A stretch of DNA of 64,000 nucleotides. It comes from a virus. A model generated the notes under the pieces. The model saw nothing but the letters and a program-made list of their open reading frames with translations, was not told the origin of the DNA and searched no databases. Positions within the stretch are counted from its first letter, which is position 1. Every line of letters starts with the position of its first letter. Where the stretch lies: the UHGV virus genome UHGV-1351772; one strand, written 5' to 3'. Shown in pieces: positions 1-64,000 of this stretch. A program made the position numbers and the translations under genes.

Positions 1-628
1 CTAACGATTGTTGAACAACCGTCAAATCGGGATCTTCAGGTAAGTTTAGGAATACGAACGCAGAGGGGTTTTGCGGATAAAGGCGCAAGTATTCTGCAAT
101 ACGTGACAGACGTGCATCGTTACCTACTGCGAGTTGTTCATCCACAACCATAGCTGAGAGATAGTTACGCATCACTGTCATTACACGGGGTGAAACACGA
201 ATGACCAAATCTTCAAAATGGATATTGTCATCGCCGTATACGTAACGGCAGATACTTTCCAGGATAAACTCTGGCGTCTCTCCAGACATCACGAGACCGT
301 ATAGCGTATCGGTGTCTTCGAACTCTTCGAATTTAGACGTAATGCCATCCAGAATACGCACGGTCTCTTTCGGTTTACGGAAAACTTCTTGTGGGTTTAA
401 AGCGACGCCTAAACGGTTGCCTAACGCCACGGCACATTTTACAATAATCCCTTCCAGTCTTACGGTTTCGTCGGCAGGATCAGACGACGGTTGCCAATAC
501 ACATCGCTTAGCGCAACATCGTAACCGTAATCCATGCACAGCGTTACTAAGTCCAGGAAAGGCGCAGCACGTTCTTCCGCACGATTGACGGTAAGAACGG
601 CGGCGTAATCGGTATAAATGTCAATCAT
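1..628 (-). CDS. hypothetical protein, partial (ATG at 628, runs off the window start)
   Basis: Minus-strand ATG at 628..626 followed by an open frame to position 1 (MIDIYTDYAAVLTVNRAEER...), translated by hand for the first ~45 codons; absent from the ORF track because no stop lies in the window. Confidence 0.5.
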   Translation of the reverse strand, partial: MIDIYTDYAAVLTVNRAEERAAPFLDLVTLCMDYGYDVALSDVYWQPSSDPADETVRLEGIIVKCAVALGNRLGVALNPQEVFRKPKETVRILDGITSKFEEFEDTDTLYGLVMSGETPEFILESICRYVYGDDNIHFEDLVIRVSPRVMTVMRNYLSAMVVDEQLAVGNDARLSRIAEYLRLYPQNPSAFVFLNLPEDPDLTVVQQSL

Positions 629-660
629 AGCCTTTTCCAATACAAGGGGTTCATACCAAA

Positions 661-701
661 GCGAAAAAAAAGAAAAAGCTAAGGGAGTCGTAAAGACTCC
701 C
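661..701 (-). terminator. intrinsic terminator
   Basis: Hairpin gggagtc-gtaaa-gactccc (683..701) followed on the minus strand by a T-run (rc of 661..680), just after the stop of the 708..1013 gene. Confidence 0.6.
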
Positions 702-707
702 TTACAT

Positions 708-1013
708 TTAATTTTTCAGCTTAAGTTCTTTCTCCAAACCTTGTAGCTCTGGGTCACCGGCAGTAACGTCACTCATGACTTTCTTAATCGCGGCTTTACG
801 ACGATTAAGCACACGGAGCATCATCATAATCTCCCACCGTGGCCGATCTAACCACTCGTCGAAGGTCATTCTGAAATGCTCGCCTATCTGCTCACGCAGA
901 TACACTTCCATCCAGATTTCATACAGACTCCCGTATTCGGGGTTTTCAAAATCTGATAAGCCAACGTGTCTCGTCCCGGTGTCTAGGCCGACCGATAAGT
1001 CGTACGCACCCAA
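708..1013 (-). CDS. hypothetical protein (101 aa)
   Basis: Minus-strand ORF in operon context, followed by a terminator; no recognisable motif. Confidence 0.5.
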   Translation of the reverse strand: MGAYDLSVGLDTGTRHVGLSDFENPEYGSLYEIWMEVYLREQIGEHFRMTFDEWLDRPRWEIMMMLRVLNRRKAAIKKVMSDVTAGDPELQGLEKELKLKN

Positions 1014-1129
1014 AAGCTCATCGTGAGCTTCCTGATAAGTTATCGGGCGCGTGCTACGTTGTTTGAACAGAGAGGTGGTATCAAGCTTAAGCGTATTAAT
1101 GACGTGATCCGAAGGAATCTCGTTCGGGT

Positions 1130-3088
1130 CTAGCCAATAACGGCGTATTGATCCCTCAGATACCGCTGAATCTCGGACACCACTCGAGATAGCTCGAAAA
1201 AAACGCGGTCCGGTGAGATCGTCACGATACCACGGTAAGTTCCTTCTTTTTCGCCCTCATGGGTTTTACCGCAAGACGGACATTTCTGACCCATATATCC
1301 GAACACCGCCAAACGACTACGTTCGTTATAGTTCGCCGCAGCCGCCTCAAACTCGTACACATAGTGACGATCGGAAGACAGCTCCTCCAGAATCTGGATA
1401 ATCTTATCGGTATCCGTTTCTGTGGTGCTTACCTCACGAATTTCATCGTCCTGCATAACTTCTTCAGTTACCGTAATGGATTCCACCATATACGCATAAC
1501 GTGTTAAGCGACGTGCTTCGGTAATGAGGCGAAGGTGATCTTCACGCTCCCGCTCGGTGCCTTTCTCAGCCAACGCAGATGTAGACGCGGTGTTGTTCTC
1601 TTCCACCCAACGTTCTGTATTATCAAAGAACTTACCTAACGTCGAACGACCGAATTTAACGGTAATACCGTCGCTTACGAATGTCGCAGACGGATCTTTC
1701 AGGTGTTCTTCAACAAACTTACGTTGTTCCAAACGACTGATCGTAACGTCTTCTTTACCACGCTGTTGGGCCCACAGGCTACGCTGCATATCGGTGTAAA
1801 GCGACGTACCCATGCGGATACAACGGGCCAGGTTCAGACGAATATCTTCTTGATAACCACATCCCTCATGACCACAGATTAACGTCCATGGCAAACCGCC
1901 GGGATATTTCGCTTGCATCACACCAATCAGCAACAGCCAATAATCCGCAAGATCGATAGTATCCAGCAACACGGTCTTCATGTCGTTCCCTTCGCAATCC
2001 AACGTGCAGTCGGTAACGAAGCGTAACGCAAATTCAACCATATGGCTTAAATAGATACCCGAAGATGCGGATAACATCAGACCGTAGGTCTGCATACCGA
2101 TTTTTGCAGTTTCCAGGGTCAGCTGAATATCAAAATCACAGATTTCGCGTTCTAACGGTGCACGGAAGCCTACAAAGATACCCGTTGCGGGTAACCATAC
2201 CCAGTTAGGGATACCTGACTTACGACGACGACGAAGTGCCGCAATAGCACCAGTGTGCTGACTGTTACGTGGTGTAATGAAGCCAACCGGCTTAGACATT
2301 CCCGGCAACTGTACACGCTGTTCCCAGGCGGTATCTTCACGAGACAATGCACCATCGAATGCTTGCTGTTGGTTTTGTAAACGCGGTGGCATCATGTTCA
2401 GGGCGCGATACAAACGCTCGTACAGGTCACGCTGTTCTTCCGATTTAAACAGGAGCCGACCGTCACTACCGCGCGGAACACTGGAAAAGAATTTCTTCAG
2501 TTCACTACCGATGAGATTCGGGTCTTCACGCAAACCAATCAGTGTATTGAACTCCGTCAGAACTCGACCTGGATCGTCTTCGGGCAATTCACTGATTTCC
2601 TCGTGTGGTGCTTGCGTACCAAAATTCACATGGTGCTCAGCTGGTTGTTCTTTCACTGCCGGGGATGCTTCAGGTTCGTGATCAGCGGCAATCTGTGAAC
2701 CTTCGATCGCTTGAGGAACGTAAGGTTCTTCGGCTTTCTTCTCTACCACCGGCGCAGGTTTGTCTGCGACAGGGGCAGGATCAGGTTGCTGAATAACCGG
2801 CTCAACGACAACGGGTTCTGGCTCAGCAATCGTTACTACCGGAGCAGGCTCTTCTTCATAAACCGGTTTAGGTAGAACGGGTTCTTCAGCAGGTTTCACT
2901 TTTACGAGATTGTGATACATCTCTTCTGCTTGGGCAAATGAAAAATGGGGATTACTGCGTTTGATTGCCATAATCCCATCGTCGGCGGACATCGTAGACA
3001 AGTCAGCCTCAGGTACGACGACATGAGGTGTGTCTTCCTGAACCCGACGACGCCCATTACCTGGGCGTTGGTCTAAAGTATCTGACAT
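1130..3088 (-). CDS. hypothetical protein (652 aa) with Pro/Glu/Val/Ala-rich N-terminal linker and C-terminal Cys cluster
   Basis: Long ORF; low-complexity PEPVVVEPV-type region in residues ~60-150; CGHEGC and CPSCGK cysteine pairs near the C-terminus. Confidence 0.55.
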   Translation of the reverse strand: MSDTLDQRPGNGRRRVQEDTPHVVVPEADLSTMSADDGIMAIKRSNPHFSFAQAEEMYHNLVKVKPAEEPVLPKPVYEEEPAPVVTIAEPEPVVVEPVIQQPDPAPVADKPAPVVEKKAEEPYVPQAIEGSQIAADHEPEASPAVKEQPAEHHVNFGTQAPHEEISELPEDDPGRVLTEFNTLIGLREDPNLIGSELKKFFSSVPRGSDGRLLFKSEEQRDLYERLYRALNMMPPRLQNQQQAFDGALSREDTAWEQRVQLPGMSKPVGFITPRNSQHTGAIAALRRRRKSGIPNWVWLPATGIFVGFRAPLEREICDFDIQLTLETAKIGMQTYGLMLSASSGIYLSHMVEFALRFVTDCTLDCEGNDMKTVLLDTIDLADYWLLLIGVMQAKYPGGLPWTLICGHEGCGYQEDIRLNLARCIRMGTSLYTDMQRSLWAQQRGKEDVTISRLEQRKFVEEHLKDPSATFVSDGITVKFGRSTLGKFFDNTERWVEENNTASTSALAEKGTEREREDHLRLITEARRLTRYAYMVESITVTEEVMQDDEIREVSTTETDTDKIIQILEELSSDRHYVYEFEAAAANYNERSRLAVFGYMGQKCPSCGKTHEGEKEGTYRGIVTISPDRVFFELSRVVSEIQRYLRDQYAVIG

Positions 3089-3091
3089 TAA

Positions 3092-3664
3092 TTAACCCTC
3101 TGCTTCAACGACGGTGTCTGGTTGTTTTACAGCCTGCTCAGCCTGCTGTAGAAGTTCGTACGCTTCGGCGAACGTGCTACCTTGCTGCATTGCACGTTTT
3201 ACAAAATCGGCGCGACTATTGTACAATGACAAGATTTCAATCGCGGCACCCTGAATATCTTTGCCCAGGAAGATCGCATCGGTTTCCAGGTTAGTCACCA
3301 GCAGAGTATCCAGCTCGTATTGCTCTTTGACATTGGCCCAATTTGTGCTTTCCAACATCGTTTTGGTTTTGGTTGCCACTTCATCGATCGCAATCAATTT
3401 AGCACCCAGCTTTTCTTTCCCCTCTGCCATCAGTCCCACGAAAGCCGCTTTCGCTTCGTCTAACGCGTTAATGGCAAACTCTTTGTATTCTGGTTCTTGC
3501 AGCGCGTCCAGAATCTCGCGTTCTTTGTCGATACGCTCAGCCAAAATTTTCATTTGGTCTTCGAACAGAATGACCAGTTTATACACGTTCTTCACGCTAT
3601 CACGAAGGGTTTTCTTCGCCAGAGCACGTGGATTATAAGCGGGTTTCTTTTTACGACGTGACAT
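3092..3664 (-). CDS. hypothetical K/E/A-rich alpha-helical (coiled-coil-like) protein
   Basis: 190-aa ORF 4 bp downstream of the previous gene; basic N-terminus MSRRKKK then a charged helical-type composition. Scaffold-like, but function not established. Confidence 0.5.
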   Translation of the reverse strand: MSRRKKKPAYNPRALAKKTLRDSVKNVYKLVILFEDQMKILAERIDKEREILDALQEPEYKEFAINALDEAKAAFVGLMAEGKEKLGAKLIAIDEVATKTKTMLESTNWANVKEQYELDTLLVTNLETDAIFLGKDIQGAAIEILSLYNSRADFVKRAMQQGSTFAEAYELLQQAEQAVKQPDTVVEAEG

Positions 3665-3725
3665 TTTTATATTCCTTTAGCAAAAAAAGAAAGGGTGTAC
3701 ACAATATACACCCGTTCTGTTCTTT

Positions 3726-4109
3726 TTAACCGTTATCATGAGGAACGGTTACCCAACTGTGCCATTTCTCGGAGTATAACCGATAGGCCACTTTCGGGTT
3801 TTGGTCTACATTACCTGCGGGGTTTTCAGACCACAGAACCCAACTGTACAATTCATAAGACGAAGTATTACGAATACTGGAGTTACGTGTGATATAATAG
3901 CATTTACCACGTTGGAAAATCTGCATTCCTGCATAGTGTTCATTCACCATGTAATAGTGAAATGCGACACTCATTACAGGATCGGTACAGAGTCTATTTA
4001 CGACGTCTAAAACGTCGGGATACGCCTTTAAAACTTTTTCGAGAAAACTTGCTAAGTTCAGACCGGCATACGGCGCGGTTGGCTCTGTTGGCTGCGGCGG
4101 TAGTAACAT
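3726..4109 (-). CDS. hypothetical protein (start uncertain)
   Basis: 127-aa ORF overlapping the 3' end of the helicase gene by 115 bp; the true start may be an internal Met. Confidence 0.35.
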   Translation of the reverse strand: MLLPPQPTEPTAPYAGLNLASFLEKVLKAYPDVLDVVNRLCTDPVMSVAFHYYMVNEHYAGMQIFQRGKCYYITRNSSIRNTSSYELYSWVLWSENPAGNVDQNPKVAYRLYSEKWHSWVTVPHDNG

Positions 4110-5703
4110 CAGCTTTCCTTACAATATACGGTGAGGTGGCTATCTTAAACGACAACACAGAATCACTCAGTGATTTTTGACGCGCATTCAAGTAATTGCA
4201 ATGCTTCGGTATCGAATAAGAATGGAATAACCACACAACGGGATCGAGTTCACCCCAGTCGTTGTGGAGAATCTTACGTGGACGTCCGGCCATCTGGCGG
4301 TTTAACTGCTGGTCTTCCACAGGAGTAGTAATGTACATGTGCACCAGCCCCGGTTTGTCAACCGCAGTACCTGCTTTCCCTGGTGTTGAAATAGAGAAAT
4401 CCGCTTGAATAAAGTCGTCATACGAATCCCCTGCGTTATATTTCGCAACCATCAACGCATGGAACTTATCAGATTGTGCAAGCTTCTCTCGCACGTAATC
4501 CGTAAAGAACTCACACATTGCGACAGTTGCGAACAACACCAACACTTTCTGACCAGGTTGATAACCTGCCAGATACGTCCGTTCTATTACATCCCAGACC
4601 ATATCCGCGTACGACTGATGAAGGTTTTCGCTAATCAGCTTCCCTTCAAACAGTTTGTGGTTATACGGGGTCATCTTCGTTGCCCACCACGCAAACCGTT
4701 TATTCTCAATTCGGTAATACAACGCTTTCACATGTACCGCAGGAATAATCGGAATGGTGATACGTGCCTCTTGTGGGAAACGTTCTTTATACCGTTCTGC
4801 CAAGAACGCTTTCGATTCACCCGGTTGGAGTGTAGCCGACATCTCAACAGAGGGCGGCGGATTCAACATAATTCCAGCCATGTACACCAAGTGGAAATGT
4901 TCGTGCACTTCATCCATCGATAAGAACCCAACACCTAGCGTGTTATAGAAATCATCGATGTTCACTGGGTTAGTCGCAGCGGTGTTGATATATTCTTTCA
5001 AAAACCGCTGTAACGTCACTGTAGAGACGATAATAACTTTGATGCCACGTTTATCCAACTCACCACTTTCACCCATTTCTAGCGCTTCGTAGACCGCTTG
5101 TACGCCCTGTATAACCAAGACGTCCTCTTTCGATTCACGAAGTCCAGTAGGATCTTCCGTTAAGTCGAATAACCATTTAGAGATGTACGTGGGTCGATGA
5201 ATCAATAACGTTCTTACCCCTTTACGAACCATCACTTTCATGTTCGTCTTCGACTTACCCATCCCTGTACCAATCTCAAAGATGGTTTGTAAGCGGTTAG
5301 GCTGGCACGCCGTTTCTACAACGCCATTCTGATAAAAGAAGCGTGACGACTCATCTTCTTCTATCATGTTAAAGCCGTAGTTTTCAAACGTACAGCGGTA
5401 AGGTGTTCCCTGGGTTAAGTGATGCTCGTAGAGTTTAAAGTCAATTGCAAACTCAGCGGCCGTTCGGTTAATAATGATTCGTAAACGTTCGGAAAAATTC
5501 CGGTGGAATATAAAGGTACGGATAGAAGGAATATGTGCGTAATACGGATCGCCACGTTCGGTGATGATTCTTCCGTATTGTTTACCCATTTTCGGGGCGT
5601 GCATATTCTCTTCTGCCCACTTTAGGATTGCCGACTCTATAGGTCGACAAGGGACTTCGACCCTCACACCCATACTCGTAAAGGTCATGTGGAATTCGTA
5701 CAT
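3994..5703 (-). CDS. SF2 helicase-like ATPase (DExH box)
   Basis: P-loop GTGMGKSKT and motif II MDEVHEHF (DEVH) in the right order in a 569-aa protein. Confidence 0.55.
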   Translation of the reverse strand: MYEFHMTFTSMGVRVEVPCRPIESAILKWAEENMHAPKMGKQYGRIITERGDPYYAHIPSIRTFIFHRNFSERLRIIINRTAAEFAIDFKLYEHHLTQGTPYRCTFENYGFNMIEEDESSRFFYQNGVVETACQPNRLQTIFEIGTGMGKSKTNMKVMVRKGVRTLLIHRPTYISKWLFDLTEDPTGLRESKEDVLVIQGVQAVYEALEMGESGELDKRGIKVIIVSTVTLQRFLKEYINTAATNPVNIDDFYNTLGVGFLSMDEVHEHFHLVYMAGIMLNPPPSVEMSATLQPGESKAFLAERYKERFPQEARITIPIIPAVHVKALYYRIENKRFAWWATKMTPYNHKLFEGKLISENLHQSYADMVWDVIERTYLAGYQPGQKVLVLFATVAMCEFFTDYVREKLAQSDKFHALMVAKYNAGDSYDDFIQADFSISTPGKAGTAVDKPGLVHMYITTPVEDQQLNRQMAGRPRKILHNDWGELDPVVWLFHSYSIPKHCNYLNARQKSLSDSVLSFKIATSPYIVRKADVTTAAANRANRAVCRSELSKFSRKSFKGVSRRFRRRK

Positions 5704-5706
5704 GCT

Positions 5707-5742
5707 CCCCTCTTACAAAAAAAGAGGGGCGCAGGCCCCTCT
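5707..5742 (-). terminator. intrinsic terminator
   Basis: gaggggc-gcag-gcccctc hairpin followed on the minus strand by TTTTTTTG, immediately after the stop of the 5746..7845 gene. Confidence 0.6.
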
Positions 5743-5745
5743 CGT

Positions 5746-7845
5746 TTACTCAATGATAGTCGCGGCCACCGTATTGTCGTATAACGACGCCGGACGTTTA
5801 CGTGACGTGTAGAAACGCACGTTGTCCAGGTTTTTCTGTTGGCCTTCGAATAACAACATCGGTACAGCTGAACGCATCGCAATCAACGTGTTGTGATCCT
5901 CGAAACGTTTGCCATCCATCACATCAGCATCTTCACTATCAAACCCAACCGCCGGGAAAGGATTGGTCGGTGATTCAACGCGTGATATCGCCAGCATAAT
6001 CGCGATGTGTGTCATCGGAATACCACCGAGCTTACGTTGGATATATTTAAACACATCAAATAACGCGTGCGTACATTGTTTCTCCGTAGCACCGCGCATC
6101 TGAACCAGTGTCGTTGGTTTTACCTTACCTGACTTCTTGCTCAAACGCATTGAGTCATCAGAGAACTGTTCGAAAGTATCCGATTTATCAGACGCAACCG
6201 AACGAAGTTTCAATTCTAACCCTGCTACAAACTCCGCCATAGATTCAGACCGATTCGTATAAATTAGTATCGGCCAACTCGGTTTCCATCCTTTCAGGGG
6301 AATCCGTACCAGCTTCTTCGACGGGAAGGTAATGTTATCGCGCTGTTTCAGGAAGAAATGTAAGAAGGCTTTCGAGAAGTTACCACAAACCCCCATACGG
6401 ACGTCAATGGGATCTTCGGCCAACACATTCCCAGCTTCATCCAACCGCAAAAAGGTCAGTTCGTTAATCTCCGGCAATGCCGTTTCGTCGATCACTTCCA
6501 AATCATCGTGATACGCGATTTGGCTGATTTCAGAATAGACTTCATCGGAAATAACGAGTTGGTATTCATCCCAATTACCGTACTGCGGTTTCTCCCGTAA
6601 ACTCAATCCTTTTACGGAGTTGTGTTTATACTCACCAAGATAATCCCGCATTCTTGGAGTCAGCACCAGATTCAGCAGATAGCGTAAGAAGTCCAGGTGT
6701 TTCGTTGAGAGAATCCCCTGTGTACCCTTTTCAGATATCGAGGTTGAGGCCAAGTGGCCTGGTGACGTTCCCGGCGAAAGGTTATAAATCAAATCACCCA
6801 TGCAGGTTGCACAAATGCTTTGACGCGCCATCCCCTTACAACACATCGCGGTACGAAACTCAATAGGTTTGCCTAAGACTTTCTCAAACTCCCCTTTCTC
6901 GAATCGTAACCACGGGCCACCCACACCTTCAAAACGATAACGCATTCCCACCATCGCATCGTACTTCTTACGCTCCAGTTTACTTTCTGTAAACGTGTGG
7001 CGATGAACGTGATGTGTACCACAATCGTCGTATTCGAAATACATTAACACGTTGGCTGCTAACTGTAGCTTACGTGACGCATATTCCGCATCGGCGATTT
7101 TATCGGTATTATACAGGTGAGTACGTGACGTCGCTCCCGCTTCTTTCAGACGGCTAATTACAGAATGTAGACCCGTAAAGAAACCTTCCCATACCTGGTT
7201 GGAATAAACGCGAGAATCAATCTCTGATGTTTTCCCACGTATATACGCCTGAAGAACCTGGTTCATTTTGATGGTCTTATCCAAGACCGACATCACCACA
7301 GGGTTTAAACGAAGTTGTGGGTCTTTGAAGATATCTTCGATAAGAAGATACGCTTCTTCGATCATATCCCGACCTTCTTCGTCGTACCCAGTAGGATACA
7401 TTTGTGCCCACTGATGAATCTGCGTAAAATTTCGGTGTTGGTAAATTTCCATCATCGTATCGTAGTCAATCGTGACGCAATACGACAACAGATTTTTCAC
7501 CGATAAGTTAAACGCATCCGCATAGACGTGCTGCTGCAATAAATAGCGGGTATCTGCTAAATCCACACCCGCTTTACGTGCTGCCACAGCTGCCAATGAC
7601 ATAAACTTCAGATGTGCGTCATCTGTAGCGGTGTCGCCATGTTTATACGCCATTTGCGAACTGATTGGGATCTGCGGATAAAATCGTGTTAGCCCCCAAT
7701 AAGGCCAACTGATTTTAATGTGGCGTCCTGACATGTTTAAGGTTATCCCGTCATCGAACGTCACTTCATATCTGCCGCGCAATAGCCACACCTGATCCGA
7801 GTTCAGTTTACACAGATCACGCACGTGAACTGGAGTGCCCTTCAT
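5746..7845 (-). CDS. multisubunit RNA polymerase beta-prime subunit, C-terminal fragment (set A)
   Basis: SISEKGTQGILSTKHL matches the conserved beta-prime block AAQSIGEPGTQLTMRTFH; start overlaps the stop of the upstream beta gene (ATGA). Confidence 0.6.
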   Translation of the reverse strand: MKGTPVHVRDLCKLNSDQVWLLRGRYEVTFDDGITLNMSGRHIKISWPYWGLTRFYPQIPISSQMAYKHGDTATDDAHLKFMSLAAVAARKAGVDLADTRYLLQQHVYADAFNLSVKNLLSYCVTIDYDTMMEIYQHRNFTQIHQWAQMYPTGYDEEGRDMIEEAYLLIEDIFKDPQLRLNPVVMSVLDKTIKMNQVLQAYIRGKTSEIDSRVYSNQVWEGFFTGLHSVISRLKEAGATSRTHLYNTDKIADAEYASRKLQLAANVLMYFEYDDCGTHHVHRHTFTESKLERKKYDAMVGMRYRFEGVGGPWLRFEKGEFEKVLGKPIEFRTAMCCKGMARQSICATCMGDLIYNLSPGTSPGHLASTSISEKGTQGILSTKHLDFLRYLLNLVLTPRMRDYLGEYKHNSVKGLSLREKPQYGNWDEYQLVISDEVYSEISQIAYHDDLEVIDETALPEINELTFLRLDEAGNVLAEDPIDVRMGVCGNFSKAFLHFFLKQRDNITFPSKKLVRIPLKGWKPSWPILIYTNRSESMAEFVAGLELKLRSVASDKSDTFEQFSDDSMRLSKKSGKVKPTTLVQMRGATEKQCTHALFDVFKYIQRKLGGIPMTHIAIMLAISRVESPTNPFPAVGFDSEDADVMDGKRFEDHNTLIAMRSAVPMLLFEGQQKNLDNVRFYTSRKRPASLYDNTVAATIIE

Positions 7846-10082
7846 TATTCATCGCCCCTTTTCATTTTCACCAATTCAAACCCTTCACAGCTGTGAATGT
7901 TTTTCATCATCCTGTCAATCTGTGAATCCCCTAACGGGAATTTATTTCGGTCTACCAGTGGACCCGGATTAGACGGGGTTTGAGATCGATAAAGCCCTAC
8001 TAAAATCTCACGATGCACCGCAGGGTTATTTGCCCTGTCGTGAACTTCTTCGTAGTTACCTGGACCATAACCCGCTAACAGTCGTTCTTCCGAAGGACCA
8101 GCCCATTTTAGCGTTTTATAGTTTATCGGATACGAACCGCGGCCTTGGTTAGACGCGTCTATCGTACCCAGATAATTCAGATACATTGACGAGATACTGG
8201 AAAACTCACGACCTGTTTTATCCAGACGTAATGTTTCCACACCACCTACGTAAAACTCATTTTTTGTCCATTCCTGTTTACCATCGAAATTAGTAATCAG
8301 GAGTTTGGATTTACGCGGTTTAAATTCACCCAACCGTTCACTGATATCGACTGGCGTGTCGTCAAGTTCATGTGGTAAGTAAATACGGATTGTAAAATCG
8401 TAAATCTCTTTGAAAAGTTCGCGTTGTAAATCCTCCGTAGGATGCGTTGCCTGTAGTGTATTGGCCCATTCTGGATTATAGCGTGATAGATAATCCATCA
8501 GGATTTCCCAGCTCTCGCTGATACGTCCTTCATCCAGCAATGGTTTGAGACGCATTTTCAACTGTTCAGACGCAGCTGACCAATACATGTGGAATAATGC
8601 TGCATAAGTCGAGCGACGAATTACAGCGTTCATCGAACGTAAAACGTGAACACGTTCACCGAATTCGTTAATCGGCATCTGTTCAACGGGTAATACACGT
8701 CCAACAATCCCTTTCGTACCCGAGCGGTCGGTAATCTTAGACGACACCGTTACCGGGATCGGATAACGAACAGCAATACGAATGGTATACGTGTTGATGG
8801 GATCGCTGAGTCCACGTTGTACTGGCGAGGTCAACTTAGAAAGAATCTGCTGACTGACATTTTCTTTACCGTATTCACCACGACGAATTGCTTCATCAAT
8901 CACCACGCGTATCTCTTCACGAAACTCGTGATAGACCTCGTACGTTTCAGAAGCGAACGCTTTTTCCAACAACACACACGCTTTCGGCGACCAGATAATA
9001 TTTTTGTCACGGGACATCGAGAAATAGAATCGTACGATGGCATTGTAATAGTCTTTCAATGCTAATGCGTATTTATCCAGTTCTCGTTTGTTCTCTTCGG
9101 TACAAGAAATATTGTTAGCACCATTCGCGCAAGACGTTTCATCACGCCACACCTGGATATCGACGATACGTGTACCGCTACGCTCCATCAGTTCTTTGTC
9201 GCCTGCAAGACGTGCTTTATAATGGACGGGATCGGCATCCACATATTCGCAACTATCAAAGAACGGAGAGACGTGTTGAGTTTCCCCAAGCGACGCATCA
9301 ATTGCACCGTAAAGCTCATCGAAACGACGCGATGCAATGACCAACCCATCGTCACGAATAGCCTCTCCTACATCCGGGAAATACCGTGGGACGCGATTAC
9401 CGTTCGGATCGATGTAACCGTAAGTATCCAGTAAAAACTCGTCTTCACGTAGCGTCTTTTCAACGATTTTCAAACCATAACCGTGGAGTTTTTGGGCGGC
9501 GTACTCAGAGATGGTGTAAGAATCCTCGATGATATCAGAATGCGAAATCGTAACGGTTGGTAGCACGACGCTATCGGCGTACTCGCCTTCCACCATACAC
9601 GACATCGTTGTAAGGATTTCATCCTTTTCCAACTGATCGGTTTCGCCACGTAAAATACTACGCAGTTTCATCGACTCACGTTTCTCAGATGAGAAGATGT
9701 TGTCGTGGTTAGTATAGAAGTTAATCTCTAGCACATCTATCATGGTTTTACCGCCCTTCATTTCTGCACGGCGGAAGAAGATAGCATGTTCTAACGCTTT
9801 AGAATCCCCACGACGACCATAACGTGTAAACGTCGCGCGGCGCTGACGACCGTCTTTGGTCATATAGTGGCAGATGCTACCGGGATCTTCTACAACGTCG
9901 TTGAACAGAAAATCGTGGTAGTTTATATCTGCCCCTGTAAAATGCGGCGATGGTTCAGGATTGTCGATAGGGACCGCAGACTTCATATGGTTGCCTACCA
10001 TCGATGCCCTTGCACCTGATACTTCGGTGATATTAATCTCACGGTCAGCCACACTGCTCATTAGCTCTACTGGCGTTTTCAT
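7845..10082 (-). CDS. multisubunit RNA polymerase beta subunit, C-terminal fragment (set A)
   Basis: KITDRSGTKGIVGRVLPVEQMP aligns with bacterial beta [24 protein letters not shown] (K..R.G.KG.......P.E.MP conserved). Confidence 0.7.
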   Translation of the reverse strand: MKTPVELMSSVADREINITEVSGARASMVGNHMKSAVPIDNPEPSPHFTGADINYHDFLFNDVVEDPGSICHYMTKDGRQRRATFTRYGRRGDSKALEHAIFFRRAEMKGGKTMIDVLEINFYTNHDNIFSSEKRESMKLRSILRGETDQLEKDEILTTMSCMVEGEYADSVVLPTVTISHSDIIEDSYTISEYAAQKLHGYGLKIVEKTLREDEFLLDTYGYIDPNGNRVPRYFPDVGEAIRDDGLVIASRRFDELYGAIDASLGETQHVSPFFDSCEYVDADPVHYKARLAGDKELMERSGTRIVDIQVWRDETSCANGANNISCTEENKRELDKYALALKDYYNAIVRFYFSMSRDKNIIWSPKACVLLEKAFASETYEVYHEFREEIRVVIDEAIRRGEYGKENVSQQILSKLTSPVQRGLSDPINTYTIRIAVRYPIPVTVSSKITDRSGTKGIVGRVLPVEQMPINEFGERVHVLRSMNAVIRRSTYAALFHMYWSAASEQLKMRLKPLLDEGRISESWEILMDYLSRYNPEWANTLQATHPTEDLQRELFKEIYDFTIRIYLPHELDDTPVDISERLGEFKPRKSKLLITNFDGKQEWTKNEFYVGGVETLRLDKTGREFSSISSMYLNYLGTIDASNQGRGSYPINYKTLKWAGPSEERLLAGYGPGNYEEVHDRANNPAVHREILVGLYRSQTPSNPGPLVDRNKFPLGDSQIDRMMKNIHSCEGFELVKMKRGDE

Positions 10083-10109
10083 TTTAATGCTCCTTTAGGT
10101 TGAATCAGT

Positions 10110-10136
10110 AGGATAATATCTATCTCACTTATTTTA
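10110..10136. promoter_or_regulatory. conserved palindromic AT-rich promoter/operator motif (copy a)
   Basis: taggataatatctatctcacttatttt sits between divergent starts at 10082 (-) and 10146 (+); core AGATA-A-TATCT palindrome shared with copies at 23740, 23820, 31621 and 39521. Confidence 0.55.
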
Positions 10137-10145
10137 GGAACGATT

Positions 10146-10469
10146 ATGTTAGACAATTTTATTACCCTAGAAGAATTCATACCTGCGCCTTACACCACGA
10201 CGTGGAAAGTGATGCACGATTACACAGACTATCTGCGTAAACACCCGAAAACTAAAATAGAAAATGTTGACCCACGCTACAGTTGGCCTGAGGTCCACAA
10301 TTTCTACGCCTACTGTAAACTCAAAGGTTACGCCGATATCATTATCTATCCGATGATGCTATTAAACGGGCTAGAAGACCCCATGAATTTCACCCCTGAA
10401 ATCACGCAACTAATCGTACCCGACGTCGGAACGGTTAGTGAGATTATTAGCACCATCGGTAATGATTAA
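10146..10469 (+). CDS. hypothetical protein (107 aa)
   Basis: Plus-strand ORF starting 10 bp after the promoter motif and ending at a bidirectional terminator. Confidence 0.5.
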   Translation: MLDNFITLEEFIPAPYTTTWKVMHDYTDYLRKHPKTKIENVDPRYSWPEVHNFYAYCKLKGYADIIIYPMMLLNGLEDPMNFTPEITQLIVPDVGTVSEIISTIGND

Positions 10470-10500
10470 AAAAAGAAGGGACCGAGTCCCTTCTTTTATA
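10466..10500. terminator. bidirectional intrinsic terminator
   Basis: gaagggac-cga-gtcccttc hairpin flanked by A-run and T-run between convergent genes 10146..10469 (+) and 10507..11886 (-). Confidence 0.65.
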
Positions 10501-10506
10501 CTTCAC

Positions 10507-11886
10507 TTAGCGCGTAAATGGCGAAGTTGCAAATCCACCGAAGCTGCTTTGCGGCTGTCCGCCAAAACTGCTATTCGTTGCAAATGCTGAACTCGTGCTA
10601 AACGCGCTAGTCCCTCCTACGTTCCCGCTAAAAGAATTATTCCCTCCGCCAAAGGTACTTGCCAAAGAACCTCCGGTATTCCCTACACCGAAGTTACTCT
10701 GACCACCGAAAGGTGACACCTTGCGCTCTCCACCAAACGCATCCACAACAGAAATTCGACTTACCATACCGTTGGCAGGGTTAGTTGTTCCGTGCTGCTC
10801 GGCGTAACGTTGCATCGCTGGCGTCAAATTCCCATAAGGACTATGCGTGGCCATGTTACGTTCACGTGCGCGGAAGAATTCCATCGGATCGGACTTATCT
10901 GCTTTATCTGCATCCGATGCACGTTTTTGTGGAATCTGCTGTGGTGCCTGTGCACGATCAATACGGAAATCATGCGCCGTGGTATCACGTTCAGGGCTGT
11001 CAGAACGTGGGCCGGTGTTATACGGTAAGGTCTGAATGACGTTATCGTAAATATCCATATTGTCCAGCTGAGAAATCCATTCATCTTCCAACGGACGTAA
11101 AGAAGTGTGGTCGCGCAATCCCTTAACGACGTTGTTATAGTTCACAACGTACTGCGCCCAACCACGCGCTAAGCAACCGAAATACGGACGCGAATCATTA
11201 GACCCCGTTACGCTCGGATACCAACCGAACACGGTGGTCAATAAACGATGGATAATGATTTTGTCTTGTTTACGTTGAAGCTTCGCAGAGAAGTACATTG
11301 CAGTACCATCTAACGATTCTTCTTCGAACATATTCCGATAATTAGCTACACGGTTAAACTTCACGCCGTCGATAACTAAATCAGACGCAATAAAAAGCTG
11401 GGTGATCTTGTGCTTTTTATCTTTTTCCAATTGTGCATAAACGAACGCCTTAACCGCTTCCCAGGATTTTACCAAACGTTCATCGAACGTCGGATCTTTC
11501 ATCCCTTCGCAAATCTGTTCTGTTAAGAATTTCTTGTAGGATGCAGAACGTACTGCTTTACCACTTGCCCCCGTTTCCAGAATCGCGTCGATTAATGCAA
11601 AGGAACGAATGAACAGGTTCGCATTAATGGATTTCTTCAGGAAACGAATTGTACCTGATTCACCTGCCAGTACCGATTCACACAGCGGATGAAATGCCTG
11701 ACATTCACGACCATCGTCGTCTTCCATGCCACGCTTAATCATCGCTGGGGTGGGAAGCGCCAAACGGCGCTTCACTTTGTTATACGTAAACTCTGCCGGT
11801 TCACCACCGTCACGAGTGAGTAAATCGTTTTCAAAATCGAATCCTTGTGATTTAAGAAACGATTTGTAGAATTCAATAATTTTCAT
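10507..11886 (-). CDS. hypothetical protein with ~85-aa Gly/Ser/Phe-rich (FG-repeat-like) C-terminal tail
   Basis: 459-aa ORF; C-terminus AFGG..PFGG..NFGVG..TFGGG..SFSG..SFGG..SFGGF is low-complexity and FG-rich. Confidence 0.6.
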   Translation of the reverse strand: MKIIEFYKSFLKSQGFDFENDLLTRDGGEPAEFTYNKVKRRLALPTPAMIKRGMEDDDGRECQAFHPLCESVLAGESGTIRFLKKSINANLFIRSFALIDAILETGASGKAVRSASYKKFLTEQICEGMKDPTFDERLVKSWEAVKAFVYAQLEKDKKHKITQLFIASDLVIDGVKFNRVANYRNMFEEESLDGTAMYFSAKLQRKQDKIIIHRLLTTVFGWYPSVTGSNDSRPYFGCLARGWAQYVVNYNNVVKGLRDHTSLRPLEDEWISQLDNMDIYDNVIQTLPYNTGPRSDSPERDTTAHDFRIDRAQAPQQIPQKRASDADKADKSDPMEFFRARERNMATHSPYGNLTPAMQRYAEQHGTTNPANGMVSRISVVDAFGGERKVSPFGGQSNFGVGNTGGSLASTFGGGNNSFSGNVGGTSAFSTSSAFATNSSFGGQPQSSFGGFATSPFTR

Positions 11887-11908
11887 TTAAGAGTCCTTGA
11901 TTAATCTT

Positions 11909-13615
11909 TTACTCGCCGAATGCACCAAAACCAGACACTGGCGCAGGAGTTGACATATCGCTGCCGCCAAAGCTACCGAAGCTACCCAGGCTCGTAGGTG
12001 CAGACACAGGGGCAGTTGGAATATTCGACAGGATATTCGAACGGTTCTGACCACGGTTGAATTCTTGGTACCCTTCTTCCACTTTATTCATCAGCTGCGC
12101 TGTTTCTGCAGCTAACTGGTTCGTGTACTGAAGGTCAGTTGTTGTACCACAATGCAGACGTGCTTTCATGAACGACGCATGAGTATAATACTCAGGCAGC
12201 TCACCATCGATTTCAATTTCAATACGTGAAACCACCCCGACGATACATGTTACGGTCATCTTACAACGAATACGGTTGTGTTTAGTCACTTGCAAGAATA
12301 CGCCTTGTAAGTCACTTAAGAAGCGACGCGCTAACACATCCGGTAATCCGTCTTCAGTTAATGCCCCAACGTTGTGTTTTGACACTTGCAGCAGAGGAGG
12401 TGTTGCAATATCCGCCATACGGTTATCGTAGAAGAAAGTCACTTCACCGATAAGGTTACGAGTGACCACAGGCCCCAGTAACATGGCTAAATCAAATGCC
12501 ACCAACGAACCCTGAGTAGAATAGTTATTACGTCCTACCCAATCATCGGTGCGTTCAATTTCACCAAAACCACGACGAGCCGCGACAGCCAGCGAGTGCG
12601 CAATTGCAGCGTCCACGTCTTCGGGATTAATCACCGCATTACGCAAGTCGCACAGTTTGAATGCTGCACGGTTCGCAACGTTCCAACCGCTAGTCATATC
12701 GGACGTGGCGTTGGATATGGCTGTTCTAAAAGCCTTCACCAACTCGTAACTGTTGAAATTACGCATCACACCGATCTGGCTAAGTTCAGATTCTACCCCA
12801 AGAGAATGATCTCCTGCGAAGAAACTGTCTACTGCGCTCAACTCCGTTTCAATCCCCATGGTATTAATGAAGGAATTGGAGATCGCTGTCACGAAAGATT
12901 CTGGTCGGGTTAATTGACTAGACATCAACTGTGGCGCACGCTGGCAATTAGCGGAGATAACGGTGTTGTTATCCAGCTCAATCTGCTCACCAGCTTTCAC
13001 CACTTTACGTACCATATCAGCTGCTTTCGCGGTAGAAATAACGTCAATGGTGTGCTCTACATAGCTGTCTGCGGTTAATGTCTTGGACAACACATAGTTG
13101 TCTATCAAACGGAAGGAATCCGGGTTGATACGACGTCCACCGAACGCATCAGTGATATACGTACATTGTAACCCGTATATTTCGTTGATATACAGAACCA
13201 TGTCGTCCGGCAGGTGATTAAACATGGATCGCTCTGCCTGGGACGTATACCCGGAAACAACATAACGCGTTTCCTGAGTCCGTGTGTCGTTTAACGAGTT
13301 CGAAACAATAATCGCCACGAAGTTATACACACCAGTATCGCGAGAATTATACGCAAATTGGATTGGTTGCGATTCGTTATCACTCACGTTAATGAATGGA
13401 CGTTCAATGCCTGTTGGGGTATTGTCGAAACCCACAATCTGCCCCAGGGCTTCTTGATAAGCCCGAGAACCTGTTGCTTTATCACCGTGTTCTGCAACCA
13501 CATCCACTAACTCATCCAAAGCGTGCTGCGATTCAAAGAACCCAATACGACGACGAATCTGCTCTGGGATTTCGTACACTGGATACATTTGTAGTTTCAA
13601 AAGTTTCATTGCCAT
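11909..13615 (-). CDS. hypothetical protein with FG-rich C-terminal tail
   Basis: 568-aa ORF ending ...SLGSFGSFGGSDMSTPAPVSGFGAFGE; adjacent to and co-directional with the previous FG-tail gene. Confidence 0.6.
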   Translation of the reverse strand: MAMKLLKLQMYPVYEIPEQIRRRIGFFESQHALDELVDVVAEHGDKATGSRAYQEALGQIVGFDNTPTGIERPFINVSDNESQPIQFAYNSRDTGVYNFVAIIVSNSLNDTRTQETRYVVSGYTSQAERSMFNHLPDDMVLYINEIYGLQCTYITDAFGGRRINPDSFRLIDNYVLSKTLTADSYVEHTIDVISTAKAADMVRKVVKAGEQIELDNNTVISANCQRAPQLMSSQLTRPESFVTAISNSFINTMGIETELSAVDSFFAGDHSLGVESELSQIGVMRNFNSYELVKAFRTAISNATSDMTSGWNVANRAAFKLCDLRNAVINPEDVDAAIAHSLAVAARRGFGEIERTDDWVGRNNYSTQGSLVAFDLAMLLGPVVTRNLIGEVTFFYDNRMADIATPPLLQVSKHNVGALTEDGLPDVLARRFLSDLQGVFLQVTKHNRIRCKMTVTCIVGVVSRIEIEIDGELPEYYTHASFMKARLHCGTTTDLQYTNQLAAETAQLMNKVEEGYQEFNRGQNRSNILSNIPTAPVSAPTSLGSFGSFGGSDMSTPAPVSGFGAFGE

Positions 13616-13645
13616 TGTAAATGCTCCTTTAGGTCAAGCCGAAAA

Positions 13646-15358
13646 TTATTGATTAAACCATGCTACTTCTTCGCATTTCTTTCTGTTTTGAATTAACAGA
13701 AATTCTGCTAACATGTTCTGAAGTCGCGGATGAGGTGAATAGTCCAACATCACTGTCCCACACCGTAACATTCTGGCTGCTTCCGGTGTTGCCCTGAGAT
13801 TGAAGTTGAACGGTGCAATATGTTCACGAACCAACAAGCTGAGAGAATCCTTCAATGTTGATTGTTCGTAAGTATTACGATGCTTACGGTATGCTTGTGG
13901 ATAATATCTATCCGTTTTTATTTTAATCTCATTATCGATTGGCTCGATAGGATACCCGCCATTTAGCGGTGCCCGGATCATTTCACAACTTAACAACTGT
14001 GCAATCTCAGGCATTCCGTAATAGATGTAAACGGCTTGGGATATACCCATCGCGTTCTTAAACGCTTCTGCGTCGATTTCCTTGTATGTACGACGATCTG
14101 CAAATCGGTGCATCACTGCCGCCACCAACCATTCGTAGAGTTCGTAGAAAGGATATTGATGGTTAATGTTGATGGAATCTATCAACACTTTCACATCAGC
14201 GGGAGCAATATCGAGATTCAAAGCACGCACCGCACGACGATAGTCATTAAAGAATTCTTGAGTACGAACGAATTCCTTCATTGGTGCTTTAGTCCGAGCT
14301 TGAACCAGGTCAATCGACGAAGTTTTCCCCTTCTCGCCGTTGAACATGATTTTCTCAGGATTCGCTTTTAGCATCACGTTTTGACCGGAAATTTTTCCCG
14401 CGAAGCCCGTTTCAATTTCTTGCCGAATATTGAAATACATCCCCGCCACGATGTTGTTTTCAACCATCGTACCTGGTGGTAGTTCGGCACCGATTAACTT
14501 CATCGCAATTAAACGGATAACGGCGAACGCTATGATGTATTCCTCTACCATATCCGTACCGTAGCCGCAGATAGATGCCAGGACGGTAAGGTTTGCAGTA
14601 TTAGGTCCTTTACTCCCCCCGTCCTGAACTTTCGAAATCACCGACACTAAAAACTCACGCAACTTTGTAATGGCTGGCAGTGTAGCAATCTCGGTATCAG
14701 ACAACAGTTCCATGCAGTAGGTCAGGTTATAAACACTTTTGCGCTTCGACTCAACAGAAGCACGTGTTGCAGGAAAAGCGTCCAAAATCAAGAATACGGG
14801 AATAAACGGTTTTGTCATCAAAGACAAAATCACCAATTCGTAATAATCTTGTACGATATACGTCATCTCTTTTGGATAATTCGACGACATCTCTTCGTAC
14901 GTTTCGTGGACGTTTTGAGGAATCCACACCGAACCGTGTGGATAAAGCTGGCGGAATCTATCTGCGTGATGAAATTTAGCAATTCTCGCGACGAGCGTGG
15001 GGACGTGTTCACGAATAACTTCTGGGGGTTCATTAGCTAACAACTCTAATTCTTCGTAAACTGAAAACAGTTCGCTTTTCTCTTCAGGTGTTAAAGTTGA
15101 CCAATAACGCTCGATTTCCATGAACATGATTTTATCGTGCGTTACGATCTGTCCGAAACTATCGCGTACGTCTGGCACATTCACGTCTTTACGTCCATTT
15201 CGGAAACCATTAAACGCGACCTCTTTTTCGCCGTACTTTATCACTAAACGGTCACGATTCTTTTCAATGCGCATTTTAAAATCTCCAGGAATAACATAGT
15301 CGTCCACTAAGATAAAATCTATCTCAGATAACTTCGACTGTATTCTACACACATACAC
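13646..15358 (-). CDS. hypothetical protein (570 aa)
   Basis: Long minus-strand ORF in operon context; no motif recognised. Confidence 0.55.
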   Translation of the reverse strand: MYVCRIQSKLSEIDFILVDDYVIPGDFKMRIEKNRDRLVIKYGEKEVAFNGFRNGRKDVNVPDVRDSFGQIVTHDKIMFMEIERYWSTLTPEEKSELFSVYEELELLANEPPEVIREHVPTLVARIAKFHHADRFRQLYPHGSVWIPQNVHETYEEMSSNYPKEMTYIVQDYYELVILSLMTKPFIPVFLILDAFPATRASVESKRKSVYNLTYCMELLSDTEIATLPAITKLREFLVSVISKVQDGGSKGPNTANLTVLASICGYGTDMVEEYIIAFAVIRLIAMKLIGAELPPGTMVENNIVAGMYFNIRQEIETGFAGKISGQNVMLKANPEKIMFNGEKGKTSSIDLVQARTKAPMKEFVRTQEFFNDYRRAVRALNLDIAPADVKVLIDSININHQYPFYELYEWLVAAVMHRFADRRTYKEIDAEAFKNAMGISQAVYIYYGMPEIAQLLSCEMIRAPLNGGYPIEPIDNEIKIKTDRYYPQAYRKHRNTYEQSTLKDSLSLLVREHIAPFNFNLRATPEAARMLRCGTVMLDYSPHPRLQNMLAEFLLIQNRKKCEEVAWFNQ

Positions 15359-15365
15359 GATAAAG

Positions 15366-15385
15366 AGCCCCAGGATATCCTGGGG
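15366..15385 (-). terminator. hairpin, possible terminator
   Basis: gccccagg-atat-cctggggc perfect hairpin between genes; the downstream U-tract is weak. Confidence 0.35.
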
Positions 15386-15407
15386 CTATGTTATAGTTTT
15401 ACATTAT

Positions 15408-16052
15408 TTAGATAATATCGTCAAAATCGTTAGTTGGTGTTGGGGCTTTTGCAGCAGATTGGTTGTTATAACCTCCGCCGTTGCCGCCGTTATTGTAACC
15501 GCCGCGACCGTAACTACCACCACCCGCATTATTAAACTCACGCGGTTTGTAGTTGTCACGGAAATCTTCCAGGAATACATCCGCATTTTTCAGGAACGCG
15601 CGTAGCTGACGCTCTGCCAGTTCCAGATCGGAGACCAGTTGTCCATTACGGAAAACACGATAACCTTTCGGATAAGTGAAATAGAATTTCTTCTGACGCG
15701 CACCAACCCCTGGGATCTCGCCGCTCAGTGCAAAGAACGGTGTCAGATTTTCATCACGACCTACGTGTAAGCTAACCGGTGCCTTCTTACCTTTTGTATC
15801 TTCCCATTTGAAAACAACTTTTTCGGGTTTCTGCATCACCGTACGCAGGGTTTCAAAGATATCAACACAGACAGTATAACCTGCGGTGAAATAAAGACCT
15901 TCGCCTTTACCAAAGGAATAGTGGAATTTCATCAGTTCCACATCACCATTGAACTCGTTCAATTCAATGCCCAGTTTACGAGTACGGCCCTGTTGATCCG
16001 GCTCAGTCTGCGGGTAAAGCCATTTCTCTTTAAGGAAGTTTTTATTGACCAT
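15408..16052 (-). CDS. single-stranded DNA-binding protein-like (Gly-rich linker plus acidic DFDDII tip)
   Basis: C-terminus GGGSYGRGGYNNGGNGGGYNN...TNDFDDII mirrors the bacterial SSB Gly-rich linker and acidic tip (E. coli SSB ends MDFDDDIPF). Confidence 0.5.
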   Translation of the reverse strand: MVNKNFLKEKWLYPQTEPDQQGRTRKLGIELNEFNGDVELMKFHYSFGKGEGLYFTAGYTVCVDIFETLRTVMQKPEKVVFKWEDTKGKKAPVSLHVGRDENLTPFFALSGEIPGVGARQKKFYFTYPKGYRVFRNGQLVSDLELAERQLRAFLKNADVFLEDFRDNYKPREFNNAGGGSYGRGGYNNGGNGGGYNNQSAAKAPTPTNDFDDII

Positions 16053-16110
16053 TTACTTATCCTATTTTTACATTTTCGGAGTGCTCAAACTAACAAAACG
16101 ATCTGTAAAA

Positions 16111-16947
16111 TTAGCGAGACAATCTACGAAGGAACTCAATGACAAAGGGCTCGTTAACCAACTTCAAGCAACTGTAAATACGATCCATGGTCGTATCTTG
16201 TCGCCAGTGGTATTTCTCGGCGGTATTCAACACCACCTTACGAACCTTTCTGTCAAGTGGGGAGAACATATACCCATCGCCAAATAGCGTTAGAAACGCC
16301 TTGTTAAACGGGATCTGTTCGGGTTTACCGTAAAGCTTCGTGTACCATTCTAACCGACCTTTAATCTTGCCCGTGTGTGATTCTAGCAGATTCAACAGCG
16401 GGAAATCTTTGTAGGCCAGCAGATCGGCGGGGTAATGGGTTAAAATCAATGTGTCATGCTGCCCTTTCGGAAACACATCGAAGCTTTTGAATTGCTCAGG
16501 GTATTTTTCACCGTATAACTTTAACGTATCGTGTTCTAACGCATTAAAGTGGTGCTGGTTAGGTGTCATCTTTTCCTGCCCTCCCGCAATCGTACGGAAC
16601 GCTGCTTCGGGGAAGATTCTGTTCGCACTTTTATACGTACAGATATAGGGGACACATAGCACCGAAGGCGCTACCGCTTTCGCGGTAGCGTTAATAGAAG
16701 CAATATCTTCTTCAATCGATGCCAGCAACACTTCAGGTGTTAATCGTTCACGATTCGTTTCAAACGCGTAAAACGCGTTACGGAACAACGTCCGTAGATT
16801 CAGGTAAATATCCTGATACTTGTGGATAGGGACAGGACCCTTCCAATCGGCATATTCTCCTTCATGGAGAAGCCCTTCAAAAGCCAACGATGTAGCAATT
16901 GACATTTGATAAAACCCAAACGTGCGATCAACACTGATTGGGGTCAT
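16111..16947 (-). CDS. hypothetical protein (278 aa)
   Basis: ORF immediately downstream of and overlapping the nuclease gene (ATGA). Confidence 0.5.
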   Translation of the reverse strand: MTPISVDRTFGFYQMSIATSLAFEGLLHEGEYADWKGPVPIHKYQDIYLNLRTLFRNAFYAFETNRERLTPEVLLASIEEDIASINATAKAVAPSVLCVPYICTYKSANRIFPEAAFRTIAGGQEKMTPNQHHFNALEHDTLKLYGEKYPEQFKSFDVFPKGQHDTLILTHYPADLLAYKDFPLLNLLESHTGKIKGRLEWYTKLYGKPEQIPFNKAFLTLFGDGYMFSPLDRKVRKVVLNTAEKYHWRQDTTMDRIYSCLKLVNEPFVIEFLRRLSR

Positions 16948-18092
16948 TTGATGCTCCTGATAATGTCAGTGACAATTTGTGCATCGTATTTAAACGGCAC
17001 TAATGCTTCTAACAAAATCGCTTCCACATTCTCTTCAGAGATGGTTTCCTCGACCTCTGCGTCGATGGCAAAACCGGCTGCGAGAATTTGCTCCTCTTCA
17101 GGCGTACGTATACGCGTACCTGAAATATGGAATGAATATTGTGATTTCCAACGAGTGATGGCTTCCGCCAATGGAGAATCAGGGTAATATTCAATTTCCA
17201 ATCGTCCTATCATTGAGGACGGATGAGTATCGATGTACTCAAGCGCAGAGAGACATTTCGCGTACTGCGATTCATAGTCCTCCTCCGCAGCAATTTTAAT
17301 CTGCGGGCAAGCGCGTTCATTAACCAAGAAATAATCTCTGGCTAAATCAGGAGTGAAATCGACAATAGCAAAGCCTTTGTCCTCTTCTTCACCCATTGCC
17401 AGGCGATCAGGGCTGCCTGGTACACGAATCTTACCCAATTGTTTCCTACGATGATCGTGATGGATGATAATCAAATGCTTGACTAACGGTTCCCAAAAAT
17501 CCGTATGGAAAAAGCGGGTAGACTCAACGGGAACTTGGAACTGAAAGCAGCCATGCATAAAGCAGAAATCCATCTGCTGTATACCACGCGTGGCTAATAA
17601 TTCAGCCATTTCCTGTTCTGTTGCGGTAGCATCAATGGATTCAGAACCCAGGGCTTTATACTCGTCCTGGACCCAACCGACTGTCGCTTCTAACGCCTCG
17701 TCGTAAAACACGCCAATCTTATCCAGATACAAACAATCTGCACCCACCGCCTGATTTAACTCTTCGACGATTTTCGATTGTTTGTGATCGTGGGAGGGTG
17801 TTCCTTCCAAGACACGAATAGCAGTATTCGTCTGTTTGGCCCAGAGCAATAACCAAGTTAAAAACCCTATGGCTTCCTGAGAATCTTCTTGCCGCAAATG
17901 CCGGGAATCATCAAATAAATCACCAGCTATATAAATAGCGTCAATCGTATTATCGAACCGTTCTAAGGTTTCCTTGAGCACGTTAACAATGTGCCACGTC
18001 GGTACACGACGGTGCAGTAAATGTACATCGCCCGTTGAGAAAATGCGCTTAACGCCAACTGGTTTCGGTGGCGGATTAGTAATCCTCTTCAT
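16944..18092 (-). CDS. Mre11/SbcD-like calcineurin-type phosphoesterase (nuclease)
   Basis: Ordered phosphoesterase motifs: GDVH (I), IAGDLFDD (II), EGTPSHD (III), FMHGCF (IV), IIHHDH (V). Confidence 0.6.
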   Translation of the reverse strand: MKRITNPPPKPVGVKRIFSTGDVHLLHRRVPTWHIVNVLKETLERFDNTIDAIYIAGDLFDDSRHLRQEDSQEAIGFLTWLLLWAKQTNTAIRVLEGTPSHDHKQSKIVEELNQAVGADCLYLDKIGVFYDEALEATVGWVQDEYKALGSESIDATATEQEMAELLATRGIQQMDFCFMHGCFQFQVPVESTRFFHTDFWEPLVKHLIIIHHDHRRKQLGKIRVPGSPDRLAMGEEEDKGFAIVDFTPDLARDYFLVNERACPQIKIAAEEDYESQYAKCLSALEYIDTHPSSMIGRLEIEYYPDSPLAEAITRWKSQYSFHISGTRIRTPEEEQILAAGFAIDAEVEETISEENVEAILLEALVPFKYDAQIVTDIIRSIK

Positions 18093-18744
18093 CGATGATT
18101 CTTCTTCCCTTAGCAGGGGAGGACTGTTCAGGTTGTGCCGCCGTTACAGATTTCTTTTGTCCCTGGATACGATTGCACAATTCTTCAAGTCCTTCAGGAT
18201 AAGGTAATTGTCCTGACACGTTATAACGACGGAAGATCCAGTTTAACAGGTCGATAGTCTGTTTCGCACGAAGTGCATTTTCTTCGTACGACAACTGCTC
18301 GATACCGTCCAACGTATAGTCGATCATCTGATACATCTGCCGTTCACCGACCTCGGAAATGATATCGGCTTGTTGGCGAATCATCTCTGTTTCTTCAGTG
18401 AGCGACGGTTGACCGTCGACGTGTTGGAGTGACCGACCAGTATTAAGCAGAGGCGGGATCGTAAAGAGTAGTTTTGAATTATCCGAATCCGAAACAATCT
18501 GTAACGGAACGAAAGCACTACCTACATAATCCGTCCAGGTATCTTCGTTAAACGTACCGTCCAACATCCCCGACAACAACGGCAAACCTTGTCGACGGAA
18601 CATCGATTCAGTAAACACGCTGCACACACCCTGGCCCTGTTTAAGCATCTCTTCCATTTCAAGAAGTTTCTCAAACTCAAACTTAGCACGGCCAGAAAGT
18701 TCTTCAATGGGTACACCATTAAATTTTCCCGGTTCTTGATCCAT
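18076..18744 (-). CDS. hypothetical protein (222 aa)
   Basis: Minus-strand ORF in operon context. Confidence 0.5.
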   Translation of the reverse strand: MDQEPGKFNGVPIEELSGRAKFEFEKLLEMEEMLKQGQGVCSVFTESMFRRQGLPLLSGMLDGTFNEDTWTDYVGSAFVPLQIVSDSDNSKLLFTIPPLLNTGRSLQHVDGQPSLTEETEMIRQQADIISEVGERQMYQMIDYTLDGIEQLSYEENALRAKQTIDLLNWIFRRYNVSGQLPYPEGLEELCNRIQGQKKSVTAAQPEQSSPAKGRRIIDEEDY

Positions 18745-18746
18745 CC

Positions 18747-19130
18747 TTACTCATCCTCAATGACTGATGATTCAGTTTCAACGTATCGTTCCACATCATA
18801 CCACACCCCGCCCGACATAACGCGAGCTTGGATGATGATACGGTAACGTACATCGGTATCCGGCAAATATTCCCAGGTTGTCTCTACTTCAACCCCCTCA
18901 GGAAAAATATGTTCGTAAAGCGTGGTTAAGTCTGTTTTCACCCGATTGGCTAAACCGTCGGGATCTTGAGCAAACATTTGCTTTGCTTTCGCAAGTGACC
19001 GGACATTGCCTTGATAAATTTGCGATTGGCTGTACCCTGCTTCCGTGTAATGATTCATCATCTCACGAATACGTTCACGGGGAGTTTTTGCCCAGCCGCG
19101 TGTAGAAACCGTGCCTACTGCAATCGCCAT
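18747..19130 (-). CDS. hypothetical protein (127 aa)
   Basis: Minus-strand ORF 3 bp upstream of the next gene. Confidence 0.5.
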   Translation of the reverse strand: MAIAVGTVSTRGWAKTPRERIREMMNHYTEAGYSQSQIYQGNVRSLAKAKQMFAQDPDGLANRVKTDLTTLYEHIFPEGVEVETTWEYLPDTDVRYRIIIQARVMSGGVWYDVERYVETESSVIEDE

Positions 19131-19170
19131 TCTCTACTCCTATCACATTGATAGCTGCTGCTGTAAATAA

Positions 19171-19205
19171 GAAAAAAGAAGGGGGTGCCCAATCCCCTTC
19201 TTTTC
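19171..19205 (-). terminator. intrinsic terminator
   Basis: gaaggggg-tgcccaat-ccccttc hairpin followed on the minus strand by TTTTTTC, after the stop of 19208..19795. Confidence 0.6.
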
Positions 19206-19207
19206 GA

Positions 19208-19795
19208 TTAACACGAAGCGCCGAGTTCAGAACACGGATCTTCGTCTTCCCAATCAAAACTCCGCATACGTGCCCAGTTGATTTGCATGTCAACTTGCTC
19301 TACACGCGTGAGTTTGTTGGATCGATCTTCGTTGGATACCCAGTTCCAAATACGATCTTCATCGTACTCGTTGGACATACCCGACGTTACTTCGCGGAAG
19401 TTATCGTCCGTATGCATATACGCCGAACCACGGAAGTTATCGATTTTCGAATACCCGTTCTCGTAACCGGTCGCCATGTTGTTATTGTACAATTGTCGAT
19501 ATTCCGGCAACGCCATTAGCAACGGCTGTAAGGTTGCGTTTGCAAACTGGAATTGTCCTATCTTCTCCAATTGTCGTACAACGTCAGTCGCATCGCTGTG
19601 CTGTACTTTGCGTGCGGCTGCATACATCTCGCGGAAACGCTCTAATGAAATTAACTCATTACATTTTCGTTTAACGCTTTCGATCATGTCAGGAGCAAAG
19701 GCGTTAATATCGAAATTGTCTCTGAAATAGCGATACATCCCGCTATTTTCAGTTTGTCGCGTCCAGATGGTTCCGCCTAAGTTCCACATGCCCAT
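19208..19795 (-). CDS. hypothetical protein (195 aa)
   Basis: Minus-strand ORF between a terminator and the RNAP exon. Confidence 0.5.
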   Translation of the reverse strand: MGMWNLGGTIWTRQTENSGMYRYFRDNFDINAFAPDMIESVKRKCNELISLERFREMYAAARKVQHSDATDVVRQLEKIGQFQFANATLQPLLMALPEYRQLYNNNMATGYENGYSKIDNFRGSAYMHTDDNFREVTSGMSNEYDEDRIWNWVSNEDRSNKLTRVEQVDMQINWARMRSFDWEDEDPCSELGASC

Positions 19796-19801
19796 GTTTC
19801 A

Positions 19802-20086
19802 TTACCCCGCCAATTTTAATAATTCCGAGTCAAGCGCGATACCGGCTTCCAAGTCCTCTTCAGTATCCTGGAAGAAACTGTTTATGTTGCTGATATTCTC
19901 GTTATGGAGAATCATGCAACTCGAAACCTCGTCCACATTCGTGCTTGACATAAACCCGTTGTCTGGGCGATAAGCCATGCCCAGTTCCATTTCAATCTGG
20001 TCGATTGCCAATCTACATTGTAACTGGTCGCCATCGAAATCCTGTTTGTCCACTCCATTCCTTTTGGAGCAGGTGTGCAATGACAC
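19802..20086 (-). CDS. RNA polymerase beta-prime catalytic segment (DFDGDQ), probable exon 2 of the beta-prime N-terminal gene
   Basis: Translation begins VSLHTCSKRNGVDKQDFDGDQLQ, matching the universal NADFDGDQ Mg-binding motif; listed start is GTG and an in-frame TGA lies 5 codons upstream, so it is unlikely to be an independent gene. Confidence 0.5.
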   Translation of the reverse strand: MSLHTCSKRNGVDKQDFDGDQLQCRLAIDQIEMELGMAYRPDNGFMSSTNVDEVSSCMILHNENISNINSFFQDTEEDLEAGIALDSELLKLAG

Positions 20087-20445
20087 CCTCCCATGCTTTC
20101 ACATGGGCACAGACTATATCATAACCGTAGGTATTGCTACCCGTAGGTCTCCCCCACTTCGCCGCTAAACTAAGCAGCTACTCTACTCGGTTTTACCCTT
20201 TCGATAGTCGTTGAACGATTTTCATCGCTGCTGGTTATCCATTATCACAACCCTTAGCATTATTGGTTAGCATAGGTTATCTTACGAATTGTTTCTGACT
20301 TTCGCCACCCTGTCGGGATCGTAAGCTTTAGGGGTTTCCAGCAATTCGAGGGATACGCACTAGAGGTTTCCCGTCTAGTGGGCCAGTGTTTAGCATTAGG
20401 TGCTTTGATGACGCGATCAGAAATACGCAGAGAACATTGTGTTAC
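20084..20445 (-). other. group I self-splicing intron (ORF-less), boundaries approximate (+/- 20 nt)
   Basis: Minus-strand core elements in canonical order: P aattgctggaaa (20335..20346), Q aaccagcagc (20227..20236), R gttcaacgacta (20205..20216), S atgatatagtct (20111..20122), P9 hairpin cccatg-tgaaag-catggg (20090..20107), with a G before the exon-2 frame. Confidence 0.65.
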
Positions 20446-21759
20446 ATCTGTCAGTACCGCTGAGATGAACAATGTCTGAATAGAAAGTTGAACCAATGTT
20501 GGGTTACGCAGAACTTCCAACATTAAGCCGAATCCGCCGGGGGATTCTTTAATCAACTCATTAATAATTTCATGTACCAACGGTACATACTGCATTGCCG
20601 CAAATGCAATGATGCGCTCACATTGTCGAGGTGTATAATCACGTCGACCTAACTTGTTCTCAATGTGAACACTCGCCAACGGAACCAACCAACGCCAAGG
20701 CGCAATAACTTTCAACGCATCATGAGGTTCAGAGATAGGAGAGATAGTCACACGTCCGCCCCACGGTACGTGTGTTGACCCGAGTTTTGCCCGATAGAAC
20801 CCAGGTTTACCTTCCATCACTTCCTGACGATGGTCAATATAGAAATACGCAAGCTGTCGATTCGCTTTGATCGCACGACGAATAATAAATCGTGGTTCGA
20901 TACGGCGTGCATTCGTGTACAACAACGCCACATTTTTTACTGCGTCGATAGCGCTGGTATAAACCGGATCGATAAAAATACCTTGTCGGCGCTCCTCCGT
21001 AACGATCAGTTTTGATGAAATAATCGGAAGGTGTCTTGGAAAGAATGAGAACGATTGTTCCTGAAAGAACTCACGCCATTCTAAGCGCACGCGCTCACTC
21101 TCATAACGGTTATTTTTCGTTGGTGGATAAATCTCCTTCCAAGCTTCCGGAGACGTAAGGATATTAAAGACGGTTCGATGGTGGTCGATAAAGTTTCGAA
21201 TTCCCCGTTCGAAGCCATGTTCGCCGAGTATTCTTTTCACCACGCGAGCACGTGTTCCCTCGTCCTTTTCTGGATGGTAGTACGGATCGATTAGCCACAG
21301 CAGTAAATCAGACCCGCGTTCTACCGTCACTTTGTTACGATTAAATTTTTTCAGCTTAGAGCCAAAGAAGGCATTAAAGAGAGACCAAAAACGTGGATTG
21401 ATAAAGTTACCCATCTCATCGGGAGCGCGTAACCAGACATCAGACGTAATCCGATGTTCAGAAACAACATGTCCGCAATGTGGGCAACGAAGCCCAAGAT
21501 TATAACGATGGGTAATAGGTGATTCGCAGGTCAGACTGCAAATAGGAGCCGAGTTGAGTGTTTCATCAACGATTCGGTTTTGGAGTATTTGGTTAATCAT
21601 CTCCGACGCTTCGATGGTATCCATCGTTGCAGCAACGTCATTGATAATAATCGGTGGTTTGTAGCCTTTTTCCTCCGCTTCTTGTATACAGTCACGTAAC
21701 ATCTTGTCGTGACTAATTAGTCGCCCCGAAATCCCGTAATATTCTAGTTTATGTTCCAC
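20260..21759 (-). CDS. multisubunit RNA polymerase beta-prime subunit, N-terminal part (set A), exon 1; last ~55 codons are probably intron read-through
   Basis: Cys cluster CSLTCES...CPHCGH (zinc ribbon), GKPGFYRAKLGSTHVPWGGRVTISPI matching [27 protein letters not shown], and VLRNPTLVQLSIQTLF matching VLLNRAPTLHRLGIQAF; homology stops ~25 codons before the expected NADFDGD. Confidence 0.6.
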   Translation of the reverse strand: MEHKLEYYGISGRLISHDKMLRDCIQEAEEKGYKPPIIINDVAATMDTIEASEMINQILQNRIVDETLNSAPICSLTCESPITHRYNLGLRCPHCGHVVSEHRITSDVWLRAPDEMGNFINPRFWSLFNAFFGSKLKKFNRNKVTVERGSDLLLWLIDPYYHPEKDEGTRARVVKRILGEHGFERGIRNFIDHHRTVFNILTSPEAWKEIYPPTKNNRYESERVRLEWREFFQEQSFSFFPRHLPIISSKLIVTEERRQGIFIDPVYTSAIDAVKNVALLYTNARRIEPRFIIRRAIKANRQLAYFYIDHRQEVMEGKPGFYRAKLGSTHVPWGGRVTISPISEPHDALKVIAPWRWLVPLASVHIENKLGRRDYTPRQCERIIAFAAMQYVPLVHEIINELIKESPGGFGLMLEVLRNPTLVQLSIQTLFISAVLTDVTQCSLRISDRVIKAPNAKHWPTRRETSSAYPSNCWKPLKLTIPTGWRKSETIRKITYANQ

Positions 21760-21770
21760 GCCGAATCCTC

Positions 21771-21814
21771 AACAAAAAAAGAGAGGGAAGGGACAGGGGG
21801 TTTTCCCCTGTCCC
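21771..21814 (-). terminator. strong intrinsic terminator
   Basis: gggacagggg-(g)tttt-cccctgtccc hairpin followed on the minus strand by CTCTCTTTTTTTGTT, directly after the stop of the 615-aa gene. Confidence 0.7.
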
Positions 21815-21843
21815 TCAACTACTGCTTACTACTTACCAACTTA

Positions 21844-23691
21844 TTAGAAAGTCGGACGCCAGTCAGTTGCAGCGAAGGACATACCGAAATCGCTACCAAA
21901 TGCGTTAGGACCGCTACCAGACAGCGCGAAGTTCTCATTACCCGTGTTAACAAACACAGAGTGAGTGAGGCTGTTCGCTGCGGTAACACCATTCACCTGG
22001 AAGTTGCAGTTTTCAGTAATGTATTCCACCAGTGCTTTACCAAACAGCGGATTGATCGCCAGGTCAGACGCTTCACCCGTTACCTGCGGCTGTTTGCTAC
22101 CGAACATGGACGCAGCCATTTTCAGCAGGTACAGACGCTGGTCACGCGCATTCAGATAGCGGTGAGAGTAGGACTGTGCACTGATGTAGTCGATCGCATC
22201 GCGTTGGTTATCACCCACTTTAGTCAGAGCGGAAACCAAGTCCATATCCTGGAAGCTGCGTTTCTGGCTGTTGCTGAAATACTGACCAGAGATGGTCGGG
22301 CAACCGGCAATAACAACGTGTTTGCACTCGAAGTTGGTGACATTGCCCAGCAGTGCTTTGAAGCGAGTGCTGAACTTAGTCGCGCCGTTGCTGGCCATGT
22401 TATCCAGGATATTGAACAGGGTGTACAGTGCGTTGGTGTTACCCATCCCGATTTCGCTCAGGAGAGTAGACAGGCCACCGATACCGTTACCTGCACGATG
22501 GTTCACCACCAGGGCCGCAGTCGGGTTAGCGAAGGTGTCCAGGCATTTCTCGATAACTTCACGGTTACCGTCGATTTTGCTCAGGTCAGGTTTTTCGCTG
22601 CCCCATTCTACATACTCCAGAACGCGGGAGAAGCGGCGATCGGTTTTGTTCAGCGACTGCATGAAACGTTCACGCCAGCCACCAATAGTGGCGATTTGTG
22701 CGAACGCGGCCAGTTCAATCAGCTGACGCTCGATAGGTGCCATTGCCCCAGAGGACTGAGAATCCATCAGGGAAACAACCACTTCGGCTTCCAGCTGACG
22801 CAGGTCCTGAGTACCGTTAGTCAGGGTTTGAGGTTTACCTTTATGGCGGAGGTTGATGTAACCAACACCTGCAACGCTCGGATAATTCTGGAGGCGTTCA
22901 GAAGAGAACAGCGTCGGGTTATTATCGTTGTTGCCAGTGCGAGTGTGGTCAACCACAACCATCAGGTCAGCACGTTGTGCAGAACCGTTAACGTCAGTTA
23001 CAGAACCTTCTTCAACTACGCTGACTTGCGCGGTGAAGCGATCAGAACGGGTCATTTTCAGGTAGCCCAGGTAGCCGGAATGACGACCGAAGATACCCAA
23101 TGCAATCTGGCCCATGAGCTGGTTAGCCCATTCTTCGTTCATGGTTTTACCCAGTTCCGGTACGCAGTTCATTACCATGAACTGTACGCTTGGCAGATTG
23201 TGCTGAGTTGCAATCTGGTTAGTGATGTTGTTCATCACACCTTCTTGACTGAACAGCTGCGCCAGGGTGTAGTAGTTTTCTTTACCGTTGATTTCGTAGA
23301 AACGGATGGACTGGCCATGTTCAAAGAACAGGATACCATAGAGCCATTCGTTATGGTTATCGCCGGACGGACCAGCCACGTATGCAGCAGAACCCATTTC
23401 AGAGTTGATGCCGTCAATAACACCCCAACGGAAGTTACGCAGGTATGTGTTCTTCTCCGCCATCTTCTCAATCAGGCTAGTGAACTGAGAAGCAGTGGAC
23501 ACGAAAGACATGTATCCGAAAGCTTTATCGAAAGTAGAGATGTTTTTAGACATCCCACCAAAAGCGTTGGCCGCATTGGTATTATCCACAGTAGCAGCTC
23601 CCGCGCCACCGAAAGACGGAATTGGATCTGCAGCGGAACCAGCAGCACCAGTCACAACGTCGTTTTGATTGTCAATAAACTCTTTAGCCAT
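21844..23691 (-). CDS. abundant 615-aa protein: candidate chimallin (phage-nucleus shell protein); alternative is major capsid protein
   Basis: Strong optimal-codon bias (ggt, cgt, ctg, aac, ttc), two tandem promoter motifs upstream and a strong terminator downstream; ~67 kDa with Gly/Ala/Ser-rich N- and C-terminal segments; directly upstream of the beta-prime N gene, as chimallin is in phiKZ (recalled synteny). Confidence 0.45.
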   Translation of the reverse strand: MAKEFIDNQNDVVTGAAGSAADPIPSFGGAGAATVDNTNAANAFGGMSKNISTFDKAFGYMSFVSTASQFTSLIEKMAEKNTYLRNFRWGVIDGINSEMGSAAYVAGPSGDNHNEWLYGILFFEHGQSIRFYEINGKENYYTLAQLFSQEGVMNNITNQIATQHNLPSVQFMVMNCVPELGKTMNEEWANQLMGQIALGIFGRHSGYLGYLKMTRSDRFTAQVSVVEEGSVTDVNGSAQRADLMVVVDHTRTGNNDNNPTLFSSERLQNYPSVAGVGYINLRHKGKPQTLTNGTQDLRQLEAEVVVSLMDSQSSGAMAPIERQLIELAAFAQIATIGGWRERFMQSLNKTDRRFSRVLEYVEWGSEKPDLSKIDGNREVIEKCLDTFANPTAALVVNHRAGNGIGGLSTLLSEIGMGNTNALYTLFNILDNMASNGATKFSTRFKALLGNVTNFECKHVVIAGCPTISGQYFSNSQKRSFQDMDLVSALTKVGDNQRDAIDYISAQSYSHRYLNARDQRLYLLKMAASMFGSKQPQVTGEASDLAINPLFGKALVEYITENCNFQVNGVTAANSLTHSVFVNTGNENFALSGSGPNAFGSDFGMSFAATDWRPTF

Positions 23692-23739
23692 TTTACTTAA
23701 TCCTTATAAGGTTTAATACAATTGTAGTGTTGGTTCACG

Positions 23740-23765
23740 TAGATAATATCTAGCTAAGATATTTT
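23740..23765. promoter_or_regulatory. conserved palindromic promoter motif (copy b1)
   Basis: tagataatatctagctaagatatttt in the divergent region between 23691 (-) and 23900 (+). Confidence 0.55.
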
Positions 23766-23819
23766 AGAATACACGTAAAACACACATAGCTTAAAATGAT
23801 TAACTACCGAACCATCACA

Positions 23820-23845
23820 TAGATAATATCTTTCTCAGATATTTT
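23820..23845. promoter_or_regulatory. conserved palindromic promoter motif (copy b2)
   Basis: tagataatatctttctcagatatttt, a second copy 80 bp from b1 with 22 of 26 positions identical. Confidence 0.55.
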
Positions 23846-23899
23846 TCAATGTGAGTGAGACTGTGACCGTTTCCTATGTGTAACCCCAAGGAGTAAGTC

Positions 23900-24961
23900 A
23901 TGTTCAGTCAAGCCGAGTTAAACCAAGCAGCCATAAAGGGTAAATTCGAAGACCCTTCCGCTATACAATTGGTCAGTGCCGTAAAAAATAATAATCAGCG
24001 CATTCGCAACTATTTAGAGTCCATTCAAACCCGTGTTGTTTCAGGCCATCTGGTACTCAAAATCTTAGCGGCTATCGGATATGCGGGTGAACCCAGCTAC
24101 GAAGAGATCGAGTGGGCATGTCGACGCAAGCTTTCCGATATCGGTAATGCGCTACACCTAACTTCTGTGGGGGAGTATGGTCAAGTTTTCAACGGGATCT
24201 TTATCGAGGGGCAAGATGAGATTATTTCACTCGTCGCACGTCCTATTGATCCTGAACTGTCTTTTCGTGACTACACACCTGCAGTTTATCTTTATCACGA
24301 GTACACGAATCTTAACTGGAGTCTCGGGAACGGCAAACCCCGTGGCATCAGTATTATTGAAATTAATCTGGTTGCACTGCTATGGCAATACGTTCTTGCA
24401 GAACAATACTACCGAACGCAATCCGAACCGATTAACCGTGTAGTTTACGCGCAACGACACATCATTTACCGTATGTTACCCAGCTACATGAATATTGCTT
24501 TTTTAAATATTCATCGCGCTGTCGCAACGGGTAAAGAAGTCGAACCCGAAACGCCACTTCGTGTTATCCCTACACCACCTTTGCGTGAACTTTCAATTAA
24601 ACACGCAACGCAAGTTTGTAAAGCACTTCGTGCAGGTAAACCTTTACCTGGTGTGGTCATGGCACACATTCCACAGTTCTTTGATGATCCGACACACCCT
24701 ACCACTGCGGTAGACCGCATCCTTTTTAAAGACCCAGGCTCAACCATTCAAGGTAGTTGGCATCGAAACATCGTGAACTGGTATTGGGCGTTGTTCTGCT
24801 TACAGTTCGACAATTCGAGTATGAGCAAATACAAATCCAATTTAATGGTGCGTATAGCCAGATTCGAAGATGCGAAGATATTGGAAAAACTTACACGGTC
24901 GGCTAGAAATTACTATCGACACGAGTTAATTTTACCATTATATCACGCATTAGAAAATTAA
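23900..24961 (+). CDS. hypothetical protein (353 aa)
   Basis: Plus-strand ORF with ATG at 23900 preceded by aaggag; ends at a terminator hairpin. Confidence 0.55.
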   Translation: MFSQAELNQAAIKGKFEDPSAIQLVSAVKNNNQRIRNYLESIQTRVVSGHLVLKILAAIGYAGEPSYEEIEWACRRKLSDIGNALHLTSVGEYGQVFNGIFIEGQDEIISLVARPIDPELSFRDYTPAVYLYHEYTNLNWSLGNGKPRGISIIEINLVALLWQYVLAEQYYRTQSEPINRVVYAQRHIIYRMLPSYMNIAFLNIHRAVATGKEVEPETPLRVIPTPPLRELSIKHATQVCKALRAGKPLPGVVMAHIPQFFDDPTHPTTAVDRILFKDPGSTIQGSWHRNIVNWYWALFCLQFDNSSMSKYKSNLMVRIARFEDAKILEKLTRSARNYYRHELILPLYHALEN

Positions 24962-25012
24962 GACTTACTCTCCCCCGCTGAGGATTCTTTCGAATCCCCA
25001 TATAATAGAGTT

Positions 25013-25050
25013 AAAACGTTGCACCAAAGTGCAACGTTTACTTTCTTTTT
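25013..25050 (+). terminator. intrinsic terminator
   Basis: aacgttgcac-caaa-gtgcaacgtt hairpin followed by tactttcttttt after the plus-strand gene. Confidence 0.6.
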
Positions 25051-25193
25051 ACCGTAATTCGTATCCCATGACAAAAACATTCTGTCCGGTTACGTGAGCT
25101 AACCACCCGTTTAACTGATCGTCATAGTAGATTTCGAAACTGACAACGGGCTTCAGTCGGAACCAACGTTCGTTACACGGGATCGAATTAATC

Positions 25194-27506
25194 TCATTCG
25201 TCGTCAAAAACCTCTTCTTCGTCTTCATCTTCTTCGTCATCCCCTGCCCTCTCCGATTTCTTAACGTATTGTACTTCCGCCAATTCCTTGTACAATTCGT
25301 CTTTCTCCTCGGCCTTGTCGTAGAAATCTGACAACAACCTCATCCTGTTTTTATCCATCATGAACACACCTAAGCATTCGAGAATGTGATAGTACGGTTC
25401 AACCGTAGAGAAAGCAGTACGACGGATATCTGCAATATCGATCAGTTCTTTAGGGATACCATAGTTTTCCACCAAATGTTCTGGCAGAATCAGTGTTTTA
25501 TATTTACGGAAGTTTGTCTCCTCAAACCACGCCGATGCACCGTTCTTGATAATCGGATCTTCGATACTGTCAATCCACTCTTTAATCTTCGTTTTGTTTT
25601 CCAATGTTACCGGAAGCTTCACTGCATCATACGGCGGTTCTTCCAAATAACCAAACTTCGGACCAAAGATAGCATTATACATTCGGTGGTAATGGTAGTT
25701 CTTCTCATCCTTCTCGTTATAAGCGCTACGTTCCTTGATGTTCGTCGTTTTCAAATACCCTGGATTCCCAGAACGAATAGAATCCATAATCGTGTGTTCG
25801 ATTTGGGCAACCTTTTCCAGCAACGGAATGATTTCGATCTGATCGCCACGGGCAACAACTTCACATAACCCTTTGATGGTGTTCTTAAACTCCTTCATGA
25901 TAATCGGAGGAATGTTAGACGTACGTAAAGACACACCTTTTACTTCCAGCTCGGGATCTTTTTTCAGCTGGCCTTCCTGTCCAGTAATCAATGAGAAGTA
26001 ATGTTTTGCTTTAGTGGTTAATGCAAACGAATCAAACTTAAATTCATTCTTCATTGCATACAGGAACAAACGCTCCTTCGCCACACCGATGTTTGCTGAC
26101 ATACTCGCCATCAAGTGCCGTAAGTGCTGTGTCGCAATATAGATCATCGCATTGGAAACACGGGTAGCTACCTCACCGTAATGTTTACCGGTGTACCAGA
26201 TTGCCCACCATTGCGCAGTCATCATTGTAGAGTCAGTATCAGATACTACCCCTACACGACGAACCACATCCGGCATTCGAGCAATATTGATTGGTAAGTT
26301 TTTCGTGGTAAGAATATTGCGAATCAGTAGCGCGTATTTACCGATCGTTTTCTGTAAGAACACTGCGGAACGAATTAATTCTTTATACCCATCCTGCTGT
26401 TCCCACGGCAACGGTTTTTTATTACCATCAAGTTTCTTAACGTCACTGAACGCTTTACCCATCGGTACTACGTCGGTACGGAACTGCGAGATAATAATCT
26501 GCATATCACCATCGATGGTCTTCTCAGCAGCAACCCAGTCCGTATCAGTCCAGCCTTCGGTATCAACACGCACATCTGGGGTAATTAATGCGCCAATAAA
26601 GTCGCGCATGAATTTATCGTTGTATTTAGCCAGGTGGAAAAAATCACCCATGTAAACAAACGCCGCTCGCGTCAACGCTGATACATTACTAACGTAATGC
26701 TCAACGAACTCCATCCCCTCTTCGTTCTTAAAGTAGAAATCGGCAGAATAATGAATAACCTCCATCACCTCTTCTACCGACGGATAATGAAGCTCATACG
26801 TCTCCATACATTTCTTAAAGCTATTCCAATCGGTTAAAGTACCGATAGATAAGAAATGATCGATAATGCGTGACGGGGTTTCGTAATGTCTATTACCTCC
26901 TAATAAACGCTCATTTCCAGCATTGCCGAACGAAGTTGCAGTACGACAAGTGGACGTCAGTGTGGAGTGTGAGGACTGATTAAAAAGGATCGTGAACGGG
27001 GAGGAAAATGCGCCCGACATACCGTTGTTCAGCGTCTTGACCGCATTCTGTTCGTTCTTTTTGTTGATATTTAATACTACATTGCCCGCTGCTGCTGCTG
27101 CAAACATTTCCTTTTTTACCGCATCACGTTTCGCTACGTTAGCTGCTGTGAATTCAGACAACTTAGAACGTTTGACATGTTCGGGCAAATAAAAAGTTAA
27201 CGAAGGTGCGGAGATAATCTGTTTGTCAATGACGGTTTTAAATAACTTATCGACGGTAGTGTATTTTTCCTCACGATCGCCCGTTTTCTGATTACGCACC
27301 CACATCTTACACACGGGTGATTCGGTTGCTAACTCACCGCCAGGTGCAATAAGAGCATCAACTTCCTGACGACAAAACTCTAAAGGGTATTTTTGTGCGG
27401 TCACGTTATGAATGTATAACGCGACTTGTTCGCGGTAGGCATCGTTGACATCGATATCACGATGGTATTCATCTACCGTTAAACGAAAAGGAGAAATGTA
27501 TTCCAC
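25194..27506 (-). CDS. family-B-like DNA polymerase, polymerase-domain protein (tentative)
   Basis: VVSDTDS (motif C YGDTDS-like), KTLNNGMSGAF (motif B-like KxxxNSxYG), later KAKHY (KKRY-like), in that order; strongly acidic C-terminal tail DDEEDEDEEEVFDDE; no exonuclease motifs seen. Confidence 0.4.
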   Translation of the reverse strand: MEYISPFRLTVDEYHRDIDVNDAYREQVALYIHNVTAQKYPLEFCRQEVDALIAPGGELATESPVCKMWVRNQKTGDREEKYTTVDKLFKTVIDKQIISAPSLTFYLPEHVKRSKLSEFTAANVAKRDAVKKEMFAAAAAGNVVLNINKKNEQNAVKTLNNGMSGAFSSPFTILFNQSSHSTLTSTCRTATSFGNAGNERLLGGNRHYETPSRIIDHFLSIGTLTDWNSFKKCMETYELHYPSVEEVMEVIHYSADFYFKNEEGMEFVEHYVSNVSALTRAAFVYMGDFFHLAKYNDKFMRDFIGALITPDVRVDTEGWTDTDWVAAEKTIDGDMQIIISQFRTDVVPMGKAFSDVKKLDGNKKPLPWEQQDGYKELIRSAVFLQKTIGKYALLIRNILTTKNLPINIARMPDVVRRVGVVSDTDSTMMTAQWWAIWYTGKHYGEVATRVSNAMIYIATQHLRHLMASMSANIGVAKERLFLYAMKNEFKFDSFALTTKAKHYFSLITGQEGQLKKDPELEVKGVSLRTSNIPPIIMKEFKNTIKGLCEVVARGDQIEIIPLLEKVAQIEHTIMDSIRSGNPGYLKTTNIKERSAYNEKDEKNYHYHRMYNAIFGPKFGYLEEPPYDAVKLPVTLENKTKIKEWIDSIEDPIIKNGASAWFEETNFRKYKTLILPEHLVENYGIPKELIDIADIRRTAFSTVEPYYHILECLGVFMMDKNRMRLLSDFYDKAEEKDELYKELAEVQYVKKSERAGDDEEDEDEEEVFDDE

Positions 27507-27559
27507 GGCTGACCTCTAAAAAGGCAGTTTAACTCGGCTATAAGGAGGGTGGGTAACGT

Positions 27560-27600
27560 GAAAAAAAAAGAAAGAAGTATGTCCTCTCCGAAGAGAGGAC
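27560..27600 (-). terminator. intrinsic terminator
   Basis: gtcctctc-cgaa-gagaggac hairpin followed on the minus strand by a long T-run, after the stop of 27609..28028. Confidence 0.65.
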
Positions 27601-27608
27601 ATTTTCGA

Positions 27609-28028
27609 TTAACCCGCAGCGTTTTCAATGATCTCGATTTCCACATCATTAAACCCGCGTGCTGCCAACGCAGCTTCCAGGTCTTCTTTCTCTTGCTTGT
27701 TATCGAGCTGTACAACAAAACGTGCTGTCAAACTGGTAATTACCCTTACTTCGCGTACCCACGCATCAGCCGCAACGCCTACCTTACCTGTAGAATCGCG
27801 GAACAGCATATAGTTATACGCAGTGAGGTCATTTGAAGGTTGTGCTACTAACGACGAATAAATATTCTTCTGGATAGCAGCCAGATCTTCGCCTGCGGTT
27901 TTTGCAAACTCATAGCCGACTTTAGACGCGAGTACACGCACTCGCGTTTCATTACCTTTTAACGGAGTATCGTAAACAATATTTACGATAGACCCTGGTT
28001 CAATGTTACTAAAATCAAACATTATCAC
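27609..28028 (-). CDS. hypothetical protein (139 aa)
   Basis: Last gene of a nine-gene minus-strand cassette of small ORFs. Confidence 0.5.
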   Translation of the reverse strand: MIMFDFSNIEPGSIVNIVYDTPLKGNETRVRVLASKVGYEFAKTAGEDLAAIQKNIYSSLVAQPSNDLTAYNYMLFRDSTGKVGVAADAWVREVRVITSLTARFVVQLDNKQEKEDLEAALAARGFNDVEIEIIENAAG

Positions 28029-28629
28029 TCCTCAACATTGTGATGTCCAGATGGAACGTAGCGTAAACACCTGAAACGGTACCTAAGTCATCATGTAACG
28101 ATAAGTTTAAACACAGGCTCTCAATACCACATTTGTGTGCGGTACGAAAGAGCTGGATAGCGGGTTCGCAATCATTCTCGTAAATCTGGAGAATATTATC
28201 GCGAAGAATTTCTATCGCGTGTTCACGCAACACGTCCCAAGAAGACCCGCCTTGTATTTTACATAACTCATAGATTTCCAGGAGTGGTCGCATATCCTCA
28301 ATCATGTCTTCCGTATAACTGGTTTCCATCATTGAGTTAAATTCCCACTGCCGGTATTCGTCGTTTAACCGTTTCAGGTAACTGTCTAACTCTTTCAGTT
28401 CCCTTTTATTGCCAGGAAAGTTACACGCTTTCGATAACTCGCTAATCGCGGTATTGATATATCGCGTTGCTTCATCCGTCGTCTCTATCGTTGTAGGAAA
28501 AGACACTCGCATACAGCGAAAGCGCATTAGGGTTCTTACTAACTTATCTTTATAGAAATCGCCATCTGTGGCGTATTCCAGTAACCCTAAGTTCGGACGG
28601 ATGAAATGATCACCCCGTACTTTGTACAT
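28015..28629 (-). CDS. hypothetical protein (204 aa)
   Basis: Small-gene cassette member. Confidence 0.5.
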   Translation of the reverse strand: MYKVRGDHFIRPNLGLLEYATDGDFYKDKLVRTLMRFRCMRVSFPTTIETTDEATRYINTAISELSKACNFPGNKRELKELDSYLKRLNDEYRQWEFNSMMETSYTEDMIEDMRPLLEIYELCKIQGGSSWDVLREHAIEILRDNILQIYENDCEPAIQLFRTAHKCGIESLCLNLSLHDDLGTVSGVYATFHLDITMLRSDNV

Positions 28630-29097
28630 TCAAACCTCTATGCAAATAAAACCACTCCCAATCTCATTCATAAACAAAGATACTTTGGTTTTCTTCGATC
28701 CTTCTTCCGGCGTTAACCCAGACTGTTGCCAGAGCGTTTCGACCAGATTACGGATACGAAAATAGTCCACATCCTTTTCTATTTCAAACTGCAACAAAGA
28801 ATGGGAGAATATACGCACTTCATCGACTGAGAACAGTTGTGCTAGTTGTGTGAAAATAAATTGGTGATTGGGTGGGATGAACGTCAGAAACGTTTCACCC
28901 TCACCCAAACGACGCACCACCGAACGTACAGATTCCTCTGCATACTTCGCCAGGAACCAGTACGCCATATACGGTGCTACCGAACCAATATCCGCATTCT
29001 CAACCCGCGAATGTAGGCGTTCCGGGAGATACACTTCCGAAATTTCCATAAACAGTTTCATAGCAGACCAACACCAGATCGCTGAATGTTTCCCCAA
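28630..29097 (-). CDS. hypothetical protein (start uncertain)
   Basis: Small-gene cassette member; overlaps the upstream ORF by ~100 bp in the track, so the start is probably internal. Confidence 0.45.
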   Translation of the reverse strand: MGKHSAIWCWSAMKLFMEISEVYLPERLHSRVENADIGSVAPYMAYWFLAKYAEESVRSVVRRLGEGETFLTFIPPNHQFIFTQLAQLFSVDEVRIFSHSLLQFEIEKDVDYFRIRNLVETLWQQSGLTPEEGSKKTKVSLFMNEIGSGFICIEV

Positions 29098-29506
29098 TCC
29101 AACGTGTCAATGAACCAGGAAACATCGAATTAATTAACGCAGCCAATCCTGTCTGCGACAGAAGTTCACGCTGTAGAATATCCGCCGCGTGACAAATTGC
29201 CGCCAGATGACTGTCTTCATCACCTATCGTAGAAAGGAAGGTGATACTTTCTACAGTTTCGCCTGGAATAGCATTTTCGTCGTATGCAGTGACAGTAAGC
29301 AGTTCTTTTAACAACTCAGGATTATGGGACTTCGCCGCGATAATGTATGCGGTACCGAAGTCTTCATAGAGTCGCCGAATATCGTGCTCGAAAACGTCTA
29401 AACGATTCGTTTCTAAAACGTCCACCAACACGTCACGTACTGCTTCGTAAAAACGGGTTCTACCGTAACTTTGTACCTCTTGCGCGACGTAATAAACATA
29501 CTGCAT
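29000..29506 (-). CDS. hypothetical protein (168 aa)
   Basis: Small-gene cassette member. Confidence 0.45.
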   Translation of the reverse strand: MQYVYYVAQEVQSYGRTRFYEAVRDVLVDVLETNRLDVFEHDIRRLYEDFGTAYIIAAKSHNPELLKELLTVTAYDENAIPGETVESITFLSTIGDEDSHLAAICHAADILQRELLSQTGLAALINSMFPGSLTRWIGETFSDLVLVCYETVYGNFGSVSPGTPTFAG

Positions 29507-30015
29507 TATAAAACCTTCCCAGCCAGATTACCCAGCAACATTTCTGTAAGCGTTTGTATTTTTGGGGTGATTTGTTGTAACAAAGCGGGTTCCTCGTATT
29601 CAGGATACTTCACCTCCTCGTACCTTACAAGGAACTCTACCGCGCCAGGCTTTTGTGCACAATAACGTGCACCTATCCACTGGCCGTATCGTGTAAACCA
29701 GTACGGCTCTGTCGACACCGCTGTCACAAAAGCCTTCGCCACTTCCTGCGTCGCCTTTACATACTCCAACGCACGCTCACCCTCCAACAAGACGCCATGG
29801 CTGTTAAGTTCCCGTCCAATAAAATCAAACGTTTCTTGTAACGCGTAACGATCTAACCGCGGGAAGTACCCCGTTAACGCGTACTCCCAGACATAATTCA
29901 GTACCGTATTTAAATCGGTACAGACTTCGCGCAATATCGCATTCGGATCAAACTCCGTCAGCGGTCCGCAAATAAATTGATAGTCAGGTATGATAAAATA
30001 ACTCTCACGCACCAT
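29506..30015 (-). CDS. hypothetical protein (169 aa)
   Basis: Small-gene cassette member. Confidence 0.5.
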   Translation of the reverse strand: MVRESYFIIPDYQFICGPLTEFDPNAILREVCTDLNTVLNYVWEYALTGYFPRLDRYALQETFDFIGRELNSHGVLLEGERALEYVKATQEVAKAFVTAVSTEPYWFTRYGQWIGARYCAQKPGAVEFLVRYEEVKYPEYEEPALLQQITPKIQTLTEMLLGNLAGKVL

Positions 30016-30412
30016 ACGCTACCCCTCCTGTTGTAAACATTCGCCAAACGCCAGAACCTGTGTGGAACAGAAGAAAACCTTCATTCGGTAAAACGACCAC
30101 TTCTTCTTCAAGTCGCGCCCATAACGACACTGAATTCAGAAGCTCAACTTCAATAACATGATTAATACAGTAACTGTTCGGACTCTCCGATTCTACAATC
30201 GGATACCGCCGAATAATGTCCGCAAACAGCTCACGTACTGTAAGTTCGTCGATGCAATACTTTCGACGTAACACCTCCAGCCTAACGAGCTGTTCTACGT
30301 AATAATCTACTGTATCCGAAACATCCAGGTATTGAAGATACGCGGCGCGTTTTATTACCTTCAGAATTTCTGCAGTTGTCCACGGAAACTCAATAAAGAT
30401 CGTCATAAACAT
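30005..30412 (-). CDS. hypothetical protein (135 aa)
   Basis: Small-gene cassette member. Confidence 0.5.
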   Translation of the reverse strand: MFMTIFIEFPWTTAEILKVIKRAAYLQYLDVSDTVDYYVEQLVRLEVLRRKYCIDELTVRELFADIIRRYPIVESESPNSYCINHVIEVELLNSVSLWARLEEEVVVLPNEGFLLFHTGSGVWRMFTTGGVAYGA

Positions 30413-30821
30413 CCGTTACCTTCTTTGGAATAAAACGAAGAAAATGTCCGTCTATCCGATAATAAAAACGCCACCCTTTGGGAGGAATGCCCATTTCCTC
30501 ACATAGAGCACCACGGACGTAAGATGTTATCAGACGAACATCTTCCTCTGTAGACCGAGGTCGATAAGACCGTACTATCGTTGCAGCACAGTTAGCATCC
30601 CACATTCCCGATTCCGTAAAATTAGGAATGAGATACTCCAGTAGGGACAGTATGACATATTTTAACTGTTCAGCATCTGTCCCTGAATACGATGACAACC
30701 TTTCGTCCGCGAGTATACGCTGGTACGCCTTATACGTCACGTGATCGAGTAAGGTAATCCGGATCGTATCTTTTATCCGGGAAACAGTTCCGGTAGTGGA
30801 TAAATCGGATATCTTCTCCAA
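30390..30821 (-). CDS. hypothetical protein (start uncertain)
   Basis: Small-gene cassette member; 92-bp overlap with the upstream ORF in the track. Confidence 0.45.
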   Translation of the reverse strand: MEKISDLSTTGTVSRIKDTIRITLLDHVTYKAYQRILADERLSSYSGTDAEQLKYVILSLLEYLIPNFTESGMWDANCAATIVRSYRPRSTEEDVRLITSYVRGALCEEMGIPPKGWRFYYRIDGHFLRFIPKKVTDVYDDLY

Positions 30822-31269
30822 GACGAAGCTCCATCATCGCAATTTGACCTCTCGGTGTAAGGTGTGGTTCAATCTCAACCGTTAAATAAGGATTGAAAAC
30901 TTCCCCGACAGCCTCAAACCCTTCCCTAACTAAAGATTCGACCTCACACAACAAACCGTCGTAACAGTCATCAAACGCCAACCCCAGGAGATATGTCTTC
31001 GAACGTAGGACACAAACCTCACGTTCCTGTTCTGTTGCAACTTCACCAAACGCTGAACGATGGACAAGAACCTGACGACACTTCATGGTTTTAGGTGGTT
31101 TTACACGACCATCTGCAACCAGTAAATTCGTTAGGGTGTAAGCATCCGTGAACTGGTCTAAAAAATCCGGCAGCCGACTATTCGGCATTCTGGGAATTGA
31201 GTGAAAAATATCCTCTAATGCTGTGTGTATCAGTTGTACAGTAACGGCCTGTTTTTCTTTTACTGTCAT
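30730..31269 (-). CDS. hypothetical protein (start refined to ATG at 31269)
   Basis: Longest ORF extends to 31356, but the ATG at 31269 (MTVKEKQ...) forms an ATGA overlap with the stop of the upstream gene, typical coupling in this genome. Confidence 0.45.
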   Translation of the reverse strand: MTVKEKQAVTVQLIHTALEDIFHSIPRMPNSRLPDFLDQFTDAYTLTNLLVADGRVKPPKTMKCRQVLVHRSAFGEVATEQEREVCVLRSKTYLLGLAFDDCYDGLLCEVESLVREGFEAVGEVFNPYLTVEIEPHLTPRGQIAMMELRLGEDIRFIHYRNCFPDKRYDPDYLTRSRDV

Positions 31270-31589
31270 CCGCAAAGCGGAAGCGTAGGATGTTTTTTCC
31301 ATCGCTGCCCAGAAGTTATGATAAACTGTAGCTGGATTGAAGTGTATTTTGACCACGTTTGCACAACTCCATTTTTATAAGAGAAAGGACTACTGTGGTC
31401 ACGACCCAACGCACTGATCATAAACCACGCATCCGAACCAAAATATCTTTCTGCCACCTTCAACCGATCTCCAGGTAAATTGTGAACACCCGGAAAAATC
31501 AGTTCTTGTATCGCTTCTAAAATCTCCTCAGGACGATAGCGAACTGAATGGCTAGAGTCTAGCAGAAAACCAAATAGCACGCGCGTCAT
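31266..31589 (-). CDS. hypothetical protein (107 aa), first gene of the small-gene cassette
   Basis: Start 32 bp downstream of promoter motif c with SD aaggag. Confidence 0.5.
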   Translation of the reverse strand: MTRVLFGFLLDSSHSVRYRPEEILEAIQELIFPGVHNLPGDRLKVAERYFGSDAWFMISALGRDHSSPFSYKNGVVQTWSKYTSIQLQFIITSGQRWKKHPTLPLCG

Positions 31590-31620
31590 TAACGTTAATA
31601 CTCCTTTAAGGGAACATCAT

Positions 31621-31647
31621 TAAGATAATATCTATACAAAAAATATT
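31621..31647. promoter_or_regulatory. conserved palindromic promoter motif (copy c)
   Basis: taagataatatctatacaaaaaatatt upstream of the small-gene cassette. Confidence 0.55.
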
Positions 31648-31755
31648 CGAGTATAGTGCGCACAGGAAGGGCACAGAGTGTATTTTTTAGTAAGGCAGGG
31701 TTGGACTATTACCCGATCCTATGAACCGTTTTACAGAGCCTATTAGGAGCACGCA

Positions 31756-32568
31756 ATGAGCGTCATCGACTACTGTCTACGGAGAATACGTCGCGAAATT
31801 CCCGAACCGATTCTTCGTGCGGCTTTTGTACCTCAAAATCTTCGCAACTTTGGTGTTGCCAGTTCGCTGGACAATGAAATCACTCAAAAGGTTTTTCGAG
31901 AATACTTAATTCCTGAAGTCTCTCGTTTAGGTCAGTACACAGAGATCGATTTACAGGGTCTCCCTTTTGAAAATGACACACAGGATTACTATTCACGCAT
32001 CTATTACCTGGACGACATGAAAACCGGTGGACGTCCAATACTTGATGTCCATATGGCCGTCACGCCTGTGGCAGGACAAGCCTATACCTTGCCGCCTGCC
32101 GGGTCTTATTTAGATGGTGCAACGTCTGGTGTACTAGCCTCTACCCAATTTGTTGTGGATAGTCAATCTGCAATGCCACGCATTTCTTCACCTGAGGTGA
32201 AAAAGCTTGGACCTAACACGATTAAAATCAAAGACCCTGGCATGTTCGTTTATGCGACCAAACTCCAGGTTAAATTCGAGATGTCTGAAGACTTGAACGA
32301 AATCAAACCGGCCTTCTATCCGGTTGTTGCAGATATGGCACTCTACGCTACAAAACAATATATCTACAACAAAATGATTTTCGATATGGATTCTGGTCGT
32401 CTCGAAAACGGTATGGAGTTCGGTGCGTTTAAAAACGTCATCGAGGGCTATTCCGATGCGGGTGAAATGTTCAACGACAATTTACCACGTCTACAACGCG
32501 CAATGGTACACAACGACGACTCGGGCAACCGTTACAACTACATGTCAGGTGGTCGCTTCAAATCGTAA
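31756..32568 (+). CDS. hypothetical protein (270 aa)
   Basis: Plus-strand ORF ending at a bidirectional terminator. Confidence 0.55.
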   Translation: MSVIDYCLRRIRREIPEPILRAAFVPQNLRNFGVASSLDNEITQKVFREYLIPEVSRLGQYTEIDLQGLPFENDTQDYYSRIYYLDDMKTGGRPILDVHMAVTPVAGQAYTLPPAGSYLDGATSGVLASTQFVVDSQSAMPRISSPEVKKLGPNTIKIKDPGMFVYATKLQVKFEMSEDLNEIKPAFYPVVADMALYATKQYIYNKMIFDMDSGRLENGMEFGAFKNVIEGYSDAGEMFNDNLPRLQRAMVHNDDSGNRYNYMSGGRFKS

Positions 32569-32569
32569 C

Positions 32570-32622
32570 AAAAAAAAGAAATTCTACCCACTACTCGTTT
32601 CGGAGTAGTGGGTACTATTCTT
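32570..32622. terminator. bidirectional intrinsic terminator
   Basis: cccactactc-gtttcg-gagtagtggg hairpin flanked by an A-run upstream and T-rich sequence downstream, between convergent genes. Confidence 0.65.
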
Positions 32623-33003
32623 TCACTGCAACATATTCTTCAAATGACATGCCGTTCCTGTCGTCCACGCCACCCCATTACGGATGTTTTCAGGTTGTGC
32701 ATTCACCAATCTGCGTAGGCTAATGATATTCTCCGCAGGTCCCGCAATCGGTAACGTGTAGGGTACCGTCATTTCAGCCATATACTGAACGACATCTTCA
32801 AACCCTTCCGGTACAGACCAATCAATCACACTACCTTCTGGAATATCGTTGTATCGCGTGTTTTTATACTCGCCGGGGTGCATCACAAAACCCCATTCCA
32901 GAGACGAAAGCAGCTTCTCGTCAAGCTGGCTCCGAATCTTAATTTTACTCAATGCGTCCGGATGCACCAAAATCACGTCCAGTGGACGCAGTGTAGTATT
33001 CAT
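32623..33003 (-). CDS. hypothetical protein (126 aa)
   Basis: Minus-strand ORF. Confidence 0.5.
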   Translation of the reverse strand: MNTTLRPLDVILVHPDALSKIKIRSQLDEKLLSSLEWGFVMHPGEYKNTRYNDIPEGSVIDWSVPEGFEDVVQYMAEMTVPYTLPIAGPAENIISLRRLVNAQPENIRNGVAWTTGTACHLKNMLQ

Positions 33004-33022
33004 TTTTCTCTCCCACTATAAC

Positions 33023-33427
33023 TCAATGGATATTTGACAGCTTATTGGTTGCCTGGTACTGGAAACTGTATACCGCATCCAATAACACAGAGAAAGCTTC
33101 AACTAACGGTATCTGTTGACGTTTTACCCCGTTGGCTAATTCGCTCATAAACGAATTAACTAGTTTCGGAGTAATCGCATGGACTTCCGTTCGGGTAAGG
33201 TGGTAATTCGTACGTATTACCGGAACCTCATCGTTTAGTAGCAAAGCAGGTTCGTCAATGGATTTCATTTCAGTCAACCATGCTTTAAACTCGGGGTGAT
33301 TTGCCAGTATAGGTAAGAGCGTATACAGAATCAAATCGTCTAAACGACTGCGAACTAAAATCCGTTCTGGAAAGATGTTGTTCTCTAACAAACTATAAAA
33401 ATCGTAATGTGGTTCTTCGATGTTCAC
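33023..33427 (-). CDS. hypothetical protein (134 aa)
   Basis: Minus-strand ORF. Confidence 0.5.
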   Translation of the reverse strand: MNIEEPHYDFYSLLENNIFPERILVRSRLDDLILYTLLPILANHPEFKAWLTEMKSIDEPALLLNDEVPVIRTNYHLTRTEVHAITPKLVNSFMSELANGVKRQQIPLVEAFSVLLDAVYSFQYQATNKLSNIH

Positions 33428-33463
33428 GGTACCACCTCCTATAAATACATACCAGTACCGTAA

Positions 33464-33494
33464 AAATCAAAAAAAATGGGGACGTATAGTCCCC
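33464..33494 (-). terminator. intrinsic terminator
   Basis: ggggac-gtata-gtcccc hairpin followed on the minus strand by ATTTTTTTTG. Confidence 0.6.
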
Positions 33495-33521
33495 TAATCA
33501 CCCTCTATAGCTGATTTATAG

Positions 33522-33962
33522 TTATAGTAGCTCTACGGCATGACGCTCGTGGTAAAGCTCCGCCAACTGTTTCGTTTTAATCCGTAATTCGCCTCGGTCG
33601 TAAACTAATACCCGACCTGCGCCGTTTGTTCCTAACTCTGTGTAAAGTGCTAACCCGTACCGTCTTACAAATTCAATAGCTGGAAACGTAAATTCTTCGT
33701 CATCACAACGAAACACCAACATACACCACGGGCTCGGGTTTAAGTGCTTACGTTCTTTCCCATCCGCCCACCGTAAACTAAATTCATTTCGATTACGATT
33801 CAGCACCCGCTCAACAAATCGTTCTACTAACTTACCAGTCGGTCCATCTTTGGGTAGTGCTTGCCACACCGAGAAACGGCGTGACAAAAACGGTCGAATC
33901 ACCGCTGCTTCATCAAACGAATACCCCAAACACATCAAACCCTCAATGGCATCTATTTTCAT
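33522..33962 (-). CDS. hypothetical protein (146 aa)
   Basis: Minus-strand ORF; a weaker promoter-motif copy (acatctatctctaaaaattt, 34021..34040) lies upstream. Confidence 0.5.
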   Translation of the reverse strand: MKIDAIEGLMCLGYSFDEAAVIRPFLSRRFSVWQALPKDGPTGKLVERFVERVLNRNRNEFSLRWADGKERKHLNPSPWCMLVFRCDDEEFTFPAIEFVRRYGLALYTELGTNGAGRVLVYDRGELRIKTKQLAELYHERHAVELL

Positions 33963-34187
33963 TTTACCTGCTCCTAAAAAGTCGAATTAAAACGCTTAGT
34001 ACCAACGTTCATACAGGTAACATCTATCTCTAAAAATTTGCGATAAAAAAAGAATATACCTACCCCCTTTCGGAGGTAGGTACGTTCCCTGTCATCGGCA
34101 ATGAAACTACAGGATTAAAACCCTTCAGGGCATGAGAATGGGCGTTCTCGAAGGGTGGGCTTTTAGCTTTCGGCGGAGCTAAACTGG

Positions 34188-34835
34188 TTATCGGAGAGTA
34201 TCAATGGTTTTACCTTCATTGTTCATGATGTAAACCACATCCCCTGGATAGAAAAATTCGTAAGCATCATCGACGTGTAAAACACCGATCGCCTCGTCAA
34301 CCGAATGCTTACCACTACGGAGCTGATTCTGATAGAAGGTATCGCCATCTTCGTTGATCAACTCACGGATTAATTGGATTTCTTGAGGTGGCATCACATA
34401 CGTCATTTCACGCTGTGTAAAGCCACAAAACCGGCAATAGAAATTATTGCCAGGAATATAAATTTCGTCGACTGGCGAATTCTTTTCTTCGACGGACGGC
34501 ATACGCGGGTTAACGATCACCACACGTGGCACATCCTCTGGAATAGGTCGACCACCGATGACAACGGTCCAATTTGACACATTGTGCAAAAACGGATGCA
34601 GGTTGGCTAAGGTGCTTTTCTGTTCCTCTACGGACATATCAGTTAAAGCTGTATAACCCACCGGTTTCGGTTTTCTCGGCAAATCAATCGCGTTATCAAA
34701 ACACAATTCATTATCTTCGCCATTGGCGACTTTAAGTGCTTCTTTGTAAACACGGGACATTTTGTCACCCAAACGTACACGTTCGTGAACAGTGATGACA
34801 CGGTCGCCGTTAATAACACGTTTTACTGTAAGCAT
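34188..34835 (-). CDS. hypothetical protein (215 aa)
   Basis: Minus-strand ORF downstream of the 545-bp gene-free region. Confidence 0.5.
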   Translation of the reverse strand: MLTVKRVINGDRVITVHERVRLGDKMSRVYKEALKVANGEDNELCFDNAIDLPRKPKPVGYTALTDMSVEEQKSTLANLHPFLHNVSNWTVVIGGRPIPEDVPRVVIVNPRMPSVEEKNSPVDEIYIPGNNFYCRFCGFTQREMTYVMPPQEIQLIRELINEDGDTFYQNQLRSGKHSVDEAIGVLHVDDAYEFFYPGDVVYIMNNEGKTIDTLR

Positions 34836-35379
34836 TTCTGTTACCTCGTACTGTTACTACTACTCGTTCTGTTGTACGTCGCTATACCCCGACGTGTGGG
34901 TTAATGGGACGCGTTGACGTCTGATGAGGCGCAGCAGGCAGTGGCAGCAATGACAGCAAGGGCAGCAATGGTACAAACGCCAACGCGAATAAAAAACGCT
35001 ACTGATCAAATAAAACGACAAGGAAAGTATGAGAAACAAAGACCAGTACCGTCGAGTTAACGCGTAACTCTCAATTCACATTACAGGGTATTCACGTTGC
35101 ACTTAGGGGAAATACCCAGTAATTAAATTCTTGGTGGGAGTAGGTGGGAGGATACCCTCCCACCGTACCACCGTTTCGGCAGTCGTGCTACCAGGACCCT
35201 ACGGCCCTAAACGTAAGTCCGAACTTAATCGGTAGGTGTTTACACGTTTTTAAGGAGCTTTCTACCCGTGAGCAAGAGCAGAAAATATCAGAGCAGGCGT
35301 AACTCAGTTGAAGGCTGACGGGAAAATCTACCCAACATACGTCTGTTCTAATTAGGTTAGTGGGCCGAAGCCCACTGTT

Positions 35380-35640
35380 TTAGCCGTATAGGTAATCAGT
35401 GTAAAGAACCTCCCCCTCAGGATAGTGCGTTGTACCGAGGAGTGTGGCTTCGAGGGTAACCTCTTCCACATCACCATCCGATAACAACTCGCCAGTCCAA
35501 CCTATTTCGGATGGAAGAATTGCACATGCAGCTTCTTCCGTAGGGGCTGCCACAATCATTGCGGAATATTCATCCCAACCAACGTGGTCGGTTCTTTCTA
35601 CTAGATACAAGTTCATAATTTTCTCCCACAGATAACACAT
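35380..35640 (-). CDS. hypothetical acidic protein (86 aa)
   Basis: Small ORF directly downstream of the tRNA. Confidence 0.4.
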   Translation of the reverse strand: MCYLWEKIMNLYLVERTDHVGWDEYSAMIVAAPTEEAACAILPSEIGWTGELLSDGDVEEVTLEATLLGTTHYPEGEVLYTDYLYG

Positions 35641-35680
35641 CTCGTTTTCTGTGTTGAGAATGAACTTACTGGCTAAAATC

Positions 35681-35756
35681 TGGCGGGGGTGGGAAGTTTC
35701 GAACTCCCAACCTTCGGTTTTGGAGACCGCTGCACCACCAATTGTGCTACACCCCC
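35681..35756 (-). tRNA. tRNA-Trp (anticodon CCA), 76 nt with encoded CCA
   Basis: Hand-folded cloverleaf from the reverse complement: acceptor GGGGGTG/CACCCCC, D-stem GCAC/GTGC, anticodon loop CUCCAAA (U33, CCA, A37), T-arm GGGAG-TTCGAAA-CTTCC; anticodon and T arms nearly identical to E. coli tRNA-Trp. Confidence 0.8.
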
Positions 35757-35763
35757 TAATACA

Positions 35764-36264
35764 TCAAAACAGCTTAAGTGTTTGCGTTTGACCACCGCTG
35801 TACAGGTCGTAACGTTTCGCCACTTCCACCGCAGTGGGGGCGTCAACGCCAGCACCTAATGCACCCAGGGCATAGTGAGCACCTGAGCCTATCGCATACG
35901 GCGGCTCTACAAACACGTAACTGGCGTATTTGTTGTCTTTGCACTTCGAGGCGTCGATAACGCGTCCGTCTGTCAAAACAGCAAGTACGATAAAATCAAT
36001 CTGCTCGGGATACGTCGTTTCGAATCTAACTCCACCCCGTTCGATACCGCCGAAACGTTCAAGCGTGAGTTCTTGGCGCACGGATTGCAATGCGGCGACA
36101 TCACCTGCCAAACCGATCGCTTTCACGTCTTCACCCAAAAGCTTCCACGACGTACCCTCAGGCGGCGTGTGAATCTTACGGTATTGCGTGGCAGCACTAC
36201 GTTCTTCCACGGTGACTTGACCGTCGCAAGCTAACGTCTTTCCGTCGAAAACAATCGTGGTCAT
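35764..36264 (-). CDS. hslV: HslV-like Ntn-hydrolase peptidase (proteasome beta-type)
   Basis: MTTIVFDGKTLACDGQVT vs E. coli HslV [22 protein letters not shown] (catalytic Thr after Met); KAIGLAGDVA vs KVIAGFAGGTA; YAIGSGAHYALGALGAG vs IAIGSGGPYAQAAARAL; length 166 aa vs 176 aa. Confidence 0.7.
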   Translation of the reverse strand: MTTIVFDGKTLACDGQVTVEERSAATQYRKIHTPPEGTSWKLLGEDVKAIGLAGDVAALQSVRQELTLERFGGIERGGVRFETTYPEQIDFIVLAVLTDGRVIDASKCKDNKYASYVFVEPPYAIGSGAHYALGALGAGVDAPTAVEVAKRYDLYSGGQTQTLKLF

Positions 36265-36626
36265 GACAGATTTCCTAACTCATTGCCGACCTCCTGGTCA
36301 GCAGCTACCATCGAATTCGTGCAACGCGTAACATGTTCACGAATCGCTCGAGCCAAACCTTCACGAACGGCTACCAGGAGACACTCTCGATAGCTCGGAT
36401 AATGCGCAATAGGGCTAGGGATGTGTTCCACGCAATAACCATCGTGAACTTCCACCACTACCGTGATGTAAATCTCGACGGGTTGGTAAATCCGCACGCT
36501 CTTGATCAAATCAAGTAACGCTGGCTCCGTGCATCCCCAGTCCTCCGGGGCTTTTAACAGCACTGCCAACTCATCGAGCCTGTACTGAACATCCAATTCC
36601 ACGTTAGTGGTGTTTTTGGAATCCAT
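36261..36626 (-). CDS. hypothetical protein (start refined to ATG at 36626)
   Basis: Track start at 36710 is TTG; the ATG at 36626 has SD aggag 8 nt upstream; stop overlaps the hslV-like start (ATGA). Confidence 0.5.
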   Translation of the reverse strand: MDSKNTTNVELDVQYRLDELAVLLKAPEDWGCTEPALLDLIKSVRIYQPVEIYITVVVEVHDGYCVEHIPSPIAHYPSYRECLLVAVREGLARAIREHVTRCTNSMVAADQEVGNELGNLS

Positions 36627-37518
36627 ATTAAAATCTCCTGTCGTGGTCTGTGTCACACCAACAGGAAATCCTGTAAAAAAATAATTCAGCTGCGTACCGG
36701 CGTTTCTCAACGGGAGTACGCACCCCTCTCGTCTTTGCGAGCCGTCAAGCTAGAGGACATCACACTGCCAGCGCTACCTGGAGCAGGGTCATTCGACGCA
36801 ACGTCGTAATTCGCATTTTGGCCGCACCTCTGGGAGCGTATCCCACCGTCGGCTGCCCGCAGGTAAGTTCTACGGACCTTTCGCCAACGTCGCTCCCAGA
36901 GGCTGCCACGGTTCACTCGGATTTTCTCATGTGGTCCACGCGTCACTGATAGCGCGGGTTCCCCAACACTCGTAAGTCGGGGAACGGTACCGAGCACCTG
37001 AACTCTGGGGATTCCAAAAATCCCTCGGGGTAAGTACGATTCGCAAATCGATTTTCAAACCCCATAGTAAAACAAACTCCAGTGTTAGGCTGAACGTTTT
37101 GTTTTTCCCAGTACACGGCGAAATAAATTCCATGCACTCGAAAAAACAACCCCCAAACCAACACCCGGTCAGGGGGCTTCGAGCTCTGCTGAATCTTCGC
37201 AGACAGAAATCGTGTTTGAGCTGTGAGCAGTAAACTCCTGAACTCCGAAAAATCTTCGTGGTTGGATTTGTAAATCATCCCACGCAAATCCTCCGAACAT
37301 ACCATAGGGTTTTAACGTTCGAAAAAGGGGAATGGGTTTTACCCCCCTCGGTCAGGTGTTCAGGGTAGACCCCCTACCCGATCCCCCAGGTGGGGATTTT
37401 ACCCTGGTGAATTACCCCGGGTTCGATTTTCGGATTTTCTGGAAAATACCGCTCACCGATCCCTACCCCCTCAGGGGGGTCAGACCGAGATCAGATCTCA
37501 TAATAAGGATCGCGCGCG

Positions 37519-37680
37519 TTTTATATATATTTATATATAATATATATTATATATAATAATTATTATATTAATAAATATATTAATATATTTATTTAAATAA
37601 ATAATTAAATAATACCTAAAGGTATTATTATTTTGATCCTAAAGGAATAATATATTTATAAATAAATATATTATACTATA
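37519..37680. other. ~160-bp almost pure A+T core: candidate DNA-unwinding element of a replication origin
   Basis: Only a handful of G/C across 37519..37680, with internal inverted repeat aataatacc-taaa-ggtattatt, inside a 1.65-kb gene-free island. Confidence 0.5.
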
Positions 37681-37700
37681 CGCGCGTGCGTACGCACGCG
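37681..37700. repeat. alternating purine-pyrimidine CG palindrome (cruciform/Z-DNA-prone)
   Basis: cgcgcgtgcgtacgcacgcg: perfect 18-bp palindrome cgcgtgcgtacgcacgcg inside a fully alternating 20-mer, abutting the AT core; a shorter gatcgcgcgcg sits on the other flank (37508..37518). Confidence 0.6.
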
Positions 37701-38361
37701 TATAAGGAAGAGATCTTGAGATCAGATTTTTGAGAGAGTTAAAAATTTAAGATCGATCCGAGAGACTTAGTGTCTCTCGAAGAGTATTAAAAAATTTAAA
37801 AGATCAAAAAACCAAAGCTAGAGAACTACTCAACCTGAATCTTCAGTGTGTGAAGATTCAGTAAGTTGATCAATCCAGCTGATCCGCTAGTACGCGAAGC
37901 GTGAATGTTTTTTTGATCGTCGCGGCGGCCGGTCCGCCGACCCGAGGGTGGGGTGGAACTGGTCGAGGGGAATGCCCCTCAGGCGCTCTCAATCGCGCTG
38001 TAACGAGTTAAACGGGGTTCTGGTACCCAAGTGTACCCCTTGAGGAGATTTTTGCGTCAAAATGCGTTCTAGAGCGTTTTACGATGGGGTGGGTTTTCGA
38101 CCCACTCAGGGATAGGGGTTGGCGTGACAGCTCGAACGACAAAATCGTGGTTTCATGGCGTTGAGTGAAAATAAATTCAAAACCCACAACCAAAAACACC
38201 CTCAAATTCTTCGTAGGAAGCTCTCTGACGAGATAAACGTGGGTAAGGGGTACGAACGTACCGCCTGGAAAGAAAAATGCGTTAGAATCGCTCTCAGCGC
38301 GTTTTTGATTTTTGGGCAAAAAAATAAAACGGGGGAGACTTCGGTCTCCCCAGAATATTTT

Positions 38362-39486
38362 TTACAGAGTCGTCAGTTCTTTTGACGGATAGTACAGTTT
38401 CACATCGACCAAACTGTAACCGGTGGCGTAGAACACCTGATTTCCGACCGAAGCAATAAACCCTTCAGGGTCGATAACGTCAACCGAGAAATCGGAATCG
38501 AATAGCCAGGTTTCTTGTTCCCCTTCCCGTTCGAAAACGGCAGCGTAACGCCCGTATTCTGGGCCTCGGCGGAAACGAAACAGCGTTAATCCTGTCTCAC
38601 GTTCTAAGCCATAAATCACCCCATTTTCTTCGTAGATTTCAGCGCGATTACAGCGTGTAACCGTCAACAACGCAGGCCGTTGTGTCGGGATTGTTTTAAA
38701 CGGTGAAGGCCCATCGTATGTCGTTGAAACCCAATCACCGAGACTGTCTAACGCCAGTGCTCGATACGCGATAGGTGACTTGTAGTTACACAACCTGTTG
38801 CCCTCGGTGTACATCGTGTATTCGATGCGTAACGTAGTACCGATGATGTCGTTCAAACTCAGTTTGTAGTGCGCTAACTGGGCTTGTATACGACAGGACA
38901 GAATTGTACACAGGAAAGTGTGACCCTCTGTAGAACGGCACACAACTCCGTAATCGGTCACTGCCAGTAACGTGGCATCTGTTTTACGGACGGGTTCCAG
39001 GCGAAACACCTCATTTTCAGTTTCTACGAGGAACTGCGAAACCGCTTGGTTTCTGGATTTAGCTTTAATCGTATCGAACACATCACCCGCTTTTACGATT
39101 AACGGTTCTACCACGTTTACCTGAAACGGCAGCGGTTTAGTTGGGTATTGTCCCAACGTTGTAATCGTTACTGAGTTGAGTTCTGGGTCCGATGCGTCAG
39201 GATCACCAGACAACCAATACGTTAGCCATTTCGACAACGTCTGGGGAATGACGCGCGTGGTGTAAAACAGAATTTCGCCATGTAAACCTGCCTCTGCCAA
39301 TTCGCGTGCAAGAAACGAGTTGACCGCGTCGTAGGTACCGTTGCGCAAGATGTCCATACCCCCGACACGAACCAAATCACAAATTACGCCGTGTGGAAGA
39401 ACCCACATTTTGACGTTTTGATTTCGGTCGATGGTACCTTCGCGCAGCATTCTGTGCCAAACGGGTTTACGTAAGTAATTTCTCAT
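38362..39486 (-). CDS. hypothetical protein (374 aa)
   Basis: Minus-strand ORF, first gene after promoter motif d. Confidence 0.55.
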   Translation of the reverse strand: MRNYLRKPVWHRMLREGTIDRNQNVKMWVLPHGVICDLVRVGGMDILRNGTYDAVNSFLARELAEAGLHGEILFYTTRVIPQTLSKWLTYWLSGDPDASDPELNSVTITTLGQYPTKPLPFQVNVVEPLIVKAGDVFDTIKAKSRNQAVSQFLVETENEVFRLEPVRKTDATLLAVTDYGVVCRSTEGHTFLCTILSCRIQAQLAHYKLSLNDIIGTTLRIEYTMYTEGNRLCNYKSPIAYRALALDSLGDWVSTTYDGPSPFKTIPTQRPALLTVTRCNRAEIYEENGVIYGLERETGLTLFRFRRGPEYGRYAAVFEREGEQETWLFDSDFSVDVIDPEGFIASVGNQVFYATGYSLVDVKLYYPSKELTTL

Positions 39487-39520
39487 TTTAAAACTCCTTT
39501 AGGTAGAATAAGACTCTCAC

Positions 39521-39547
39521 TAGGATAATATCTATCCGTAATTATTT
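39521..39547. promoter_or_regulatory. conserved palindromic promoter motif (copy d)
   Basis: taggataatatctatccgtaattattt between divergent starts at 39486 (-) and 39560 (+). Confidence 0.55.
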
Positions 39548-39559
39548 CGAGGTTCACTA

Positions 39560-40936
39560 ATGGCTGAACTGGTTTATGATTTTACATCCGGCTGCTACCA
39601 GAAAGCTGGAACTCGCGTCGCTCAGGAATCGTTCGGCCGTGATCCGTTCTTCGATGACGCGGAAACCTCATCGGGTTTGTACTACGACTACGGTTTTGGT
39701 GGCTACGTACCGATGGGATTCTCTGTTGCACACGAAGCCCGTCGCGACGACCGTTTACGTAAAGCGTTTGACGGCGTGTTTAATAAACTCGTGATTGACC
39801 GCAAATTGGCGTCTAAGCTGCGTCACTACGTAAGCGGAATACTCTCTCGTGAAGGTAACGTGGAGTGGTTAGGGTCGAACCTCCTCGGTGTTCACAGCAT
39901 CCGTTTTTTCGATTCGGACCGTAATCGTCTGTTCGATGAAGTTATCAACGTTGACGAAGATTATCTGTCGGAACTGATTAAAGAGTCCCAGTCGATTAAT
40001 ACCGATTGGCAGGTCGCGGGTGATACGTATAACCTGACCATCGTGTATTTGTTGCACCTGATGATTCCAAAGTTTGGCGACAAAGAAATCCTCGCTGCAG
40101 CCATCGACCTGGTGACGATACTCCAGTTTAAATTCTACTCGAGTATTTACTATCACTTCTTTCCGAAACCGGTTGATCTCCCTGCAGCAGAAGCGGCGTA
40201 TTCGATGCTCTCAATGAAATTCGATATTCGACGTTTGGGTAACTGGGGGCTGCATATGGCAGAACGTGCAACGTATTTCTGTTCGCCCGAATACCCGAAC
40301 TACGACGCCGTAAAACGTTTCGATACCCCCGACTTGGTACTGCGTTATATCACCGATTTAAATACACGTACGAAACAAACCGTGAAAGACTACTACGCGG
40401 TGCTCGATCGTGTACGTCGTGAGAATACTCGCGTGGTTAGTCAATCCGCGCGTATCGAGTTAGATGGCCAGTCTGTAATCCGTGATAAAGTCGGTGCACT
40501 AGAGATTGCAAAACAGAATCTGTTTGATGCGTCTTACGACATTAACAATCTGTACAAGGAAGAGTTGGCTCGTGTGGTGCTAGAAATGGTGCCCAAAGCA
40601 TCTCCCGCCGCGCTGAAAACGCTGCTGACTTATATCGCCAGTTTGCCGATTGGTAAGAAGCGTGATGAAATCAATAGCATTATGGAGGATACACTCTCAC
40701 ATGCTTTTGATGAGATTGTTACCAACCGTATCAACTTCAATGATGCGGTAACGGTGTTGCAGCGTATGCGTGCGTTGTATCAAGCATCGAAATCACCGAA
40801 CCCGTATGTGTTATCCCTACGGTCGAGAATTGAGAAATTGGCGGCGAAGGAAACACACATCCGACACGAATCCGCGTTAGCAGCTTTGCGTAATGCGTTG
40901 TTGTTATATTTCTTAATCCGGTCGTTACAGAAATAA
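39560..40936 (+). CDS. hypothetical protein (458 aa)
   Basis: Plus-strand ORF from the divergent promoter to a terminator. Confidence 0.55.
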   Translation: MAELVYDFTSGCYQKAGTRVAQESFGRDPFFDDAETSSGLYYDYGFGGYVPMGFSVAHEARRDDRLRKAFDGVFNKLVIDRKLASKLRHYVSGILSREGNVEWLGSNLLGVHSIRFFDSDRNRLFDEVINVDEDYLSELIKESQSINTDWQVAGDTYNLTIVYLLHLMIPKFGDKEILAAAIDLVTILQFKFYSSIYYHFFPKPVDLPAAEAAYSMLSMKFDIRRLGNWGLHMAERATYFCSPEYPNYDAVKRFDTPDLVLRYITDLNTRTKQTVKDYYAVLDRVRRENTRVVSQSARIELDGQSVIRDKVGALEIAKQNLFDASYDINNLYKEELARVVLEMVPKASPAALKTLLTYIASLPIGKKRDEINSIMEDTLSHAFDEIVTNRINFNDAVTVLQRMRALYQASKSPNPYVLSLRSRIEKLAAKETHIRHESALAALRNALLLYFLIRSLQK

Positions 40937-40939
40937 AAA

Positions 40940-40985
40940 AAGAGTTAGCCAGTAACCCTAACGGGTTACTGGCTAGTTTATTTTA
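40940..40985. terminator. bidirectional intrinsic terminator
   Basis: tagccagtaaccc-taac-gggttactggcta hairpin with A-run upstream and gtttatttt downstream. Confidence 0.65.
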
Positions 40986-40992
40986 GCTGGGT

Positions 40993-41232
40993 TCAATGGG
41001 GCCCTGACATTACCACGAGGTGTATAGAGTAGACCATATTTAGCGCATAGGTAGCTGACGAACCTGCTACCATCAGACCAAATACTGCAAATGCCTGTAC
41101 ATACCGTGTTTTTCGTAGTGGGAAACCTTGCGAACGTCCGTATTGTTTTATCGCTTGGTAACTCTCGCGGATCATTTTATACGTCGCTATCCACGAAAAG
41201 AACACAAGTAAATAGTAAATTGGAGCCATCAC
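40993..41232 (-). CDS. small membrane protein (two predicted TM helices)
   Basis: 79 aa with two hydrophobic stretches (APIYYLLVFFSWIATY; VQAFAVFGLMVAGSSATYALNMV); start overlaps the terminase stop (ATGA). Confidence 0.45.
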   Translation of the reverse strand: MMAPIYYLLVFFSWIATYKMIRESYQAIKQYGRSQGFPLRKTRYVQAFAVFGLMVAGSSATYALNMVYSIHLVVMSGPH

Positions 41233-43337
41233 TTCATCCTCTGGCGTTGGATAAGCTCTCTTAAGCTTTCCATTGACGCCACGTTTTGTGTATCAGTGTT
41301 AAGTTGAGCAATGAGGGACTGGAGACGGTTACGAGCAGCCATTGCTTGAACCGGGTCTAATAACCCGTTTGTGGTTCGCACAAGACGCTCAATTTCCCCC
41401 ATCAGTTCCTGCTGTCGCGCCTCCTCCTCGAGTTGTAATTCCTCATCCACCCCTTCACGATTTTCGACTAAATTACGATTGCGCATCATCAATCGACTGT
41501 TGTTGATTTCATAATGCCCCAGGTTATTCCCAAGCAGCAATAACCACATCGCAAGTAACCAAGAAATCACGAGGTCGTCATGACCTGAAGCTTTGTGGTC
41601 AATACGACCATTTTTCTCCACGAGGTTAAGTATCTGGTCGATGAGTTCTCCGCAACGGAGTTTATCCGCGGATAAGCGCAACGCTGTGGTGAATACCTCA
41701 CCGTACAGTTTACGACGTTTTTCCTGGTCGGTTGAGAAACCGATATATTTACGGAATTTATTCCAGAACTTCTCAGCGTTACCAATAGGTCCACGGTGAT
41801 ACTCTTTGTAGAGATCGTCCGTACGTGAGTAGTCCTGAGTGATTCTCACAAATAAACGGCGATGTAAGTCCGTGACGCGAGACTGTAACTGCAGGATAAT
41901 TGCATCAGCCACAGACGAGCCAGTAGACCGTCGTTCCAGGATTAGTACCGTGTTAGGATATCGCACCATAAAATCCGCTAAATGAATCGCGAAAGAGATA
42001 ACGTTAGATTCGTTAACGGTTAATTTACCTGCATACTCTGCGGTCACAGAGTTAACAATAGACATGGCGATCGCGTCTCGACCCACCGCCTCAGAGGTAT
42101 CCAACCCGATGACGTGTCGGTCTTTGAGCTTCGTCATCATCTCCTCTTCGGTGTAGTACCAGTCGGTAACGTAGTTTTGTGGTGAAATATCTTTAAACAC
42201 AGCACGCATACGGGAAGCATTCATACGATCTGCATCTTCCGCTGAGAACGGCTTGTTCAGACCACCGGTAGTCCATTCACCCCCGAAGTCACGACGGATC
42301 TGGTCAGGGGTACCTTTGGCGTTCGCAATCATTGCCGCTAACTGCTCATCGCTGGTACCGAGCTGACGGTGGTTGTACTTCACGTAGAACATGATACGTG
42401 GGACTTCTGCCGTGGAGTTAGAACGGATGATATCAATGAGCTGTTTACGGGTTGGAATGTCGATATAGCGCTCATCCCACATAATCCCCGACGTCATCAG
42501 CTCGTACATGTACTTGCCTTCTTCCGTCGCTAAGTCACCAGGGGTTGTTGCGAATACGTTACCGTAAGGAACACCTTCCGCTTCGTTAATACGGCGAGCC
42601 GCTGTACCGGATGCCAGGGCTGCCGGTAGAATGTGGTGTACGTTTTTGGTAAAGGGGCCTTCGTCCGAGAACAGACGACCAGCGGTGAGTCCACGACCGA
42701 TACCGTTAGCAGATTCTGGGTCGTTTTGGCCGATACCCGTAATCAGTTTGTTACCCTGGGCTAAACACGCAAAAGTTTCGCGGTTATCTGGATCATCTGG
42801 ATGTGCTGGCCACAAGTAAGACGGTAGACCGTTACGTAGTTGCTTAAGTTTGTTAATGGTTTCTTCACGCAGTGCCGGTCCTTTTGTGATAAGAATCGTA
42901 CGAGAGTTTTCCAGAAACCGAATTAACCACAATAGTAATCCGCTCATCCCGACGGTTTTACCATGCTGACGGAGGAACTCGACGGCGGCGTCGATGTTGT
43001 TGAAGAAAATCCAATACATCGAAAAGTTACCACGGTCGATACGGAACGGCGACCCGTATTTCATACCGTCCGCAGGTACCCTGACGCACTCTCGAAACCA
43101 GTACCAAGGGTTTTCAGCACACTCGATGGCGATATACGCTTTCTGCTCGTCCGTTAGGTTTTCGTCAAAAGGATCGACCCCTTGCAGTAAAGGGTTATGT
43201 AAGGCGAGATGAATATAGTAGTGCTTTACACCCAGCTTTTTTAGGATATTTGCAAACTTGATAAACGATTTGTTTGTGGTTTTATCGTCAACAATAGCGC
43301 CTGGATAATAACGCCAGTCCGATTCACGTAGTATCAT
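41229..43337 (-). CDS. terL: terminase large subunit (T4 gp17-like ATPase/nuclease)
   Basis: Walker A LRQHGKTVGMS closely resembles T4 gp17 SRQLGKT; 702 aa, a typical size for a two-domain large terminase. Confidence 0.55.
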   Translation of the reverse strand: MILRESDWRYYPGAIVDDKTTNKSFIKFANILKKLGVKHYYIHLALHNPLLQGVDPFDENLTDEQKAYIAIECAENPWYWFRECVRVPADGMKYGSPFRIDRGNFSMYWIFFNNIDAAVEFLRQHGKTVGMSGLLLWLIRFLENSRTILITKGPALREETINKLKQLRNGLPSYLWPAHPDDPDNRETFACLAQGNKLITGIGQNDPESANGIGRGLTAGRLFSDEGPFTKNVHHILPAALASGTAARRINEAEGVPYGNVFATTPGDLATEEGKYMYELMTSGIMWDERYIDIPTRKQLIDIIRSNSTAEVPRIMFYVKYNHRQLGTSDEQLAAMIANAKGTPDQIRRDFGGEWTTGGLNKPFSAEDADRMNASRMRAVFKDISPQNYVTDWYYTEEEMMTKLKDRHVIGLDTSEAVGRDAIAMSIVNSVTAEYAGKLTVNESNVISFAIHLADFMVRYPNTVLILERRSTGSSVADAIILQLQSRVTDLHRRLFVRITQDYSRTDDLYKEYHRGPIGNAEKFWNKFRKYIGFSTDQEKRRKLYGEVFTTALRLSADKLRCGELIDQILNLVEKNGRIDHKASGHDDLVISWLLAMWLLLLGNNLGHYEINNSRLMMRNRNLVENREGVDEELQLEEEARQQELMGEIERLVRTTNGLLDPVQAMAARNRLQSLIAQLNTDTQNVASMESLRELIQRQRMK

Positions 43338-43383
43338 ACAGACTCCTCACCTCCTACCCTTTCGGGTAGGAGGCTTGTTATAT

Positions 43384-45024
43384 TTATTCGATGTGGTGCG
43401 CCAACATTGGCGACGCGGCTAAGTTTAACGTATCTGTTGGTGTGCGACGTATCCAACGAATCACTAGCGGAGCGTCCAGTGGTACGCGGTAGTCGATAAC
43501 CTTTTTATCCAACCACTCATCTACGCTATAGGTGTAAACTTTACCCCCGACGTGGATTTCGAAGTGTGTTGGTTCAGGTGGCTCTGATTCATTACGGCGG
43601 TCGTACAACGGATAAATCGGCTCGTACAACAGCTTCAACCATTCCGCCTTAGAGGCCACTTTGTTACTGACGTCGATTTCAGAATAATTGACGTTGGAGT
43701 ATTTAAATTCCGCCCATACGTTTTCCCCATACTTCATACCGTCTGGGAGGTATTCCAGAATGAAGTTCGAGTTCAGTTCGTTACCCGGATTTACAAGCGT
43801 AATAGCGAATGACTGAGACTGAATAAACGCACGGAATTTACTGTCTACTTTACTGATATCGACCTGAACGTTAAGGCGTTGTTTAACACCCATCAGTAAC
43901 GGATCGAAGGTCGTGCCCGTGGTGTAGTTAACGTGTGCTGTTGCATCGTAGACTTTACCGCGTGTCAGGTTATACAGCAAGAAGTCCAGACGATAACCGC
44001 GTGTGGCATCCAACCATCTCGGTACAACGAAAAGTTTCATGCTGTAGGCACCGTCGACCTGCTCTGTTACCGCCGTATAGTTTTTCACAATGGTGTCACC
44101 TACGACATCGGTACCCCCGTAAGTTTCACCTCTGGATAACTTATAGCTTAGTACGCATGGTAGCGTGTTGCCTGAGTTAGAAGCGATGTAGAACGTGTCG
44201 TGTGAACCTGCGTTACGTAGGCCGTTGAATTTCACACGAGCCTGGTCGATAGGTAGACGTTTTGTGCCATCGCTGTAAACAACATCACACCAAAGCGGTA
44301 TAGACTCGATTGGCATGTTGATCGGCAGCGTCAGTGTGGTGCCGTCGTTGTCTACCAAGAACGGTGACACTAACTTAATACCTAACACCGTGCGCGCTGG
44401 CGTTTCTTGCGGCATTACCAGGTTCGTTTTGATAATGTGTGCGTGACCGATTTGCACCACGTTACCGACGTCGGAGTAAACAGCGAACATACATTCTTCG
44501 CCGTTCTCGACCTCAGCTAAGCAAGCACCAGGTAACGTTTGTTTAACGACACGCTCTGCACCTTCGACAGAAATCGTCTGGACCGGTAAGTAAGTGTATT
44601 TCAATTTACCGTCTTTGTAGTAGCCGGAGAGTATTTCCGCACTGTCGTCAACTTTACTGCCTCGGAAAATGCGCACCCCGTCCACATCCGGTCCTTCAAA
44701 GGTGAGTGCGTTATCTAACACCATTGTTGCCGGGAGCTTCGTAGAATCCACGTAGACGCGATATTTATCGCTACGCAGTGGGTAGTGTCCGTTCAGACGA
44801 CCGTCTTGATTAGCCACCCCTACACCGCCCCACGGTTCTGTTTCCCACGACGGTTTGGCGTAGTTAACGCTTATGACGATATCGAAACCGGAGGTGATAT
44901 CGTTAACGATCAGATCTTTCGGGTTCGGTACGTATCCGGTTGGGCGTTCCGGCGCATAGAGTTCTTCAGGACGCCATACACGGAACCCGCGATCCTTATT
45001 AATAATGTCGGTTGTTAAGGCCAT
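43384..45024 (-). CDS. hypothetical virion structural protein (beta-rich; tail or baseplate associated?)
   Basis: 546-aa ORF upstream of the terminase in the same operon; composition rich in T/V/Y/N/G, no catalytic motif. Confidence 0.45.
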   Translation of the reverse strand: MALTTDIINKDRGFRVWRPEELYAPERPTGYVPNPKDLIVNDITSGFDIVISVNYAKPSWETEPWGGVGVANQDGRLNGHYPLRSDKYRVYVDSTKLPATMVLDNALTFEGPDVDGVRIFRGSKVDDSAEILSGYYKDGKLKYTYLPVQTISVEGAERVVKQTLPGACLAEVENGEECMFAVYSDVGNVVQIGHAHIIKTNLVMPQETPARTVLGIKLVSPFLVDNDGTTLTLPINMPIESIPLWCDVVYSDGTKRLPIDQARVKFNGLRNAGSHDTFYIASNSGNTLPCVLSYKLSRGETYGGTDVVGDTIVKNYTAVTEQVDGAYSMKLFVVPRWLDATRGYRLDFLLYNLTRGKVYDATAHVNYTTGTTFDPLLMGVKQRLNVQVDISKVDSKFRAFIQSQSFAITLVNPGNELNSNFILEYLPDGMKYGENVWAEFKYSNVNYSEIDVSNKVASKAEWLKLLYEPIYPLYDRRNESEPPEPTHFEIHVGGKVYTYSVDEWLDKKVIDYRVPLDAPLVIRWIRRTPTDTLNLAASPMLAHHIE

Positions 45025-45026
45025 GA

Positions 45027-47543
45027 TTAACCCTTGATTTTCAGATACTGGTTCAGCTGAACTTCACCATTCAGATACCGCTCGTTAACGCGATCCAAAA
45101 ACGCGAACCCGAGTTCGTTAACTTCTACGGTTTGGTATTTCACATGCGGATGGAGCTTGACAAACGCTTTATCGTAACCGATGTACGCGGGGTCGAACGG
45201 AAGCAGGTCTTTATACCGCTCCATAATCTCATCCAACTGTGTTGTTGAAATACGATAATCTGGATCGTCTTCCACGAGGGTGAGAACACCCTGTAAGTAG
45301 TCCCACAGGATTTTATTCAACGTAGGTGAATATAGGTGATACAGGTGCGGTAAAGGCACCGGGTTCTGTGGAGGCGGTGTCGGGAACCAGTTAGTCATGT
45401 AATTTTCTACTCGACTATCCAGATCACGCGCTACGTCTCTGAGCGCATACGTGTTCCCCGTTACCAGTGTACGCAACGGTATTGTAGGGTCGTCGACAGA
45501 GTAGGGATAACCATCATCAACAATTTTGACGCCTACCGTGTTGTCCTCGCGGAACACTACCTCGTCGCGTAATAGCAAGGAACCGCCAGCAACGACACGA
45601 ATAACTTTGTCGTCACGACAATCGAATTGGTTGTTATTTGATAACAGCCCGCTTGAGACGAAACCGTGTTTCGGAATACGAAGTTCACCGGTGACACCAC
45701 GACAACGCACCGCGATGTGGTTTTCATCAGTATCGCTCATCCAAGCTTTACAGACTACAACGATTTCTGGCCAAATGACGTGATAATCGATACCGTGTAC
45801 CAGAGGGTGTCCGTTTAACCACACTTCAACAGTTTCCATCGGAATCCACAGAGTGCGTTGTTTACCTTCTTGGTTTCGGGCCAGAATAGGAATACGAATC
45901 TCCCCTTCCCTGACCGCCACATCGATTTCGAAATACAGATGACGATCGTCGTAAATCACCGTAGGATGACGACGAGTACGGTCCACAGTCCAGGTAATGC
46001 TATTACCTTCACGGGTGTAATCCGTCCCTTCCACTGCCTTCAGATATTCGTCTCGTGGAATGTCATCGATAACCTTACGTAACCACAAGTTAACGTTTTG
46101 GCCTTCCTGAATCTCGAAATCGGCGGCGTTATCAACGATAGTTACTGTCTCGGCTTTATCGCCTTCAATCGCCTCGATAATTCTGGTGTTGGGGTTGCGT
46201 GCTTGGTATACGTCGTAACCACGGTTTTGATGTGCCTCTAACAGCAAACCATCGCCATCATACTCGTACACAGTCGAGTTGGTTGCCAATAACGCAGGTA
46301 AGGTAGCGCGGTACCCTCCTTCCGTTAACGTAAGACGCTGAGGGGTATCGGCGGCATAACGGCTTACGGCGTTGTAACCGTAGGCATCAGTACACAAATC
46401 GCGCGTAATATTCTCAAGCTTAGCTGCTGCCAATCGGTTAAAAGCAGCTTGTTCCAGATTAGCAGCCTGCCACTCTGTTACGTTCGCATTCGCACCGATC
46501 ATCGCGTCGATAATCAGGTCATCTGATAATCGGTATAAATCGTGTATGTGCGATGAGTTAAACAACGGCGTAATATCCAGATAGTCATCGCGGATAATCA
46601 GCCTGATGATCAGATCGTCCAGGTCGGTGATTGAGCCACTAAAAACGTTGCGATATTTTGCAATGCGTTCAGTCGGGATTGATAAATCGTTCCATGTTAG
46701 CTGACGTAGCGCCTGGTGGCGGTGACGATGGTAATAACGCCCCCGGCCTTTCCAATAAAGCTGGATCTCCGCATCGTTGTTAAAAATCCAGATGCCATCT
46801 TTTTTCGGAATATGGAGCAAGTATTTTCGTTTGCTATCCAGTTTGGACATAAACGTTTGTAAGTCGCCGCAGCGAAACTCTACAACACGACGAACGCGAC
46901 CATCGACGCGGATGTCGATATCGTCCCACGTTTTAATATCCGCAGGCTTTGGAGAATCAACCAGTTCTCCGTTTAACCAGAACTCAACGTACCCTTTGTT
47001 TTGTTGTTTCAGGTAATTAAACCGATCGATGACCTTTTGGACCTGTTCACGATTCGGCGGTGAATAAAACTCGACGGTCGTCGGGTTGATGTACGGTGCG
47101 TTTTCACCCCCGTTGTAACCAGGATAAATTCGCAGGTAACAAGGGTCGTTGTCCAACCAGGCATACCGATCGGATTGCGGAATAGCCATGTAAACCATTC
47201 CCGCACTGTTACGGTAGAAATAAACGTATTCGGAAGGAATTGTCGTTCCGTTTTCGTTATAGACCTGAATCCAGGTGCTAAAACCGTTTACGCAAGTGGA
47301 CAGTTTCTTCCAACGGTTTAGGGGGATAGCAAGATTCCCCCAGTTTACGTGAAGTTTATCCACCGCATAGGCGTGCCACCACGAATTCTCTTTCGGTAAA
47401 GCGACCGGAATCCGACCGTGTTTGAAAAAGCCGATCGCCCCGGTCTTGGGTGAAAGACGGAAGGGTGCGATGTTGAGCACCCCGTCAAGATATGGACGCT
47501 GCCACGCTTTTTGGATGGCGTGGGCGACCAGCCAGTTCTCCAT
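45027..47543 (-). CDS. hypothetical virion structural protein (838 aa, W/Y/N-rich)
   Basis: Long ORF 3 bp upstream of the previous gene; composition typical of tail/baseplate proteins; not portal-like by composition. Confidence 0.45.
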   Translation of the reverse strand: MENWLVAHAIQKAWQRPYLDGVLNIAPFRLSPKTGAIGFFKHGRIPVALPKENSWWHAYAVDKLHVNWGNLAIPLNRWKKLSTCVNGFSTWIQVYNENGTTIPSEYVYFYRNSAGMVYMAIPQSDRYAWLDNDPCYLRIYPGYNGGENAPYINPTTVEFYSPPNREQVQKVIDRFNYLKQQNKGYVEFWLNGELVDSPKPADIKTWDDIDIRVDGRVRRVVEFRCGDLQTFMSKLDSKRKYLLHIPKKDGIWIFNNDAEIQLYWKGRGRYYHRHRHQALRQLTWNDLSIPTERIAKYRNVFSGSITDLDDLIIRLIIRDDYLDITPLFNSSHIHDLYRLSDDLIIDAMIGANANVTEWQAANLEQAAFNRLAAAKLENITRDLCTDAYGYNAVSRYAADTPQRLTLTEGGYRATLPALLATNSTVYEYDGDGLLLEAHQNRGYDVYQARNPNTRIIEAIEGDKAETVTIVDNAADFEIQEGQNVNLWLRKVIDDIPRDEYLKAVEGTDYTREGNSITWTVDRTRRHPTVIYDDRHLYFEIDVAVREGEIRIPILARNQEGKQRTLWIPMETVEVWLNGHPLVHGIDYHVIWPEIVVVCKAWMSDTDENHIAVRCRGVTGELRIPKHGFVSSGLLSNNNQFDCRDDKVIRVVAGGSLLLRDEVVFREDNTVGVKIVDDGYPYSVDDPTIPLRTLVTGNTYALRDVARDLDSRVENYMTNWFPTPPPQNPVPLPHLYHLYSPTLNKILWDYLQGVLTLVEDDPDYRISTTQLDEIMERYKDLLPFDPAYIGYDKAFVKLHPHVKYQTVEVNELGFAFLDRVNERYLNGEVQLNQYLKIKG

Positions 47544-47553
47544 AGTGGACCTC

Positions 47554-48462
47554 TTACTGGTTGTTTATCGGTTTGGTGTTTTGGTTAAGTAATGTGTCGT
47601 ATGCCATGATAAAAGCGTCTTTACGTTTTGCCACGTCACATTTCTTAATTAGCCCACCTAAACGGGAGCGGTTAAATATCACGTTCTCTAAGCATGTGCG
47701 GGTAATAACAAAGAGAGACGGTGGATATTCGATGGCGCTGGTAACAAGTTGACGATCGTAGCTAATAAAGCTACCCAGGCTCGTTGCCAGCATACCTTGC
47801 AAACTTACTACGCTGAGATCTTTTAAGCGTGCGGTAATGTCTGCAGCTTTTACCATCTCGACAAATTCACCGATATTGCGTGGGAACAGGAACTCTGTGT
47901 TTCCGGTAACAGTTTCAAAAATCTGTGGTCCGAGGCGAAGTTCACGTTCTAACTGTTGCTGCATTCTTAACATTTTAACTTCATCTTCGAAGTTGTTGTA
48001 GAACTGCCCTACGGAGAACAGGGCAGCGAGTGCCTTGACTTGACCACTTTGATATGGAGCAAGTGCGTAGGTGTGTTCAATTGCATCGCTAATCCACCTG
48101 CTGAAGATCTCATGGTGATAAGACATACGTGACATTAATGCACCGAGCTTATCATTGTTCCGTTTCCACACTAATTCCCAACGTGCTTCGTCGAGACGTA
48201 ATTGGTGCTCAATGGGGTTACGGATTTTCAGTACGCCGTTTTTATCGAGCGTAGTGAAAGTTCGTGCGTCAACGTACACGTCATCACCGATGACGATCGG
48301 TAACGGGAACGGTTTTACATCGGCGGTTTCGATAACGTAATGTACTTCGTCAGACTGTGCAACGGTCTGATTGACTTTACGCGCCAGTTCCAAATCCGCG
48401 TGTAAGCGGGTAAGGTCTATGGTATTAAACGGAGTACCGTTGTAAGCGTTTTTGAGTGCCAT
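47554..48462 (-). CDS. hypothetical protein (302 aa)
   Basis: First gene of the minus-strand structural operon, divergent from the sheath gene. Confidence 0.5.
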   Translation of the reverse strand: MALKNAYNGTPFNTIDLTRLHADLELARKVNQTVAQSDEVHYVIETADVKPFPLPIVIGDDVYVDARTFTTLDKNGVLKIRNPIEHQLRLDEARWELVWKRNNDKLGALMSRMSYHHEIFSRWISDAIEHTYALAPYQSGQVKALAALFSVGQFYNNFEDEVKMLRMQQQLERELRLGPQIFETVTGNTEFLFPRNIGEFVEMVKAADITARLKDLSVVSLQGMLATSLGSFISYDRQLVTSAIEYPPSLFVITRTCLENVIFNRSRLGGLIKKCDVAKRKDAFIMAYDTLLNQNTKPINNQ

Positions 48463-48524
48463 GAGTATGATACCTTAGTATGACCCTTTTTCAAGGTCTT
48501 AAAGACTGAATATGGAGACGTTCC

Positions 48525-50582
48525 ATGAGTTTTATTCCACGAAACGGCGCGCCATTGAATAACAAGCAAGGGTGGCAGGATAACTCTGTCCCTGAGCTTG
48601 TCCGGACCCCCACGGGTGATCCGATTCATAAGCCGCTGATCTTCACCTTTGCATCACGCGGGGTAGACGACGAGGCGTTCCCGTTATCCGGGGATAATGC
48701 ATTGTCTCTGCTTGGTCGTGATTTGTTCGACCTGCGTGGCGATTACGCGACGTTCAACACACCCTTCCAGGCGATGTTTAATGCCAATGGTAACGAGTGT
48801 ATGTATCAGCGTCTGGTACCGGAAGATGCGAAAGTCGCAGCTGTCCGTCTGGTGGCTGACGTCCTCGAAACCAAAGTTCCTTCATACGAGCGTGTGAACG
48901 GCATTATCCAGTATGAAACTAACGGTAAGCCGAAGAAGAAAGCGGACGTTGATGGCTTGAAAGTGGTTTTCCGTCTGCAAGTTGTCGAAGATGTAAGCAC
49001 CCTGAAAAAAGGTGTGGTTACTGAAGGGACAATGACCGACGAAACTACCCAGGCGAAATCAAAGCTCTATCCGATCTTCGACATTAAAGGCCCGTACGCG
49101 GGTGCTGATGTCAACGGTTTCGGTTTTAAACTGGTTCCGCTGAACGAAAAATCCAGCCCATCTATCGCGTCTGCTTATCAGACCAACGTAGGTGGACGTA
49201 TGTACGCACTGCAATGGTTTGAAACCTTAGCAGGGGTTACATCGCCGGTAATTTGGAAGACCCTTAAAGGTCTTAGCAGCATCAATGTTAGCTTCAAGCC
49301 CGATGCATACTATCAGCCGATGGCTACTCAACTGGACTTCGAAGTCGTTGTTCCAGATGCCTATCGTCAGACGATGCCAGACATCGGTGGTCTGCCGGAC
49401 TACGGTCCTTTCGAAGAGTTCTACATTTACCGTGAAAACCTGGAAACTGTTCTGAAACTGGCACAGTCTAAAATTCAGAATGCGAAACCAGCGATCACCG
49501 ATCCGTATATGGTCGATATCTTCGGCGGCCTGGATTTAACCGGTCAAATGTACGATGGTCTGCAAGTTAGCCCATCTGATGAAGTGGGTAAAGTTGTCTT
49601 TTCTGCTTCTAACATTCACTATCTGCAGGGCGGTAGTGACGGGACGATGGGTAATGATGCTTACGACAAACTCGTGCGTCGTGAGATGAGTCAGTTCCCG
49701 GACGGCGGTAAAGTCCGTTACGATAACGAACTGAAATATTCGTTAGGCTGCTTCTGGGACTCCGGTTTTAGCATGGATACCAAGAAAGTGCTGACCAATT
49801 TCATTGGTCGTTCTCGTAACACGTTCTTGACACTCTGTACTCACGTTTATAACGAAGGTCGTAATGACTTACAAACCGAAGAGAACGTGAAGACAGCGCT
49901 GATCGAAATGATTACGTCCGTGCCTGAGTCGTCCTATTACGGTACCCCGGCGTGCCGTGGGATGATTACTGGCCAGTCTGCTTTCATCCGTAACTCGAGC
50001 TACAAGAAACCGGTTCCGATGTGTTATAGCATTGCGAACTTCTTCTCGAAGTATCTCGGTTCCGGTGAAGGACGTGCAAAACCGGCGTATCGTTTCAGCC
50101 GTGGTGAAGAGACGATCATCGAAGATCTGTACGATTTGAGTATGCCGTGGAAAGGTAACGAGATTTACGCGTCCGACTGGGATGTGTCCCTGGTTACCGC
50201 ACGTTCCCGCGACTACTATCGTTTGTTCATCCCAGCTATCCAGTCCATCTATAGCGAAGAACGTTCAGTGCTGAACAATGCACTGTTTAACTTTATCCTG
50301 ACTTACGTTTATCGTGTCAGCGATCAGGTTTGGGCAGATATGTCCGGTGAAAGCCGTATGACGGACGACGAACGCGCGAAAATGATTGAAAACAAAATCA
50401 CCGAGCGTTTGGAAGGTCGCCTGGATAATATTGCCGACATTACCCCGAGTGCGTATATGACAGCGGACGATAAAGCCAATGGCTACTCTATCACGCTGGA
50501 CATTAAAGCTGAAGGCGGTGTACTGTTGTCGCAGTTCAACACGACGATCAAAGTTTATCGTCGCAACAGTACGGAGGTCTAA
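48525..50582 (+). CDS. putative tail sheath protein
   Basis: 685 aa (phiKZ-type sheaths ~690 aa), strong optimal-codon bias, immediately followed by a ~290-aa gene and a strong terminator; assignment by size, expression signature and gene order, not by motif. Confidence 0.45.
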   Translation: MSFIPRNGAPLNNKQGWQDNSVPELVRTPTGDPIHKPLIFTFASRGVDDEAFPLSGDNALSLLGRDLFDLRGDYATFNTPFQAMFNANGNECMYQRLVPEDAKVAAVRLVADVLETKVPSYERVNGIIQYETNGKPKKKADVDGLKVVFRLQVVEDVSTLKKGVVTEGTMTDETTQAKSKLYPIFDIKGPYAGADVNGFGFKLVPLNEKSSPSIASAYQTNVGGRMYALQWFETLAGVTSPVIWKTLKGLSSINVSFKPDAYYQPMATQLDFEVVVPDAYRQTMPDIGGLPDYGPFEEFYIYRENLETVLKLAQSKIQNAKPAITDPYMVDIFGGLDLTGQMYDGLQVSPSDEVGKVVFSASNIHYLQGGSDGTMGNDAYDKLVRREMSQFPDGGKVRYDNELKYSLGCFWDSGFSMDTKKVLTNFIGRSRNTFLTLCTHVYNEGRNDLQTEENVKTALIEMITSVPESSYYGTPACRGMITGQSAFIRNSSYKKPVPMCYSIANFFSKYLGSGEGRAKPAYRFSRGEETIIEDLYDLSMPWKGNEIYASDWDVSLVTARSRDYYRLFIPAIQSIYSEERSVLNNALFNFILTYVYRVSDQVWADMSGESRMTDDERAKMIENKITERLEGRLDNIADITPSAYMTADDKANGYSITLDIKAEGGVLLSQFNTTIKVYRRNSTEV

Positions 50583-50585
50583 TAG

Positions 50586-51461
50586 ATGTCTATCAAAGAA
50601 CGCATGATTTTACCTGACCAGGGCCTCCACGTCGATGGCGGCCAGTACGATATGGTTAACCCCTTTTCGTCTGGTCAAAACGGTCCGGTCGGCCAGGTTG
50701 GTAAGTTCGTTACCAACGCCCACCGTCTGCGTCGTAACGTAATCGCACGTGTGATGGAATTCCCTCGTTGGGTTGATTACATGCCGAACCCACAACTGTG
50801 GCGTCAGGCAATCAAATCGTTCATCGAGGTTCACACCACGATTACCGGTCTGGACAAATCCCTGAGTGCTGAGTACGTACAGACCCAGCAGGGACGTAAC
50901 AACCGCGTTCAGTATGAAGCTGGTCTGGTAACGGAAGCACTGTCTTCGGTTACGCACACGACCCCGGATAAACTGGGTAAAGTGTATCAGAACATGCTCT
51001 GGGCGTGGTTGGTTTACGGTGTTTGTGATCCGCACACAGGCCACCCTGGTCTGGCGGCAATCAACCCGAACGTGCCAGATCACTTGCCGGATATGTACAG
51101 CATGACAGTGCTGTATTTCGAACCGGATGCGTATCAGCGTAAACCGCAGAACGCTTGGTGGCTGACGAACATGGCTCCTGAGTCTAACGGTCAGGATATC
51201 GGTGAACGTGACCCGAACACCGGACCTCAGACCAACGAACTGTCTATCACCTTCACCTCCCAGCAATGGACAGGTTGGGGTCCGATGCAGGCAGCTCAGA
51301 AAGAACTGGAGCGCATGAAGCTTTACGGTCTGCGTCCTTACGAACGCAAACTGTGGCTTACTCCGTCTCAACAGACCAACGGTATCAACCCAGACGTCGA
51401 TGCTACGGCTGGCGGTTATCGTTCTGTGTCCGACGAGCAGATGGCAAATCAGCTTCGTTAA
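50586..51461 (+). CDS. putative tail tube protein
   Basis: 291-aa highly codon-optimised ORF 4 bp after the putative sheath gene. Confidence 0.35.
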   Translation: MSIKERMILPDQGLHVDGGQYDMVNPFSSGQNGPVGQVGKFVTNAHRLRRNVIARVMEFPRWVDYMPNPQLWRQAIKSFIEVHTTITGLDKSLSAEYVQTQQGRNNRVQYEAGLVTEALSSVTHTTPDKLGKVYQNMLWAWLVYGVCDPHTGHPGLAAINPNVPDHLPDMYSMTVLYFEPDAYQRKPQNAWWLTNMAPESNGQDIGERDPNTGPQTNELSITFTSQQWTGWGPMQAAQKELERMKLYGLRPYERKLWLTPSQQTNGINPDVDATAGGYRSVSDEQMANQLR

Positions 51462-51462
51462 G

Positions 51463-51516
51463 CAAAAAAAATAAGTTTACCTACCTCCGTCAAGGAGGTA
51501 GGTAGCTTTTATTTTT
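51463..51516. terminator. bidirectional intrinsic terminator
   Basis: tacctacctcc-gtcaa-ggaggtaggta hairpin with A-run upstream and ttttatttttc downstream, between convergent genes. Confidence 0.7.
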
Positions 51517-52087
51517 CTTCTTGCGCCAGTTGTTTACGGGCAGAAGAACGAATAATTAAGTTTTTCATCTGCATTAACAGCAGGAACGTAGAGAGTAGAT
51601 CGAACGTGGTGGGTGGTGTGTTGGTGGTGTCGCTGGGATAAGCAACACGCCACAGTGTTAGTTCTGTGTCACCGTTTCCTTTTTCGTTACGTATAATTTC
51701 GTTGTTGTGCAAGCTAACCAATTCAGATTCCAACGCTTCTAATACATCTTCACCGAACTCAATCCGTAAGAGCTGTTTGAAACGGATAACGTAACCGGCG
51801 ACGACATTACCGACTGAACTGCTACGTATTTCGGTTAAGAAACGCTGGTAGCCGTTGATAGTGTGTGGGATCGTTTCAGCAGGCCATCCCGCGATGTGTG
51901 GAAACGCATCACCTAAAGTGGCTTGCATAGACAACGTAAAGATTTCACCGATCTGGTTAAGATGGCTAATGACTTCTGTACGGTTCATGACGTTAGGAAG
52001 CGCGACGGCCCGTTCTGTATTCGGCTTTTCTTGAGCCACGGGATAACCATCGAATAAGTTTTGCATTGTTTTATCTCCTGAAATCAA
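51509..52087 (-). CDS. hypothetical protein (192 aa)
   Basis: Minus-strand ORF. Confidence 0.5.
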   Translation of the reverse strand: MISGDKTMQNLFDGYPVAQEKPNTERAVALPNVMNRTEVISHLNQIGEIFTLSMQATLGDAFPHIAGWPAETIPHTINGYQRFLTEIRSSSVGNVVAGYVIRFKQLLRIEFGEDVLEALESELVSLHNNEIIRNEKGNGDTELTLWRVAYPSDTTNTPPTTFDLLSTFLLLMQMKNLIIRSSARKQLAQEEK

Positions 52088-52113
52088 AAAAATAAGGCGG
52101 TCATAAGACCGCC
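52081..52113 (-). terminator. intrinsic terminator
   Basis: ggcggtc-ataa-gaccgcc hairpin followed on the minus strand by TTATTTTTTTG. Confidence 0.6.
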
Positions 52114-52230
52114 CTAGATTTTATTTTCTCCGTCGATGGCTCAGGTAAACCAGACCATCAATCGGTCTAGGTGGCCCTGGCTTCCGAGAAAGAGGTTGTT
52201 GCCATTTCGTAGGATTGATTTTCTCTTCAG

Positions 52231-52255
52231 GAACAAAAGCCCGATATAGTCGGGC
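52231..52255 (-). terminator. intrinsic terminator (tandem with the previous one)
   Basis: gcccgatatagtcgggc hairpin followed on the minus strand by TTTTGTTCC, just after the stop of 52275..52757. Confidence 0.5.
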
Positions 52256-52274
52256 TCCTGAAATAATGCCGATC

Positions 52275-52757
52275 TTATTCGTCGTCTTCGTCATCGCCCG
52301 CCATCATCGCGTCGGCAAACACTTTGCGCATTTTCCCTTCCAGCTCTTTTGACTTAGGTACACCGTAACCAAAGCCGATAGAAGCTGCCCATTCAGACGC
52401 CCCTACTGTTTCCCCAGTCGGACGTGAGAACACCGTAGAGAACGACGCGTTACCAATATTCGTGGTAAGGTCCAGTGCGACCAGTTCGTCGTCTGCTTTC
52501 GCTTTCTCAACGATAAGTTCTGACGCAACCTTACCGTAGACTTCCAGGAAGTTCGCATCGTGTTGGCGAACCGCATCCGCATCCTGTAGCGTCAGACGAT
52601 AATCGGTGTCGTTCACTTTGATGACCGGAAGTGATTCTTCGTAGATTTTGATTAACGGGTCTGCGTTAAGTACCGCGCTTTCGTCCAGAGTCATTGCCGG
52701 AGTTTCCAGCGCATCGATCATTGCAGCCAGTTCTTTAGTAGACATTACTTGTGCCAT
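52275..52757 (-). CDS. hypothetical acidic protein (160 aa, C-terminal DDEDDE)
   Basis: Minus-strand ORF followed by two hairpin terminators. Confidence 0.5.
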   Translation of the reverse strand: MAQVMSTKELAAMIDALETPAMTLDESAVLNADPLIKIYEESLPVIKVNDTDYRLTLQDADAVRQHDANFLEVYGKVASELIVEKAKADDELVALDLTTNIGNASFSTVFSRPTGETVGASEWAASIGFGYGVPKSKELEGKMRKVFADAMMAGDDEDDE

Positions 52758-52776
52758 TTGATTTATTCCTTAAGGT

Positions 52777-53448
52777 TTACTGTTGTTGAAGACGGCTTTC
52801 TAAGCCAGTGATGATTTCGTCGGTGAAATACGCTAAGTCGAGCATTTCAACGTACTCTTGGCGTTCCAAGATTTCTTTCGCAAACAATGCGTTATACCAA
52901 TCAGGAACACGAGATTTACCATTACGACCGAACTTATTTTGTACGTGACTGATTGCATGGAATTTTGAATCGGTAACGGATTTTCCATGGTCACGTGCGT
53001 ATAAGTAAGAGCGGTGCATGTAATTTTTAACTTCTTCGACGGTAGGGATACCGCGATCGGCGGCAGCGACAATTTCAGAAACAATGGAATTATAACCACC
53101 TTTGTGGGAACTCCGATGTTCTAATACTGCATACGCTACCTCGGTTACATCGTCGGAACTAAGTTTAAAACGACGTCTGAGAATAGGCGCAGAATCAAGC
53201 ACGTAATTGAATGCTTTGATGTGGTGGGAGGCACGGTCGGCAGGTGTGGAGAAAATATCGTGCGCTGCTACAGCAACCAGAACATTCTTTAAGTGTTGAG
53301 TTTCGTTCAACAGGTAAGCGATACGGACAGCGTTCGACTTCACAGAAAGAATGTGGTCTAGTCGATGTGCGCTATCGGTATAGCGATAGAAATCGCGGAA
53401 GTGGCTAAGTACACGTTCCCAGAATTTATTAATTTCGGTAGCTTCCAT
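52777..53448 (-). CDS. HD-domain phosphohydrolase-like protein (tentative)
   Basis: RLDHILSV followed by VAVAAHDIFS (H...HD pattern of HD-domain metal sites). Confidence 0.4.
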   Translation of the reverse strand: MEATEINKFWERVLSHFRDFYRYTDSAHRLDHILSVKSNAVRIAYLLNETQHLKNVLVAVAAHDIFSTPADRASHHIKAFNYVLDSAPILRRRFKLSSDDVTEVAYAVLEHRSSHKGGYNSIVSEIVAAADRGIPTVEEVKNYMHRSYLYARDHGKSVTDSKFHAISHVQNKFGRNGKSRVPDWYNALFAKEILERQEYVEMLDLAYFTDEIITGLESRLQQQ

Positions 53449-53469
53449 TGATAATACCTTACAAGTCGA

Positions 53470-53895
53470 TTAAGAGAATGTGAACTGACAGCGTGCCAAC
53501 AGAATACGATGGTTTTTCCAATCGTCAGGTTCTTGGATAATGTTTCGATAAAGGATATGGTCGGTGCTTACTACCCTTGCAAGCTCTTGCACCATATCCG
53601 GGAGCGTAGATGCTTTTAGCCGATGCGCTTCACGCCACTTAGGAGACGCCATACGGCACAGAAACGCATCTTTAGGTACGATGGTATTGCTTTCCTCTTT
53701 TAACGTCTCTAAATGCGCCTCAACGCGTTTTACGTGGAGCTCAAGTGCTTGTGGGTCTGTTACGAAAGTATAGAATCTGTCATCGCGACGTAAGCTACAC
53801 AGAATCCATAAGGTAAAGGGGTCACGACAAATATCAATGAATTGTTCTGACCAGACCATGAGCTGCATCTCCCTGAGTGTTACCTGCGAGTTCAA
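53470..53895 (-). CDS. hypothetical protein (141 aa)
   Basis: Minus-strand ORF. Confidence 0.5.
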   Translation of the reverse strand: MNSQVTLREMQLMVWSEQFIDICRDPFTLWILCSLRRDDRFYTFVTDPQALELHVKRVEAHLETLKEESNTIVPKDAFLCRMASPKWREAHRLKASTLPDMVQELARVVSTDHILYRNIIQEPDDWKNHRILLARCQFTFS

Positions 53896-54259
53896 TTGTT
53901 ACTATATCGATATTCGTCATGGCCGCACGCAAGACAATTGCTAAGACCTCATGGTCAGATTCATCCAGTTTGGTCCAAAGCTTTTTATCCGCTTTCACTT
54001 CTGGAAGTAGTTTTTCAATTGATAAATTAATGTATTCGGATAACGGATGTGCTTTTCTCCATTTTTCGTCTTTAAGTGTCTCAACCAACACTTTCATGTT
54101 GCCCGGGAATTCCAGGATTTCTTTTTCTAAATACGCAGAGCTTTGTTCGCGCAGGTATGCTTCATCGGAGAGGAGACGGTTTAAATCTTCAGCAACACCT
54201 GCTGCTCTGACAGCGACCATCATTACAACAAACGGGTCTTTAAATAATTCGTTTTTCAT
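53834..54259 (-). CDS. hypothetical protein (141 aa; start possibly internal)
   Basis: Minus-strand ORF; overlaps the downstream ORF by ~60 bp in the track. Confidence 0.45.
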   Translation of the reverse strand: MKNELFKDPFVVMMVAVRAAGVAEDLNRLLSDEAYLREQSSAYLEKEILEFPGNMKVLVETLKDEKWRKAHPLSEYINLSIEKLLPEVKADKKLWTKLDESDHEVLAIVLRAAMTNIDIVTIELAGNTQGDAAHGLVRTIH

Positions 54260-54322
54260 CTTTAATACTCCTTTAGGTTAAACAGTCGAATAGCGTGTAA
54301 TTCTACAACGCTCACCTAAGTA

Positions 54323-54343
54323 AAATATATCTAAGATAATTTT
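54323..54343. promoter_or_regulatory. degenerate copy of the palindromic promoter motif
   Basis: aaatatatctaagataatttt shares the atatct...agata half-sites; lies in the 143-bp intergenic region upstream of 54259 (-). Confidence 0.35.
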
Positions 54344-54402
54344 CAATAGGGTTAAAATAAAGGTGGGCTAGTCTATTCGATGAATAGACTAGCCGAATGG
54401 TT

Positions 54403-54954
54403 TTACTGCACGCACAAAATCTGACCTGAGTATTCGAAGGGATTTTCTGCGAATGTTCTGAGTTGTCGACAAATGGCGTCAACGTCAGGCTCATCCGTCC
54501 GCGTATAGATCGCGGTCCCGTTCTTTAACACCCACTCACGGCAATTCCGGCCATAGTCATCCACTAACAATCTCCCCTTATCAGCGTAAGTCGCTTTTTC
54601 TGCAGAGTTTGTGGTTACGATAACTTTGTGACCAGGCACACCAAAGTGTTTCTCGAAGAATAATTTTTTACACTCAACAACACGGTCGTGATCGAAATGG
54701 TCTTCCGAACCCGACGTTAATATCGCCCAGCATTCCCCCAGACTTTCTACCGTTTCGAGGATTTTTGCGGCCTCGGGTATAGGGTCTAGTTTATAGAAAA
54801 GATCCGGGTCCTTTAAATACATTTCCCGGACCAGTGCACGGCGGTGCAATTCCGGCATTCCATGAAATTCTTGTATGGACATTCCTTGAAAGTGGTGGGT
54901 CAGCACGTATTTGCGCCAACTTGCGAATACGCCGTCACTATCTAAATTGAACAT
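54403..54954 (-). CDS. HAD-superfamily 5'(3')-deoxyribonucleotidase-like protein
   Basis: N-terminal FNLDSDGVFASW matches the NT5C-type motif I (VDMDGVLADF; DxDGV), with a later LLVDD aspartate motif; 183 aa. Confidence 0.5.
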   Translation of the reverse strand: MFNLDSDGVFASWRKYVLTHHFQGMSIQEFHGMPELHRRALVREMYLKDPDLFYKLDPIPEAAKILETVESLGECWAILTSGSEDHFDHDRVVECKKLFFEKHFGVPGHKVIVTTNSAEKATYADKGRLLVDDYGRNCREWVLKNGTAIYTRTDEPDVDAICRQLRTFAENPFEYSGQILCVQ

Positions 54955-55020
54955 TTTTGATTATCCTTTTTGTAGAAGTTCCTCCGACACAATAACGGTA
55001 GAAATCGTAAAATAAAAAAA

Positions 55021-55320
55021 TTAAGACTGCTTAATCGAAAGAATGAACCGAAACGGTTCAGTTAACAAGAGGTAAGTACGTGTAAAGTCGATTTCGGTAC
55101 CGGCTTGACGCACATCGCAATAAAATTTCGCGATATCTTGTTGTGAAATACCTGCGACAATGTTGTTGACTTTACGTTTGGTGTCAAAACGTTCAGCGAG
55201 TATCGAAGAAAGCACTTCCTTTCCAGCACGCTCTTGAACGGCATAGATTGTTAGTGCTTTCAATTCCTCAGGCGTTAAAGTTTGCAAAGTCGGAGGTATG
55301 GCAATGTTAACCACTTTCAT
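55021..55320 (-). CDS. hypothetical protein (99 aa)
   Basis: Minus-strand ORF. Confidence 0.45.
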   Translation of the reverse strand: MKVVNIAIPPTLQTLTPEELKALTIYAVQERAGKEVLSSILAERFDTKRKVNNIVAGISQQDIAKFYCDVRQAGTEIDFTRTYLLLTEPFRFILSIKQS

Positions 55321-55369
55321 GCTTCCCTCACAATCGACAAATTCGGGTTGCAGACCATGAACTGGGCGA

Positions 55370-56008
55370 TTATGGAGTTACAGTGTATTCGTTTAACGCA
55401 GCGTCAAAAATACCCCGAGAGATTTCCTTTGCATCAGAAATCGTAATCTGAGGTTCCCGTTCACTACACGCTACAGTAAGCTCGTAGAATGAACCACCCT
55501 TTAATAGCTGGTTAGCATTCAAACGAACGTCTTGGTTAAGCGCTACTGCTAACGTGTGAGTGTATCCGTTGTTTGCCAGTCGAACTAAACGCAGTTCACC
55601 GACCATACTGGGTTTAATTTCCCAGTTTGATAAGCGGTGAGGAACAATCCACACTTCATTAGCGCGGTAAGGCTCAGCCGACAGCTCTATCGAGGGCTGG
55701 ACAACATCACGTTCGTCGAACCCATACAGATAAAAACGTGGCACAGCGGTTGTGGTTTCCGCAGGTGTAAAGTAGCGACGGACACCACGCAGGCAGCGTT
55801 CTAAATCGACAGAGCAGCAAATACGGGGTACCGTTTTGTCTTCGTCTCTGTAAACGCTATAAGGAATCCGAGGTGTGAAAACCGAAATCTTTCGATCGCT
55901 GATATGCAACGGGGCGCTATCTAACTTTTTCAAAGAAACTTTCTTTGCGGTGCGCGGCAGTTGTTGCTCTAACCACTTCACCAACGAAGGTTCAATAGTA
56001 TCAGCCAT
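55370..56008 (-). CDS. hypothetical protein (212 aa)
   Basis: Minus-strand ORF contiguous with the next gene. Confidence 0.5.
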   Translation of the reverse strand: MADTIEPSLVKWLEQQLPRTAKKVSLKKLDSAPLHISDRKISVFTPRIPYSVYRDEDKTVPRICCSVDLERCLRGVRRYFTPAETTTAVPRFYLYGFDERDVVQPSIELSAEPYRANEVWIVPHRLSNWEIKPSMVGELRLVRLANNGYTHTLAVALNQDVRLNANQLLKGGSFYELTVACSEREPQITISDAKEISRGIFDAALNEYTVTP

Positions 56009-56812
56009 TTACCACTTCCCGTTACCTAAACCCATAACACGCAGGTTAGTTTTCTTATTAGCGATGGCCAGGTACTCCTGCGCTAACGCACGAACTTCAC
56101 CACGACGAGATTCTGTCGCGATAGTAGACGTAGTGTTAGGATTTCGCAGAATGTCCTCCAGCGCCTGGAGGGAGACGCGACGGTCCAGCAGAACGCGTGT
56201 GGATTCTTGAGCCACTTTACTACCGCGTTGAATCGCAGAGTATTTGTTACAAATCTGCAACCCGTCCTCGATAACCCAGTCAAACGTTACCAGGCGATCC
56301 AGGCGACGCGTTTTCACACCACCTACATAACCTTCACGCACGATTGCACGCAGAGAGAAACACACATTCTGGTGTGGGTTTTCGAGCGCTTCTGCTAAGT
56401 ACGGACCACGTTCACGGTTCGGCTTAATCCAGCCCCAGATTTCCATAACCGGCAACCCGTTACAGGTTTGGTCGGTTGGAATCACTTCAACTTCACGAAT
56501 GTGCATACAGACGTTTTTCGTCTCAATCCATTCGTTGCGATCAATCCATTGCGCTTCGGTCATACCAGGTTCTGGTGCTGGGTGATCTTCTTCCCCGAAC
56601 AGATTCCCTGCCTTCACTTTACGCATAAAGATATTCGAGCGTTCGAATACGTGCTTAGACTCGTTATAGGCGTAAAAAATCCCTTCCGAGTTAAAGATAT
56701 TCAAAGCACCCAATAGTACGCGGTAATAACCATCCGCGTCTTTCTCCAGTGTGGCTGGAGCGTTAACACCGGCTAACGCTACGCAGTTGTAACGCAGTGT
56801 TAAATTGTCCAT
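56009..56812 (-). CDS. hypothetical protein (267 aa)
   Basis: Minus-strand ORF. Confidence 0.5.
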   Translation of the reverse strand: MDNLTLRYNCVALAGVNAPATLEKDADGYYRVLLGALNIFNSEGIFYAYNESKHVFERSNIFMRKVKAGNLFGEEDHPAPEPGMTEAQWIDRNEWIETKNVCMHIREVEVIPTDQTCNGLPVMEIWGWIKPNRERGPYLAEALENPHQNVCFSLRAIVREGYVGGVKTRRLDRLVTFDWVIEDGLQICNKYSAIQRGSKVAQESTRVLLDRRVSLQALEDILRNPNTTSTIATESRRGEVRALAQEYLAIANKKTNLRVMGLGNGKW

Positions 56813-56843
56813 TGTTTTCCCCGAGTAAAAGTAAAAGGTAAGA

Positions 56844-57578
56844 TTACCTCATAAACAAATCTTCGAGCGGTTCGGCACGCACCGGGTCAACCTGTAGCGC
56901 AGAACGAATACCACGTTTAAGTTCTACGTCTGCAAGTTTCGCCAGTCTCGACGTTTTGTTAAGTGAACCACTGCGCAACGGAATAAACTGCACAGGGTTG
57001 TTAAGATCGCTATCTTTCTTCAGCGTGTAACGGAAGAACGTTCTCGGATCACCTACTTTACGCTGCGTGTGTGCTGCGTAAACGTCAGCGGTAATCTGAT
57101 CGGCAAATACAGTAAAACCGTTCCATTTCTTGACTTTATCAGGTGCCAAGAGTTCAGCATCATCCGCTGCAGTAAACCAGAAAGGACGATTACCAAAGTC
57201 GTAAATATACGACGCAATGTTGTAAATAGGGTGAGACAACACCTGTAAATTGCGGTTGGGGAAAACCACTGTACCGGGATCAAAACGAAATTCGTAATAA
57301 GGAACGCCAAAGACGTCGATCTCTTCAAACGCCGTTGGGGTAATTTCCATAAGCGTTGTCACGCTGGACACCCCATATGTTTTACGGTCGGTAGAAATCG
57401 CAAAGATCCCTACAATTGTTACCGTAGAAGAAATAACCGCCAACTCCTTCGCCACAAACCCAACGGGGATGTAAATGTAACACCCCCCTTTGGTAGTGGT
57501 GACCGTGCCGTTATTTACCAAGTCCGCATGAACCTTAGTAGGGTCACGACGGGCTGTTTCAATCGCACTCACGATCAC
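56844..57578 (-). CDS. hypothetical protein (244 aa)
   Basis: Minus-strand ORF. Confidence 0.5.
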   Translation of the reverse strand: MIVSAIETARRDPTKVHADLVNNGTVTTTKGGCYIYIPVGFVAKELAVISSTVTIVGIFAISTDRKTYGVSSVTTLMEITPTAFEEIDVFGVPYYEFRFDPGTVVFPNRNLQVLSHPIYNIASYIYDFGNRPFWFTAADDAELLAPDKVKKWNGFTVFADQITADVYAAHTQRKVGDPRTFFRYTLKKDSDLNNPVQFIPLRSGSLNKTSRLAKLADVELKRGIRSALQVDPVRAEPLEDLFMR

Positions 57579-57590
57579 CTCCTAAGCGCG

Positions 57591-59051
57591 TTAAAGTTTA
57601 TCGACAAATACTGAGCCTGCGATCCAGTTCAGTACATAGTCAATCATCCAACTGGTTGCGGCTTCTGCCGGGTCGGTGTTCTCAATCATCGCGGTATGAA
57701 TCGTACGCATCAGCGGATCAATTTCGTAGGCGCAGAATACGGAGTTACATGCAGTCCGGATGATAAACAACGTAATGTCTTCGTCTGCGTTGACAAAGAA
57801 ATCATCACAAATACCCATAACAACCTGCTTGACTTCTTCGCGAGTACGCGTCAGTTCGCCAACAGTCAGGTAGCCCTGGTCGAGTTGGTCGATTGCAATC
57901 GAGAACGCTGTTTTCAGCGCCTGACGGTTACGACTTACCCAGTCGAGTTCATTTCGTTTCTGAACGATAATCGCACGACGATTGTAAGCTTCAACGTAGG
58001 CTTTCTGGTTTTCCAGCAGAGATGCGACACGTGCGGAAACGTTATAGTCACCTTCGTCCATCAGGTAAATGGCACCCAACAGGGCTTCAACGATGCCGCC
58101 TTTTTCCAGGTAGTCGTCCATCGTTTCCTGACAGATATAGACGTTTTTCTCGTTGGTATCGTAAGAGTAAACGATGTTACCTGTGGCGACACGGTTAGCC
58201 ACCGCTTTTTCGAAACCGTATACCCAACCGATAGATGTGTAATACGCACGACCCATTTCCGCTTTCCATTTCAGGGCGTCAACACCTGAGTCAGGCCATG
58301 GACGTTCAATGAAGAACGAAGACAACAGCAGTACCAGAACACGTTCTTTTACCATCTCCGGCGCTTTATCTGCAACAGGTACGGTGTAGTTACCTGCCAG
58401 CAGCAGTTTTGCTGCATCGTACATGCTGAGGTTCAGGTCGTTCAGTAATTTACGTACCAGTTCATCGTACGCTTTTACACCTGTTTCCGGAATCTCGATG
58501 TCGGTCGGTACATCGAACTTGATTGGGTCGTAAGTTGTGCCATTACCCATCGGGTTGGCGATTTCTTGAATCAGCGCCTGGACAACCGGGGAATCTACAC
58601 ACGGATCGATACCTACCGGAATCAGGTTCCAGTCTTCGACCAACGGTTTGACATCTTCAATCGTGTTATTCTGGATAACCAGCTGCACAAACGGTTGAAC
58701 AACGTTACGGGCAAAGTCCAGCATCCCGTTGCAACGCTGAATGGCCATGTTTTTCAGTTCGAATAGCGTGGTTTCATGATCGTCAACACGCAGCGCTTCA
58801 ACTTCAACAGCACCGTCACGAATAATCGAAGCTTCCGCTGTACCGTCTACTGGACGTTTAAGCTGCGTAATCGCGGGCAGTTCCTGGAAGAACTGTTCGT
58901 CGGTGATTGTGGTATCGAAAACGCGGGTAGGGTCGACCGCACGGTTGAGCAAATCAACCGGAGAGTCAACGTCTGTGCCAAGCTGAACATTATGCTGTTT
59001 GCACAGTTTCATGGCGTTAGTAACCGCATTCAGCGAGTATAAACTGATCAT
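57591..59051 (-). CDS. hypothetical protein (486 aa)
   Basis: Minus-strand ORF. Confidence 0.5.
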   Translation of the reverse strand: MISLYSLNAVTNAMKLCKQHNVQLGTDVDSPVDLLNRAVDPTRVFDTTITDEQFFQELPAITQLKRPVDGTAEASIIRDGAVEVEALRVDDHETTLFELKNMAIQRCNGMLDFARNVVQPFVQLVIQNNTIEDVKPLVEDWNLIPVGIDPCVDSPVVQALIQEIANPMGNGTTYDPIKFDVPTDIEIPETGVKAYDELVRKLLNDLNLSMYDAAKLLLAGNYTVPVADKAPEMVKERVLVLLLSSFFIERPWPDSGVDALKWKAEMGRAYYTSIGWVYGFEKAVANRVATGNIVYSYDTNEKNVYICQETMDDYLEKGGIVEALLGAIYLMDEGDYNVSARVASLLENQKAYVEAYNRRAIIVQKRNELDWVSRNRQALKTAFSIAIDQLDQGYLTVGELTRTREEVKQVVMGICDDFFVNADEDITLFIIRTACNSVFCAYEIDPLMRTIHTAMIENTDPAEAATSWMIDYVLNWIAGSVFVDKL

Positions 59052-59341
59052 TGTTTAACCTCTTTATTCGTGCTGATGTTCGCCTGAAGCATCGCGTACA
59101 AACGCGCGCCCACCAGATCTGCGATATCACGTTTCAGCAGTTTCTGATCACCGATACGGTCAGACATTCCTGAGTTACCGCGAATCAGACCATGCACAAT
59201 CTCCGTTGCTAATTCGACAGTATTACCTAAAGACACGTAGTTGGTACGTTGAATGGGACTGTATCCCTCCACGTTTTGCTGGGTAATATTTTTCCCAGTC
59301 GGAATACCGTGTCGCTGTTTGATTTTATCTAGAATAGACAT
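59048..59341 (-). CDS. hypothetical protein (97 aa)
   Basis: Minus-strand ORF with ATGA overlap to the upstream gene. Confidence 0.45.
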   Translation of the reverse strand: MSILDKIKQRHGIPTGKNITQQNVEGYSPIQRTNYVSLGNTVELATEIVHGLIRGNSGMSDRIGDQKLLKRDIADLVGARLYAMLQANISTNKEVKQ

Positions 59342-59388
59342 TCTCTTCTCCGGAGTTTACAAGGGTGGGAGCGACCCACCCCTCGAGA

Positions 59389-62300
59389 TTATTTAAGTGT
59401 CGCGGGTAAATCAGGCACAGCCTCCCCATCGAGTATACGCCCGATGAGAATCCCGGCTTGTTCACCTACAGCATTCGCGGTACCGATACGTTGGATTGAA
59501 CCTACGATACGCGCATCGACGGAATCACGACCGAACAACACGTCCAGGTCATCACCATCCTCTGTTTTGTTGTCGCCGTACATGACTTCTTGTACGGTGG
59601 TTTTTAGCTGGTTAGCAATAACCATCTTATCCGCAGCGGCCATCTCAACGTCGTGTGTAATAAAGAATCGAACACAAAGTGAGTTAAAGGCCAAGGGTAC
59701 ACCTTCAACACGGTAGTCGCCGTTTACACTGCCTGAAACCGGATCACCGCGTCCGACTGCCAGTGCGGCCTTACGACGAATTCTGTCGTATTTACGCACC
59801 AGTTCAGCAAGACTTGGTGTCATGTCTTCGGTTTCACCGTGATACACCACTTCGATTTTATCCACGATACCACGTACCCCTGCACGAGGTGCGTACGAAC
59901 TTAAACTTTGCAACGTTGCGGCTGCTTCCTGACTAAAGGCACTCATATCGCCTGTCAAGTCGTCAGTAAACGTGCATAGGATTGTGTCGACGTCTACGTG
60001 GTCGCCCTCATTCACGATTTCCAAAAGCATTTGGTTGCTGTTAATCGTTACTTCTTTCAGCTTTGTTACCTGCCCCACCATTTTCTTCGCGAACCGTTCA
60101 GAAATTGCGTTGGAGTCTTCGATAACTTCTTCAGCTTCTAATAAAGCAACGGTAGCCAGCACCCCGTTTTTCCAGGAAACCTGAGTAGGATCGTAAATAT
60201 CAGGTTCAAAGTGTTGCTCGTTATACGTAATCACTGCTCCGGCCGGGAGCTTGTCACCGGCTTTCCAGCGTGTTACCAAGGTGTGCGGATAGAAGGTACC
60301 TTCGTGGGGGCCGAACCAGCGCCCTAGAGGAAAGGCTTCTTTACTTCCATCTTCGTACGTAATTTCAATGTGGTCTTTCGACAGACCAGTAATCTTACCT
60401 GCTTTATCAATAACGCGTGCATGTTTCACCGACGTACGGTGTGCGACGAATTTCTCCTGTTCAGTACGGTACGGGGTTGTGGTTGCCCCATTACAACTGG
60501 TGGCAGAACCTAACTGAATCCCAACGAAGTTTTGACGCTTTGCGTCGTCCATTAACGTATCGGGTACTAACCCGTCAATAAACGAAAGGGTATCGCTTGG
60601 TTTCGGGGTTTTCTCTTCACGTTTAAACGTAGTACCGTCAACGGTGTCAAAACGTGGGTTATTGGTGACGAAAGCAGTAATACCTACGTCGCCGTTATCT
60701 ACGGTGTTACCCGAGACTATCCCGATATCGCTGGGTTGGAACTCACGTGTGTGGTAGACCATCGTTTTACGATTACGACCACCTGTACCCCCCATCGTAA
60801 TAACGTCTTTTTCTTTAATTGACTGGATAGGGTTAGCACCTGGTGCCAAAAGTACCGACGGGTCGGAGTTAATTGCACCCCAAACCATGTCTTGCGTCAG
60901 TTCGAACTTACGGTTACTGCCCGGTGCGTTATTGTAGTTACGCATCGCTCTGACCATCGCGGTATAGATGTGGTAGGCAATCCTCTGATTTCCTAAGAAC
61001 ATCATTTCATCGCCGTTAATCTCTGGTAAAGAGTGGTCAGTTTGTAACAGTTCGTTAGAACGTTCCAGCAAGCCAATAAAGGTTTCCGGCTCACCCATTT
61101 TCCTGAGGATACGTGCGTGCATGTCGTCAACAAACGCGGACCGCATCTGTTTCAGCTCGTTGATGTACCGTGGTGTTAGGCCATCTGCATCACGTAATAA
61201 GTTCAGGTAAATGTCTTCACGGTCTGCTTCTGATTCGGTATAAGCAACCAGGTGTTTGAGATAACGATCCAAACCATGCAGAATCATCTTCTGTTGATCG
61301 TTATCGCAAGTAACTAAAAGTTTACAGTCTTGTAGTCGAATAATGCTGTCGTAGGCATTCTTATCAACACGTTGCCCTGCGGGAACCAACTCGTATTGGA
61401 TACCGAAATGTTTCAACATTCCCTGGAGTCCAAGATAGAACGAGAAGATAAAACCAAGCGACAAAGATTTACCCATCAAAGACAGCTCGGTCATTTCGCG
61501 AGGCACTTTCTGGTTATTAAAGCCCAGTACCTCTGCGATAGTTCCCACCGGTTCAACTTTGTTTCCGTTCACACCGTAAAGCATGGATTTGTCATCCATT
61601 GCCAGGATTGTTTCACTACGCGGACGTTTCGCCACCGGCAAAAGTTTGGCAGCATCGGCGTCTCTGAGTTGCTCGTCGTTAAAGAAGTTAACGGCTTCTT
61701 TGTAGTCGAAGTTCCACATATAGCCGTTCGCATTAAAGCTGGCAATACGACGCGCAATCTCCGTATACTGACGCGGCAGATGTTGCGTAGGATCGAACAC
61801 ATTTGCTAAACGTGCGTCGGTGACTTCGGTGTTTGTCGGGTCAACGGCGCGTGTGATGATCGCATTGGTTAACCAACGACCGTAGTCGTTTGCGACCTTA
61901 TCACTACGACGGACAAAGTTTTTACCGTAAGCGGTAGTCAGTGCGACAGTATCCGGTGCAACCTTACGGATCGGTAAGTCCACACGTTGCCGACGCATGG
62001 TGTATTCGACACCATTAGCGACCCAGGTACCGTCTTCGGTCAAGCCTGGGATGGAGAAGCGAACGGTTGTTGGTTCACCACCGACTGGCTGAACACGTAA
62101 AGTGTGGTGCTCGATAGTCCCTGTAACAGAAACCTCTTTTTCCACCGTGTGGTTGTGAACTGCCAGACCCAAACGTTGTGAGCTGGCGACCGCCGCCAGT
62201 ACGTCCTTCGTCATCATGGTCTGGTTGTACTGTTTCACCATCTGGTCGGTGACGTTCTCTGCCCACCCTTCATCAGTAACAAGTCGCTGAACTTTTTTCG

Positions 62301-63555
62301 GTTCGGCTTTAACGACAATATCTTTCTCGTGAACAGTCAGTGCTTCCCCGTAGGTTTCTTTCGGGTTATACGGGTTAGGTAACTGAACGAAACGTTTAGA
62401 CGATTCTGACAGGAACTGATATGCTTTAGAACTTAAGCGGCCCGCTTCAGCTAAGCGTTGTGCTTCCTGTTTAATAATCTCGTCATGCGGAATGACTTTC
62501 TCGACGACGATAGTCGTCGGTTTGACGTCTTCCTTCGGTTCTTCAATAACAACGTCTTCTTTTTCATCGAAGGTGTTATCGGATTCGACCACAGCGTCAT
62601 TAACAACGTCGTCATCATCGACAACATCAACGGTTTCTTCTTCGACGTCTTTAAGGAAAACACGCTCGTCGCCTTCAGGCGTTAGGAATTCCGCTTCGTA
62701 CGCGTTAGACGGTGCTTGTGTCATTACACGCACCAGCGTACGGTAGAACATCCTGGCCATTTGGTCGTCACTTAAACGACCGCCGGATGACTTACGCATT
62801 TTCTCTACAACACCCATGTTCATGGACGTAAAGCCCGTGTTGTGGGTGAAGATAAAGTTCATTCGTGACAGCTGAGTTAAATCCATTCCCGCGAATAAGG
62901 AATCGGATTGTTTTCCATAAGCCCAAGCAAACAACTCCAATAACCACAGCAAGTTGAAGTCCTGGAACTTCTCAATCTTACTCTTAACGCGATCGTTATA
63001 GGTTGTTTGAAACTTCTGGAACGAAGGTAGAGTCGAACCTAGTTCAATAACGAAATAGTTCTGACGCATGTATTCTTGCGTGTCGTATTTGAACTGGTTA
63101 ATCATCAACAGTTGGATGTTACGCAGTCTATCGTACCAGGCTAACTGGGTATCAGGATAGTAATAGTGCGATAGCATCGGTGTGTAGTTCTCGACCAGGA
63201 GAACTTTTAAGTCTTTGCGAACCAGATCGTCTGAGGTAAGACGACGCATCGGTCGGTTTGCACGGTGGTAAGCAAAGATAGCACGTTCTTGCCCCTGAAC
63301 AGGTTTGTTGCGCGGATGACCGCTAATACCGTCTTCCGGTAATTTAAAGTGGTGACGAACCTGTGCAGGTTTTTCTAACGGTTGAATAATCTCGAGTGTT
63401 GCAGGTGGCGCTAACACCACCTGGTCGAGATCAATGACATGGAGTACAGAACCACGTGGTATCTGTAGCTTCTCGAGCGGGATAATCCTCGGATTACCAA
63501 ACTCGTCAGTTTTACGCACCGAGAAGCGTTGGTTAAACTGTTTAATGAGCAGCAT
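59389..63555 (-). CDS. large RNA polymerase beta-prime-like subunit, C-terminal part (set B), 1388 aa
   Basis: Starts 9 bp after the stop of the DYDGD-containing beta-prime fragment; contains ITMGGTGGRNRKTMVYHT, resembling the beta-prime block SIGEPGTQLTMRTFH; assignment partly by position. Confidence 0.45.
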   Translation of the reverse strand: MLLIKQFNQRFSVRKTDEFGNPRIIPLEKLQIPRGSVLHVIDLDQVVLAPPATLEIIQPLEKPAQVRHHFKLPEDGISGHPRNKPVQGQERAIFAYHRANRPMRRLTSDDLVRKDLKVLLVENYTPMLSHYYYPDTQLAWYDRLRNIQLLMINQFKYDTQEYMRQNYFVIELGSTLPSFQKFQTTYNDRVKSKIEKFQDFNLLWLLELFAWAYGKQSDSLFAGMDLTQLSRMNFIFTHNTGFTSMNMGVVEKMRKSSGGRLSDDQMARMFYRTLVRVMTQAPSNAYEAEFLTPEGDERVFLKDVEEETVDVVDDDDVVNDAVVESDNTFDEKEDVVIEEPKEDVKPTTIVVEKVIPHDEIIKQEAQRLAEAGRLSSKAYQFLSESSKRFVQLPNPYNPKETYGEALTVHEKDIVVKAEPKKVQRLVTDEGWAENVTDQMVKQYNQTMMTKDVLAAVASSQRLGLAVHNHTVEKEVSVTGTIEHHTLRVQPVGGEPTTVRFSIPGLTEDGTWVANGVEYTMRRQRVDLPIRKVAPDTVALTTAYGKNFVRRSDKVANDYGRWLTNAIITRAVDPTNTEVTDARLANVFDPTQHLPRQYTEIARRIASFNANGYMWNFDYKEAVNFFNDEQLRDADAAKLLPVAKRPRSETILAMDDKSMLYGVNGNKVEPVGTIAEVLGFNNQKVPREMTELSLMGKSLSLGFIFSFYLGLQGMLKHFGIQYELVPAGQRVDKNAYDSIIRLQDCKLLVTCDNDQQKMILHGLDRYLKHLVAYTESEADREDIYLNLLRDADGLTPRYINELKQMRSAFVDDMHARILRKMGEPETFIGLLERSNELLQTDHSLPEINGDEMMFLGNQRIAYHIYTAMVRAMRNYNNAPGSNRKFELTQDMVWGAINSDPSVLLAPGANPIQSIKEKDVITMGGTGGRNRKTMVYHTREFQPSDIGIVSGNTVDNGDVGITAFVTNNPRFDTVDGTTFKREEKTPKPSDTLSFIDGLVPDTLMDDAKRQNFVGIQLGSATSCNGATTTPYRTEQEKFVAHRTSVKHARVIDKAGKITGLSKDHIEITYEDGSKEAFPLGRWFGPHEGTFYPHTLVTRWKAGDKLPAGAVITYNEQHFEPDIYDPTQVSWKNGVLATVALLEAEEVIEDSNAISERFAKKMVGQVTKLKEVTINSNQMLLEIVNEGDHVDVDTILCTFTDDLTGDMSAFSQEAAATLQSLSSYAPRAGVRGIVDKIEVVYHGETEDMTPSLAELVRKYDRIRRKAALAVGRGDPVSGSVNGDYRVEGVPLAFNSLCVRFFITHDVEMAAADKMVIANQLKTTVQEVMYGDNKTEDGDDLDVLFGRDSVDARIVGSIQRIGTANAVGEQAGILIGRILDGEAVPDLPATLK

Positions 63556-63564
63556 TGCTTAGCC

Positions 63565-64000
63565 TTATGGGTTCTTTAATAACGCTTGCGTTGCACGTTT
63601 AATCACGTTGTTGATAGGATTGATTTTAAAGTTCCCATCAGAATCGAACCAGTAGTTTTTCGAGTGTATCCAGTTCCGGTTTTCCTCGAGCGCTTCCTGG
63701 GACATAGGCGCGTTAAACGACCCGGTATCGCCATCGTAGTCACCCCCTAAGCCACCTAGACGTGAAGGGTGTGGTGCCATCGACTCAACGAAGGTAGGAA
63801 CCGACCGGTCAGGGTAGCTGATAGCCCCTCGGGGTTTTTCAGTTTCCCAGTCATCTTCCAGTTCTTTTAAATATAAAGATGACGTGGTGGTCTCCAATCT
63901 TATGGTCGATGAATACGTCGAGCCTCGGCCTGTAACGGGATAACGTGTAACGAAACCGAAATAATCGTTCCAAAGTTCGTAGCCCGACAAATAAAGCAAT
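63565..64000 (-). CDS. RNA polymerase beta-prime subunit, N-terminal/catalytic fragment (set B), partial; continues beyond the window end
   Basis: GGDYDGDTGSFNAPMSQEALEENRNW...GNFKINPINNVI aligns with bacterial [26 protein letters not shown]...GEPIIVPSQDVV (Mg-binding Asp triad); the frame is open to the window edge. Confidence 0.6.
   Translation of the reverse strand, partial: LLYLSGYELWNDYFGFVTRYPVTGRGSTYSSTIRLETTTSSLYLKELEDDWETEKPRGAISYPDRSVPTFVESMAPHPSRLGGLGGDYDGDTGSFNAPMSQEALEENRNWIHSKNYWFDSDGNFKINPINNVIKRATQALLKNP

Follow-up and report, generated by a model that had tools for sequence, protein, structure and literature searches.

Identification of a Probable Chimallin Gene in a Jumbo Phage Probably Belonging to the PhuZ-Less SPN3US/Asesino Clade

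The 615-Residue Product of chmA as a Probable Chimallin

Examination of a 64-kb stretch of viral DNA (64,000 nucleotides, termed here the window) revealed a gene, chmA, whose product is very probably chimallin, the main protein of the phage nucleus shell (estimated probability, about 94%). The source of the window is thereby identified as a nucleus-forming jumbo phage, one that probably belongs to the PhuZ-less SPN3US/Asesino clade of the Chimalliviridae and is so far without a sequenced isolate. That this protein is a chimallin had been proposed in an earlier, sequence-only reading of the window and is now borne out by fold, orthology, synteny with phiKZ and a promoter match. The result is confirmatory, with the chimallin family, the PhuZ-less clade and experimental validation having already been published. 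At the protein level, identity of this lineage to any deposited phage is only about 50%.

The gene was delineated from the ORF list, PHROG 8316, the predicted fold, an hhalign comparison with phiKZ gp54 and orthology:

21844..23691, minus strand: chmA coding sequence, stop codon included

The encoded protein begins with an ATG-specified methionine, has a molecular mass of 67.2 kDa and a pI of 5.5, and matches the PHROG 8316 family with an E-value of 1e-232. Antisense to chmA lies a longer, stop-free ORF of 649 residues (21751..23700, plus strand), the choice of a naive longest-ORF caller, such that the 615-residue ORF could be imagined to be a mere shadow of the real gene. The chance of this being so is vanishingly small, given that homologues, namely, the PHROG 8316 family and proteins from 62 phage genomes, exist only for the minus-strand product, that a confident fold, a Shine-Dalgarno sequence with an ATG, and correctly oriented promoters and terminator all belong to the minus-strand ORF, and that the plus-strand translation is nonsense rich in Arg, Val, His, Thr and Cys. 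Strong codon bias is known to yield long antisense ORFs as a by-product.

Predicted Fold and Profile-Level Homology

The structure search called for by the sequence-only reading was performed with the predicted fold of the 615-residue protein and returned only the chimallins of 201phi2-1, Goslar and phiPA3, with no HK97 capsid protein being found. Indeed, the predicted model presents the two-domain chimallin fold, comprising an alpha/beta N-terminal domain and a GNAT-like C-terminal domain, while the HK97 fold (A domain, P domain and E loop) was not found in it. This outcome refutes the explanation that the protein is an HK97-fold major capsid protein, abundant for purposes of head building (hundreds to thousands of copies per head), and leaves that explanation highly improbable, even if the very high codon bias and strong terminator of the gene would likewise fit a structural protein made in large amounts and the size of the product is within a factor of approximately 1.2 of phiKZ-type capsid proteins.

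Support for the chimallin assignment also came from hhalign, with phiKZ gp54 aligning to a 26-sequence profile (alignment A2) across 438 colinear columns at a probability of 97.8% and an E-value of 1.1e-12. When all PDB sequences were searched using either phmmer with the 615-residue protein or an HMM of 14 close homologues, no chimallin match was obtained, nor was any match obtained when two distant relatives (P0032 and P0035) served as phmmer queries. The relationship to the solved chimallin structures is, therefore, invisible to sequence-only searches. Likewise, Pfam model PF25677 (Chimallin_Phikzvirus; gathering threshold, 27 bits) did not match the 615-residue protein even at E ≤ 10, at which Pfam scans of this protein gave only noise. 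The same model scores phiKZ gp54 at 1122 bits yet gives nothing for the validated Asesino ChmA. Because of this, and because chimallins of the clade reportedly share only some 10% identity with that of 201phi2-1 (PMC9365700), the failure of PF25677 is weak counter-evidence; the model is clade-specific and its miss is thus no argument against chimallin identity. Three relatives carry precomputed PF25677 matches, which a Pfam rescan did not reproduce.

Homologues and Orthology

The best GenBank matches to the 615-residue protein were Asesino gp39 (52.7% identity, 91% coverage), SPN3US_0022, Huxley gp39 and EarlPhillipIV gp24, each of which is entered as a chimallin in SI Table 7 of Laughlin et al. 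(PMC9365700). The closest characterised relative, Asesino gp039 (ChmA; YP_009290657.1), is 50-53% identical over its full length (618 vs. 615 residues) and, as a GFP fusion, forms a ring around phage DNA, corresponding to the nuclear shell (PMC11724907). The two genes also share their neighbours (divergent gp38 and nvRNAP beta-prime gp40 in Asesino) and a pair of promoter motifs; Asesino is a member of the PhuZ-less clade. By contrast, roughly one residue in two is different, the sequences of the N-terminal tails are unrelated and the Asesino beta-prime gene contains no intron.

The SPN3US counterpart (ACQ60_gp244, which is SPN3US_0022; YP_009153316.1/AEP83855.1) shows 51% identity at 92% coverage in an identical local gene order. 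This protein, still labelled "hypothetical protein" in both GenBank and RefSeq, is listed as a diverged chimallin and has been proposed to build the square lattice seen in SPN3US lysates, with a period of 13.5 nm, as compared to 11.5 nm in 201phi2-1 and Goslar (PMC9365700). Reading the "SPN3US gp244" of the literature as GenBank SPN3US_0244 was considered and rejected, the latter being an unrelated 240-residue protein; the name refers to the RefSeq locus tag ACQ60_gp244.

In a tblastn search, the 615-residue protein found one location per phage genome in 62 GenBank records. The hosts of all 62 relatives are Erwinia, Salmonella, Escherichia, Cronobacter or Proteus, the host genera given for the PhuZ-less clade (PMC11724907). 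An exhaustive HMM search of 1.84 billion representatives yielded only 24 matches, mostly full-length and of 580-655 residues. The tblastn and HMM results bear on the possibility that the protein is a diverged paralogue of chimallin fold with another job, such as an active GNAT-type acetyltransferase, an enzyme resembling a toxin or a minor constituent of the shell, with the true shell protein being encoded elsewhere in the genome. Such a scenario is very unlikely: the single tblastn location per genome gives no sign of paralogy, the HMM matches are few and mostly full-length, and tails containing conserved islands (see below) fit a lattice former rather than an enzyme. Moreover, both by position and by sequence, the protein is orthologous to the one Asesino protein for which shell formation has been demonstrated, and to the chimallin of which a single copy is listed for each genome of the clade.

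All of the 62 GenBank homologues are annotated as "hypothetical," one of them as DUF2019. Since the homologues are so labelled and no member of the clade is picked up by the Pfam chimallin model, automated pipelines will not flag the capacity of these phages to form a nucleus. This annotation gap would be closed by a profile specific to the clade, for example one based on alignment A2.

Gene Neighbourhood and Synteny With phiKZ

The genes flanking chmA were next considered. Upstream lies a divergent gene of a conserved chmA neighbourhood:

23900..24961, plus strand: gene for a 353-residue protein of phrog_3938, function unknown, 69% identical to Asesino gp38

In phiKZ, gp52 agrees with this gene in size, position and orientation but presents no BLAST similarity. 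On the other side, the gene at 21759..19802 (minus strand) encodes the nvRNAP beta-prime N-terminal subunit (phrog_2987, E-value 6e-141; 70% identical to Asesino gp40), in agreement with the earlier placement of the 615-residue ORF directly upstream of such a gene. The same arrangement in phiKZ, as cited in the sequence-only reading, also proved correct, as gp54 is followed by gp55. Indeed, chmA immediately precedes the nvRNAP beta-prime gene in the window, SPN3US, Asesino, Huxley, EarlPhillipIV and phiKZ. In the window, SPN3US, Asesino and phiKZ, the shared order extends to a divergent family-B DNA polymerase gene, a divergent gene for a protein of approximately 350 residues, chmA, the nvRNAP beta-prime gene and the SbcD gene. 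phiKZ gp54, a homologue at the profile level, occupies the same place, lying downstream of the DNA polymerase and the divergent gene, with nvRNAP beta-prime gp55 directly after it. It shows no BLAST-level similarity to the 615-residue protein, and the Pfam model built on Phikzvirus does not score the clade.

The window also encodes a DNA polymerase that is a hallmark of the Chimalliviridae (PF20286, divDNApol; E-value 4.5e-278) and two sets of multisubunit RNA polymerase genes, with several beta and beta-prime PHROGs being represented, including a vRNAP subunit of 1388 residues. A tblastn search with phiKZ PhuZ gave no match within the 64-kb window of the approximately 240-kb genome, as expected. 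The entire SPN3US/Asesino clade (the "phuzzywuzzyviruses") builds a nucleus despite being without PhuZ (PMC11724907), and the PhuZ check proposed in the sequence-only reading would therefore be uninformative. Searches of the window by tblastn with phiKZ gp54 and gp52 also gave no match and are uninformative given the divergence involved.

Expression Signals Around chmA

Codon bias was assessed across 54 genes of the window (mean E. coli CAI 0.325, SD 0.088 for genes encoding at least 150 residues). With a CAI of 0.604 (z = +3.2), chmA ranked first, as it did by ENC (36.7), and a reference-free PCA of RSCU values gave it the extreme position along axis 1. The sequence-only reading, which had assigned the strongest bias to chmA together with the sheath gene, was thus right as to the former and wrong as to the latter, as the sheath gene (48525..50582, plus strand; phrog_3242) ranked sixth, with a CAI of 0.433. 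Ranks 2 and 3 were taken by 50586..51461, encoding a virion structural protein and adjoining the sheath gene, and 57591..59051, of unknown function.

The following signals flank the coding sequence:

23815..23846, minus strand: distal early-promoter-like motif, AAAAATATCTGAGAAAGATATTATCTATGTGA, core 130 nt before the ATG, kept in five relatives
23735..23766, minus strand: proximal early-promoter-like motif, TAAAATATCTTAGCTAGATATTATCTACGTGA, core 50 nt before the ATG
23701..23705, minus strand: Shine-Dalgarno sequence AAGGA, 9 nt before the ATG, as read from the sequence
21774..21816, minus strand: intrinsic terminator, with a G+C-rich stem of 12 bp, a 5-nt loop and a run of seven T residues, supported by folding energy

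Two tandem copies of a putative early-promoter motif had been described upstream of the gene. Both were found, as mismatch-free occurrences of AGATATTATCTAYGTGA at 23735-23751 and 23815-23831 (minus strand; spacing of 80 nt), and the tandem arrangement is kept in five related phages. Allowing for up to one mismatch, the core TAGATATTATC was matched 10 times, as compared to 1.1 times expected, with none of 100 shuffles reaching 10. Exact copies of the core occur only on the minus strand, 29-62 nt before a Shine-Dalgarno sequence and start codon except for the chmA pair, which lies at 50 and 130 nt; in the 64-kb window, only chmA is preceded by two copies. The reading of these motifs as early promoters agrees with the published early-promoter consensus of related jumbo phages, AKATATTATY..DTG, which the window motifs match (PMC7058600). 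The cores upstream of the phiKZ gene (TATATTAC) and of chmA (GATATTATC) are, moreover, related. By contrast, a scan for sigma-70 promoters returned 4 sites vs. 11.2 in shuffles, giving no sign of host-type promoters for chmA.

A TAAGGA or AAAGGA Shine-Dalgarno sequence is found in five of the six phages aligned, with EarlPhillipIV presenting TAGGAA. The strong terminator noted earlier downstream of chmA is also present, its stem (21816..21788) including eight G-C pairs and folding with an energy of -27 kcal/mol (z = -4.0 vs. shuffles). Together, the promoters, CAI and ENC values and terminator suggest that chmA is expressed early and abundantly.

Tails and Core of the Protein

Both termini had been described as flexible and rich in Gly, Ala and Ser. 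In agreement, these residues account for 39% of positions 1-64 and 35% of positions 573-615, as compared to 24% of the core, and AlphaFold predicts both tails to be disordered (residues 1-63 and 574-615). The protein can be divided as follows:

23554..23691, minus strand: codons 1-46, variable Gly/Ala-rich N-terminal tail, predicted to be disordered (mean conservation 0.40; pLDDT 29-39 in model 2)
23500..23553, minus strand: codons 47-64, candidate NTS (intra-tetramer docking segment) containing the island F54-D-x-A-F-G59, by conservation and position
21976..23499, minus strand: codons 65-572, two-domain core, with the alpha/beta N-terminal domain extending to approximately residue 225 and followed by the GNAT-like C-terminal domain
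21907..21963, minus strand: codons 577-595, candidate CTS1 (inter-tetramer segment), HSVFVNTGNENFALSGSGP, by conservation and position
21847..21894, minus strand: codons 600-615, candidate CTS2, SDFGMSF... at the C-terminus, by conservation and position

Codons 1-46 correspond to the dispensable N-terminal tail of 201phi2-1 chimallin (residues 1-47), while the candidate NTS, CTS1 and CTS2 agree in position with the NTS (48-61), CTS1 (590-611) and CTS2 (622-631) of that protein. Within the variable N-terminal tail, D55, A57, F58 and G59 are conserved at approximately 90%. The candidate CTS1, though predicted to be disordered, has a mean conservation of 0.79, higher than the 0.64-0.71 of the core, and S-D-F-G-[ML] in the candidate CTS2 (island at residues 600-606) is moderately conserved. 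Judging by position and conservation, these segments may serve as NTS, CTS1 and CTS2. In 201phi2-1, self-assembly as assayed by SEC-MALS is lost when such segments are truncated.

The structurally characterised chimallins, namely, 201phi2-1 gp105 and Goslar gp189 (PDB 7SQQ-7SQV and 8IGG) and phiPA3 PhuN (8FNE), share 13-16% identity with the 615-residue protein, a distance not bridged by plain HMM searches, and come from phages that encode PhuZ. Their C-terminal tails comprise 50 residues, as opposed to 43 in the window protein, and contain different motifs, nothing in the solved structures corresponding in sequence to the conserved SLFxNxGxExFxLSGxG and SDFG[LM] of the clade. It is conceivable, if on balance unlikely, that chimallin of this clade forms a lattice unlike the 201phi2-1/Goslar type, held together by a shorter C-terminal tail with motifs of its own. 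Were this so, it would represent a second architectural solution, one for a PhuZ-independent, non-rotating phage nucleus.

Proposed Assembly of the Phage Nucleus

Given the signals upstream of the gene, virion-packaged phage RNA polymerase would transcribe chmA from the two tandem early promoters just after genome injection. A short, abundant mRNA and much protein would then result from the good Shine-Dalgarno sequence, the strong terminator and a codon usage better adapted to the host than that of any other gene in the window. According to the predicted fold and homology, each protomer would consist of a compact core, with the GNAT-like C-terminal domain being catalytically dead, held between flexible tails. 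[quoted passage not shown] On the basis of experimental work with Asesino, 201phi2-1, phiKZ and Goslar, this lattice would enclose replicating phage DNA and exclude host nucleases and CRISPR effectors; transcription would proceed inside, where the nvRNAP specified by the adjoining gene would act, and translation outside. As such, the phage is predicted to resist DNA-targeting CRISPR and restriction systems, with transcription and translation being uncoupled during infection.

A Group I Intron in the Adjacent Beta-Prime Gene

The beta-prime gene beside chmA was observed to contain an ORF-less group I intron of 350 nt within the NADFDGD motif:

20392..21759, minus strand: exon 1 of the nvRNAP beta-prime N-terminal subunit gene (start uncertain by two codons), from phrog_2987, tblastn with Asesino gp40 and phiKZ gp55, and the L007 junction
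20042..20391, minus strand: group I intron of 350 nt without an ORF, located between NA and DFDGD, from Rfam RF00028 and L007 boundaries
19802..20041, minus strand: exon 2 of the same gene, beginning DFDGDQ, from tblastn and comparison with L007

Rfam model RF00028 scored the intron at 56.9 bits (gathering score 50; E-value 9e-12), with exact boundaries being set against the intron-less allele in L007. Boundaries from the Rfam alignment, defining an intron of 308 nt, were rejected, as the product would be in frame but include 14 extra residues, whereas the L007 allele gives 350 nt. Among metagenomic contigs, one that is approximately 96% identical is without the intron, while another, approximately 79% identical, contains an intron that is 98% identical.

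Identification of chmA as a chimallin gene

The sequence-only reading had placed an ORF of 615 codons, here termed chmA, at 21844..23691 on the minus strand, and precisely this ATG-initiated ORF was found, preceded by a Shine-Dalgarno sequence (AAGGA) 9 nt 5' of the start and encoding a product of 67.2 kDa (pI 5.5). The opposite strand contains a stop-free ORF of 649 aa (21751..23700, plus strand) that covers all of chmA and exceeds it in length, such that a longest-ORF gene caller selects the wrong strand. The possibility that this longer ORF is the true gene found no support, with homologues existing for the minus-strand product and none for the plus-strand ORF. The 649-aa ORF is thus a shadow ORF, arising from the extremely biased codon usage of chmA.

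A Pfam search with ChmA yielded no match, and in PHROGs, the protein matched family 8316 (function unknown) over its full length (E 1e-232). In a tblastn search of 50,697 phage records, a single locus per genome was detected in 62 genomes (38-53% identity), all of jumbo phages infecting Erwinia, Salmonella, Escherichia, Cronobacter or Proteus. No close DNA relative was found among deposited phages, with megablast returning only short stretches of 71-75% identity. The accessions of the coding sequences hit include those listed as chimallins by Laughlin et al. (2022; SI Table 7), namely, EarlPhillipIV YP_009278336.1, Huxley YP_009293007.1, Asesino YP_009290657.1 and SPN3US YP_009153316.1. [quoted passage not shown] It is unlikely that ChmA is a diverged paralogue with another role, given that only one copy exists in each of the 62 genomes and that the window copy is the orthologue of a validated shell protein.

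As to nomenclature, the 'SPN3US gp244' of Laughlin et al. (2022) corresponds to RefSeq ACQ60_gp244 (YP_009153316.1) and GenBank SPN3US_0022; GenBank SPN3US_0244, an unrelated 240-aa protein, was considered and rejected. In several of these phages, RefSeq tags run opposite to the depositors' gp numbers (e.g., Huxley BIZ81_gp244 is gp39).

Searches of all PDB sequences by phmmer and with a 14-sequence HMM found no match to the solved chimallins, consistent with the reported identity of some 10% between these and members of this clade (PMC9365700). When 1.84 billion cluster representatives were exhaustively searched by HMM, just 24 proteins were recovered, most of 580-655 aa and matching end-to-end. 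The 26-sequence profile built from these results aligned with phiKZ gp54, the phiKZ nuclear shell protein, when compared by hhalign (97.8% probability, E 1.1e-12, 438 colinear columns). The Pfam family PF25677 (Chimallin_Phikzvirus) gave no score for ChmA, nor for the experimentally validated Asesino protein. Since this family is blind to the clade and the 62 homologues carry uninformative GenBank labels ('hypothetical protein' in all but one, annotated 'DUF2019'), standard pipelines would miss the nucleus-forming status of these phages.

Predicted fold and tail anatomy

AlphaFold models of ChmA were generated from the 14-sequence (model 1; pTM 0.68) and 26-sequence (model 2; mean pLDDT 78.8, pTM 0.82) alignments. 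When these were compared to the PDB by Foldseek, nine significant matches were obtained for each model, all being chimallins, namely, 201phi2-1 gp105, Goslar gp189 and phiPA3 PhuN (model 1: E 8e-20 to 1e-16; model 2: E 9e-22 to 9e-18; TM up to 0.72); the tenth match had E > 0.1. The notion that ChmA is instead the major capsid protein is refuted both by the Foldseek results and by Asesino, where a separate gene, gp091, encodes the capsid protein (PMC11724907). Orthology to Asesino gp039, the profile match to phiKZ gp54 and the chimallin-only Foldseek matches together support the earlier assignment of chmA as a chimallin gene. The phage carrying it, a new and uncultured jumbo phage, probably belongs to the nucleus-forming, PhuZ-less SPN3US/Asesino clade. 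Chimallin is already known as a kind and this clade has already been characterized by experiment.

In 201phi2-1 chimallin, a dispensable N tail (residues 1-47) is followed by the NTS (48-61), the N-terminal domain (62-228), the C-terminal domain (229-581), CTS1 (590-611) and CTS2 (622-631), and in vitro self-assembly is lost when NTS or CTS segments are deleted. The following segments were recognized in ChmA:

Residues 1-46: variable, Gly/Ala-rich, mean conservation 0.40
F54-D-x-A-F-G59: conserved island
Residues 65-572: core, conservation 0.64-0.71
Residues 577-595 (HSVFVNTGNENFALSGSGP): conservation 0.79, above the core, though predicted to be disordered
S600-D-F-G-M604: moderate conservation

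In model 2, the ordered core spans residues 64-573, with pLDDT values below 50 for residues 1-63 and 574-600 and a mean of about 57-58 for residues 601-615. Both termini, previously proposed to be flexible, are rich in Gly, Ala and Ser and are predicted to be disordered. As strong conservation without autonomous folding is expected where a peptide becomes ordered only on a neighboring protomer, the conserved segment predicted to be disordered may dock in this manner.

Genomic context of chmA

In the window, the order of genes is DNA polymerase, small genes, a 353-aa gene, chmA, nvRNAP beta-prime, three small genes and an SbcD-like nuclease, these including:

25194..27506, minus strand: divergent family-B DNA polymerase (PF20286, E 4.5e-278)
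23900..24961, plus strand: divergently transcribed 353-aa gene of a function-unknown family (phrog_3938), a constant neighbor of chmA
16944..18092, minus strand: SbcD-like nuclease

This entire order, with chmA placed before the beta-prime gene (noted earlier as a phiKZ-like trait), is shared by the window, SPN3US, Asesino and phiKZ. The 353-aa product shares 69% identity with Asesino gp38. In phiKZ, gp52 ('structural head protein') is of the same size, orientation and place, although BLAST revealed no similarity between the two. Other RNAP beta/beta-prime subunit genes, one encoding 1388 aa, and a tail sheath gene are also present in the window. No homologue of phiKZ PhuZ was detectable within the 64-kb window, which fits the absence of PhuZ from the entire clade (PMC11724907). 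A tRNA-Trp (anticodon CCA) was identified at 35681-35756 (minus strand) by ARAGORN and Rfam (60.6 bits).

A group I intron in the adjacent beta-prime gene

The nvRNAP beta-prime gene immediately 3' of chmA, at 19802-21759 on the minus strand, is split by a group I intron, detected as a complete Rfam RF00028 match at 20407..20090 on the minus strand (56.9 bits, gathering score 50; E 9e-12). Related loci on two metagenomic contigs were used for comparison:

L007, 3426-5027: beta-prime gene, no intron
L008, 7927-9884: beta-prime gene, intron present

In L007 (ENA ERZ28646395), ChmA is identical, the DNA is ~96% identical and the beta-prime gene is intact (533 aa). This comparison set the intron limits at 20391..20042 (minus strand), i.e., 350 ORF-less nucleotides, with U as the last nucleotide of the 5' exon and G as that of the intron, leading to rejection of the 308-nt intron given by the Rfam alignment boundaries. 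The spliced product reads ...RVIKAPNA|DFDGDQ..., such that the intron lies inside the catalytic NADFDGD motif, between NA and DFDGD. In L008, the intron is 98.3% identical, as compared to ~79% DNA identity in its flanks and 71% identity in ChmA; the beta-prime orthologues of Asesino, SPN3US, Huxley and EarlPhillipIV lack the intron. This presence/absence polymorphism, together with an intron far better conserved than the exons, suggests that the intron has recently moved horizontally without encoding an endonuclease of its own.

Codon bias and expression signals

The claim that chmA shows the strongest codon bias was upheld, the gene ranking first of 54 window genes by CAI (0.604, z = +3.2; mean 0.325, sd 0.088 for genes of at least 150 aa). 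The CAI weights were the Sharp and Li E. coli values; effective number of codons (36.7, again first of 54) and reference-free PCA of relative codon usage (chmA at the extreme of the first axis; axis-CAI correlation 0.95) served as an independent check. The sheath gene, previously thought the equal of chmA, ranked only sixth. Other genes of high rank were:

50586..51461, plus strand: rank 2, virion structural protein adjoining the sheath gene (phrog_3185), CAI 0.523
57591..59051, minus strand: rank 3, 486 aa, function-unknown family (phrog_3841), CAI 0.485
48525..50582, plus strand: rank 6, sheath gene (phrog_3242), CAI 0.433

High expression is predicted for the phrog_3841 product.

Both signals earlier proposed to flank chmA were found. 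Downstream, a terminator at 21816..21774 comprises a 12-bp stem, in which 8 pairs are G-C, followed by seven T residues (-27 kcal/mol; z = -4.0 versus shuffles). Upstream, AGATATTATCTAYGTGA occurs free of mismatches solely at 23735-23751 and 23815-23831, at distances of 50 and 130 nt, with chmA being the only window gene to carry two copies. The 11-nt core of this motif yielded 10 matches with at most one mismatch, versus 1.1 expected, and good copies lie on the minus strand only, those outside chmA being located 29-62 nt 5' of Shine-Dalgarno sequences and start codons. The promoter-like layout, an A/T-rich run, CAG/GAG, GATATTATC and ..GTGA, agrees with the consensus predicted for related jumbo phages (AWWWWWTTTYARRYAKATATTATYWWADTG in OBP and N1M2; TATATTAC in phiKZ; PMC7058600). 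Such in silico motifs are reported to be early promoters in all profiled phages and are ascribed to the virion RNA polymerase (PMC7598289). A scan for sigma-70 promoters found sites to be rarer than in shuffled sequence.

In SPN3US, Asesino, Huxley, EarlPhillipIV and one metagenomic relative, both copies are retained 5' of chmA, although the sequence separating the two has diverged; this phylogenetic footprint supports a function for the pair. We infer that ChmA is expressed early and at high abundance. The early-promoter-like core, [T/A]AGAT[A/T]TTATC, was located at seven positions:

10112-10122, minus strand
13900-13910, minus strand
15311-15321, minus strand
23742-23752, minus strand (chmA)
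23822-23832, minus strand (chmA)
31624-31634, minus strand
39524-39534, minus strand

Genes 3' of the copies not linked to chmA include those encoding a 745-aa RNAP beta subunit (start 10082) and a 542-aa protein (start 15274), as well as ORFs of 107 and 374 aa. The genes behind these seven copies probably comprise the early regulon of the window.

Follow-up and report, generated by a model that had tools for sequence, protein, structure and literature searches.

Introduction

The closest described counterparts of the locus reported here belong to the phages SPN3US and phiKZ. SPN3US gp17 was detected in virions and was absent from tailless particles (PMC5105663 Table S4), and gp9-gp16 were not among the virion proteins found by mass spectrometry (PMC5105663). 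In the cryo-EM atlas of phiKZ, gp49 forms the 12 dimers that build the baseplate inner ring HR1 (PMC13250141). Directly upstream of gp49, orf47 and orf48 encode the cargo-specific import factors Imp2 and Imp4, which are conserved within the Pseudomonas clade alone (bioRxiv 10.1101/2024.03.27.586873).

The 64,000 nucleotides analyzed here (UHGV virus genome UHGV-1351772, hereafter the window) come from an SPN3US-like chimallivirus (nucleus-forming jumbo phage) that belongs to the PhuZ-less clade and probably infects Salmonella. An initial annotation had described nine packed minus-strand ORFs with many stop/start overlaps and read them as a candidate anti-defence or host-takeover module. These ORFs (n = 9, 107-208 aa) are indeed present at 27609-31589, with coordinates and lengths in agreement. 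Rather than a new kind of system, the cassette is the orthologue of an operon already known from sequence but not characterized.

Results

The genes of the cassette and its flanking signals are as follows:

31624..31664, minus strand, promoter: block TGTGCGCACnATACTCGAA, then a T-run, then core ATAGATATTATC (31635-31624)
31606-31601, minus strand, Shine-Dalgarno AAGGAG upstream of g9
31266..31589, minus strand, g9 (o9): 107 aa, basic (pI 9.2), orthologue of SPN3US gp9
30730..31356, minus strand, g10 (o8): 208 aa, GTG 31356, orthologue of SPN3US gp10
30390..30821, minus strand, g11 (o7): at most 143 aa, orthologue of SPN3US gp11
30005..30412, minus strand, g12 (o6): 135 aa, or 133 from ATG 30406, orthologue of SPN3US gp12
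29506..30015, minus strand, g13 (o5): 169 aa, best conserved among the eight genes of unknown function
29000..29506, minus strand, g14 (o4): 168 aa, acidic (pI 4.4), variable middle region
28630..29061, minus strand, g15 (o3): 143 aa, ATG 29061, orthologue of SPN3US gp15
28015..28629, minus strand, g16 (o2): 204 aa, fastest-evolving gene of the operon
27609..28022, minus strand, g17 (o1): 137 aa, Pfam SH3DP family, orthologue of SPN3US gp17
27555..27602, minus strand, intrinsic terminator (terminator scan): 10-bp GC-rich stem with UUCG tetraloop (27602-27579), T-rich tail

The junctions, all on the minus strand, are:

g9/g10: overlap of 91 nt, read from the sequence
g10/g11: overlap of 14-92 nt, set by the choice of the g11 start
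g11/g12: overlap of 17-23 nt
g12/g13: overlap of 11 nt
g13/g14: TAATG
g14/g15: overlap of 62 nt
g15/g16: TGAATG, adjacent
g16/g17: overlap of 8 nt

Reading the sequence gives zero spacers between the nine genes, and g9-g17 constitute one discrete, spacer-free transcription unit. The stop/start overlaps would couple the translation of g9-g17, and the nine products would therefore be made in fixed proportions.

Each of the nine ORFs matches a PHROG family of its own (E 1e-35 to 5e-73). The groups of SPN3US gp9-gp16 are matched in the same order and over the full-length HMMs: phrog_9874 by g9 (E 6e-42; 54% identity to gp9; dN/dS 0.00), phrog_8359 by g10 (E 5e-73 over residues 1-207; dN/dS 0.04), phrog_8134 by g11 (E 2.5e-45, from residue 22), phrog_9510 by g12 (E 2.6e-39; 33% identity to gp12; dN/dS 0.09), phrog_8024 by g13, phrog_8126 by g14 (E 1.5e-38; 34% identity to gp14), phrog_9694 by g15 (E 8.5e-42, from residue 13 of the long ORF) and phrog_8007 by g16 (E 2.6e-35; 28% identity to gp16). 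The nine genes are collinear 1:1 with SPN3US gp9-gp17, at 28-58% amino acid identity (BLASTP) compared to 79% for the polymerase and its SPN3US orthologue. Taking as reference L018, a roughly 90% identical phage, dN/dS ranges from 0.00 to 0.12 across the nine genes compared to 0.03 for the DNA polymerase; purifying selection acts on all of them. On these sequence grounds, the nine ORFs are real genes.

The initial annotation suspected several over-extended starts. Two starts are corrected here: g17 begins at ATG 28022, not GTG 28028, and g15 at ATG 29061, not TTG 29097, since MKL begins the protein at the position of ATG 29061 in all relatives. Its refinement of the g10 start to 31269 is probably wrong. 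Comparison of relatives most probably places this start at GTG 31356: the position, the N-terminal peptide and the 91-nt overlap are kept in 11 phages (with ATG as start codon in Parshik and the Derbicusvirus phages), the last 91 nt (3′) of g9 doubling as coding sequence for the g10 N-terminus. A C-terminal motif of g10, GEDIRxIHYR, is also conserved. For g11, the candidate starts are TTG 30821 (GGAG 7 nt upstream), ATT 30758 and GTG 30743, and the frame upstream stays open and conserved in relatives. Compared to the conserved long forms, gp10 and gp11 appear truncated in several public annotations. The stop of g14 is shifted, which results in its 62-nt overlap with g15.

Both the promoter motif and the strong terminator that had been proposed to flank the cassette are confirmed. 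ATAGATATTATC occurs exactly at 31624-31635, and the window contains 24 matches with at most two mismatches, compared to 4.65 expected, a count reached by none of 100 shuffles. All 11 phages compared keep the motif in this place before g9, and this intergenic region is 98-100% identical even where the flanking genes of relatives are only 91-96% identical; it contains no sigma-70-like site. Further copies of it precede the nvRNAP genes (at 10112-10123; the subunit genes, assigned by synteny with SPN3US gp34/35, occupy 7845-10082 and 5746-7845) and chmA (at 23742-23753). The chmA product in the window shares 50% identity with Asesino gp39, which forms the nuclear shell, as GFP tagging has shown (PMC11724907). 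Since the motif also precedes chmA and the nvRNAP genes, it is plausible that the cassette promoter belongs to the early class. The parallel with phiKZ makes the initial label, early-type, a reasonable one: among jumbo phages with RNA polymerases of their own, early promoters alone appear as AT-rich motifs that are conserved (PMC7598289). Transcription of the operon from this conserved AT-rich promoter, presumably early, would be the work of the injected virion RNA polymerase. At the other end, the TTCG-loop hairpin (TCCG in CR5) and its T-run are kept after g17 in 11 of 11 phages. As the operon would end at this conserved terminator, the polymerase gene, which starts 102 nt from the g17 stop, probably forms a separate unit.

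The cassette lies between the gene of a head-to-tail adaptor (phiKZ gp42 / DUF7484 family, opposite strand) and that of a divergent family-B DNA polymerase. The same slot holds a series of small clade-specific genes, with the SH3DP gene last, in each of four further chimallivirus clades examined, as seen in phiKZ, RAY, Psa21 and Serratia phage 2050HW. A tblastn search retrieved 63 matching records, 61 of which cover more than the last gene; in 51, the order of the nine-gene query is kept over at least 80% of its length. These collinear records span Seoulvirus, Erskinevirus, Machinavirus, Wellingtonvirus and Derbicusvirus. All 10 relatives compared carry the nine genes. Outside the PhuZ-less clade, g17 is the only one of the nine that sequence and profile comparisons detect. 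Throughout this region, these phages mix genes for virion proteins with genes for non-virion ones.

The products of g10-g16 are acidic or near-neutral and that of g9 is basic. The initial annotation recognized no motif in any of the nine products; this holds for the eight encoded by g9-g16, in which Pfam, NCBIfam, PHROG and PADLOC reveal no recognizable domain or known function, but not for g17, which matches PF20287. The search of general and defence libraries (Pfam, NCBIfam and PADLOC) returned no defence or anti-defence family for any of the nine. Structure prediction and fold searches, carried out for g13 and g16, likewise gave neither a known relative nor a clue to function. The g13 model is an alpha/beta fold with no solved relative and with weak structural matches to small proteins from other chimalliviruses. 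The AF2 model of g16 (pLDDT 82, pTM 0.78) is a clade-specific alpha/beta fold whose matches in BFVD are confined to its own family. Compared to L016, an otherwise 98% identical phage, g16 shows 77% nucleotide identity between flanks that are 97-100% identical: this is a gene-precise allelic replacement. Mosaic recombination is general in this phage lineage and not specific to g16.

Discussion

By family, g17 encodes a predicted tail-baseplate ring protein, an assembly seen by cryo-EM in phiKZ. The window product matches PF20287 (E 1e-30, 106 bits for a cut-off of 25), as do phiKZ gp49 (5e-37, 127 bits) and SPN3US gp17 (3e-35, 121 bits); its match in the PDB is 11lx_V (E 1.9e-6), and two entries together contain 28 copies of a related PDB chain. 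It resembles phiKZ gp49 in family model, in length (137 aa compared to 138) and in place upstream of the polymerase, although the two sequences resemble each other only weakly when compared directly (41% over 37 aa). That an "early" operon should finish with a baseplate gene is unexpected: either promoters of this class are not exclusively early, or g17 is additionally served by a late start site.

The title of the Pfam family ("SH3 fold domain associated with phage DNA polymerases") and the position upstream of the divergent family-B polymerase might suggest that the cassette encodes accessory replisome subunits. Indeed, this neighbourhood is conserved in all the clades examined, the SH3DP gene also lying upstream of the polymerase gene in SPN3US, phiKZ, RAY and 2050HW, and the SH3 protein has been proposed as a possible polymerase subunit (Iyer et al. 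2021, PMC7824862). However, cryo-EM locates the SH3DP protein of phiKZ in the baseplate, and the orthologue in SPN3US is a virion protein that depends on the tail, so gene adjacency is the only specific link to the polymerase. Furthermore, the cassette and the polymerase gene have the conserved terminator between them and, in Derbicusvirus, also two or three extra genes. We consider this role very improbable.

Concerning g9-g16, which encode non-virion proteins, the operon has several traits that would be expected if their early products bound and inactivated host factors or immune systems: (i) an early-type promoter, (ii) small, mostly acidic or near-neutral, domain-free, non-virion products, (iii) fast evolution (28-58% identity compared to 79% for the polymerase), (iv) restriction of g9-g16 to one clade, and (v) the g16 swap (77% identical allele in a 98% identical phage), which fits contact with something variable. 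A similar combination (an early-type promoter with small, domain-free and clade-restricted products) is found in anti-defence islands and in the genes by which phiKZ-like phages take over the host early, such as those for Dip/gp37 and the ribosome-binding gp14. Typical anti-defence islands, however, vary in gene presence. The cassette does not behave as a variable accessory island: it shows no presence/absence variation, and its order and content are constant over five genera. Moreover, short-range selection is purifying rather than diversifying, mosaic recombination is lineage-wide rather than confined to g16, and g9-g16 match nothing in Pfam, NCBIfam, the PHROG functional categories or PADLOC. 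The cassette shares no homology with Dip/gp37, gp14 or anti-defence islands, and one of its nine genes is structural. The initial proposal of a takeover or anti-defence module thus finds no positive support for g9-g16, for which we regard it as unlikely, and it is wrong for g17, whose family forms the baseplate ring and includes homologues with virion functions (phiKZ gp49 and SPN3US gp17).

The presence of g17 raises another alternative, in which g9-g16 would be non-structural assembly factors or chaperones of the tail or baseplate, co-expressed with g17. The 8-nt g16/g17 overlap indicates translational coupling to a gene whose family builds the baseplate ring, the divergently transcribed neighbour encodes the head-to-tail adaptor, co-conservation with g17 is strict throughout the clade, and chaperones are expected to be absent from mature virions, as gp9-gp16 are. 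Nevertheless, the promoter class is common to chmA and the nvRNAP genes and not to clearly late genes, and the positional counterparts in phiKZ work in nuclear import. Adjacency to structural genes is weak evidence because virion and non-virion genes interleave throughout the region. Such an assembly role appears quite improbable.

We lean, with reserve, towards a reading of g9-g16 as accessory proteins that stay out of the virion and act within the cell during the nucleus-based infection cycle, and not as dispensable anti-defence cargo. They could be clade-specific specificity or adaptor proteins working at or inside the phage nucleus, comparable to phiKZ Imp2 and Imp4 in position and evolutionary behaviour. 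Taken as a whole, the account that we propose (a conserved operon, presumably early, with g17 as its SH3DP gene and g9-g16 as nucleus-cycle factors) is tentative and falls somewhat short of an even chance.

A more specific version would make g9-g16 the nucleus specificity factors of the PhuZ-less clade, counterparts of Imp2 and Imp4 diverged past recognition, with g16 as a host-facing adaptor. Entry of particular phage or host proteins into the nucleus would depend on them, and g16, swapped as a single gene, would parallel Imp4, the adaptor for host TopA. No homology was found between g9-g16 and phiKZ gp43-48 or the slot proteins of RAY, Psa21 and 2050HW (hhalign probability at most 8%); for phiKZ gp47/gp48 in particular, hmmsearch against a set of 53 proteins gave no E value below 0.06 and hhalign again at most 8%. 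Because of this, the analogy with Imp2 and Imp4, in the general version as in the specific one, draws on position and evolutionary pattern only. The specific version is speculative and, in our opinion, has a small chance of being right; if true, the slot between the adaptor and polymerase genes would serve the whole family as a fast-evolving locus of "import specificity".

If the nucleus-cycle account is correct, the operon provides eight defined candidates, all core genes of the PhuZ-less clade, for functions early in infection that relate to the nucleus; this clade represents a quarter of known chimalliviruses and includes the genetically tractable SPN3US. This work also corrects the record: DUF7484 is the head-to-tail adaptor, g10 and g11 appear to be annotated too short in several reference genomes, and the SH3DP family, titled for its association with DNA polymerases, has a baseplate protein as its phiKZ member.

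Compared to known systems, the cassette occupies the same slot, in the same orientation, as phiKZ ORF043-ORF049, between the gp42-family adaptor and the gp49/gp50 pair, and both consist of genes for small clade-restricted proteins with the SH3DP-family gene last. They differ in gene number, the region upstream of phiKZ gp43 contains no exact copy of the octamer taken here as the phiKZ early consensus, and the import role has been demonstrated in phiKZ only. The likeness is much closer with SPN3US gp9-gp17 and with the operons of Asesino, phiEaH2, Machina, Wellington and CR5 (the "phuzzywuzzyvirus" clade), which have 1:1 orthologues, the same promoter motif, terminator and overlaps, and the same flanking adaptor and polymerase genes. 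The window differs from SPN3US in representing a separate lineage; a Salmonella Braenderup assembly and metagenomes are the sole known sources of its close relatives.

A conserved operon of nine small genes

The nine minus-strand genes described in the initial annotation, named here g9 to g17, are all in place, and the feature is real and was positioned correctly. They are collinear orthologues of SPN3US gp9 to gp17, and each of their products matches its own PHROG family. The tight packing is also borne out, since every junction is an overlap or a direct adjacency without any spacer, as is the strong terminator (a UUCG loop on a 10-bp stem, then a T-run), an equivalent hairpin being kept in all 11 phages compared. 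A tblastn search with the concatenated products matched 63 phage records, 51 of which cover at least 80% of the nine-gene query in order and belong to Seoulvirus, Erskinevirus, Machinavirus, Wellingtonvirus and Derbicusvirus. Outside the clade of these five genera, only the last protein (g17) was detectable by tblastn. In the ten relatives examined, the nine genes always lie between the same flanking genes (10/10), and, measured against a relative about 10% diverged, dN/dS is 0.00-0.12 across all nine genes and 0.03 for the adjoining polymerase gene. The operon structure and its conservation throughout the clade are well supported: the cassette is orthologous to a conserved operon already sequenced but uncharacterised.

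Features of the analyzed region
21844-23691, minus strand, chmA (nuclear shell), 615 aa
25194-27506, minus strand, divergent family-B DNA polymerase gene
27609-31589, minus strand, operon g9-g17
31266-31356, minus strand, dual-coding overlap of g9 and g10
31756-32568, plus strand, DUF7484 gene, divergent neighbour of the operon, 270 aa (Pfam DUF7484, E 1e-96), family of phiKZ gp42 and SPN3US gp8
35681-35756, minus strand, tRNA-Trp (CCA), single gene

Source phage and its nuclear shell gene

The polymerase adjoining the cassette is of the phiKZ-like jumbo-phage type (Pfam divDNApol, E 4.5e-278). It shares 79% identity with SPN3US gp18 and 78% with its counterparts from the Erwinia phages Asesino, Stratton and phiEaH2, the next relatives being only about 37% identical. 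Megablast of the cassette region against the phage genome collection gave no nucleotide match, and searches were therefore carried out at the protein level. Near-identical DNA was found on a 217-kb metagenome scaffold (about 98% identical), in a Logan assembly and on a 100-kb contig from an assembly of Salmonella enterica Braenderup (83-96% identity). Because of these polymerase relatives, the lack of a match in the phage collection and these three occurrences, the DNA can be assigned to an undescribed SPN3US-like phage, probably of Salmonella. The SPN3US-like clade corresponds to the PhuZ-less 'phuzzywuzzyviruses', of which Asesino makes a chimallin nucleus (PMC11724907).

Over its full length, the chmA product shares 50% identity with Asesino gp39, a ChmA verified by GFP (PMC11724907). 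Orthology was established through this protein because BLASTP against RAY ChmA was not significant. The product falls in phrog_8316 ('unknown function') and not in phrog_4795, the PHROG named nuclear shell protein. An ORF of 649 aa without PHROG match (21751-23700, plus strand) lies antisense to chmA and can almost certainly be regarded as its shadow ORF. Unusually long non-coding stretches are found near the tRNA-Trp gene, at 34836-35379 (544 nt) and 37557-38007 (451 nt).

Gene starts and a dual-coding overlap

The initial annotation considered several starts as over-extended. This holds for g17 (ATG at 28022) and g15 (ATG at 29061), which are shorter than listed, but the refinement of the g10 start to 31269 is contradicted. 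In 11 of 11 phages (the present one, L001 and L004-L012), which are only 25-55% identical, the g10 frame is open exactly 91 nt into g9, and the length of this overlap, both reading frames and the position of the start codon are all kept. The 91-nt stretch encodes the conserved peptide VV[RK]IH..P..VH..FW....YA.ALRM, whose first codon occupies the same place in every phage (GTG in most, ATG in Parshik and three Derbicusvirus phages), and the DNA of a conserved g9 motif, NGVVxTWS, supplies both the GGAG and the g10 start codon. The public versions of SPN3US gp10, Asesino gp27, Wellington gp20 and pEa_SNUABM_4 00025 begin downstream of this start and look truncated, as does SPN3US gp11 (99 aa). 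For g11, the annotation of one close relative begins at the position of an ATT codon.

Promoters

The core ATAGATATTATC occurs in four exact copies in the window, all on the minus strand, and in 24 matches with up to two mismatches, compared to 4.65 expected. One copy, preceded by a T-run, lies about 35 nt upstream of g9; it is conserved at this position across the clade, and the intergenic region that carries it retains 98-100% identity even between relatives with diverged flanking genes. Other copies precede chmA (23742-23753) and two RNA polymerase subunit genes (7845-10082 and 5746-7845), which by synteny are the counterparts of SPN3US gp34/gp35, belonging to the non-virion enzyme (nvRNAP). 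The same distribution of copies is found in SPN3US. Since, for the polymerases of these phages, the only promoters recognisable by a conserved AT-rich motif (about 10 nt, near -10) are the early ones (PMC7598289), and since phiKZ chmA has an early promoter (PMC8244752), 'early-type', as the promoter was initially called, appears a reasonable inference from the core shared with chmA and the nvRNAP genes; the timing itself is only inferred.

Several other elements were observed. The divergent region (23701-23899) that separates chmA from the gene of a head protein related to gp21/phiKZ gp52 (23900-24961, plus strand) carries the core twice in near-palindromic form, TAGATAATATCTA, at 23739-23753 and 23819-23833; as the core almost equals its own reverse complement, it could act here in both directions. 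An exact copy at 13900-13911 (minus strand), within the 3′ part of a 570-aa ORF (13646-15358), could serve as an internal promoter; the next gene (11909-13615) begins about 285 nt further downstream. The polymerase gene may have a promoter of its own in the block TTTTTTCACG...(C/T)CTTATAGCnGAG (27507-27560, minus strand, core at 27533-27545), which is situated between the terminator and the start of that gene, is kept in 7 of 10 relatives and is absent from Derbicusvirus. Neither this block nor TCTTATAGCnGAG, the motif conserved ahead of the polymerase, turns up again elsewhere in the window. For the phiKZ early consensus, TATATTAC, no exact match lies upstream of phiKZ gp43, and the phiKZ locus as a whole shows no enrichment. 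In a 10-kb scan, the best sigma-70-like match (TGGACA-17-GATAAT, 10/12, 28021-28049, minus strand) lies inside g16, directly upstream of the g17 start; it is probably a chance match, since sigma-70-like sites are overall rarer than expected (9 compared to 18.8).

g17 and the adjacent adaptor gene

The g17 product, like phiKZ gp49 and SPN3US gp17, matches the Pfam model SH3DP, whose name is based on gene neighbourhood alone (PMC7824862). Among solved structures, it has a match to the chain 'SH3 fold domain-containing protein', of which two entries together contain 28 copies. The phiKZ cryo-EM atlas (2026, PMC13250141) places gp49 in the baseplate, where 12 dimers build the hexagonal ring HR1, and identifies gp42 as the dodecameric head-to-tail adaptor, so that DUF7484 now has a function. 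In SPN3US virions, gp17 was represented by 19-21 spectra, compared to none in tailless particles, and gp9-gp16 were not detected at all in the same data (PMC5105663 Table S4). It is thus well supported that g17 belongs to a baseplate-protein family and that the eight other products are non-virion. Homologues with a virion function, which the initial annotation had named as evidence against its proposal, therefore exist for g17.

Two structural or replicative roles of g9-g16 were also weighed. That they are tail or baseplate assembly factors, the third-ranked explanation, is improbable. That they are replisome accessory proteins lost its main support once SH3DP proved to be a baseplate protein, and this fourth-ranked explanation now appears very remote.

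Properties of g9 to g16

Pfam, NCBIfam, PADLOC and the PHROG functional categories gave no function for g9-g16, nor any defence-related match. The anti-defence label proposed initially is unsupported, and it is wrong for g17; host takeover or anti-defence ranks second among the explanations of g9-g16 and is doubtful. Seven of these products are acidic or near-neutral (pI 4.4-6.1) and g9 is basic (pI 9.2). All diverge much faster than the polymerase, g16 being the fastest. In the Logan locus L016 (SRR21858525), the g16 allele (window 28042-28640) is only 77% identical at the nucleotide level between flanks 97-100% identical on both sides, with a dS of 1.14 compared to 0.05-0.09 for its neighbours, and the edges of the replaced stretch match the g16 ORF. 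The Salmonella Braenderup relative has a mosaic pattern at other genes (g14, 83%; g13, 88%; gene 33522-33962, 72%).

Structure prediction and Foldseek, as initially proposed, were run for g13 and g16 and yielded alpha/beta AF2 models (pLDDT 77 and 82) but no functional match. The underlying alignments are shallow (four sequences each); the search with the concatenated g15+g16 alignment retrieved only g16 relatives. Independent BFVD models of orthologues agree with the two models (TM 0.89 for g13, 0.71-0.77 for g16). Against BFVD, g16 matched its own family and no other viral structure. The g13 model weakly resembles small proteins of other chimalliviruses (best TM 0.61-0.69, E 0.015) and has nothing convincing among PDB structures, and the g13 and g15+g16 profiles hit no PDB sequence below E 0.18. 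A set of 1.84 billion representative proteins contains 19 relatives of g13.

Comparison with other chimalliviruses

The corresponding slot, from the adaptor gene on the opposite strand to the polymerase gene, holds 6-10 small co-oriented genes in phiKZ, RAY, Psa21 and Serratia phage 2050HW, the SH3DP gene being the last. The slot proteins of these four phages gave nothing significant with g9-g16 HMMs based on 11 phages or with a deeper HMM for g13 that included 14 extra metagenomic relatives, and hhalign revealed neither remote homology to these proteins nor paralogy among the g9-g16 families. The two genes just upstream of phiKZ gp49 encode Imp2 and Imp4, two cargo-specific factors for nuclear import whose conservation is limited to Pseudomonas phages (bioRxiv 10.1101/2024.03.27.586873). 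No homology of g9-g16 to Imp2/Imp4 or to other slot proteins was found, and their likeness to Imp2/Imp4 would be one of position and evolutionary behaviour only.

An intracellular accessory or adaptor role of g9-g16 in the nucleus-based cycle ranks first of the four explanations, none of which is demonstrated, because gene content does not vary, selection is purifying, chmA and the nvRNAP genes have the same promoter, and phiKZ sets a precedent at this locus. As a statement on function, such a role is a tentative proposal; with the operon structure included, it is the best overall explanation and somewhat less tentative. The head of the slot also differs between clades: in RAY (L013 1863-2837) and 2050HW (L015 2077-3039), it is occupied by the tubulin gene PhuZ, directly after the adaptor gene, whereas PhuZ is absent altogether from the present clade, in which the nine-gene operon starts at the corresponding position (window 31590-31755).

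Follow-up and report, generated by a model that had tools for sequence, protein, structure and literature searches.

Positions 34836-35379 of the window, by which we mean the whole 64,000-nt stretch of the viral genome UHGV-1351772 that was analysed, probably represent the non-coding tail of a unit made up of an HslV-like gene, tRNA-Trp and an 86-aa ORF, and would encode a stable structured non-coding RNA co-transcribed with tRNA-Trp. We put the probability of this reading at roughly 60%, with moderate support from the computations. A preliminary description of the gap had offered three options, namely a structured RNA, a decayed intron or mobile element, and a replication or packaging signal, and the structured RNA alone gained support, again to a moderate degree. 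The same description had suggested an Rfam scan, which gave no match in the gap, and a comparison with relatives, in which both conservation and covariation were present. The putative RNA matched no described family, and would be a candidate in a known kind, the phage non-coding RNAs tied to tRNA genes.

The gene-free gap and its neighbours

The gap (544 bp) contained no ORF of at least 60 aa in six frames. The preliminary description was right on this point at the same cut-off, but it counted 545 bp and ranked the interval as the second-longest, whereas our own six-frame scan found it to be the longest such ORF-free interval within the window. Its placement of the gap in a co-directional minus-strand context, downstream of the tRNA and the HslV-like gene, was borne out by the ORF list, ARAGORN and Rfam. 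The coordinates of all features are given in Table 1.

Table 1. Features of the gap, of the genes around it and of the larger element that SPN3US carries in this slot (window coordinates unless stated otherwise)
Feature	Position	Strand	Basis or remark
HslV-like ORF	35764-36264	minus	ORF list
tRNA-Trp (CCA)	35681-35756	minus	ARAGORN; Rfam tRNA model, 60.6 bits; sole tRNA of the window, upstream of the gap in the block
86-aa ORF, upstream anchor gene, SPN3US gp264 homologue	35380-35640	minus	BLASTP, 51% identity, E 1e-24
TAA stop of the 86-aa ORF	35380-35382	minus	
C(UUCG)G tetraloop hairpin, GUGGGC-UUCG-GCCCAC	35360-35375	minus	Sequence and fold; starts 4 nt past the TAA stop
Multi-hairpin RNA domain, ~273-300 nt	35031-35330	minus	Covariance-model match
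Possible closing helix, CCGUC/GACGG	35321-35317 with 35053-35049	minus	
Hairpin	35283-35260	minus	
Near-invariant single-stranded stretch, AGCUCCUUAAAAACGUGUAAACACCUA	35259-35233	minus	Contains CUCCUUA at 35257-35251
Hairpin, loop AUUAAGUU	35232-35219	minus	
Hairpin	35208-35193	minus	
Hairpin	35192-35178	minus	
Hairpin	35172-35133	minus	
Hairpin	35129-35073	minus	
Hairpin	35070-35054	minus	
Lineage-specific 36-nt patch	35005-35040	minus	Alignments
Orphan U6 run, terminator tail in relatives	34991-34996	minus	Alignment; stem missing in the window
14-bp hairpin, arms 34987-34974 and 34923-34910	34910-34987	minus	Inverted-repeat search, fold
Small hairpin CGUCG-GGGUAUAG-CGACG, leader of the 215-aa ORF	34877-34894	minus	Read from the sequence; stem invariant in all copies
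Shine-Dalgarno GAGG (34847-34844) and ATG (34835-34833) of the 215-aa ORF	34833-34847	minus	
215-aa ORF, SPN3US gp262 homologue	34188-34835	minus	gp262-family match
SPN3US-type element in L017 (SPN3US, NC_027402.1)	Locus ~1304-1833, record ~2200-2730		Also in L001, L018-L040 and L052-L054

The largest ORF inside the gap, of 59 aa with a TTG start (34860-35039, minus), fell just below the cut-off, and a Leu/Pro-rich ORF of 33 aa (34882-34983) and plus-strand ORFs of 34-52 aa were also present. It is very improbable that the gap serves to encode one or more of these as small proteins. The ORFs do exist, and the period of 9 nt in the repeats described below is a multiple of 3; however, all of them begin with TTG or GTG, and no Shine-Dalgarno motif was seen before them. 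The N-terminus of the 59-aa ORF, which is Cys-rich, lies inside a window-specific patch, and indels of 1 nt, 2 nt and 17/18 nt disrupted all small gap ORFs across the relatives, with those of 1 nt and 17 nt shifting frames. Pfam gave no match for the flanking ORFs or for the small gap ORFs.

Judged from its sequence, the source of the window is a jumbo phage of ~225 kb that is distantly related to the SPN3US-like phages. Its relatives were viral and metagenomic contigs of ~220-228 kb. Megablast against phage genomes returned no match, and sensitive blastn against them returned only one match of 98 nt, where the 215-aa gene begins, with the DNA at its start codon 74.5% identical to SPAsTU. The HslV-like protein was ~35% identical to its counterparts in SPN3US-like Salmonella and Erwinia jumbo phages. 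In SPN3US, SPAsTU and pEa_SNUABM_29 the gene order was HslV, tRNA-Trp, a gp264-like ORF, an unannotated block of ~800 bp, one to several tRNAs and a gp262-like gene. Because the flanking gp264-like and gp262-like genes and their order match, the gap is the positional counterpart of the SPN3US-type tRNA island. Related phages have 1-10 tRNAs in the corresponding slot; the window gap has none, as ARAGORN called no tRNA or tmRNA in it and the tRNA model RF00005 gave no match.

The immediate neighbour of the gap differed among the relatives (designated here by locus numbers). The 86-aa ORF was missing from L003, L004 and L005, which have a tRNA-Ile instead. This tRNA-Ile, with the unusual anticodon AAT, replaces both tRNA-Trp and the 86-aa ORF at L003 1810-1886, L004 1675-1751, L005 3273-3349 and L056 4791-4867; the annotation of Erwinia phage Asesino also has a tRNA-Ile(aat). 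In the window, tRNA-Trp is ~350 nt upstream of the structured element described below, while in L003, L004 and L005 the tRNA ends ~20 nt before it.

A multi-hairpin domain conserved in its pairing

R1, a covariance model constructed from the window sequence and four relatives, matched exactly one copy per genome, at 11 loci with scores of 209-381 bits and at a 12th in a MAG, and the stretch 35031-35330 was present in 11/11 relatives found. The copies were aligned with MAFFT (A6, 11 copies) and under guidance of the model (A9). The 72 pairs predicted in A6 had 98.1% of their stem cells paired, a value reached by 0/500 shuffles, and pairing was 40-49% in a control in which the partner was slid by 1-3 columns. 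In A9, 6 pairs spread over four hairpins were altered on both sides (0/500 shuffles). Between the window and the L002-type copies we counted 13 stem substitutions in 10 pairs, all 10 of which were still canonical, and among the copies the stems were maintained via compensatory and wobble changes. The most diverged copy, L049, yielded the same hairpin series when folded alone. The minus strand folded at -98.4 kcal/mol (z -4.13) versus -89.3 kcal/mol (z -2.44) for the plus strand, and the domain stems contained 7 G.U pairs, which work on one strand only. It was this combination of presence in every relative, a minus-strand fold with z -4.1 against -2.4 for the plus strand, and stems kept by compensatory or wobble changes that favoured the structured-RNA option. 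The covariation rests on 4-6 pairs, in about three sequence types of low divergence, and several of the domain hairpins were uninformative because they are invariant.

The divergence of the element (3-17%) was comparable to that at third codon positions of the genes on either side (8-17%), which indicated that pairing is conserved and sequence is not. In the 27-nt unpaired stretch at 35259-35233, a single site carried substitutions among the 11 copies aligned, which makes AGCUCCUUAAAAACGUGUAAACACCUA the most promising candidate for a surface through which the domain RNA would bind a partner. The CUCCUUA that it contains presumably matches the 3' end of 16S rRNA, an idea only, since the match was noticed post hoc and has a chance of ~2% in 273 nt.

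The possible closing helix has a competitor in a local 5' hairpin and, in the L046-type copies, a second one in a 3' terminator-like hairpin, which in these copies lies with a U6 run directly at the 3' end of the element. Two candidate pairings were rejected, a 5' helix at A9 columns 25-31/35-41, which was 74% paired, and a long-range pairing of GAGUUACGC (5') with GCGUUAACUC (3') from the minimum-energy fold of the window, which the L002-type copies cannot form. A genome-collection scan added one L002-type copy, L056 (JAEWFE010000254.1), on a contig of 13.7 kb, and no new diversity. This contig was binned in a MAG labelled Bacillota; it is probably a mis-binned phage contig, and does not count as host evidence. 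Five extra loci from a 17-mer scan of viral contigs are likely chance matches, R1 giving weak partial matches in two of them with E above 0.1.

When the whole window was scanned with Rfam 15, no more than two matches reached the gathering threshold, namely tRNA-Trp and, away from the gap, a group I intron (RF00028, 56.9 bits, full-length, 20090-20407, minus), the latter serving as a positive control for the scan of the gap. With E up to 10, the best match in the gap was Yfr1 at 21 bits (gathering score 38), which covered a GC hairpin only, and the L002 copy had no match at all. That the gap is a degenerate self-splicing intron or another mobile element is extremely unlikely. The intron at 20090-20407 does attest that the window carries such elements, but no intron model scored in the gap with E up to 10, although the same scan found that intron. 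No interrupted gene, homing-endonuclease ORF or repeated copies were found, no split gene flanks the gap, and each of the gap motifs has just one occurrence in the window.

Flanking hairpins and a replaced terminator region

The class of UUCG tetraloops is described in a published account (PMC4371310). The hairpin behind the 86-aa ORF has the UUCG loop, the C-G closing pair and the stable stem of a C(UUCG)G tetraloop, with a 6-bp G+C-rich stem and a fold energy of -13 kcal/mol (z -3.1). It carries the exact motif directly past the stop codon, and has no trailing U-run. The 24 nt ACAGTGGGCTTCGGCCCACTAACC were identical behind the gp264-like ORF of SPN3US, while the adjacent protein was only 51% identical, and the 16-nt stem-loop was identical in SPAsTU and pEa_SNUABM_29 as well. 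Candidate roles for this hairpin are 3'-end protection, a processing stop or a terminator for the phage polymerase.

At the other end of the gap, the 14-bp hairpin folded at -27.3 kcal/mol (z -2.4), and with two G.U pairs is formable on the minus strand only. Its 50-nt C/U-rich loop holds the 9-nt repeats UUGCUGCCN, in an array at 34931-34971. TRF reported period 9 with 2.9 copies (score 38, 34945-34970), and a repeat search gave 3-4 copies at 9-nt spacing. The pattern TTGCTGCCNTTGCTG had 2 matches against 0.32 expected, and 4 of 100 shuffles reached 2, which is modestly above chance. Repeat copy number varied from ~1 to 3 among close relatives through indels of 17-18 nt, with four relatives lacking 17-18 nt, and the stem substitutions of this hairpin among relatives were compatible with pairing. 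The motifs singled out in the preliminary description all exist, although displaced by 2-30 nt from where they had been put: the tandem array lies at 34931-34971 instead of ~34900-34945, the hairpin gggagg-atac-cctccc at 35146-35161 instead of 35141-35156, with a stem that grows to 9 bp (35143-35164), and gggccgaagcccac at 35362-35375 instead of 35364-35377, with the full stem GTGGGC/GCCCAC at 35360-35375.

Direct repeats flanked by an inverted repeat in a gene-free region are what a signal at the DNA level might look like, be it an origin of replication, a site for packaging or protein-binding iterons made of the 9-bp repeats. This explanation is very improbable. On the opposite strand the G.U pairs of the stems would turn into A.C mismatches, and folding was strand-asymmetric, the 7 such pairs of the domain working on one strand only. 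The repeat number changes from ~1 to 3 even among close relatives, an AT-rich region for unwinding is lacking, and none of the motifs recurs elsewhere in the window. In the relatives, moreover, the unit ends in an intrinsic terminator, and the replication or packaging option of the preliminary description was not supported.

Between the structured domain and the repeat hairpin, a 36-nt patch common to the window and L050 only stands in for 131 nt that were present in 9/10 aligned relatives. These 131 nt consist of a spacer, a cloverleaf-like module of ~62 nt and an intrinsic-terminator stem. The module (L002 ~3725-3790, with equivalents in L003-L005, L046-L049 and L051) has an 8-bp terminal stem, ends in ACCC, shows one compensatory change from G-C to A-U in L049 and sits between the structured element and the terminator; it gave no match to tRNA models at E up to 10. 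The terminator of the relatives is a long hairpin directly before U6, which had different stem sequences in two lineages (-18.8 and -13.5 kcal/mol). In the window, the same region had no stem (-3.8 kcal/mol, z 0.15), and no intrinsic terminator, searched for as a G+C-rich stem with a U-run, was called inside the gap. Since the order in the relatives is tRNA, ORF (where present), element, cloverleaf-like module and terminator, the element lies inside a tRNA-type transcription unit and would be read on the gene strand.

We considered whether these structures could act purely in cis, as stabilisers in the 3'-UTR of the 86-aa ORF together with a control hairpin in the 5'-UTR of the 215-aa gene, without any free RNA. 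The UUCG hairpin 4 nt past the stop codon, the repeat hairpin and small hairpin at a distance of 40-150 nt before the start codon that follows, and the lack of a terminator between the element and the 215-aa gene in the window would all fit. However, L003, L004 and L005 have the element directly behind a tRNA and no 86-aa ORF, so the element is not tied to the mRNA of that ORF; nor is it the leader of the 215-aa gene, because a terminator intervenes between the two in most relatives. A seven-hairpin domain of ~280 nt also far exceeds the needs of a 3'-end protector, and we regard a purely cis-acting role as quite unlikely.

The changes in the window lineage bear on a further explanation, that the gap is a decaying relic of a tRNA island whose structures were left over from former tRNA or non-coding RNA genes and are functionless now. 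It agrees with the slot being empty of tRNAs in the window and holding 1-10 of them in related phages, with the loss of 131 nt, the terminator stem and a structured module among them, with a sequence divergence that is about neutral, and with the drift in repeat copy number. A neutral relic at 11-17% divergence would, however, be expected to have broken stems, whereas 10/10 changed pairs were canonical against the L002-type copies and double compensatory changes occurred in four hairpins (0/500 shuffles); the 27-nt unpaired stretch with its single substitution site across 11 aligned copies also speaks against it. A functionless relic is unlikely, although the locus may be decaying, given that the window lineage lost the neighbouring module and the terminator.

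According to our preferred reading of a stable non-coding RNA, the domain RNA would be transcribed together with tRNA-Trp. The UUCG hairpin would mark its upstream limit, and processing or termination its downstream one, while the hairpins on either side and tRNA-processing nucleases would trim or protect it. It would accumulate as a stable non-coding RNA, in kind like the phage stable RNAs or the large ornate RNAs beside tRNA genes. A deletion or replacement took away the cloverleaf-like module and the terminator stem in the window lineage, and with this stem lost, transcription in the window probably continues via the repeat hairpin into the 215-aa gene.

Comparable RNAs beside phage tRNA genes and a larger element in the same slot

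The small stable RNAs species 1 and 2 of phage T4 (rnaC/rnaD), of ~120-140 nt, lie in the T4 tRNA cluster; they are co-transcribed with the phage tRNAs and freed by tRNA-processing enzymes. We liken the window element to them in kind, and it may be processed in a similar way. Covariance models of GOLLD and ROOL gave no match in the window gap, L002 or SPN3US with E up to 10, or in five further loci with E up to 0.1. GOLLD and ROOL are large ornate RNAs of phages and prophages with multiple hairpins that typically adjoin tRNA islands (PMC12286853). The window element resembles them in being phage-encoded, multi-hairpin and beside a tRNA gene, but it differs in size, with ~273-300 nt versus more than 500-800 nt for these two RNAs, which assemble into homo-oligomers. 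GOLLD, ROOL and the T4 stable RNAs make structured RNAs beside phage tRNA genes a recurring puzzle, to which this locus adds a candidate outside the database families.

The unannotated ~800-bp block of Seoulvirus was 84% identical across three species. Blastn located an element of ~570 nt in the deposited genomes of 59 jumbo phages from four genera (Seoulvirus, Machinavirus, Erskinevirus and Wellingtonvirus), always just upstream of the tRNA array; in some copies a tRNA begins no more than ~10 nt from its 3' end, a further likeness to GOLLD and ROOL. Changes on both sides were seen in 24/46 predicted pairs of its 5' domain and in 19/43 of its 3' domain, a total of 43 covarying pairs. Rfam scans of the relatives of the window and of the loci with this SPN3US-type element, run with gathering as well as permissive thresholds, returned tRNAs only and no family within the element, and we found no description in the literature of an RNA in the tRNA regions of SPN3US or Chimalliviridae. 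The SPN3US-type element is much better supported than the window element and is the most valuable by-product of this analysis. As the larger element occurs in SPN3US itself, a phage with published amber mutants and a published mapping of its essential genes, a deletion or knock-down is feasible in a real system. In several deposited genomes, short 'hypothetical protein' CDSs (e.g. MACHINA_9, ASESINO_9 and CHRISDB_9) overlie what appears to be this RNA, and their annotation calls for correction.

The two elements occupy the same slot between the same anchor genes, both on the gene strand, the Seoulvirus order being HslV, tRNA-Trp, gp264-like ORF, an identical UUCG hairpin, the element, tRNAs and the gp262-like gene. 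In both, a hairpin with an AUURAGUU loop precedes a pair of neighbouring hairpins and then a long stem. R1 matched the corresponding sites of SPAsTU (E 0.011) and pEa29 (E 0.32), and a model of the SPN3US-type element (R2) matched the window at 35140-35254 on the minus strand with 8.6 bits (E 0.35 over the window, 0.0029 over the gap alone). On the other hand, the window element is half the size of the SPN3US-type element and is without the family-invariant motifs GGUGCUUGGAGACGCUAAGACC ... GAAGAAGUCCAUC and ACAAUCUGA; the invariant 3'-domain motifs (ACAAUCUGA; GGUGCUUGGAG..AGACC; GAAGAAGUCCAUC) were absent from the window sequence as a whole. Nhmmer with a profile of the SPN3US-type family gave no match in the gap, a covariance model of Seoulvirus only, covering the 3' domain and tail (R3), gave no match to the window element, and in eight more members of the SPN3US-type family the only matches to R1 were generic GC hairpins. 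Homology between the two elements is possible, at somewhat less than an even chance. More tentatively, and rather unlikely on balance, the window element could belong, in reduced form, to a class of large ornate RNAs that is so far undescribed and heads the tRNA islands of SPN3US-like phages, a third class beside GOLLD and ROOL, which might act on tRNAs or translation while a jumbo phage infects its host.

The stretch that separates the SPN3US-type element from the first tRNA had conserved motifs, TATATATG / TATATGTCGG, ~45 and 110 nt past the core of the element (e.g. L019 ~1860-1960). By comparison with the TATG motif of phiKZ late promoters, they may be promoters from which a phage polymerase would read the tRNA array.

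A further region of the window, ~1.65 kb at 36711-38361 upstream of the HslV-like operon, contained only short overlapping ORFs, was 81-99.9% conserved in relatives and may be a non-coding element. Rfam had no match there, and a ~115-nt piece of it (window ~37483-37598) was 72-74% identical to unannotated Seoulvirus DNA (L018 2473-2580; L001 9778-9899).

What the first reader, a model, noticed from the sequence alone, without database searches (positions are those of the whole stretch)
35681..36264. Phage-encoded HslV-like peptidase with no HslU partner, co-transcribed with a tRNA-Trp
The 166-aa protein aligns with bacterial HslV along its whole length, including the N-terminal catalytic threonine (MTTIV) and the GSG loop. 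No AAA+ HslU-like gene is adjacent, so it might pair with host HslU/ClpY, act alone, or act as a decoy for the host protease. Its stop is followed within 8 bp by a tRNA-Trp on the same strand; the upstream promoter lies in the origin-like island.
Basis: partly seen in the sequence, partly recalled or inferred. Interest (0 to 1): 0.6.

Follow-up and report, generated by a model that had tools for sequence, protein, structure and literature searches.

The report
Partnerless proteasome-like peptidase gene in jumbo phage
A giant bacteriophage carries a small, well-conserved gene for a stripped-down relative of the bacterial HslV/proteasome protease, with no matching ATPase anywhere in a close relative's genome; the gene family is already annotated in related phages but has never been studied, so this is a real but fairly ordinary new member.

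Summary
ORF 35764-36264(-) encodes 166 aa starting MTTIV, and a tRNA-Trp(CCA) at 35681-35756(-) follows the stop after 7 nt.

All catalytic positions (Thr1, Asp17, Lys33, Gly, GSG, Asp166/Ser169 equivalents) are invariant or nearly so in 76 diverse members. HslV helix 2, part of the HslU-tail pocket, is missing.

No HslU-like gene occurs in the window, in a complete 221,873-bp relative, or within 10 kb of 52 viral family members. Seoulvirus cousins carry a distant HslU-like gene that can be deleted while the peptidase gene stays.

Most likely it is a catalytically active Thr-peptidase without a cognate phage ATPase; its substrate is unknown. A decoy role is disfavoured. Co-transcription with the tRNA is plausible but not shown.

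It is a new member of a known, annotated but uncharacterised kind.

The parts
35764..36264 (-). Gene for a 166-aa proteasome-beta/HslV-type N-terminal-threonine peptidase of phage family PHROG 1040. Catalytic equivalents in gene numbering: T2 (Thr1), D14 (Asp17), K30 (Lys33), G51/G54, G126-S127-G128, D153, S156, G157. Lineage-specific insertions lie at residues 35-45, 70-82 and 107-110.
35681..35756 (-). tRNA-Trp (anticodon CCA), 7 nt downstream of the peptidase stop codon. This slot is polymorphic: some close relatives carry an unrelated tRNA-Ile(AAT) here.
36261..36626 (-). Upstream ORF, 121 aa from ATG 36626 with an AGGAG Shine-Dalgarno sequence (the mechanical ORF runs to TTG 36710). Its stop overlaps the peptidase start as ATGA, which suggests translational coupling. 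It matches no known family. Its N-terminus is conserved and its C-terminal half diverged in relatives.
35380..35640 (-). Small downstream ORF (phrog_5444). The likely start is the MNLYL methionine at 35616, giving 78 aa. It is 51% identical to the gene that follows tRNA-Trp in Seoulvirus SPLA1a, so the order ORF / peptidase / tRNA-Trp / small ORF is conserved.
35359..35376 (-). GC-rich hairpin GUGGGC-UUCG-GCCCAC just after the small ORF. It may mark the 3' end of the transcription unit, but it has no U-tract and the fold is not statistically exceptional (z -1.77).
38332..38351 (-). Terminator-like hairpin (8 bp, 6 GC, followed by a T-run) that ends the upstream gene 38362-39486. It sets the upstream limit of the transcription unit that holds the peptidase gene.
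36711..38331 (.). A 1.6-kb stretch without a convincing gene, containing an extremely AT-rich block at about 37520-37710 (GC 0.22 over 37500-37799). Any promoter for the unit must lie here, but none was identified.

Best explanation
The gene encodes a functional, minimal member of the proteasome-beta / HslV superfamily of N-terminal-threonine (Ntn) peptidases. It belongs to a very large family, found here in phage records and viral contigs, of about 140-aa proteins (PHROG 1040).

Shown here:
- The gene is under purifying selection.
- The protein starts Met-Thr-Thr with no propeptide.
- It adopts the proteasome-beta fold.
- It keeps every catalytic position of the proteasome/HslV active site.
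- It lacks the segment that corresponds to HslV helix 2.
- No HslU-like ATPase is encoded in the window, in a complete close relative, or next to 52 other viral members of the family.

Inferred:
- Host methionine aminopeptidase removes Met1 and exposes Thr as the nucleophile, as in HslV.
- The protein self-assembles into rings.
- It works as a peptidase that needs no cognate phage ATPase. It would cleave peptides or loosely folded host or phage proteins during infection, and its substrate is unknown.
- It is expressed from a small unit made of the 121-aa ORF, the peptidase gene, tRNA-Trp and the 78-aa ORF. RNase P cleavage at the tRNA 5' end would define the 3' end of the peptidase mRNA.
For: Family and homology:
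- PHROG 1040 'peptidase HslV family' matches at E 1.5e-35 over residues 1-165.
- A family profile hits solved HslV structures (E 1e-8 to 1e-6), archaeal 20S beta (8e-7) and BPH (1.3e-6).
- hhalign of 76 family members against E. coli HslV gives probability 97.6%, E 3.9e-12. It aligns T1, D17, K33, AGFAG and AIGSG.
- 53 of the 76 members match Pfam PF00227 Proteasome.

Structure:
- The AlphaFold model has pLDDT 84.7 and pTM 0.83.
- Every Foldseek PDB hit listed (the best 50 of 58 at E <= 0.001) is a proteasome, Anbu or HslV chain.

Conservation:
- T2, D14, K30, G54, G126, G128 and D153 are invariant in 76 members. S127 and G157 are at least 90% conserved, and position 156 is usually Thr (52 of 76; Ser in this protein).
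- 75 of the 76 members start Met-Thr, and 74 start MTT.
- Third-position bias of substitutions is 30 of 33.

Absence of a partner:
- tblastn and phmmer with E. coli HslU and the Seoulvirus HslU-like protein find nothing in the window or in the complete 221,873-bp relative NZ_CP173450.1, whose peptidase is 97% identical.
- None of 52 viral loci has an HslU-like ORF within 10 kb.
- Seoulvirus SPLA1a keeps the peptidase gene and tRNA-Trp although its HslU-like gene is reduced to a 75-aa remnant.

Family size: 7,370 cluster representatives at E <= 1e-10; 136 of the 150 best are 134-169 aa long.
Against: - No biochemical data exist for any member of this family in the literature I could search.
- Isolated bacterial HslV is only weakly active without HslU (established knowledge), so a partnerless core may need some activator.
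- The whole-genome absence of HslU was tested on a relative (84% nucleotide identity over 33000-39500, 93-96% in the gene itself), not on the window's own complete genome.
- A non-HslU unfoldase, from the host or an unrecognised phage protein, is not excluded.
- The transcription unit and the RNase P processing step are inferred from gene spacing only.
Confidence: 0.6

Rival explanations
1. The phage peptidase docks onto the host's HslU (ClpY) unfoldase. It would replace or compete with host HslV and so redirect ATP-dependent degradation during infection.
For: The lineage occurs in assemblies of E. coli, Salmonella, Shigella and Enterobacter, and E. coli K-12 encodes hslU. The first five residues, MTTIV, are identical to those of E. 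coli HslV, and the closest sequence-profile matches among solved structures are HslVs. No phage HslU is present in this lineage.
Against: About 20 HslV residues (roughly 79-98, helix 2) have no counterpart in the family. This segment holds Lys80, which PMC6429459 suggests may hydrogen-bond the HslU C-terminal tail. The pocket positions that paper names, 54 and 57, are not conserved in my reading of the hhalign alignment. The protein scores 12.7 bits against a 137-bit HslV cutoff. Structurally it is no closer to HslV than to BPH, which has no known ATPase partner.
Confidence: 0.2
2. It acts as a catalytically irrelevant decoy or poison subunit that titrates host HslU or co-assembles with host HslV to shut down the host protease.
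For: Only the general resemblance to HslV and the lack of a phage partner.
Against: A decoy would not need its active site. Yet T2, D14, K30, G54, G126, G128 and D153 are invariant, and S127 and G157 are at least 90% conserved, across 76 members that are only about 30% identical overall. The HslU-docking helix region is the part that has been lost.
Confidence: 0.04
3. It works with an unrecognised phage-encoded partner. One candidate is the translationally coupled 121-aa upstream protein, acting as regulator, cap or substrate adaptor. Another is a non-HslU ATPase encoded elsewhere in the genome.
For: The upstream ORF overlaps the peptidase start by ATGA here. A different upstream gene does the same in Seoulvirus SPLA1a. 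Some cousins encode an HslU-like protein about 100 kb away, which is nuclear-localised in Erwinia phage RAY (bioRxiv 10.1101/2023.02.24.529968).
Against: The upstream ORFs of this phage and of SPLA1a are not detectably homologous. Recombination breakpoints lie flush with the peptidase ORF, so the upstream gene is exchanged independently. No neighbour family is shared across diverse viral loci except the terminase or portal genes of the adjacent module. Only one classical GxxGxGK[ST] motif occurs among the ORFs of the 222-kb relative and the window, with flanks (GGNGCGKTSLL) that I judge unlike an AAA+ unfoldase; that ORF was not searched against any family. The SPLA3 HslU-like protein ends ...HAWTENA rather than with the hydrophobic ...SRFIL tail of E. 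coli HslU.
Confidence: 0.1
4. It is an Ntn hydrolase with a non-proteolytic or non-degradative chemistry, for example a connectase-like transpeptidase or ligase, or an amidase acting on a small molecule.
Confidence: 0.06

Closest known systems
'Peptidase HslV family' proteins of jumbo phages (PHROG 1040), e.g. Salmonella phage SPLA1a WNT47432.1, SPN3US, Pseudomonas phage EL, and Erwinia phages Asesino, Huxley and phiEaH2
   Same: Same family (PHROG E 1.5e-35; tblastn 30-39% identity over 93-100% of the query in the 40 of 59 records listed). Similar size and an MTT start. The local gene order is the same: terminase large subunit, two genes, about 1.7 kb of non-coding DNA, a small ORF, the peptidase, tRNA-Trp, then a phrog_5444 ORF.
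   Different: Only about 35% identical. This lineage (222-228 kb, seen as circular 'plasmids' and contigs in enterobacterial assemblies) has no HslU-like gene, whereas SPLA3 and many Erwinia phages have one. In some close relatives the tRNA slot holds tRNA-Ile(AAT).
Bacterial HslV (ClpQ), the peptidase core of the HslUV ATP-dependent protease (MEROPS T1B; TIGR03692 / NF003964)
   Different: It scores far below the curated HslV cutoffs (12.7 against 137 bits). It lacks the helix-2 segment at about residues 79-98. It keeps a proteasome-like D-x-x-S-G-G motif where E. coli HslV has GDICIYTN. No hslU lies adjacent or elsewhere in the genome.
BPH and Anbu, bacterial proteasome homologues without a known ATPase partner
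   Different: The sequence-profile match is weaker than to HslV (BPH 1.3e-6 against HslV 1e-8). The phage proteins are much shorter (about 140-166 aa against 185-240) and were found here in phage records and viral contigs. Ring symmetry is unknown.
HslU-like AAA+ proteins of Chimalliviridae (Erwinia phage RAY gp116; SPLA3 WNT47929.1, 586 aa)
   Same: They occur in some of the phage groups that carry the HslV-family gene, and could in principle be its partner.
   Different: They are encoded about 100 kb away from the peptidase gene. They are an accessory gene that can be deleted while the peptidase gene is kept (SPLA1a). They are absent from this lineage. Their C-terminus does not resemble the HslV-activating tail of E. 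coli HslU.

Membership tests
HslV (ClpQ) proper: NCBIfam TIGR03692 / NF003964, MEROPS T1B | Score above the curated equivalog cutoff of the HslV models | tested here: not met
   12.7-12.8 bits against cutoffs of 137 and 157.75, E 0.07, and only residues 10-33 matched.
HslV (ClpQ) proper | Catalytic Thr directly after the initiator Met, with no propeptide | tested here: met
   The ORF starts MTTIV and an in-frame stop lies just upstream. 75 of 76 family members start Met-Thr, 74 of them MTT. The 148-, 191- and 203-aa variants in databases differ only in the called start; the 148-aa call was checked in the DNA and is an artefact.
HslV (ClpQ) proper | Active-site residues Asp17, Lys33, the Gly45/48 loop and Ser124 in AIGSG | tested here: met
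   hhalign pairs D14, K30, IGLAG and AIGSG with their HslV counterparts. These positions are invariant or at least 90% conserved in 76 members.
HslV (ClpQ) proper | Full collinearity including helix 2 (about residues 79-98), which contributes to the pocket for the HslU C-terminal tail (Lys80) | tested here: not met
   About 20 HslV residues are unaligned in the profile-profile alignment. The model has three helices (56-66, 129-137, 142-152), and residues 67-90 form a low-confidence loop and strand. The suggested role of Lys80 comes from PMC6429459.
HslV (ClpQ) proper | A cognate hslU gene, in an operon or elsewhere in the genome | tested here: not met
   Nothing is found in the window or in the complete 221,873-bp relative, by tblastn at E < 1 or by phmmer at E < 10. 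None lies within 10 kb of 52 viral family members.
HslV (ClpQ) proper | Dodecamer of two hexameric rings, with peptidase activity stimulated by HslU and ATP | not testable with these tools
   This needs purified protein or multimer modelling; only a monomer model without coordinates was available.
Proteasome-beta-type Ntn hydrolase superfamily (Pfam PF00227, MEROPS T1) | Four-layer alpha-beta-beta-alpha Ntn fold of proteasome subunits | tested here: met
Proteasome-beta-type Ntn hydrolase superfamily (Pfam PF00227, MEROPS T1) | Direct significant match of this protein to PF00227 | tested here: not met
   No Pfam family matches even at E <= 1.
Proteasome-beta-type Ntn hydrolase superfamily (Pfam PF00227, MEROPS T1) | Homology shown through relatives or profiles, and the Asp166 / Ser169 / Gly170 motif | tested here: met
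   53 of 76 family members hit PF00227, best E 1.7e-9. The family profile hits HslV, 20S beta and BPH chains. The D153-L-Y-S156-G157-G158 motif is conserved.
PHROG 1040 'peptidase HslV family' (phage proteins) | Significant full-length match to the family profile | tested here: met
   E 1.5e-35, 124 bits, residues 1-165. 59 phage records hold homologues covering at least 80% of the query.
BPH (beta-proteobacterial proteasome homologue) | Heptameric double ring and BPH-specific sequence cluster | tested here: inconclusive

The most novel reading that the evidence does not exclude
The 'mini-HslV' proteins (about 140 aa, lacking helix 2, with the full proteasome catalytic set) form a distinct, very large phage clade of proteasome homologues. 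They would work without any AAA+ unfoldase and have a specific role in infection, for example cleaving a host defence or quality-control protein, or processing a phage protein. That would make them a fourth kind of partnerless bacterial-world proteasome relative beside Anbu and BPH, and the smallest known.
Probability: 0.3. Interest if true: 0.6.

Novelty: new member of a known kind. Interest (0 to 1): 0.3.

Why it matters
For this window, the result is an annotation fix. The gene can be named a proteasome-beta/HslV-family Thr-peptidase (PHROG 1040), not HslV, and it should not be assumed to form an HslUV protease.

More broadly, the family is large (7,370 cluster representatives at E <= 1e-10), and the 59 phage records, 51 viral contigs and one phage-like contig examined here all place it in phages. 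In this set it has no linked HslU-like gene, and I found no functional study of it. A biochemical and structural study of one member would show how small a proteasome-type protease can be. It would also show whether such a protease needs an unfoldase. The HslV/HslU presence-absence pattern among nucleus-forming jumbo phages offers natural genetic contrasts for that work.

None of this would greatly surprise a specialist, because related jumbo-phage genomes already carry the 'peptidase HslV family' label.

Tried and rejected
- Single-sequence searches against Pfam, PDB and PADLOC gave nothing useful. NCBIfam gave only a marginal 24-residue match.
- The top PDB profile hits were designer pentatricopeptide repeat proteins. 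I rejected them as repeat artefacts: no single stretch was significant, and each 25-aa stretch scored about 5-6 bits.
- Megablast of the locus against the phage collection found no near relative. Relatives turned up instead as 'plasmids' of E. coli and Enterobacter.
- I suspected that the 160-aa gene beside the SPLA3 HslU-like gene was a second HslV paralogue, because PMC7823757 lists 'HslV at ORF 1 and 116'. Its sequence has no MTT start and no GSG motif, so I rejected this.
- I asked whether the 148-aa database variants lacking Thr1 mean the gene is decaying. They do not: the MTTIV codons are intact in the DNA, and the short call is a gene-caller artefact.
- I looked for a conserved neighbour that might be a partner. 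Only terminase large subunit (8 of about 22 diverse loci, several of them related) and portal genes recur. I read this as a module-boundary position, not a functional link.
- tRNA adjacency is not a family-wide feature. It occurs only in this lineage, in Seoulvirus and in one locus with a tRNA array.
- The search for related loci with the 76-sequence alignment failed for lack of a conserved stretch.
- Two scripts failed on a missing file.
- The JSS1_004 paper was irrelevant; it mentions only the host hslVU genes.
- A scan of IMG/VR for HslU-like genes returned none on the four contigs of this lineage. Only the best 80 of 313 hits were listed, so this is weak support.

Full report
**1. What is in the sequence.**

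The minus strand carries an ORF at 35764-36264 encoding 166 aa (MTTIVFDGKTLACDGQ...AIGSGAHYALGA...YDLYSGGQTQTLKLF). A tRNA-Trp (CCA) lies at 35681-35756 on the same strand. Both ARAGORN and Rfam find it, the latter at 60.6 bits against a gathering score of 29.

- The stop codon is at 35764-35766, so 7 nt separate it from the tRNA.
- The ATG overlaps the stop of an upstream ORF as ATGA. That ORF most plausibly starts at ATG 36626, which has an AGGAG Shine-Dalgarno sequence, giving 121 aa.
- Downstream of the tRNA lies a small ORF of family phrog_5444, followed by a GC hairpin.
- A strong terminator-like hairpin at 38351-38332(-) ends the preceding gene. Any promoter must therefore lie in the 1.6-kb gene-poor stretch 36711-38331, which holds a roughly 190-bp block of very low GC.
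- No promoter could be assigned. The sigma-70 scan found fewer sites than the shuffles (3 against 4.6). The phage encodes phiKZ-type multisubunit RNA polymerases.

**2. The gene is real.**

I compared it with five relatives: the E. coli 98232 'plasmid' and four IMG/VR contigs of 151-225 kb. Substitutions fall overwhelmingly at third codon positions. Against L003, for example, 30 of 33 differences are third-position, none are second-position, and 27 changed codons are synonymous against 5 non-synonymous.

**3. What the protein is.**

Direct searches do not place it.

- Pfam returns nothing, even at E <= 1.
- PDB phmmer finds nothing relevant.
- The curated HslV models give 12.7 bits against cutoffs of 137 and 158.

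The phage library does place it: PHROG 1040, 'peptidase HslV family', at E 1.5e-35 over residues 1-165.

- A profile of eight homologues hits solved HslVs (1e-8 to 1e-6), archaeal 20S beta (8e-7) and BPH (1.3e-6). The higher-ranked PPR hits are repeat artefacts.
- A 76-member family profile aligns with E. coli HslV at 97.6% probability, E 3.9e-12.
- 53 of those 76 members hit Pfam PF00227.
- Every Foldseek PDB hit listed (the best 50 of 58 at E <= 0.001) is a proteasome, Anbu or HslV chain.

The protein is therefore a proteasome-beta-type Ntn hydrolase. By sequence it is nearest to HslV. By structure it is equidistant from HslV, BPH and 20S beta.

**4. Active site and what is missing.**

In 76 members that share only about 30% identity, T2, D14, K30, G54, G126, G128, A132 and D153 are invariant. 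S127, G157 and P86 are at least 90% conserved, and position 156 is usually Thr (52 of 76; Ser in this protein). By the HslV alignment, and by my own knowledge of proteasome numbering, these correspond to Thr1, Asp17, Lys33, the Gly loop, Ser129/Gly130, and Asp166/Ser169/Gly170. 75 of the 76 members start Met-Thr, 74 of them MTT, so there is no propeptide.

The family core is about 140 aa. This protein has three lineage-specific insertions, at residues 35-45, 70-82 and 107-110.

Relative to HslV, about 20 residues (roughly 79-98, helix 2) have no counterpart. The model shows only three helices. PMC6429459 names HslV positions 54, 57 and 114 as accommodating the HslU C-terminal tail, and suggests that Lys80 can hydrogen-bond it. 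Part of the canonical HslU docking site is therefore probably absent; this is an inference.

**5. The partner question.**

- tblastn and phmmer with E. coli HslU and a 586-aa phage HslU-like protein find nothing in the window. They also find nothing in the complete, circular 221,873-bp relative NZ_CP173450.1, which I fetched whole and whose peptidase is 97% identical.
- Among 52 viral loci carrying family members, none has an HslU-like ORF within 10 kb.
- Some Chimalliviridae cousins (Seoulvirus SPLA3, Salmonella phages MET_P1_082_240 and 1252, and many Erwinia phages) do encode an HslU-like AAA+ protein about 100 kb from their HslV-family gene. In Erwinia phage RAY this accessory protein, gp116, localises to the phage nucleus (bioRxiv 10.1101/2023.02.24.529968).
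- The two genes are not tied together. Seoulvirus SPLA1a and Escherichia phage EC001 retain only the first 73 residues' worth of the HslU-like gene (a 75-aa remnant ORF in SPLA1a). SPLA1a nevertheless keeps an intact HslV-family gene followed by tRNA-Trp.
- The SPLA3 HslU-like protein ends ...HAWTENA. It does not end with the hydrophobic tail (...SRFIL) that activates HslV in E. coli (the role of the tail is from PMC6429459).

**6. Context.**

The window is from a phiKZ-like jumbo phage. It encodes several split RNA polymerase beta-type subunits, a terminase large subunit, a tail sheath and a family B DNA polymerase.

Local synteny with Seoulvirus is conserved. The order is terminase large subunit, two genes, about 1.7 kb without genes, a small ORF, the peptidase, tRNA-Trp, then a phrog_5444 ORF that is 51% identical between the two phages. 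The two tRNA-Trp genes are clearly similar to each other.

Within the lineage the peptidase ORF is bounded by recombination breakpoints.

- Upstream, the neighbouring ORF keeps its N-terminus but has a divergent C-terminal half.
- Downstream, the cassette is either tRNA-Trp plus the small ORF, or an unrelated tRNA-Ile(AAT).

Outside the jumbo phages the family gene is not tRNA-linked. It often sits at the edge of the packaging module, next to the terminase large subunit or the portal gene.

**7. Interpretation.**

The conserved active site argues for an enzyme, not a decoy. The missing helix 2, the family-wide lack of a linked ATPase, and the independent loss of the HslU-like gene in cousins point the same way. 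Together they suggest a peptidase that does not depend on a cognate phage unfoldase. Use of host HslU or some other activator cannot be excluded. The substrate and the biological role remain unknown. Co-transcription with the tRNA is plausible from the 7-nt spacing and the conserved order, but it is not demonstrated.

**8. Novelty.**

Homologues are already labelled 'peptidase HslV family' in RefSeq and PHROG. A paper on Salmonella jumbo phage pSal-SNUABM-04 had already reported predicted HslV genes (ORFs 1 and 116) with no HslU subunit detected (PMC7823757). My tblastn nevertheless matches 99% of the SPLA3 HslU-like protein at 106144-107871 of that record, under a gene annotated 'putative DnaA protein'.

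I found no functional study of any member. BFVD lists many phage proteins with this fold, mostly labelled 'uncharacterized'.

This is a new member of a known, uncharacterised kind.

Noticed in passing
window 20090-20407 (-), between ORFs 19802-20086 and 20260-21759: A group I intron (Rfam RF00028, 56.9 bits, full-length model) interrupts a phage RNA polymerase beta-subunit gene. The two flanking ORFs match positions 1-417 and 412-477 of phrog_2987. The E. coli 'plasmid' relative has what appears to be the corresponding gene uninterrupted, 535 aa at 135630-137237; I judged the correspondence from size and gene order, not from an alignment.
   Followed up: partly
window 36711-38331, AT-rich core about 37520-37710: A 1.6-kb stretch has no convincing gene. 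It contains a roughly 190-bp block of almost pure A/T (GC 0.22 over 37500-37799), with CG-rich near-palindromes on either side (cgcgtgcgtacgcacgcgcg and aacgcgcgcg). A gene-free gap of similar size sits at the same place in the E. coli relative (151405-153492) and in Seoulvirus SPLA1a (10640-12394). Several published relatives' records begin at or within about 1.6 kb upstream of the HslV-family gene. The region could be an origin, a packaging or terminus region, or an early-promoter region; I did not test this.
   Followed up: partly
window 35380-35756 (-); L003 5480-5556; L011, L012, L014: The slot after the peptidase gene is polymorphic among phages whose peptidase genes are 93-96% identical at the nucleotide level (97-98% at the protein level). 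It holds either tRNA-Trp(CCA) plus a 78-aa ORF (the window, L013, L063) or an unrelated tRNA-Ile with the unusual anticodon AAT (the E. coli 98232 plasmid and 3 of 4 IMG/VR contigs). The breakpoints lie flush with the peptidase stop codon.
   Followed up: partly
whole window; NZ_CP173450.1 and NZ_CP134650.1: This phiKZ-like jumbo phage lineage has no near relative in the phage collection. It appears instead as complete circular 222-kb 'plasmids' of a clinical E. coli isolate and of an Enterobacter ludwigii isolate. Its peptidase cluster has 400 member sequences from Salmonella, Shigella and E. coli assemblies and from metagenomes, and the listed contigs reach 222-228 kb. This suggests a carrier state or plasmid-like persistence of a jumbo phage in Enterobacteriaceae isolates.
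   Followed up: partly
L062 (SPLA1a 115654-115881) compared with L004 (SPLA3 115433-117193): Within the genus Seoulvirus the HslU-like AAA+ gene is full length in some phages (586 aa in SPLA3, MET_P1_082_240 and 1252). In others (SPLA1a, EC001) it is reduced to a 75-aa N-terminal remnant, apparently by a deletion of about 2.9 kb that also removes two downstream genes. I inferred the deletion from gene sizes and order in the two annotations.
   Followed up: yes
L016, L017, L018, L023, L024, L057-L059; L030-L061: In smaller phage contigs the mini-HslV gene often lies directly beside the terminase large-subunit gene; in L017 the gap is 3 nt. A related 216-aa subfamily that hits Pfam Proteasome sits between a metallophosphoesterase gene and an SPP1-type portal gene.
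   Followed up: partly
P0001, P0002 and cluster members; L063 1447-1947: Public gene calls for this protein vary in length (148, 166, 179, 191 and 203 aa), differing at the N-terminus. The 148-aa calls skip the catalytic Thr, although the MTTIV codons are intact in the DNA (checked in L063). In the window an in-frame stop just upstream rules out an extension, so the longer calls are probably artefacts too. The calls therefore hide the Ntn-hydrolase signature.
   Followed up: yes
window 36261-36626 (-) and L003: The upstream 121-aa ORF, apparently translationally coupled through its ATGA overlap with the peptidase start, has a conserved N-terminal half (MDSK...YRLDEL..LLKAPE.WGC) and a strongly diverged C-terminal half between relatives. 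It matches nothing in Pfam, PHROG or PADLOC.
   Followed up: partly
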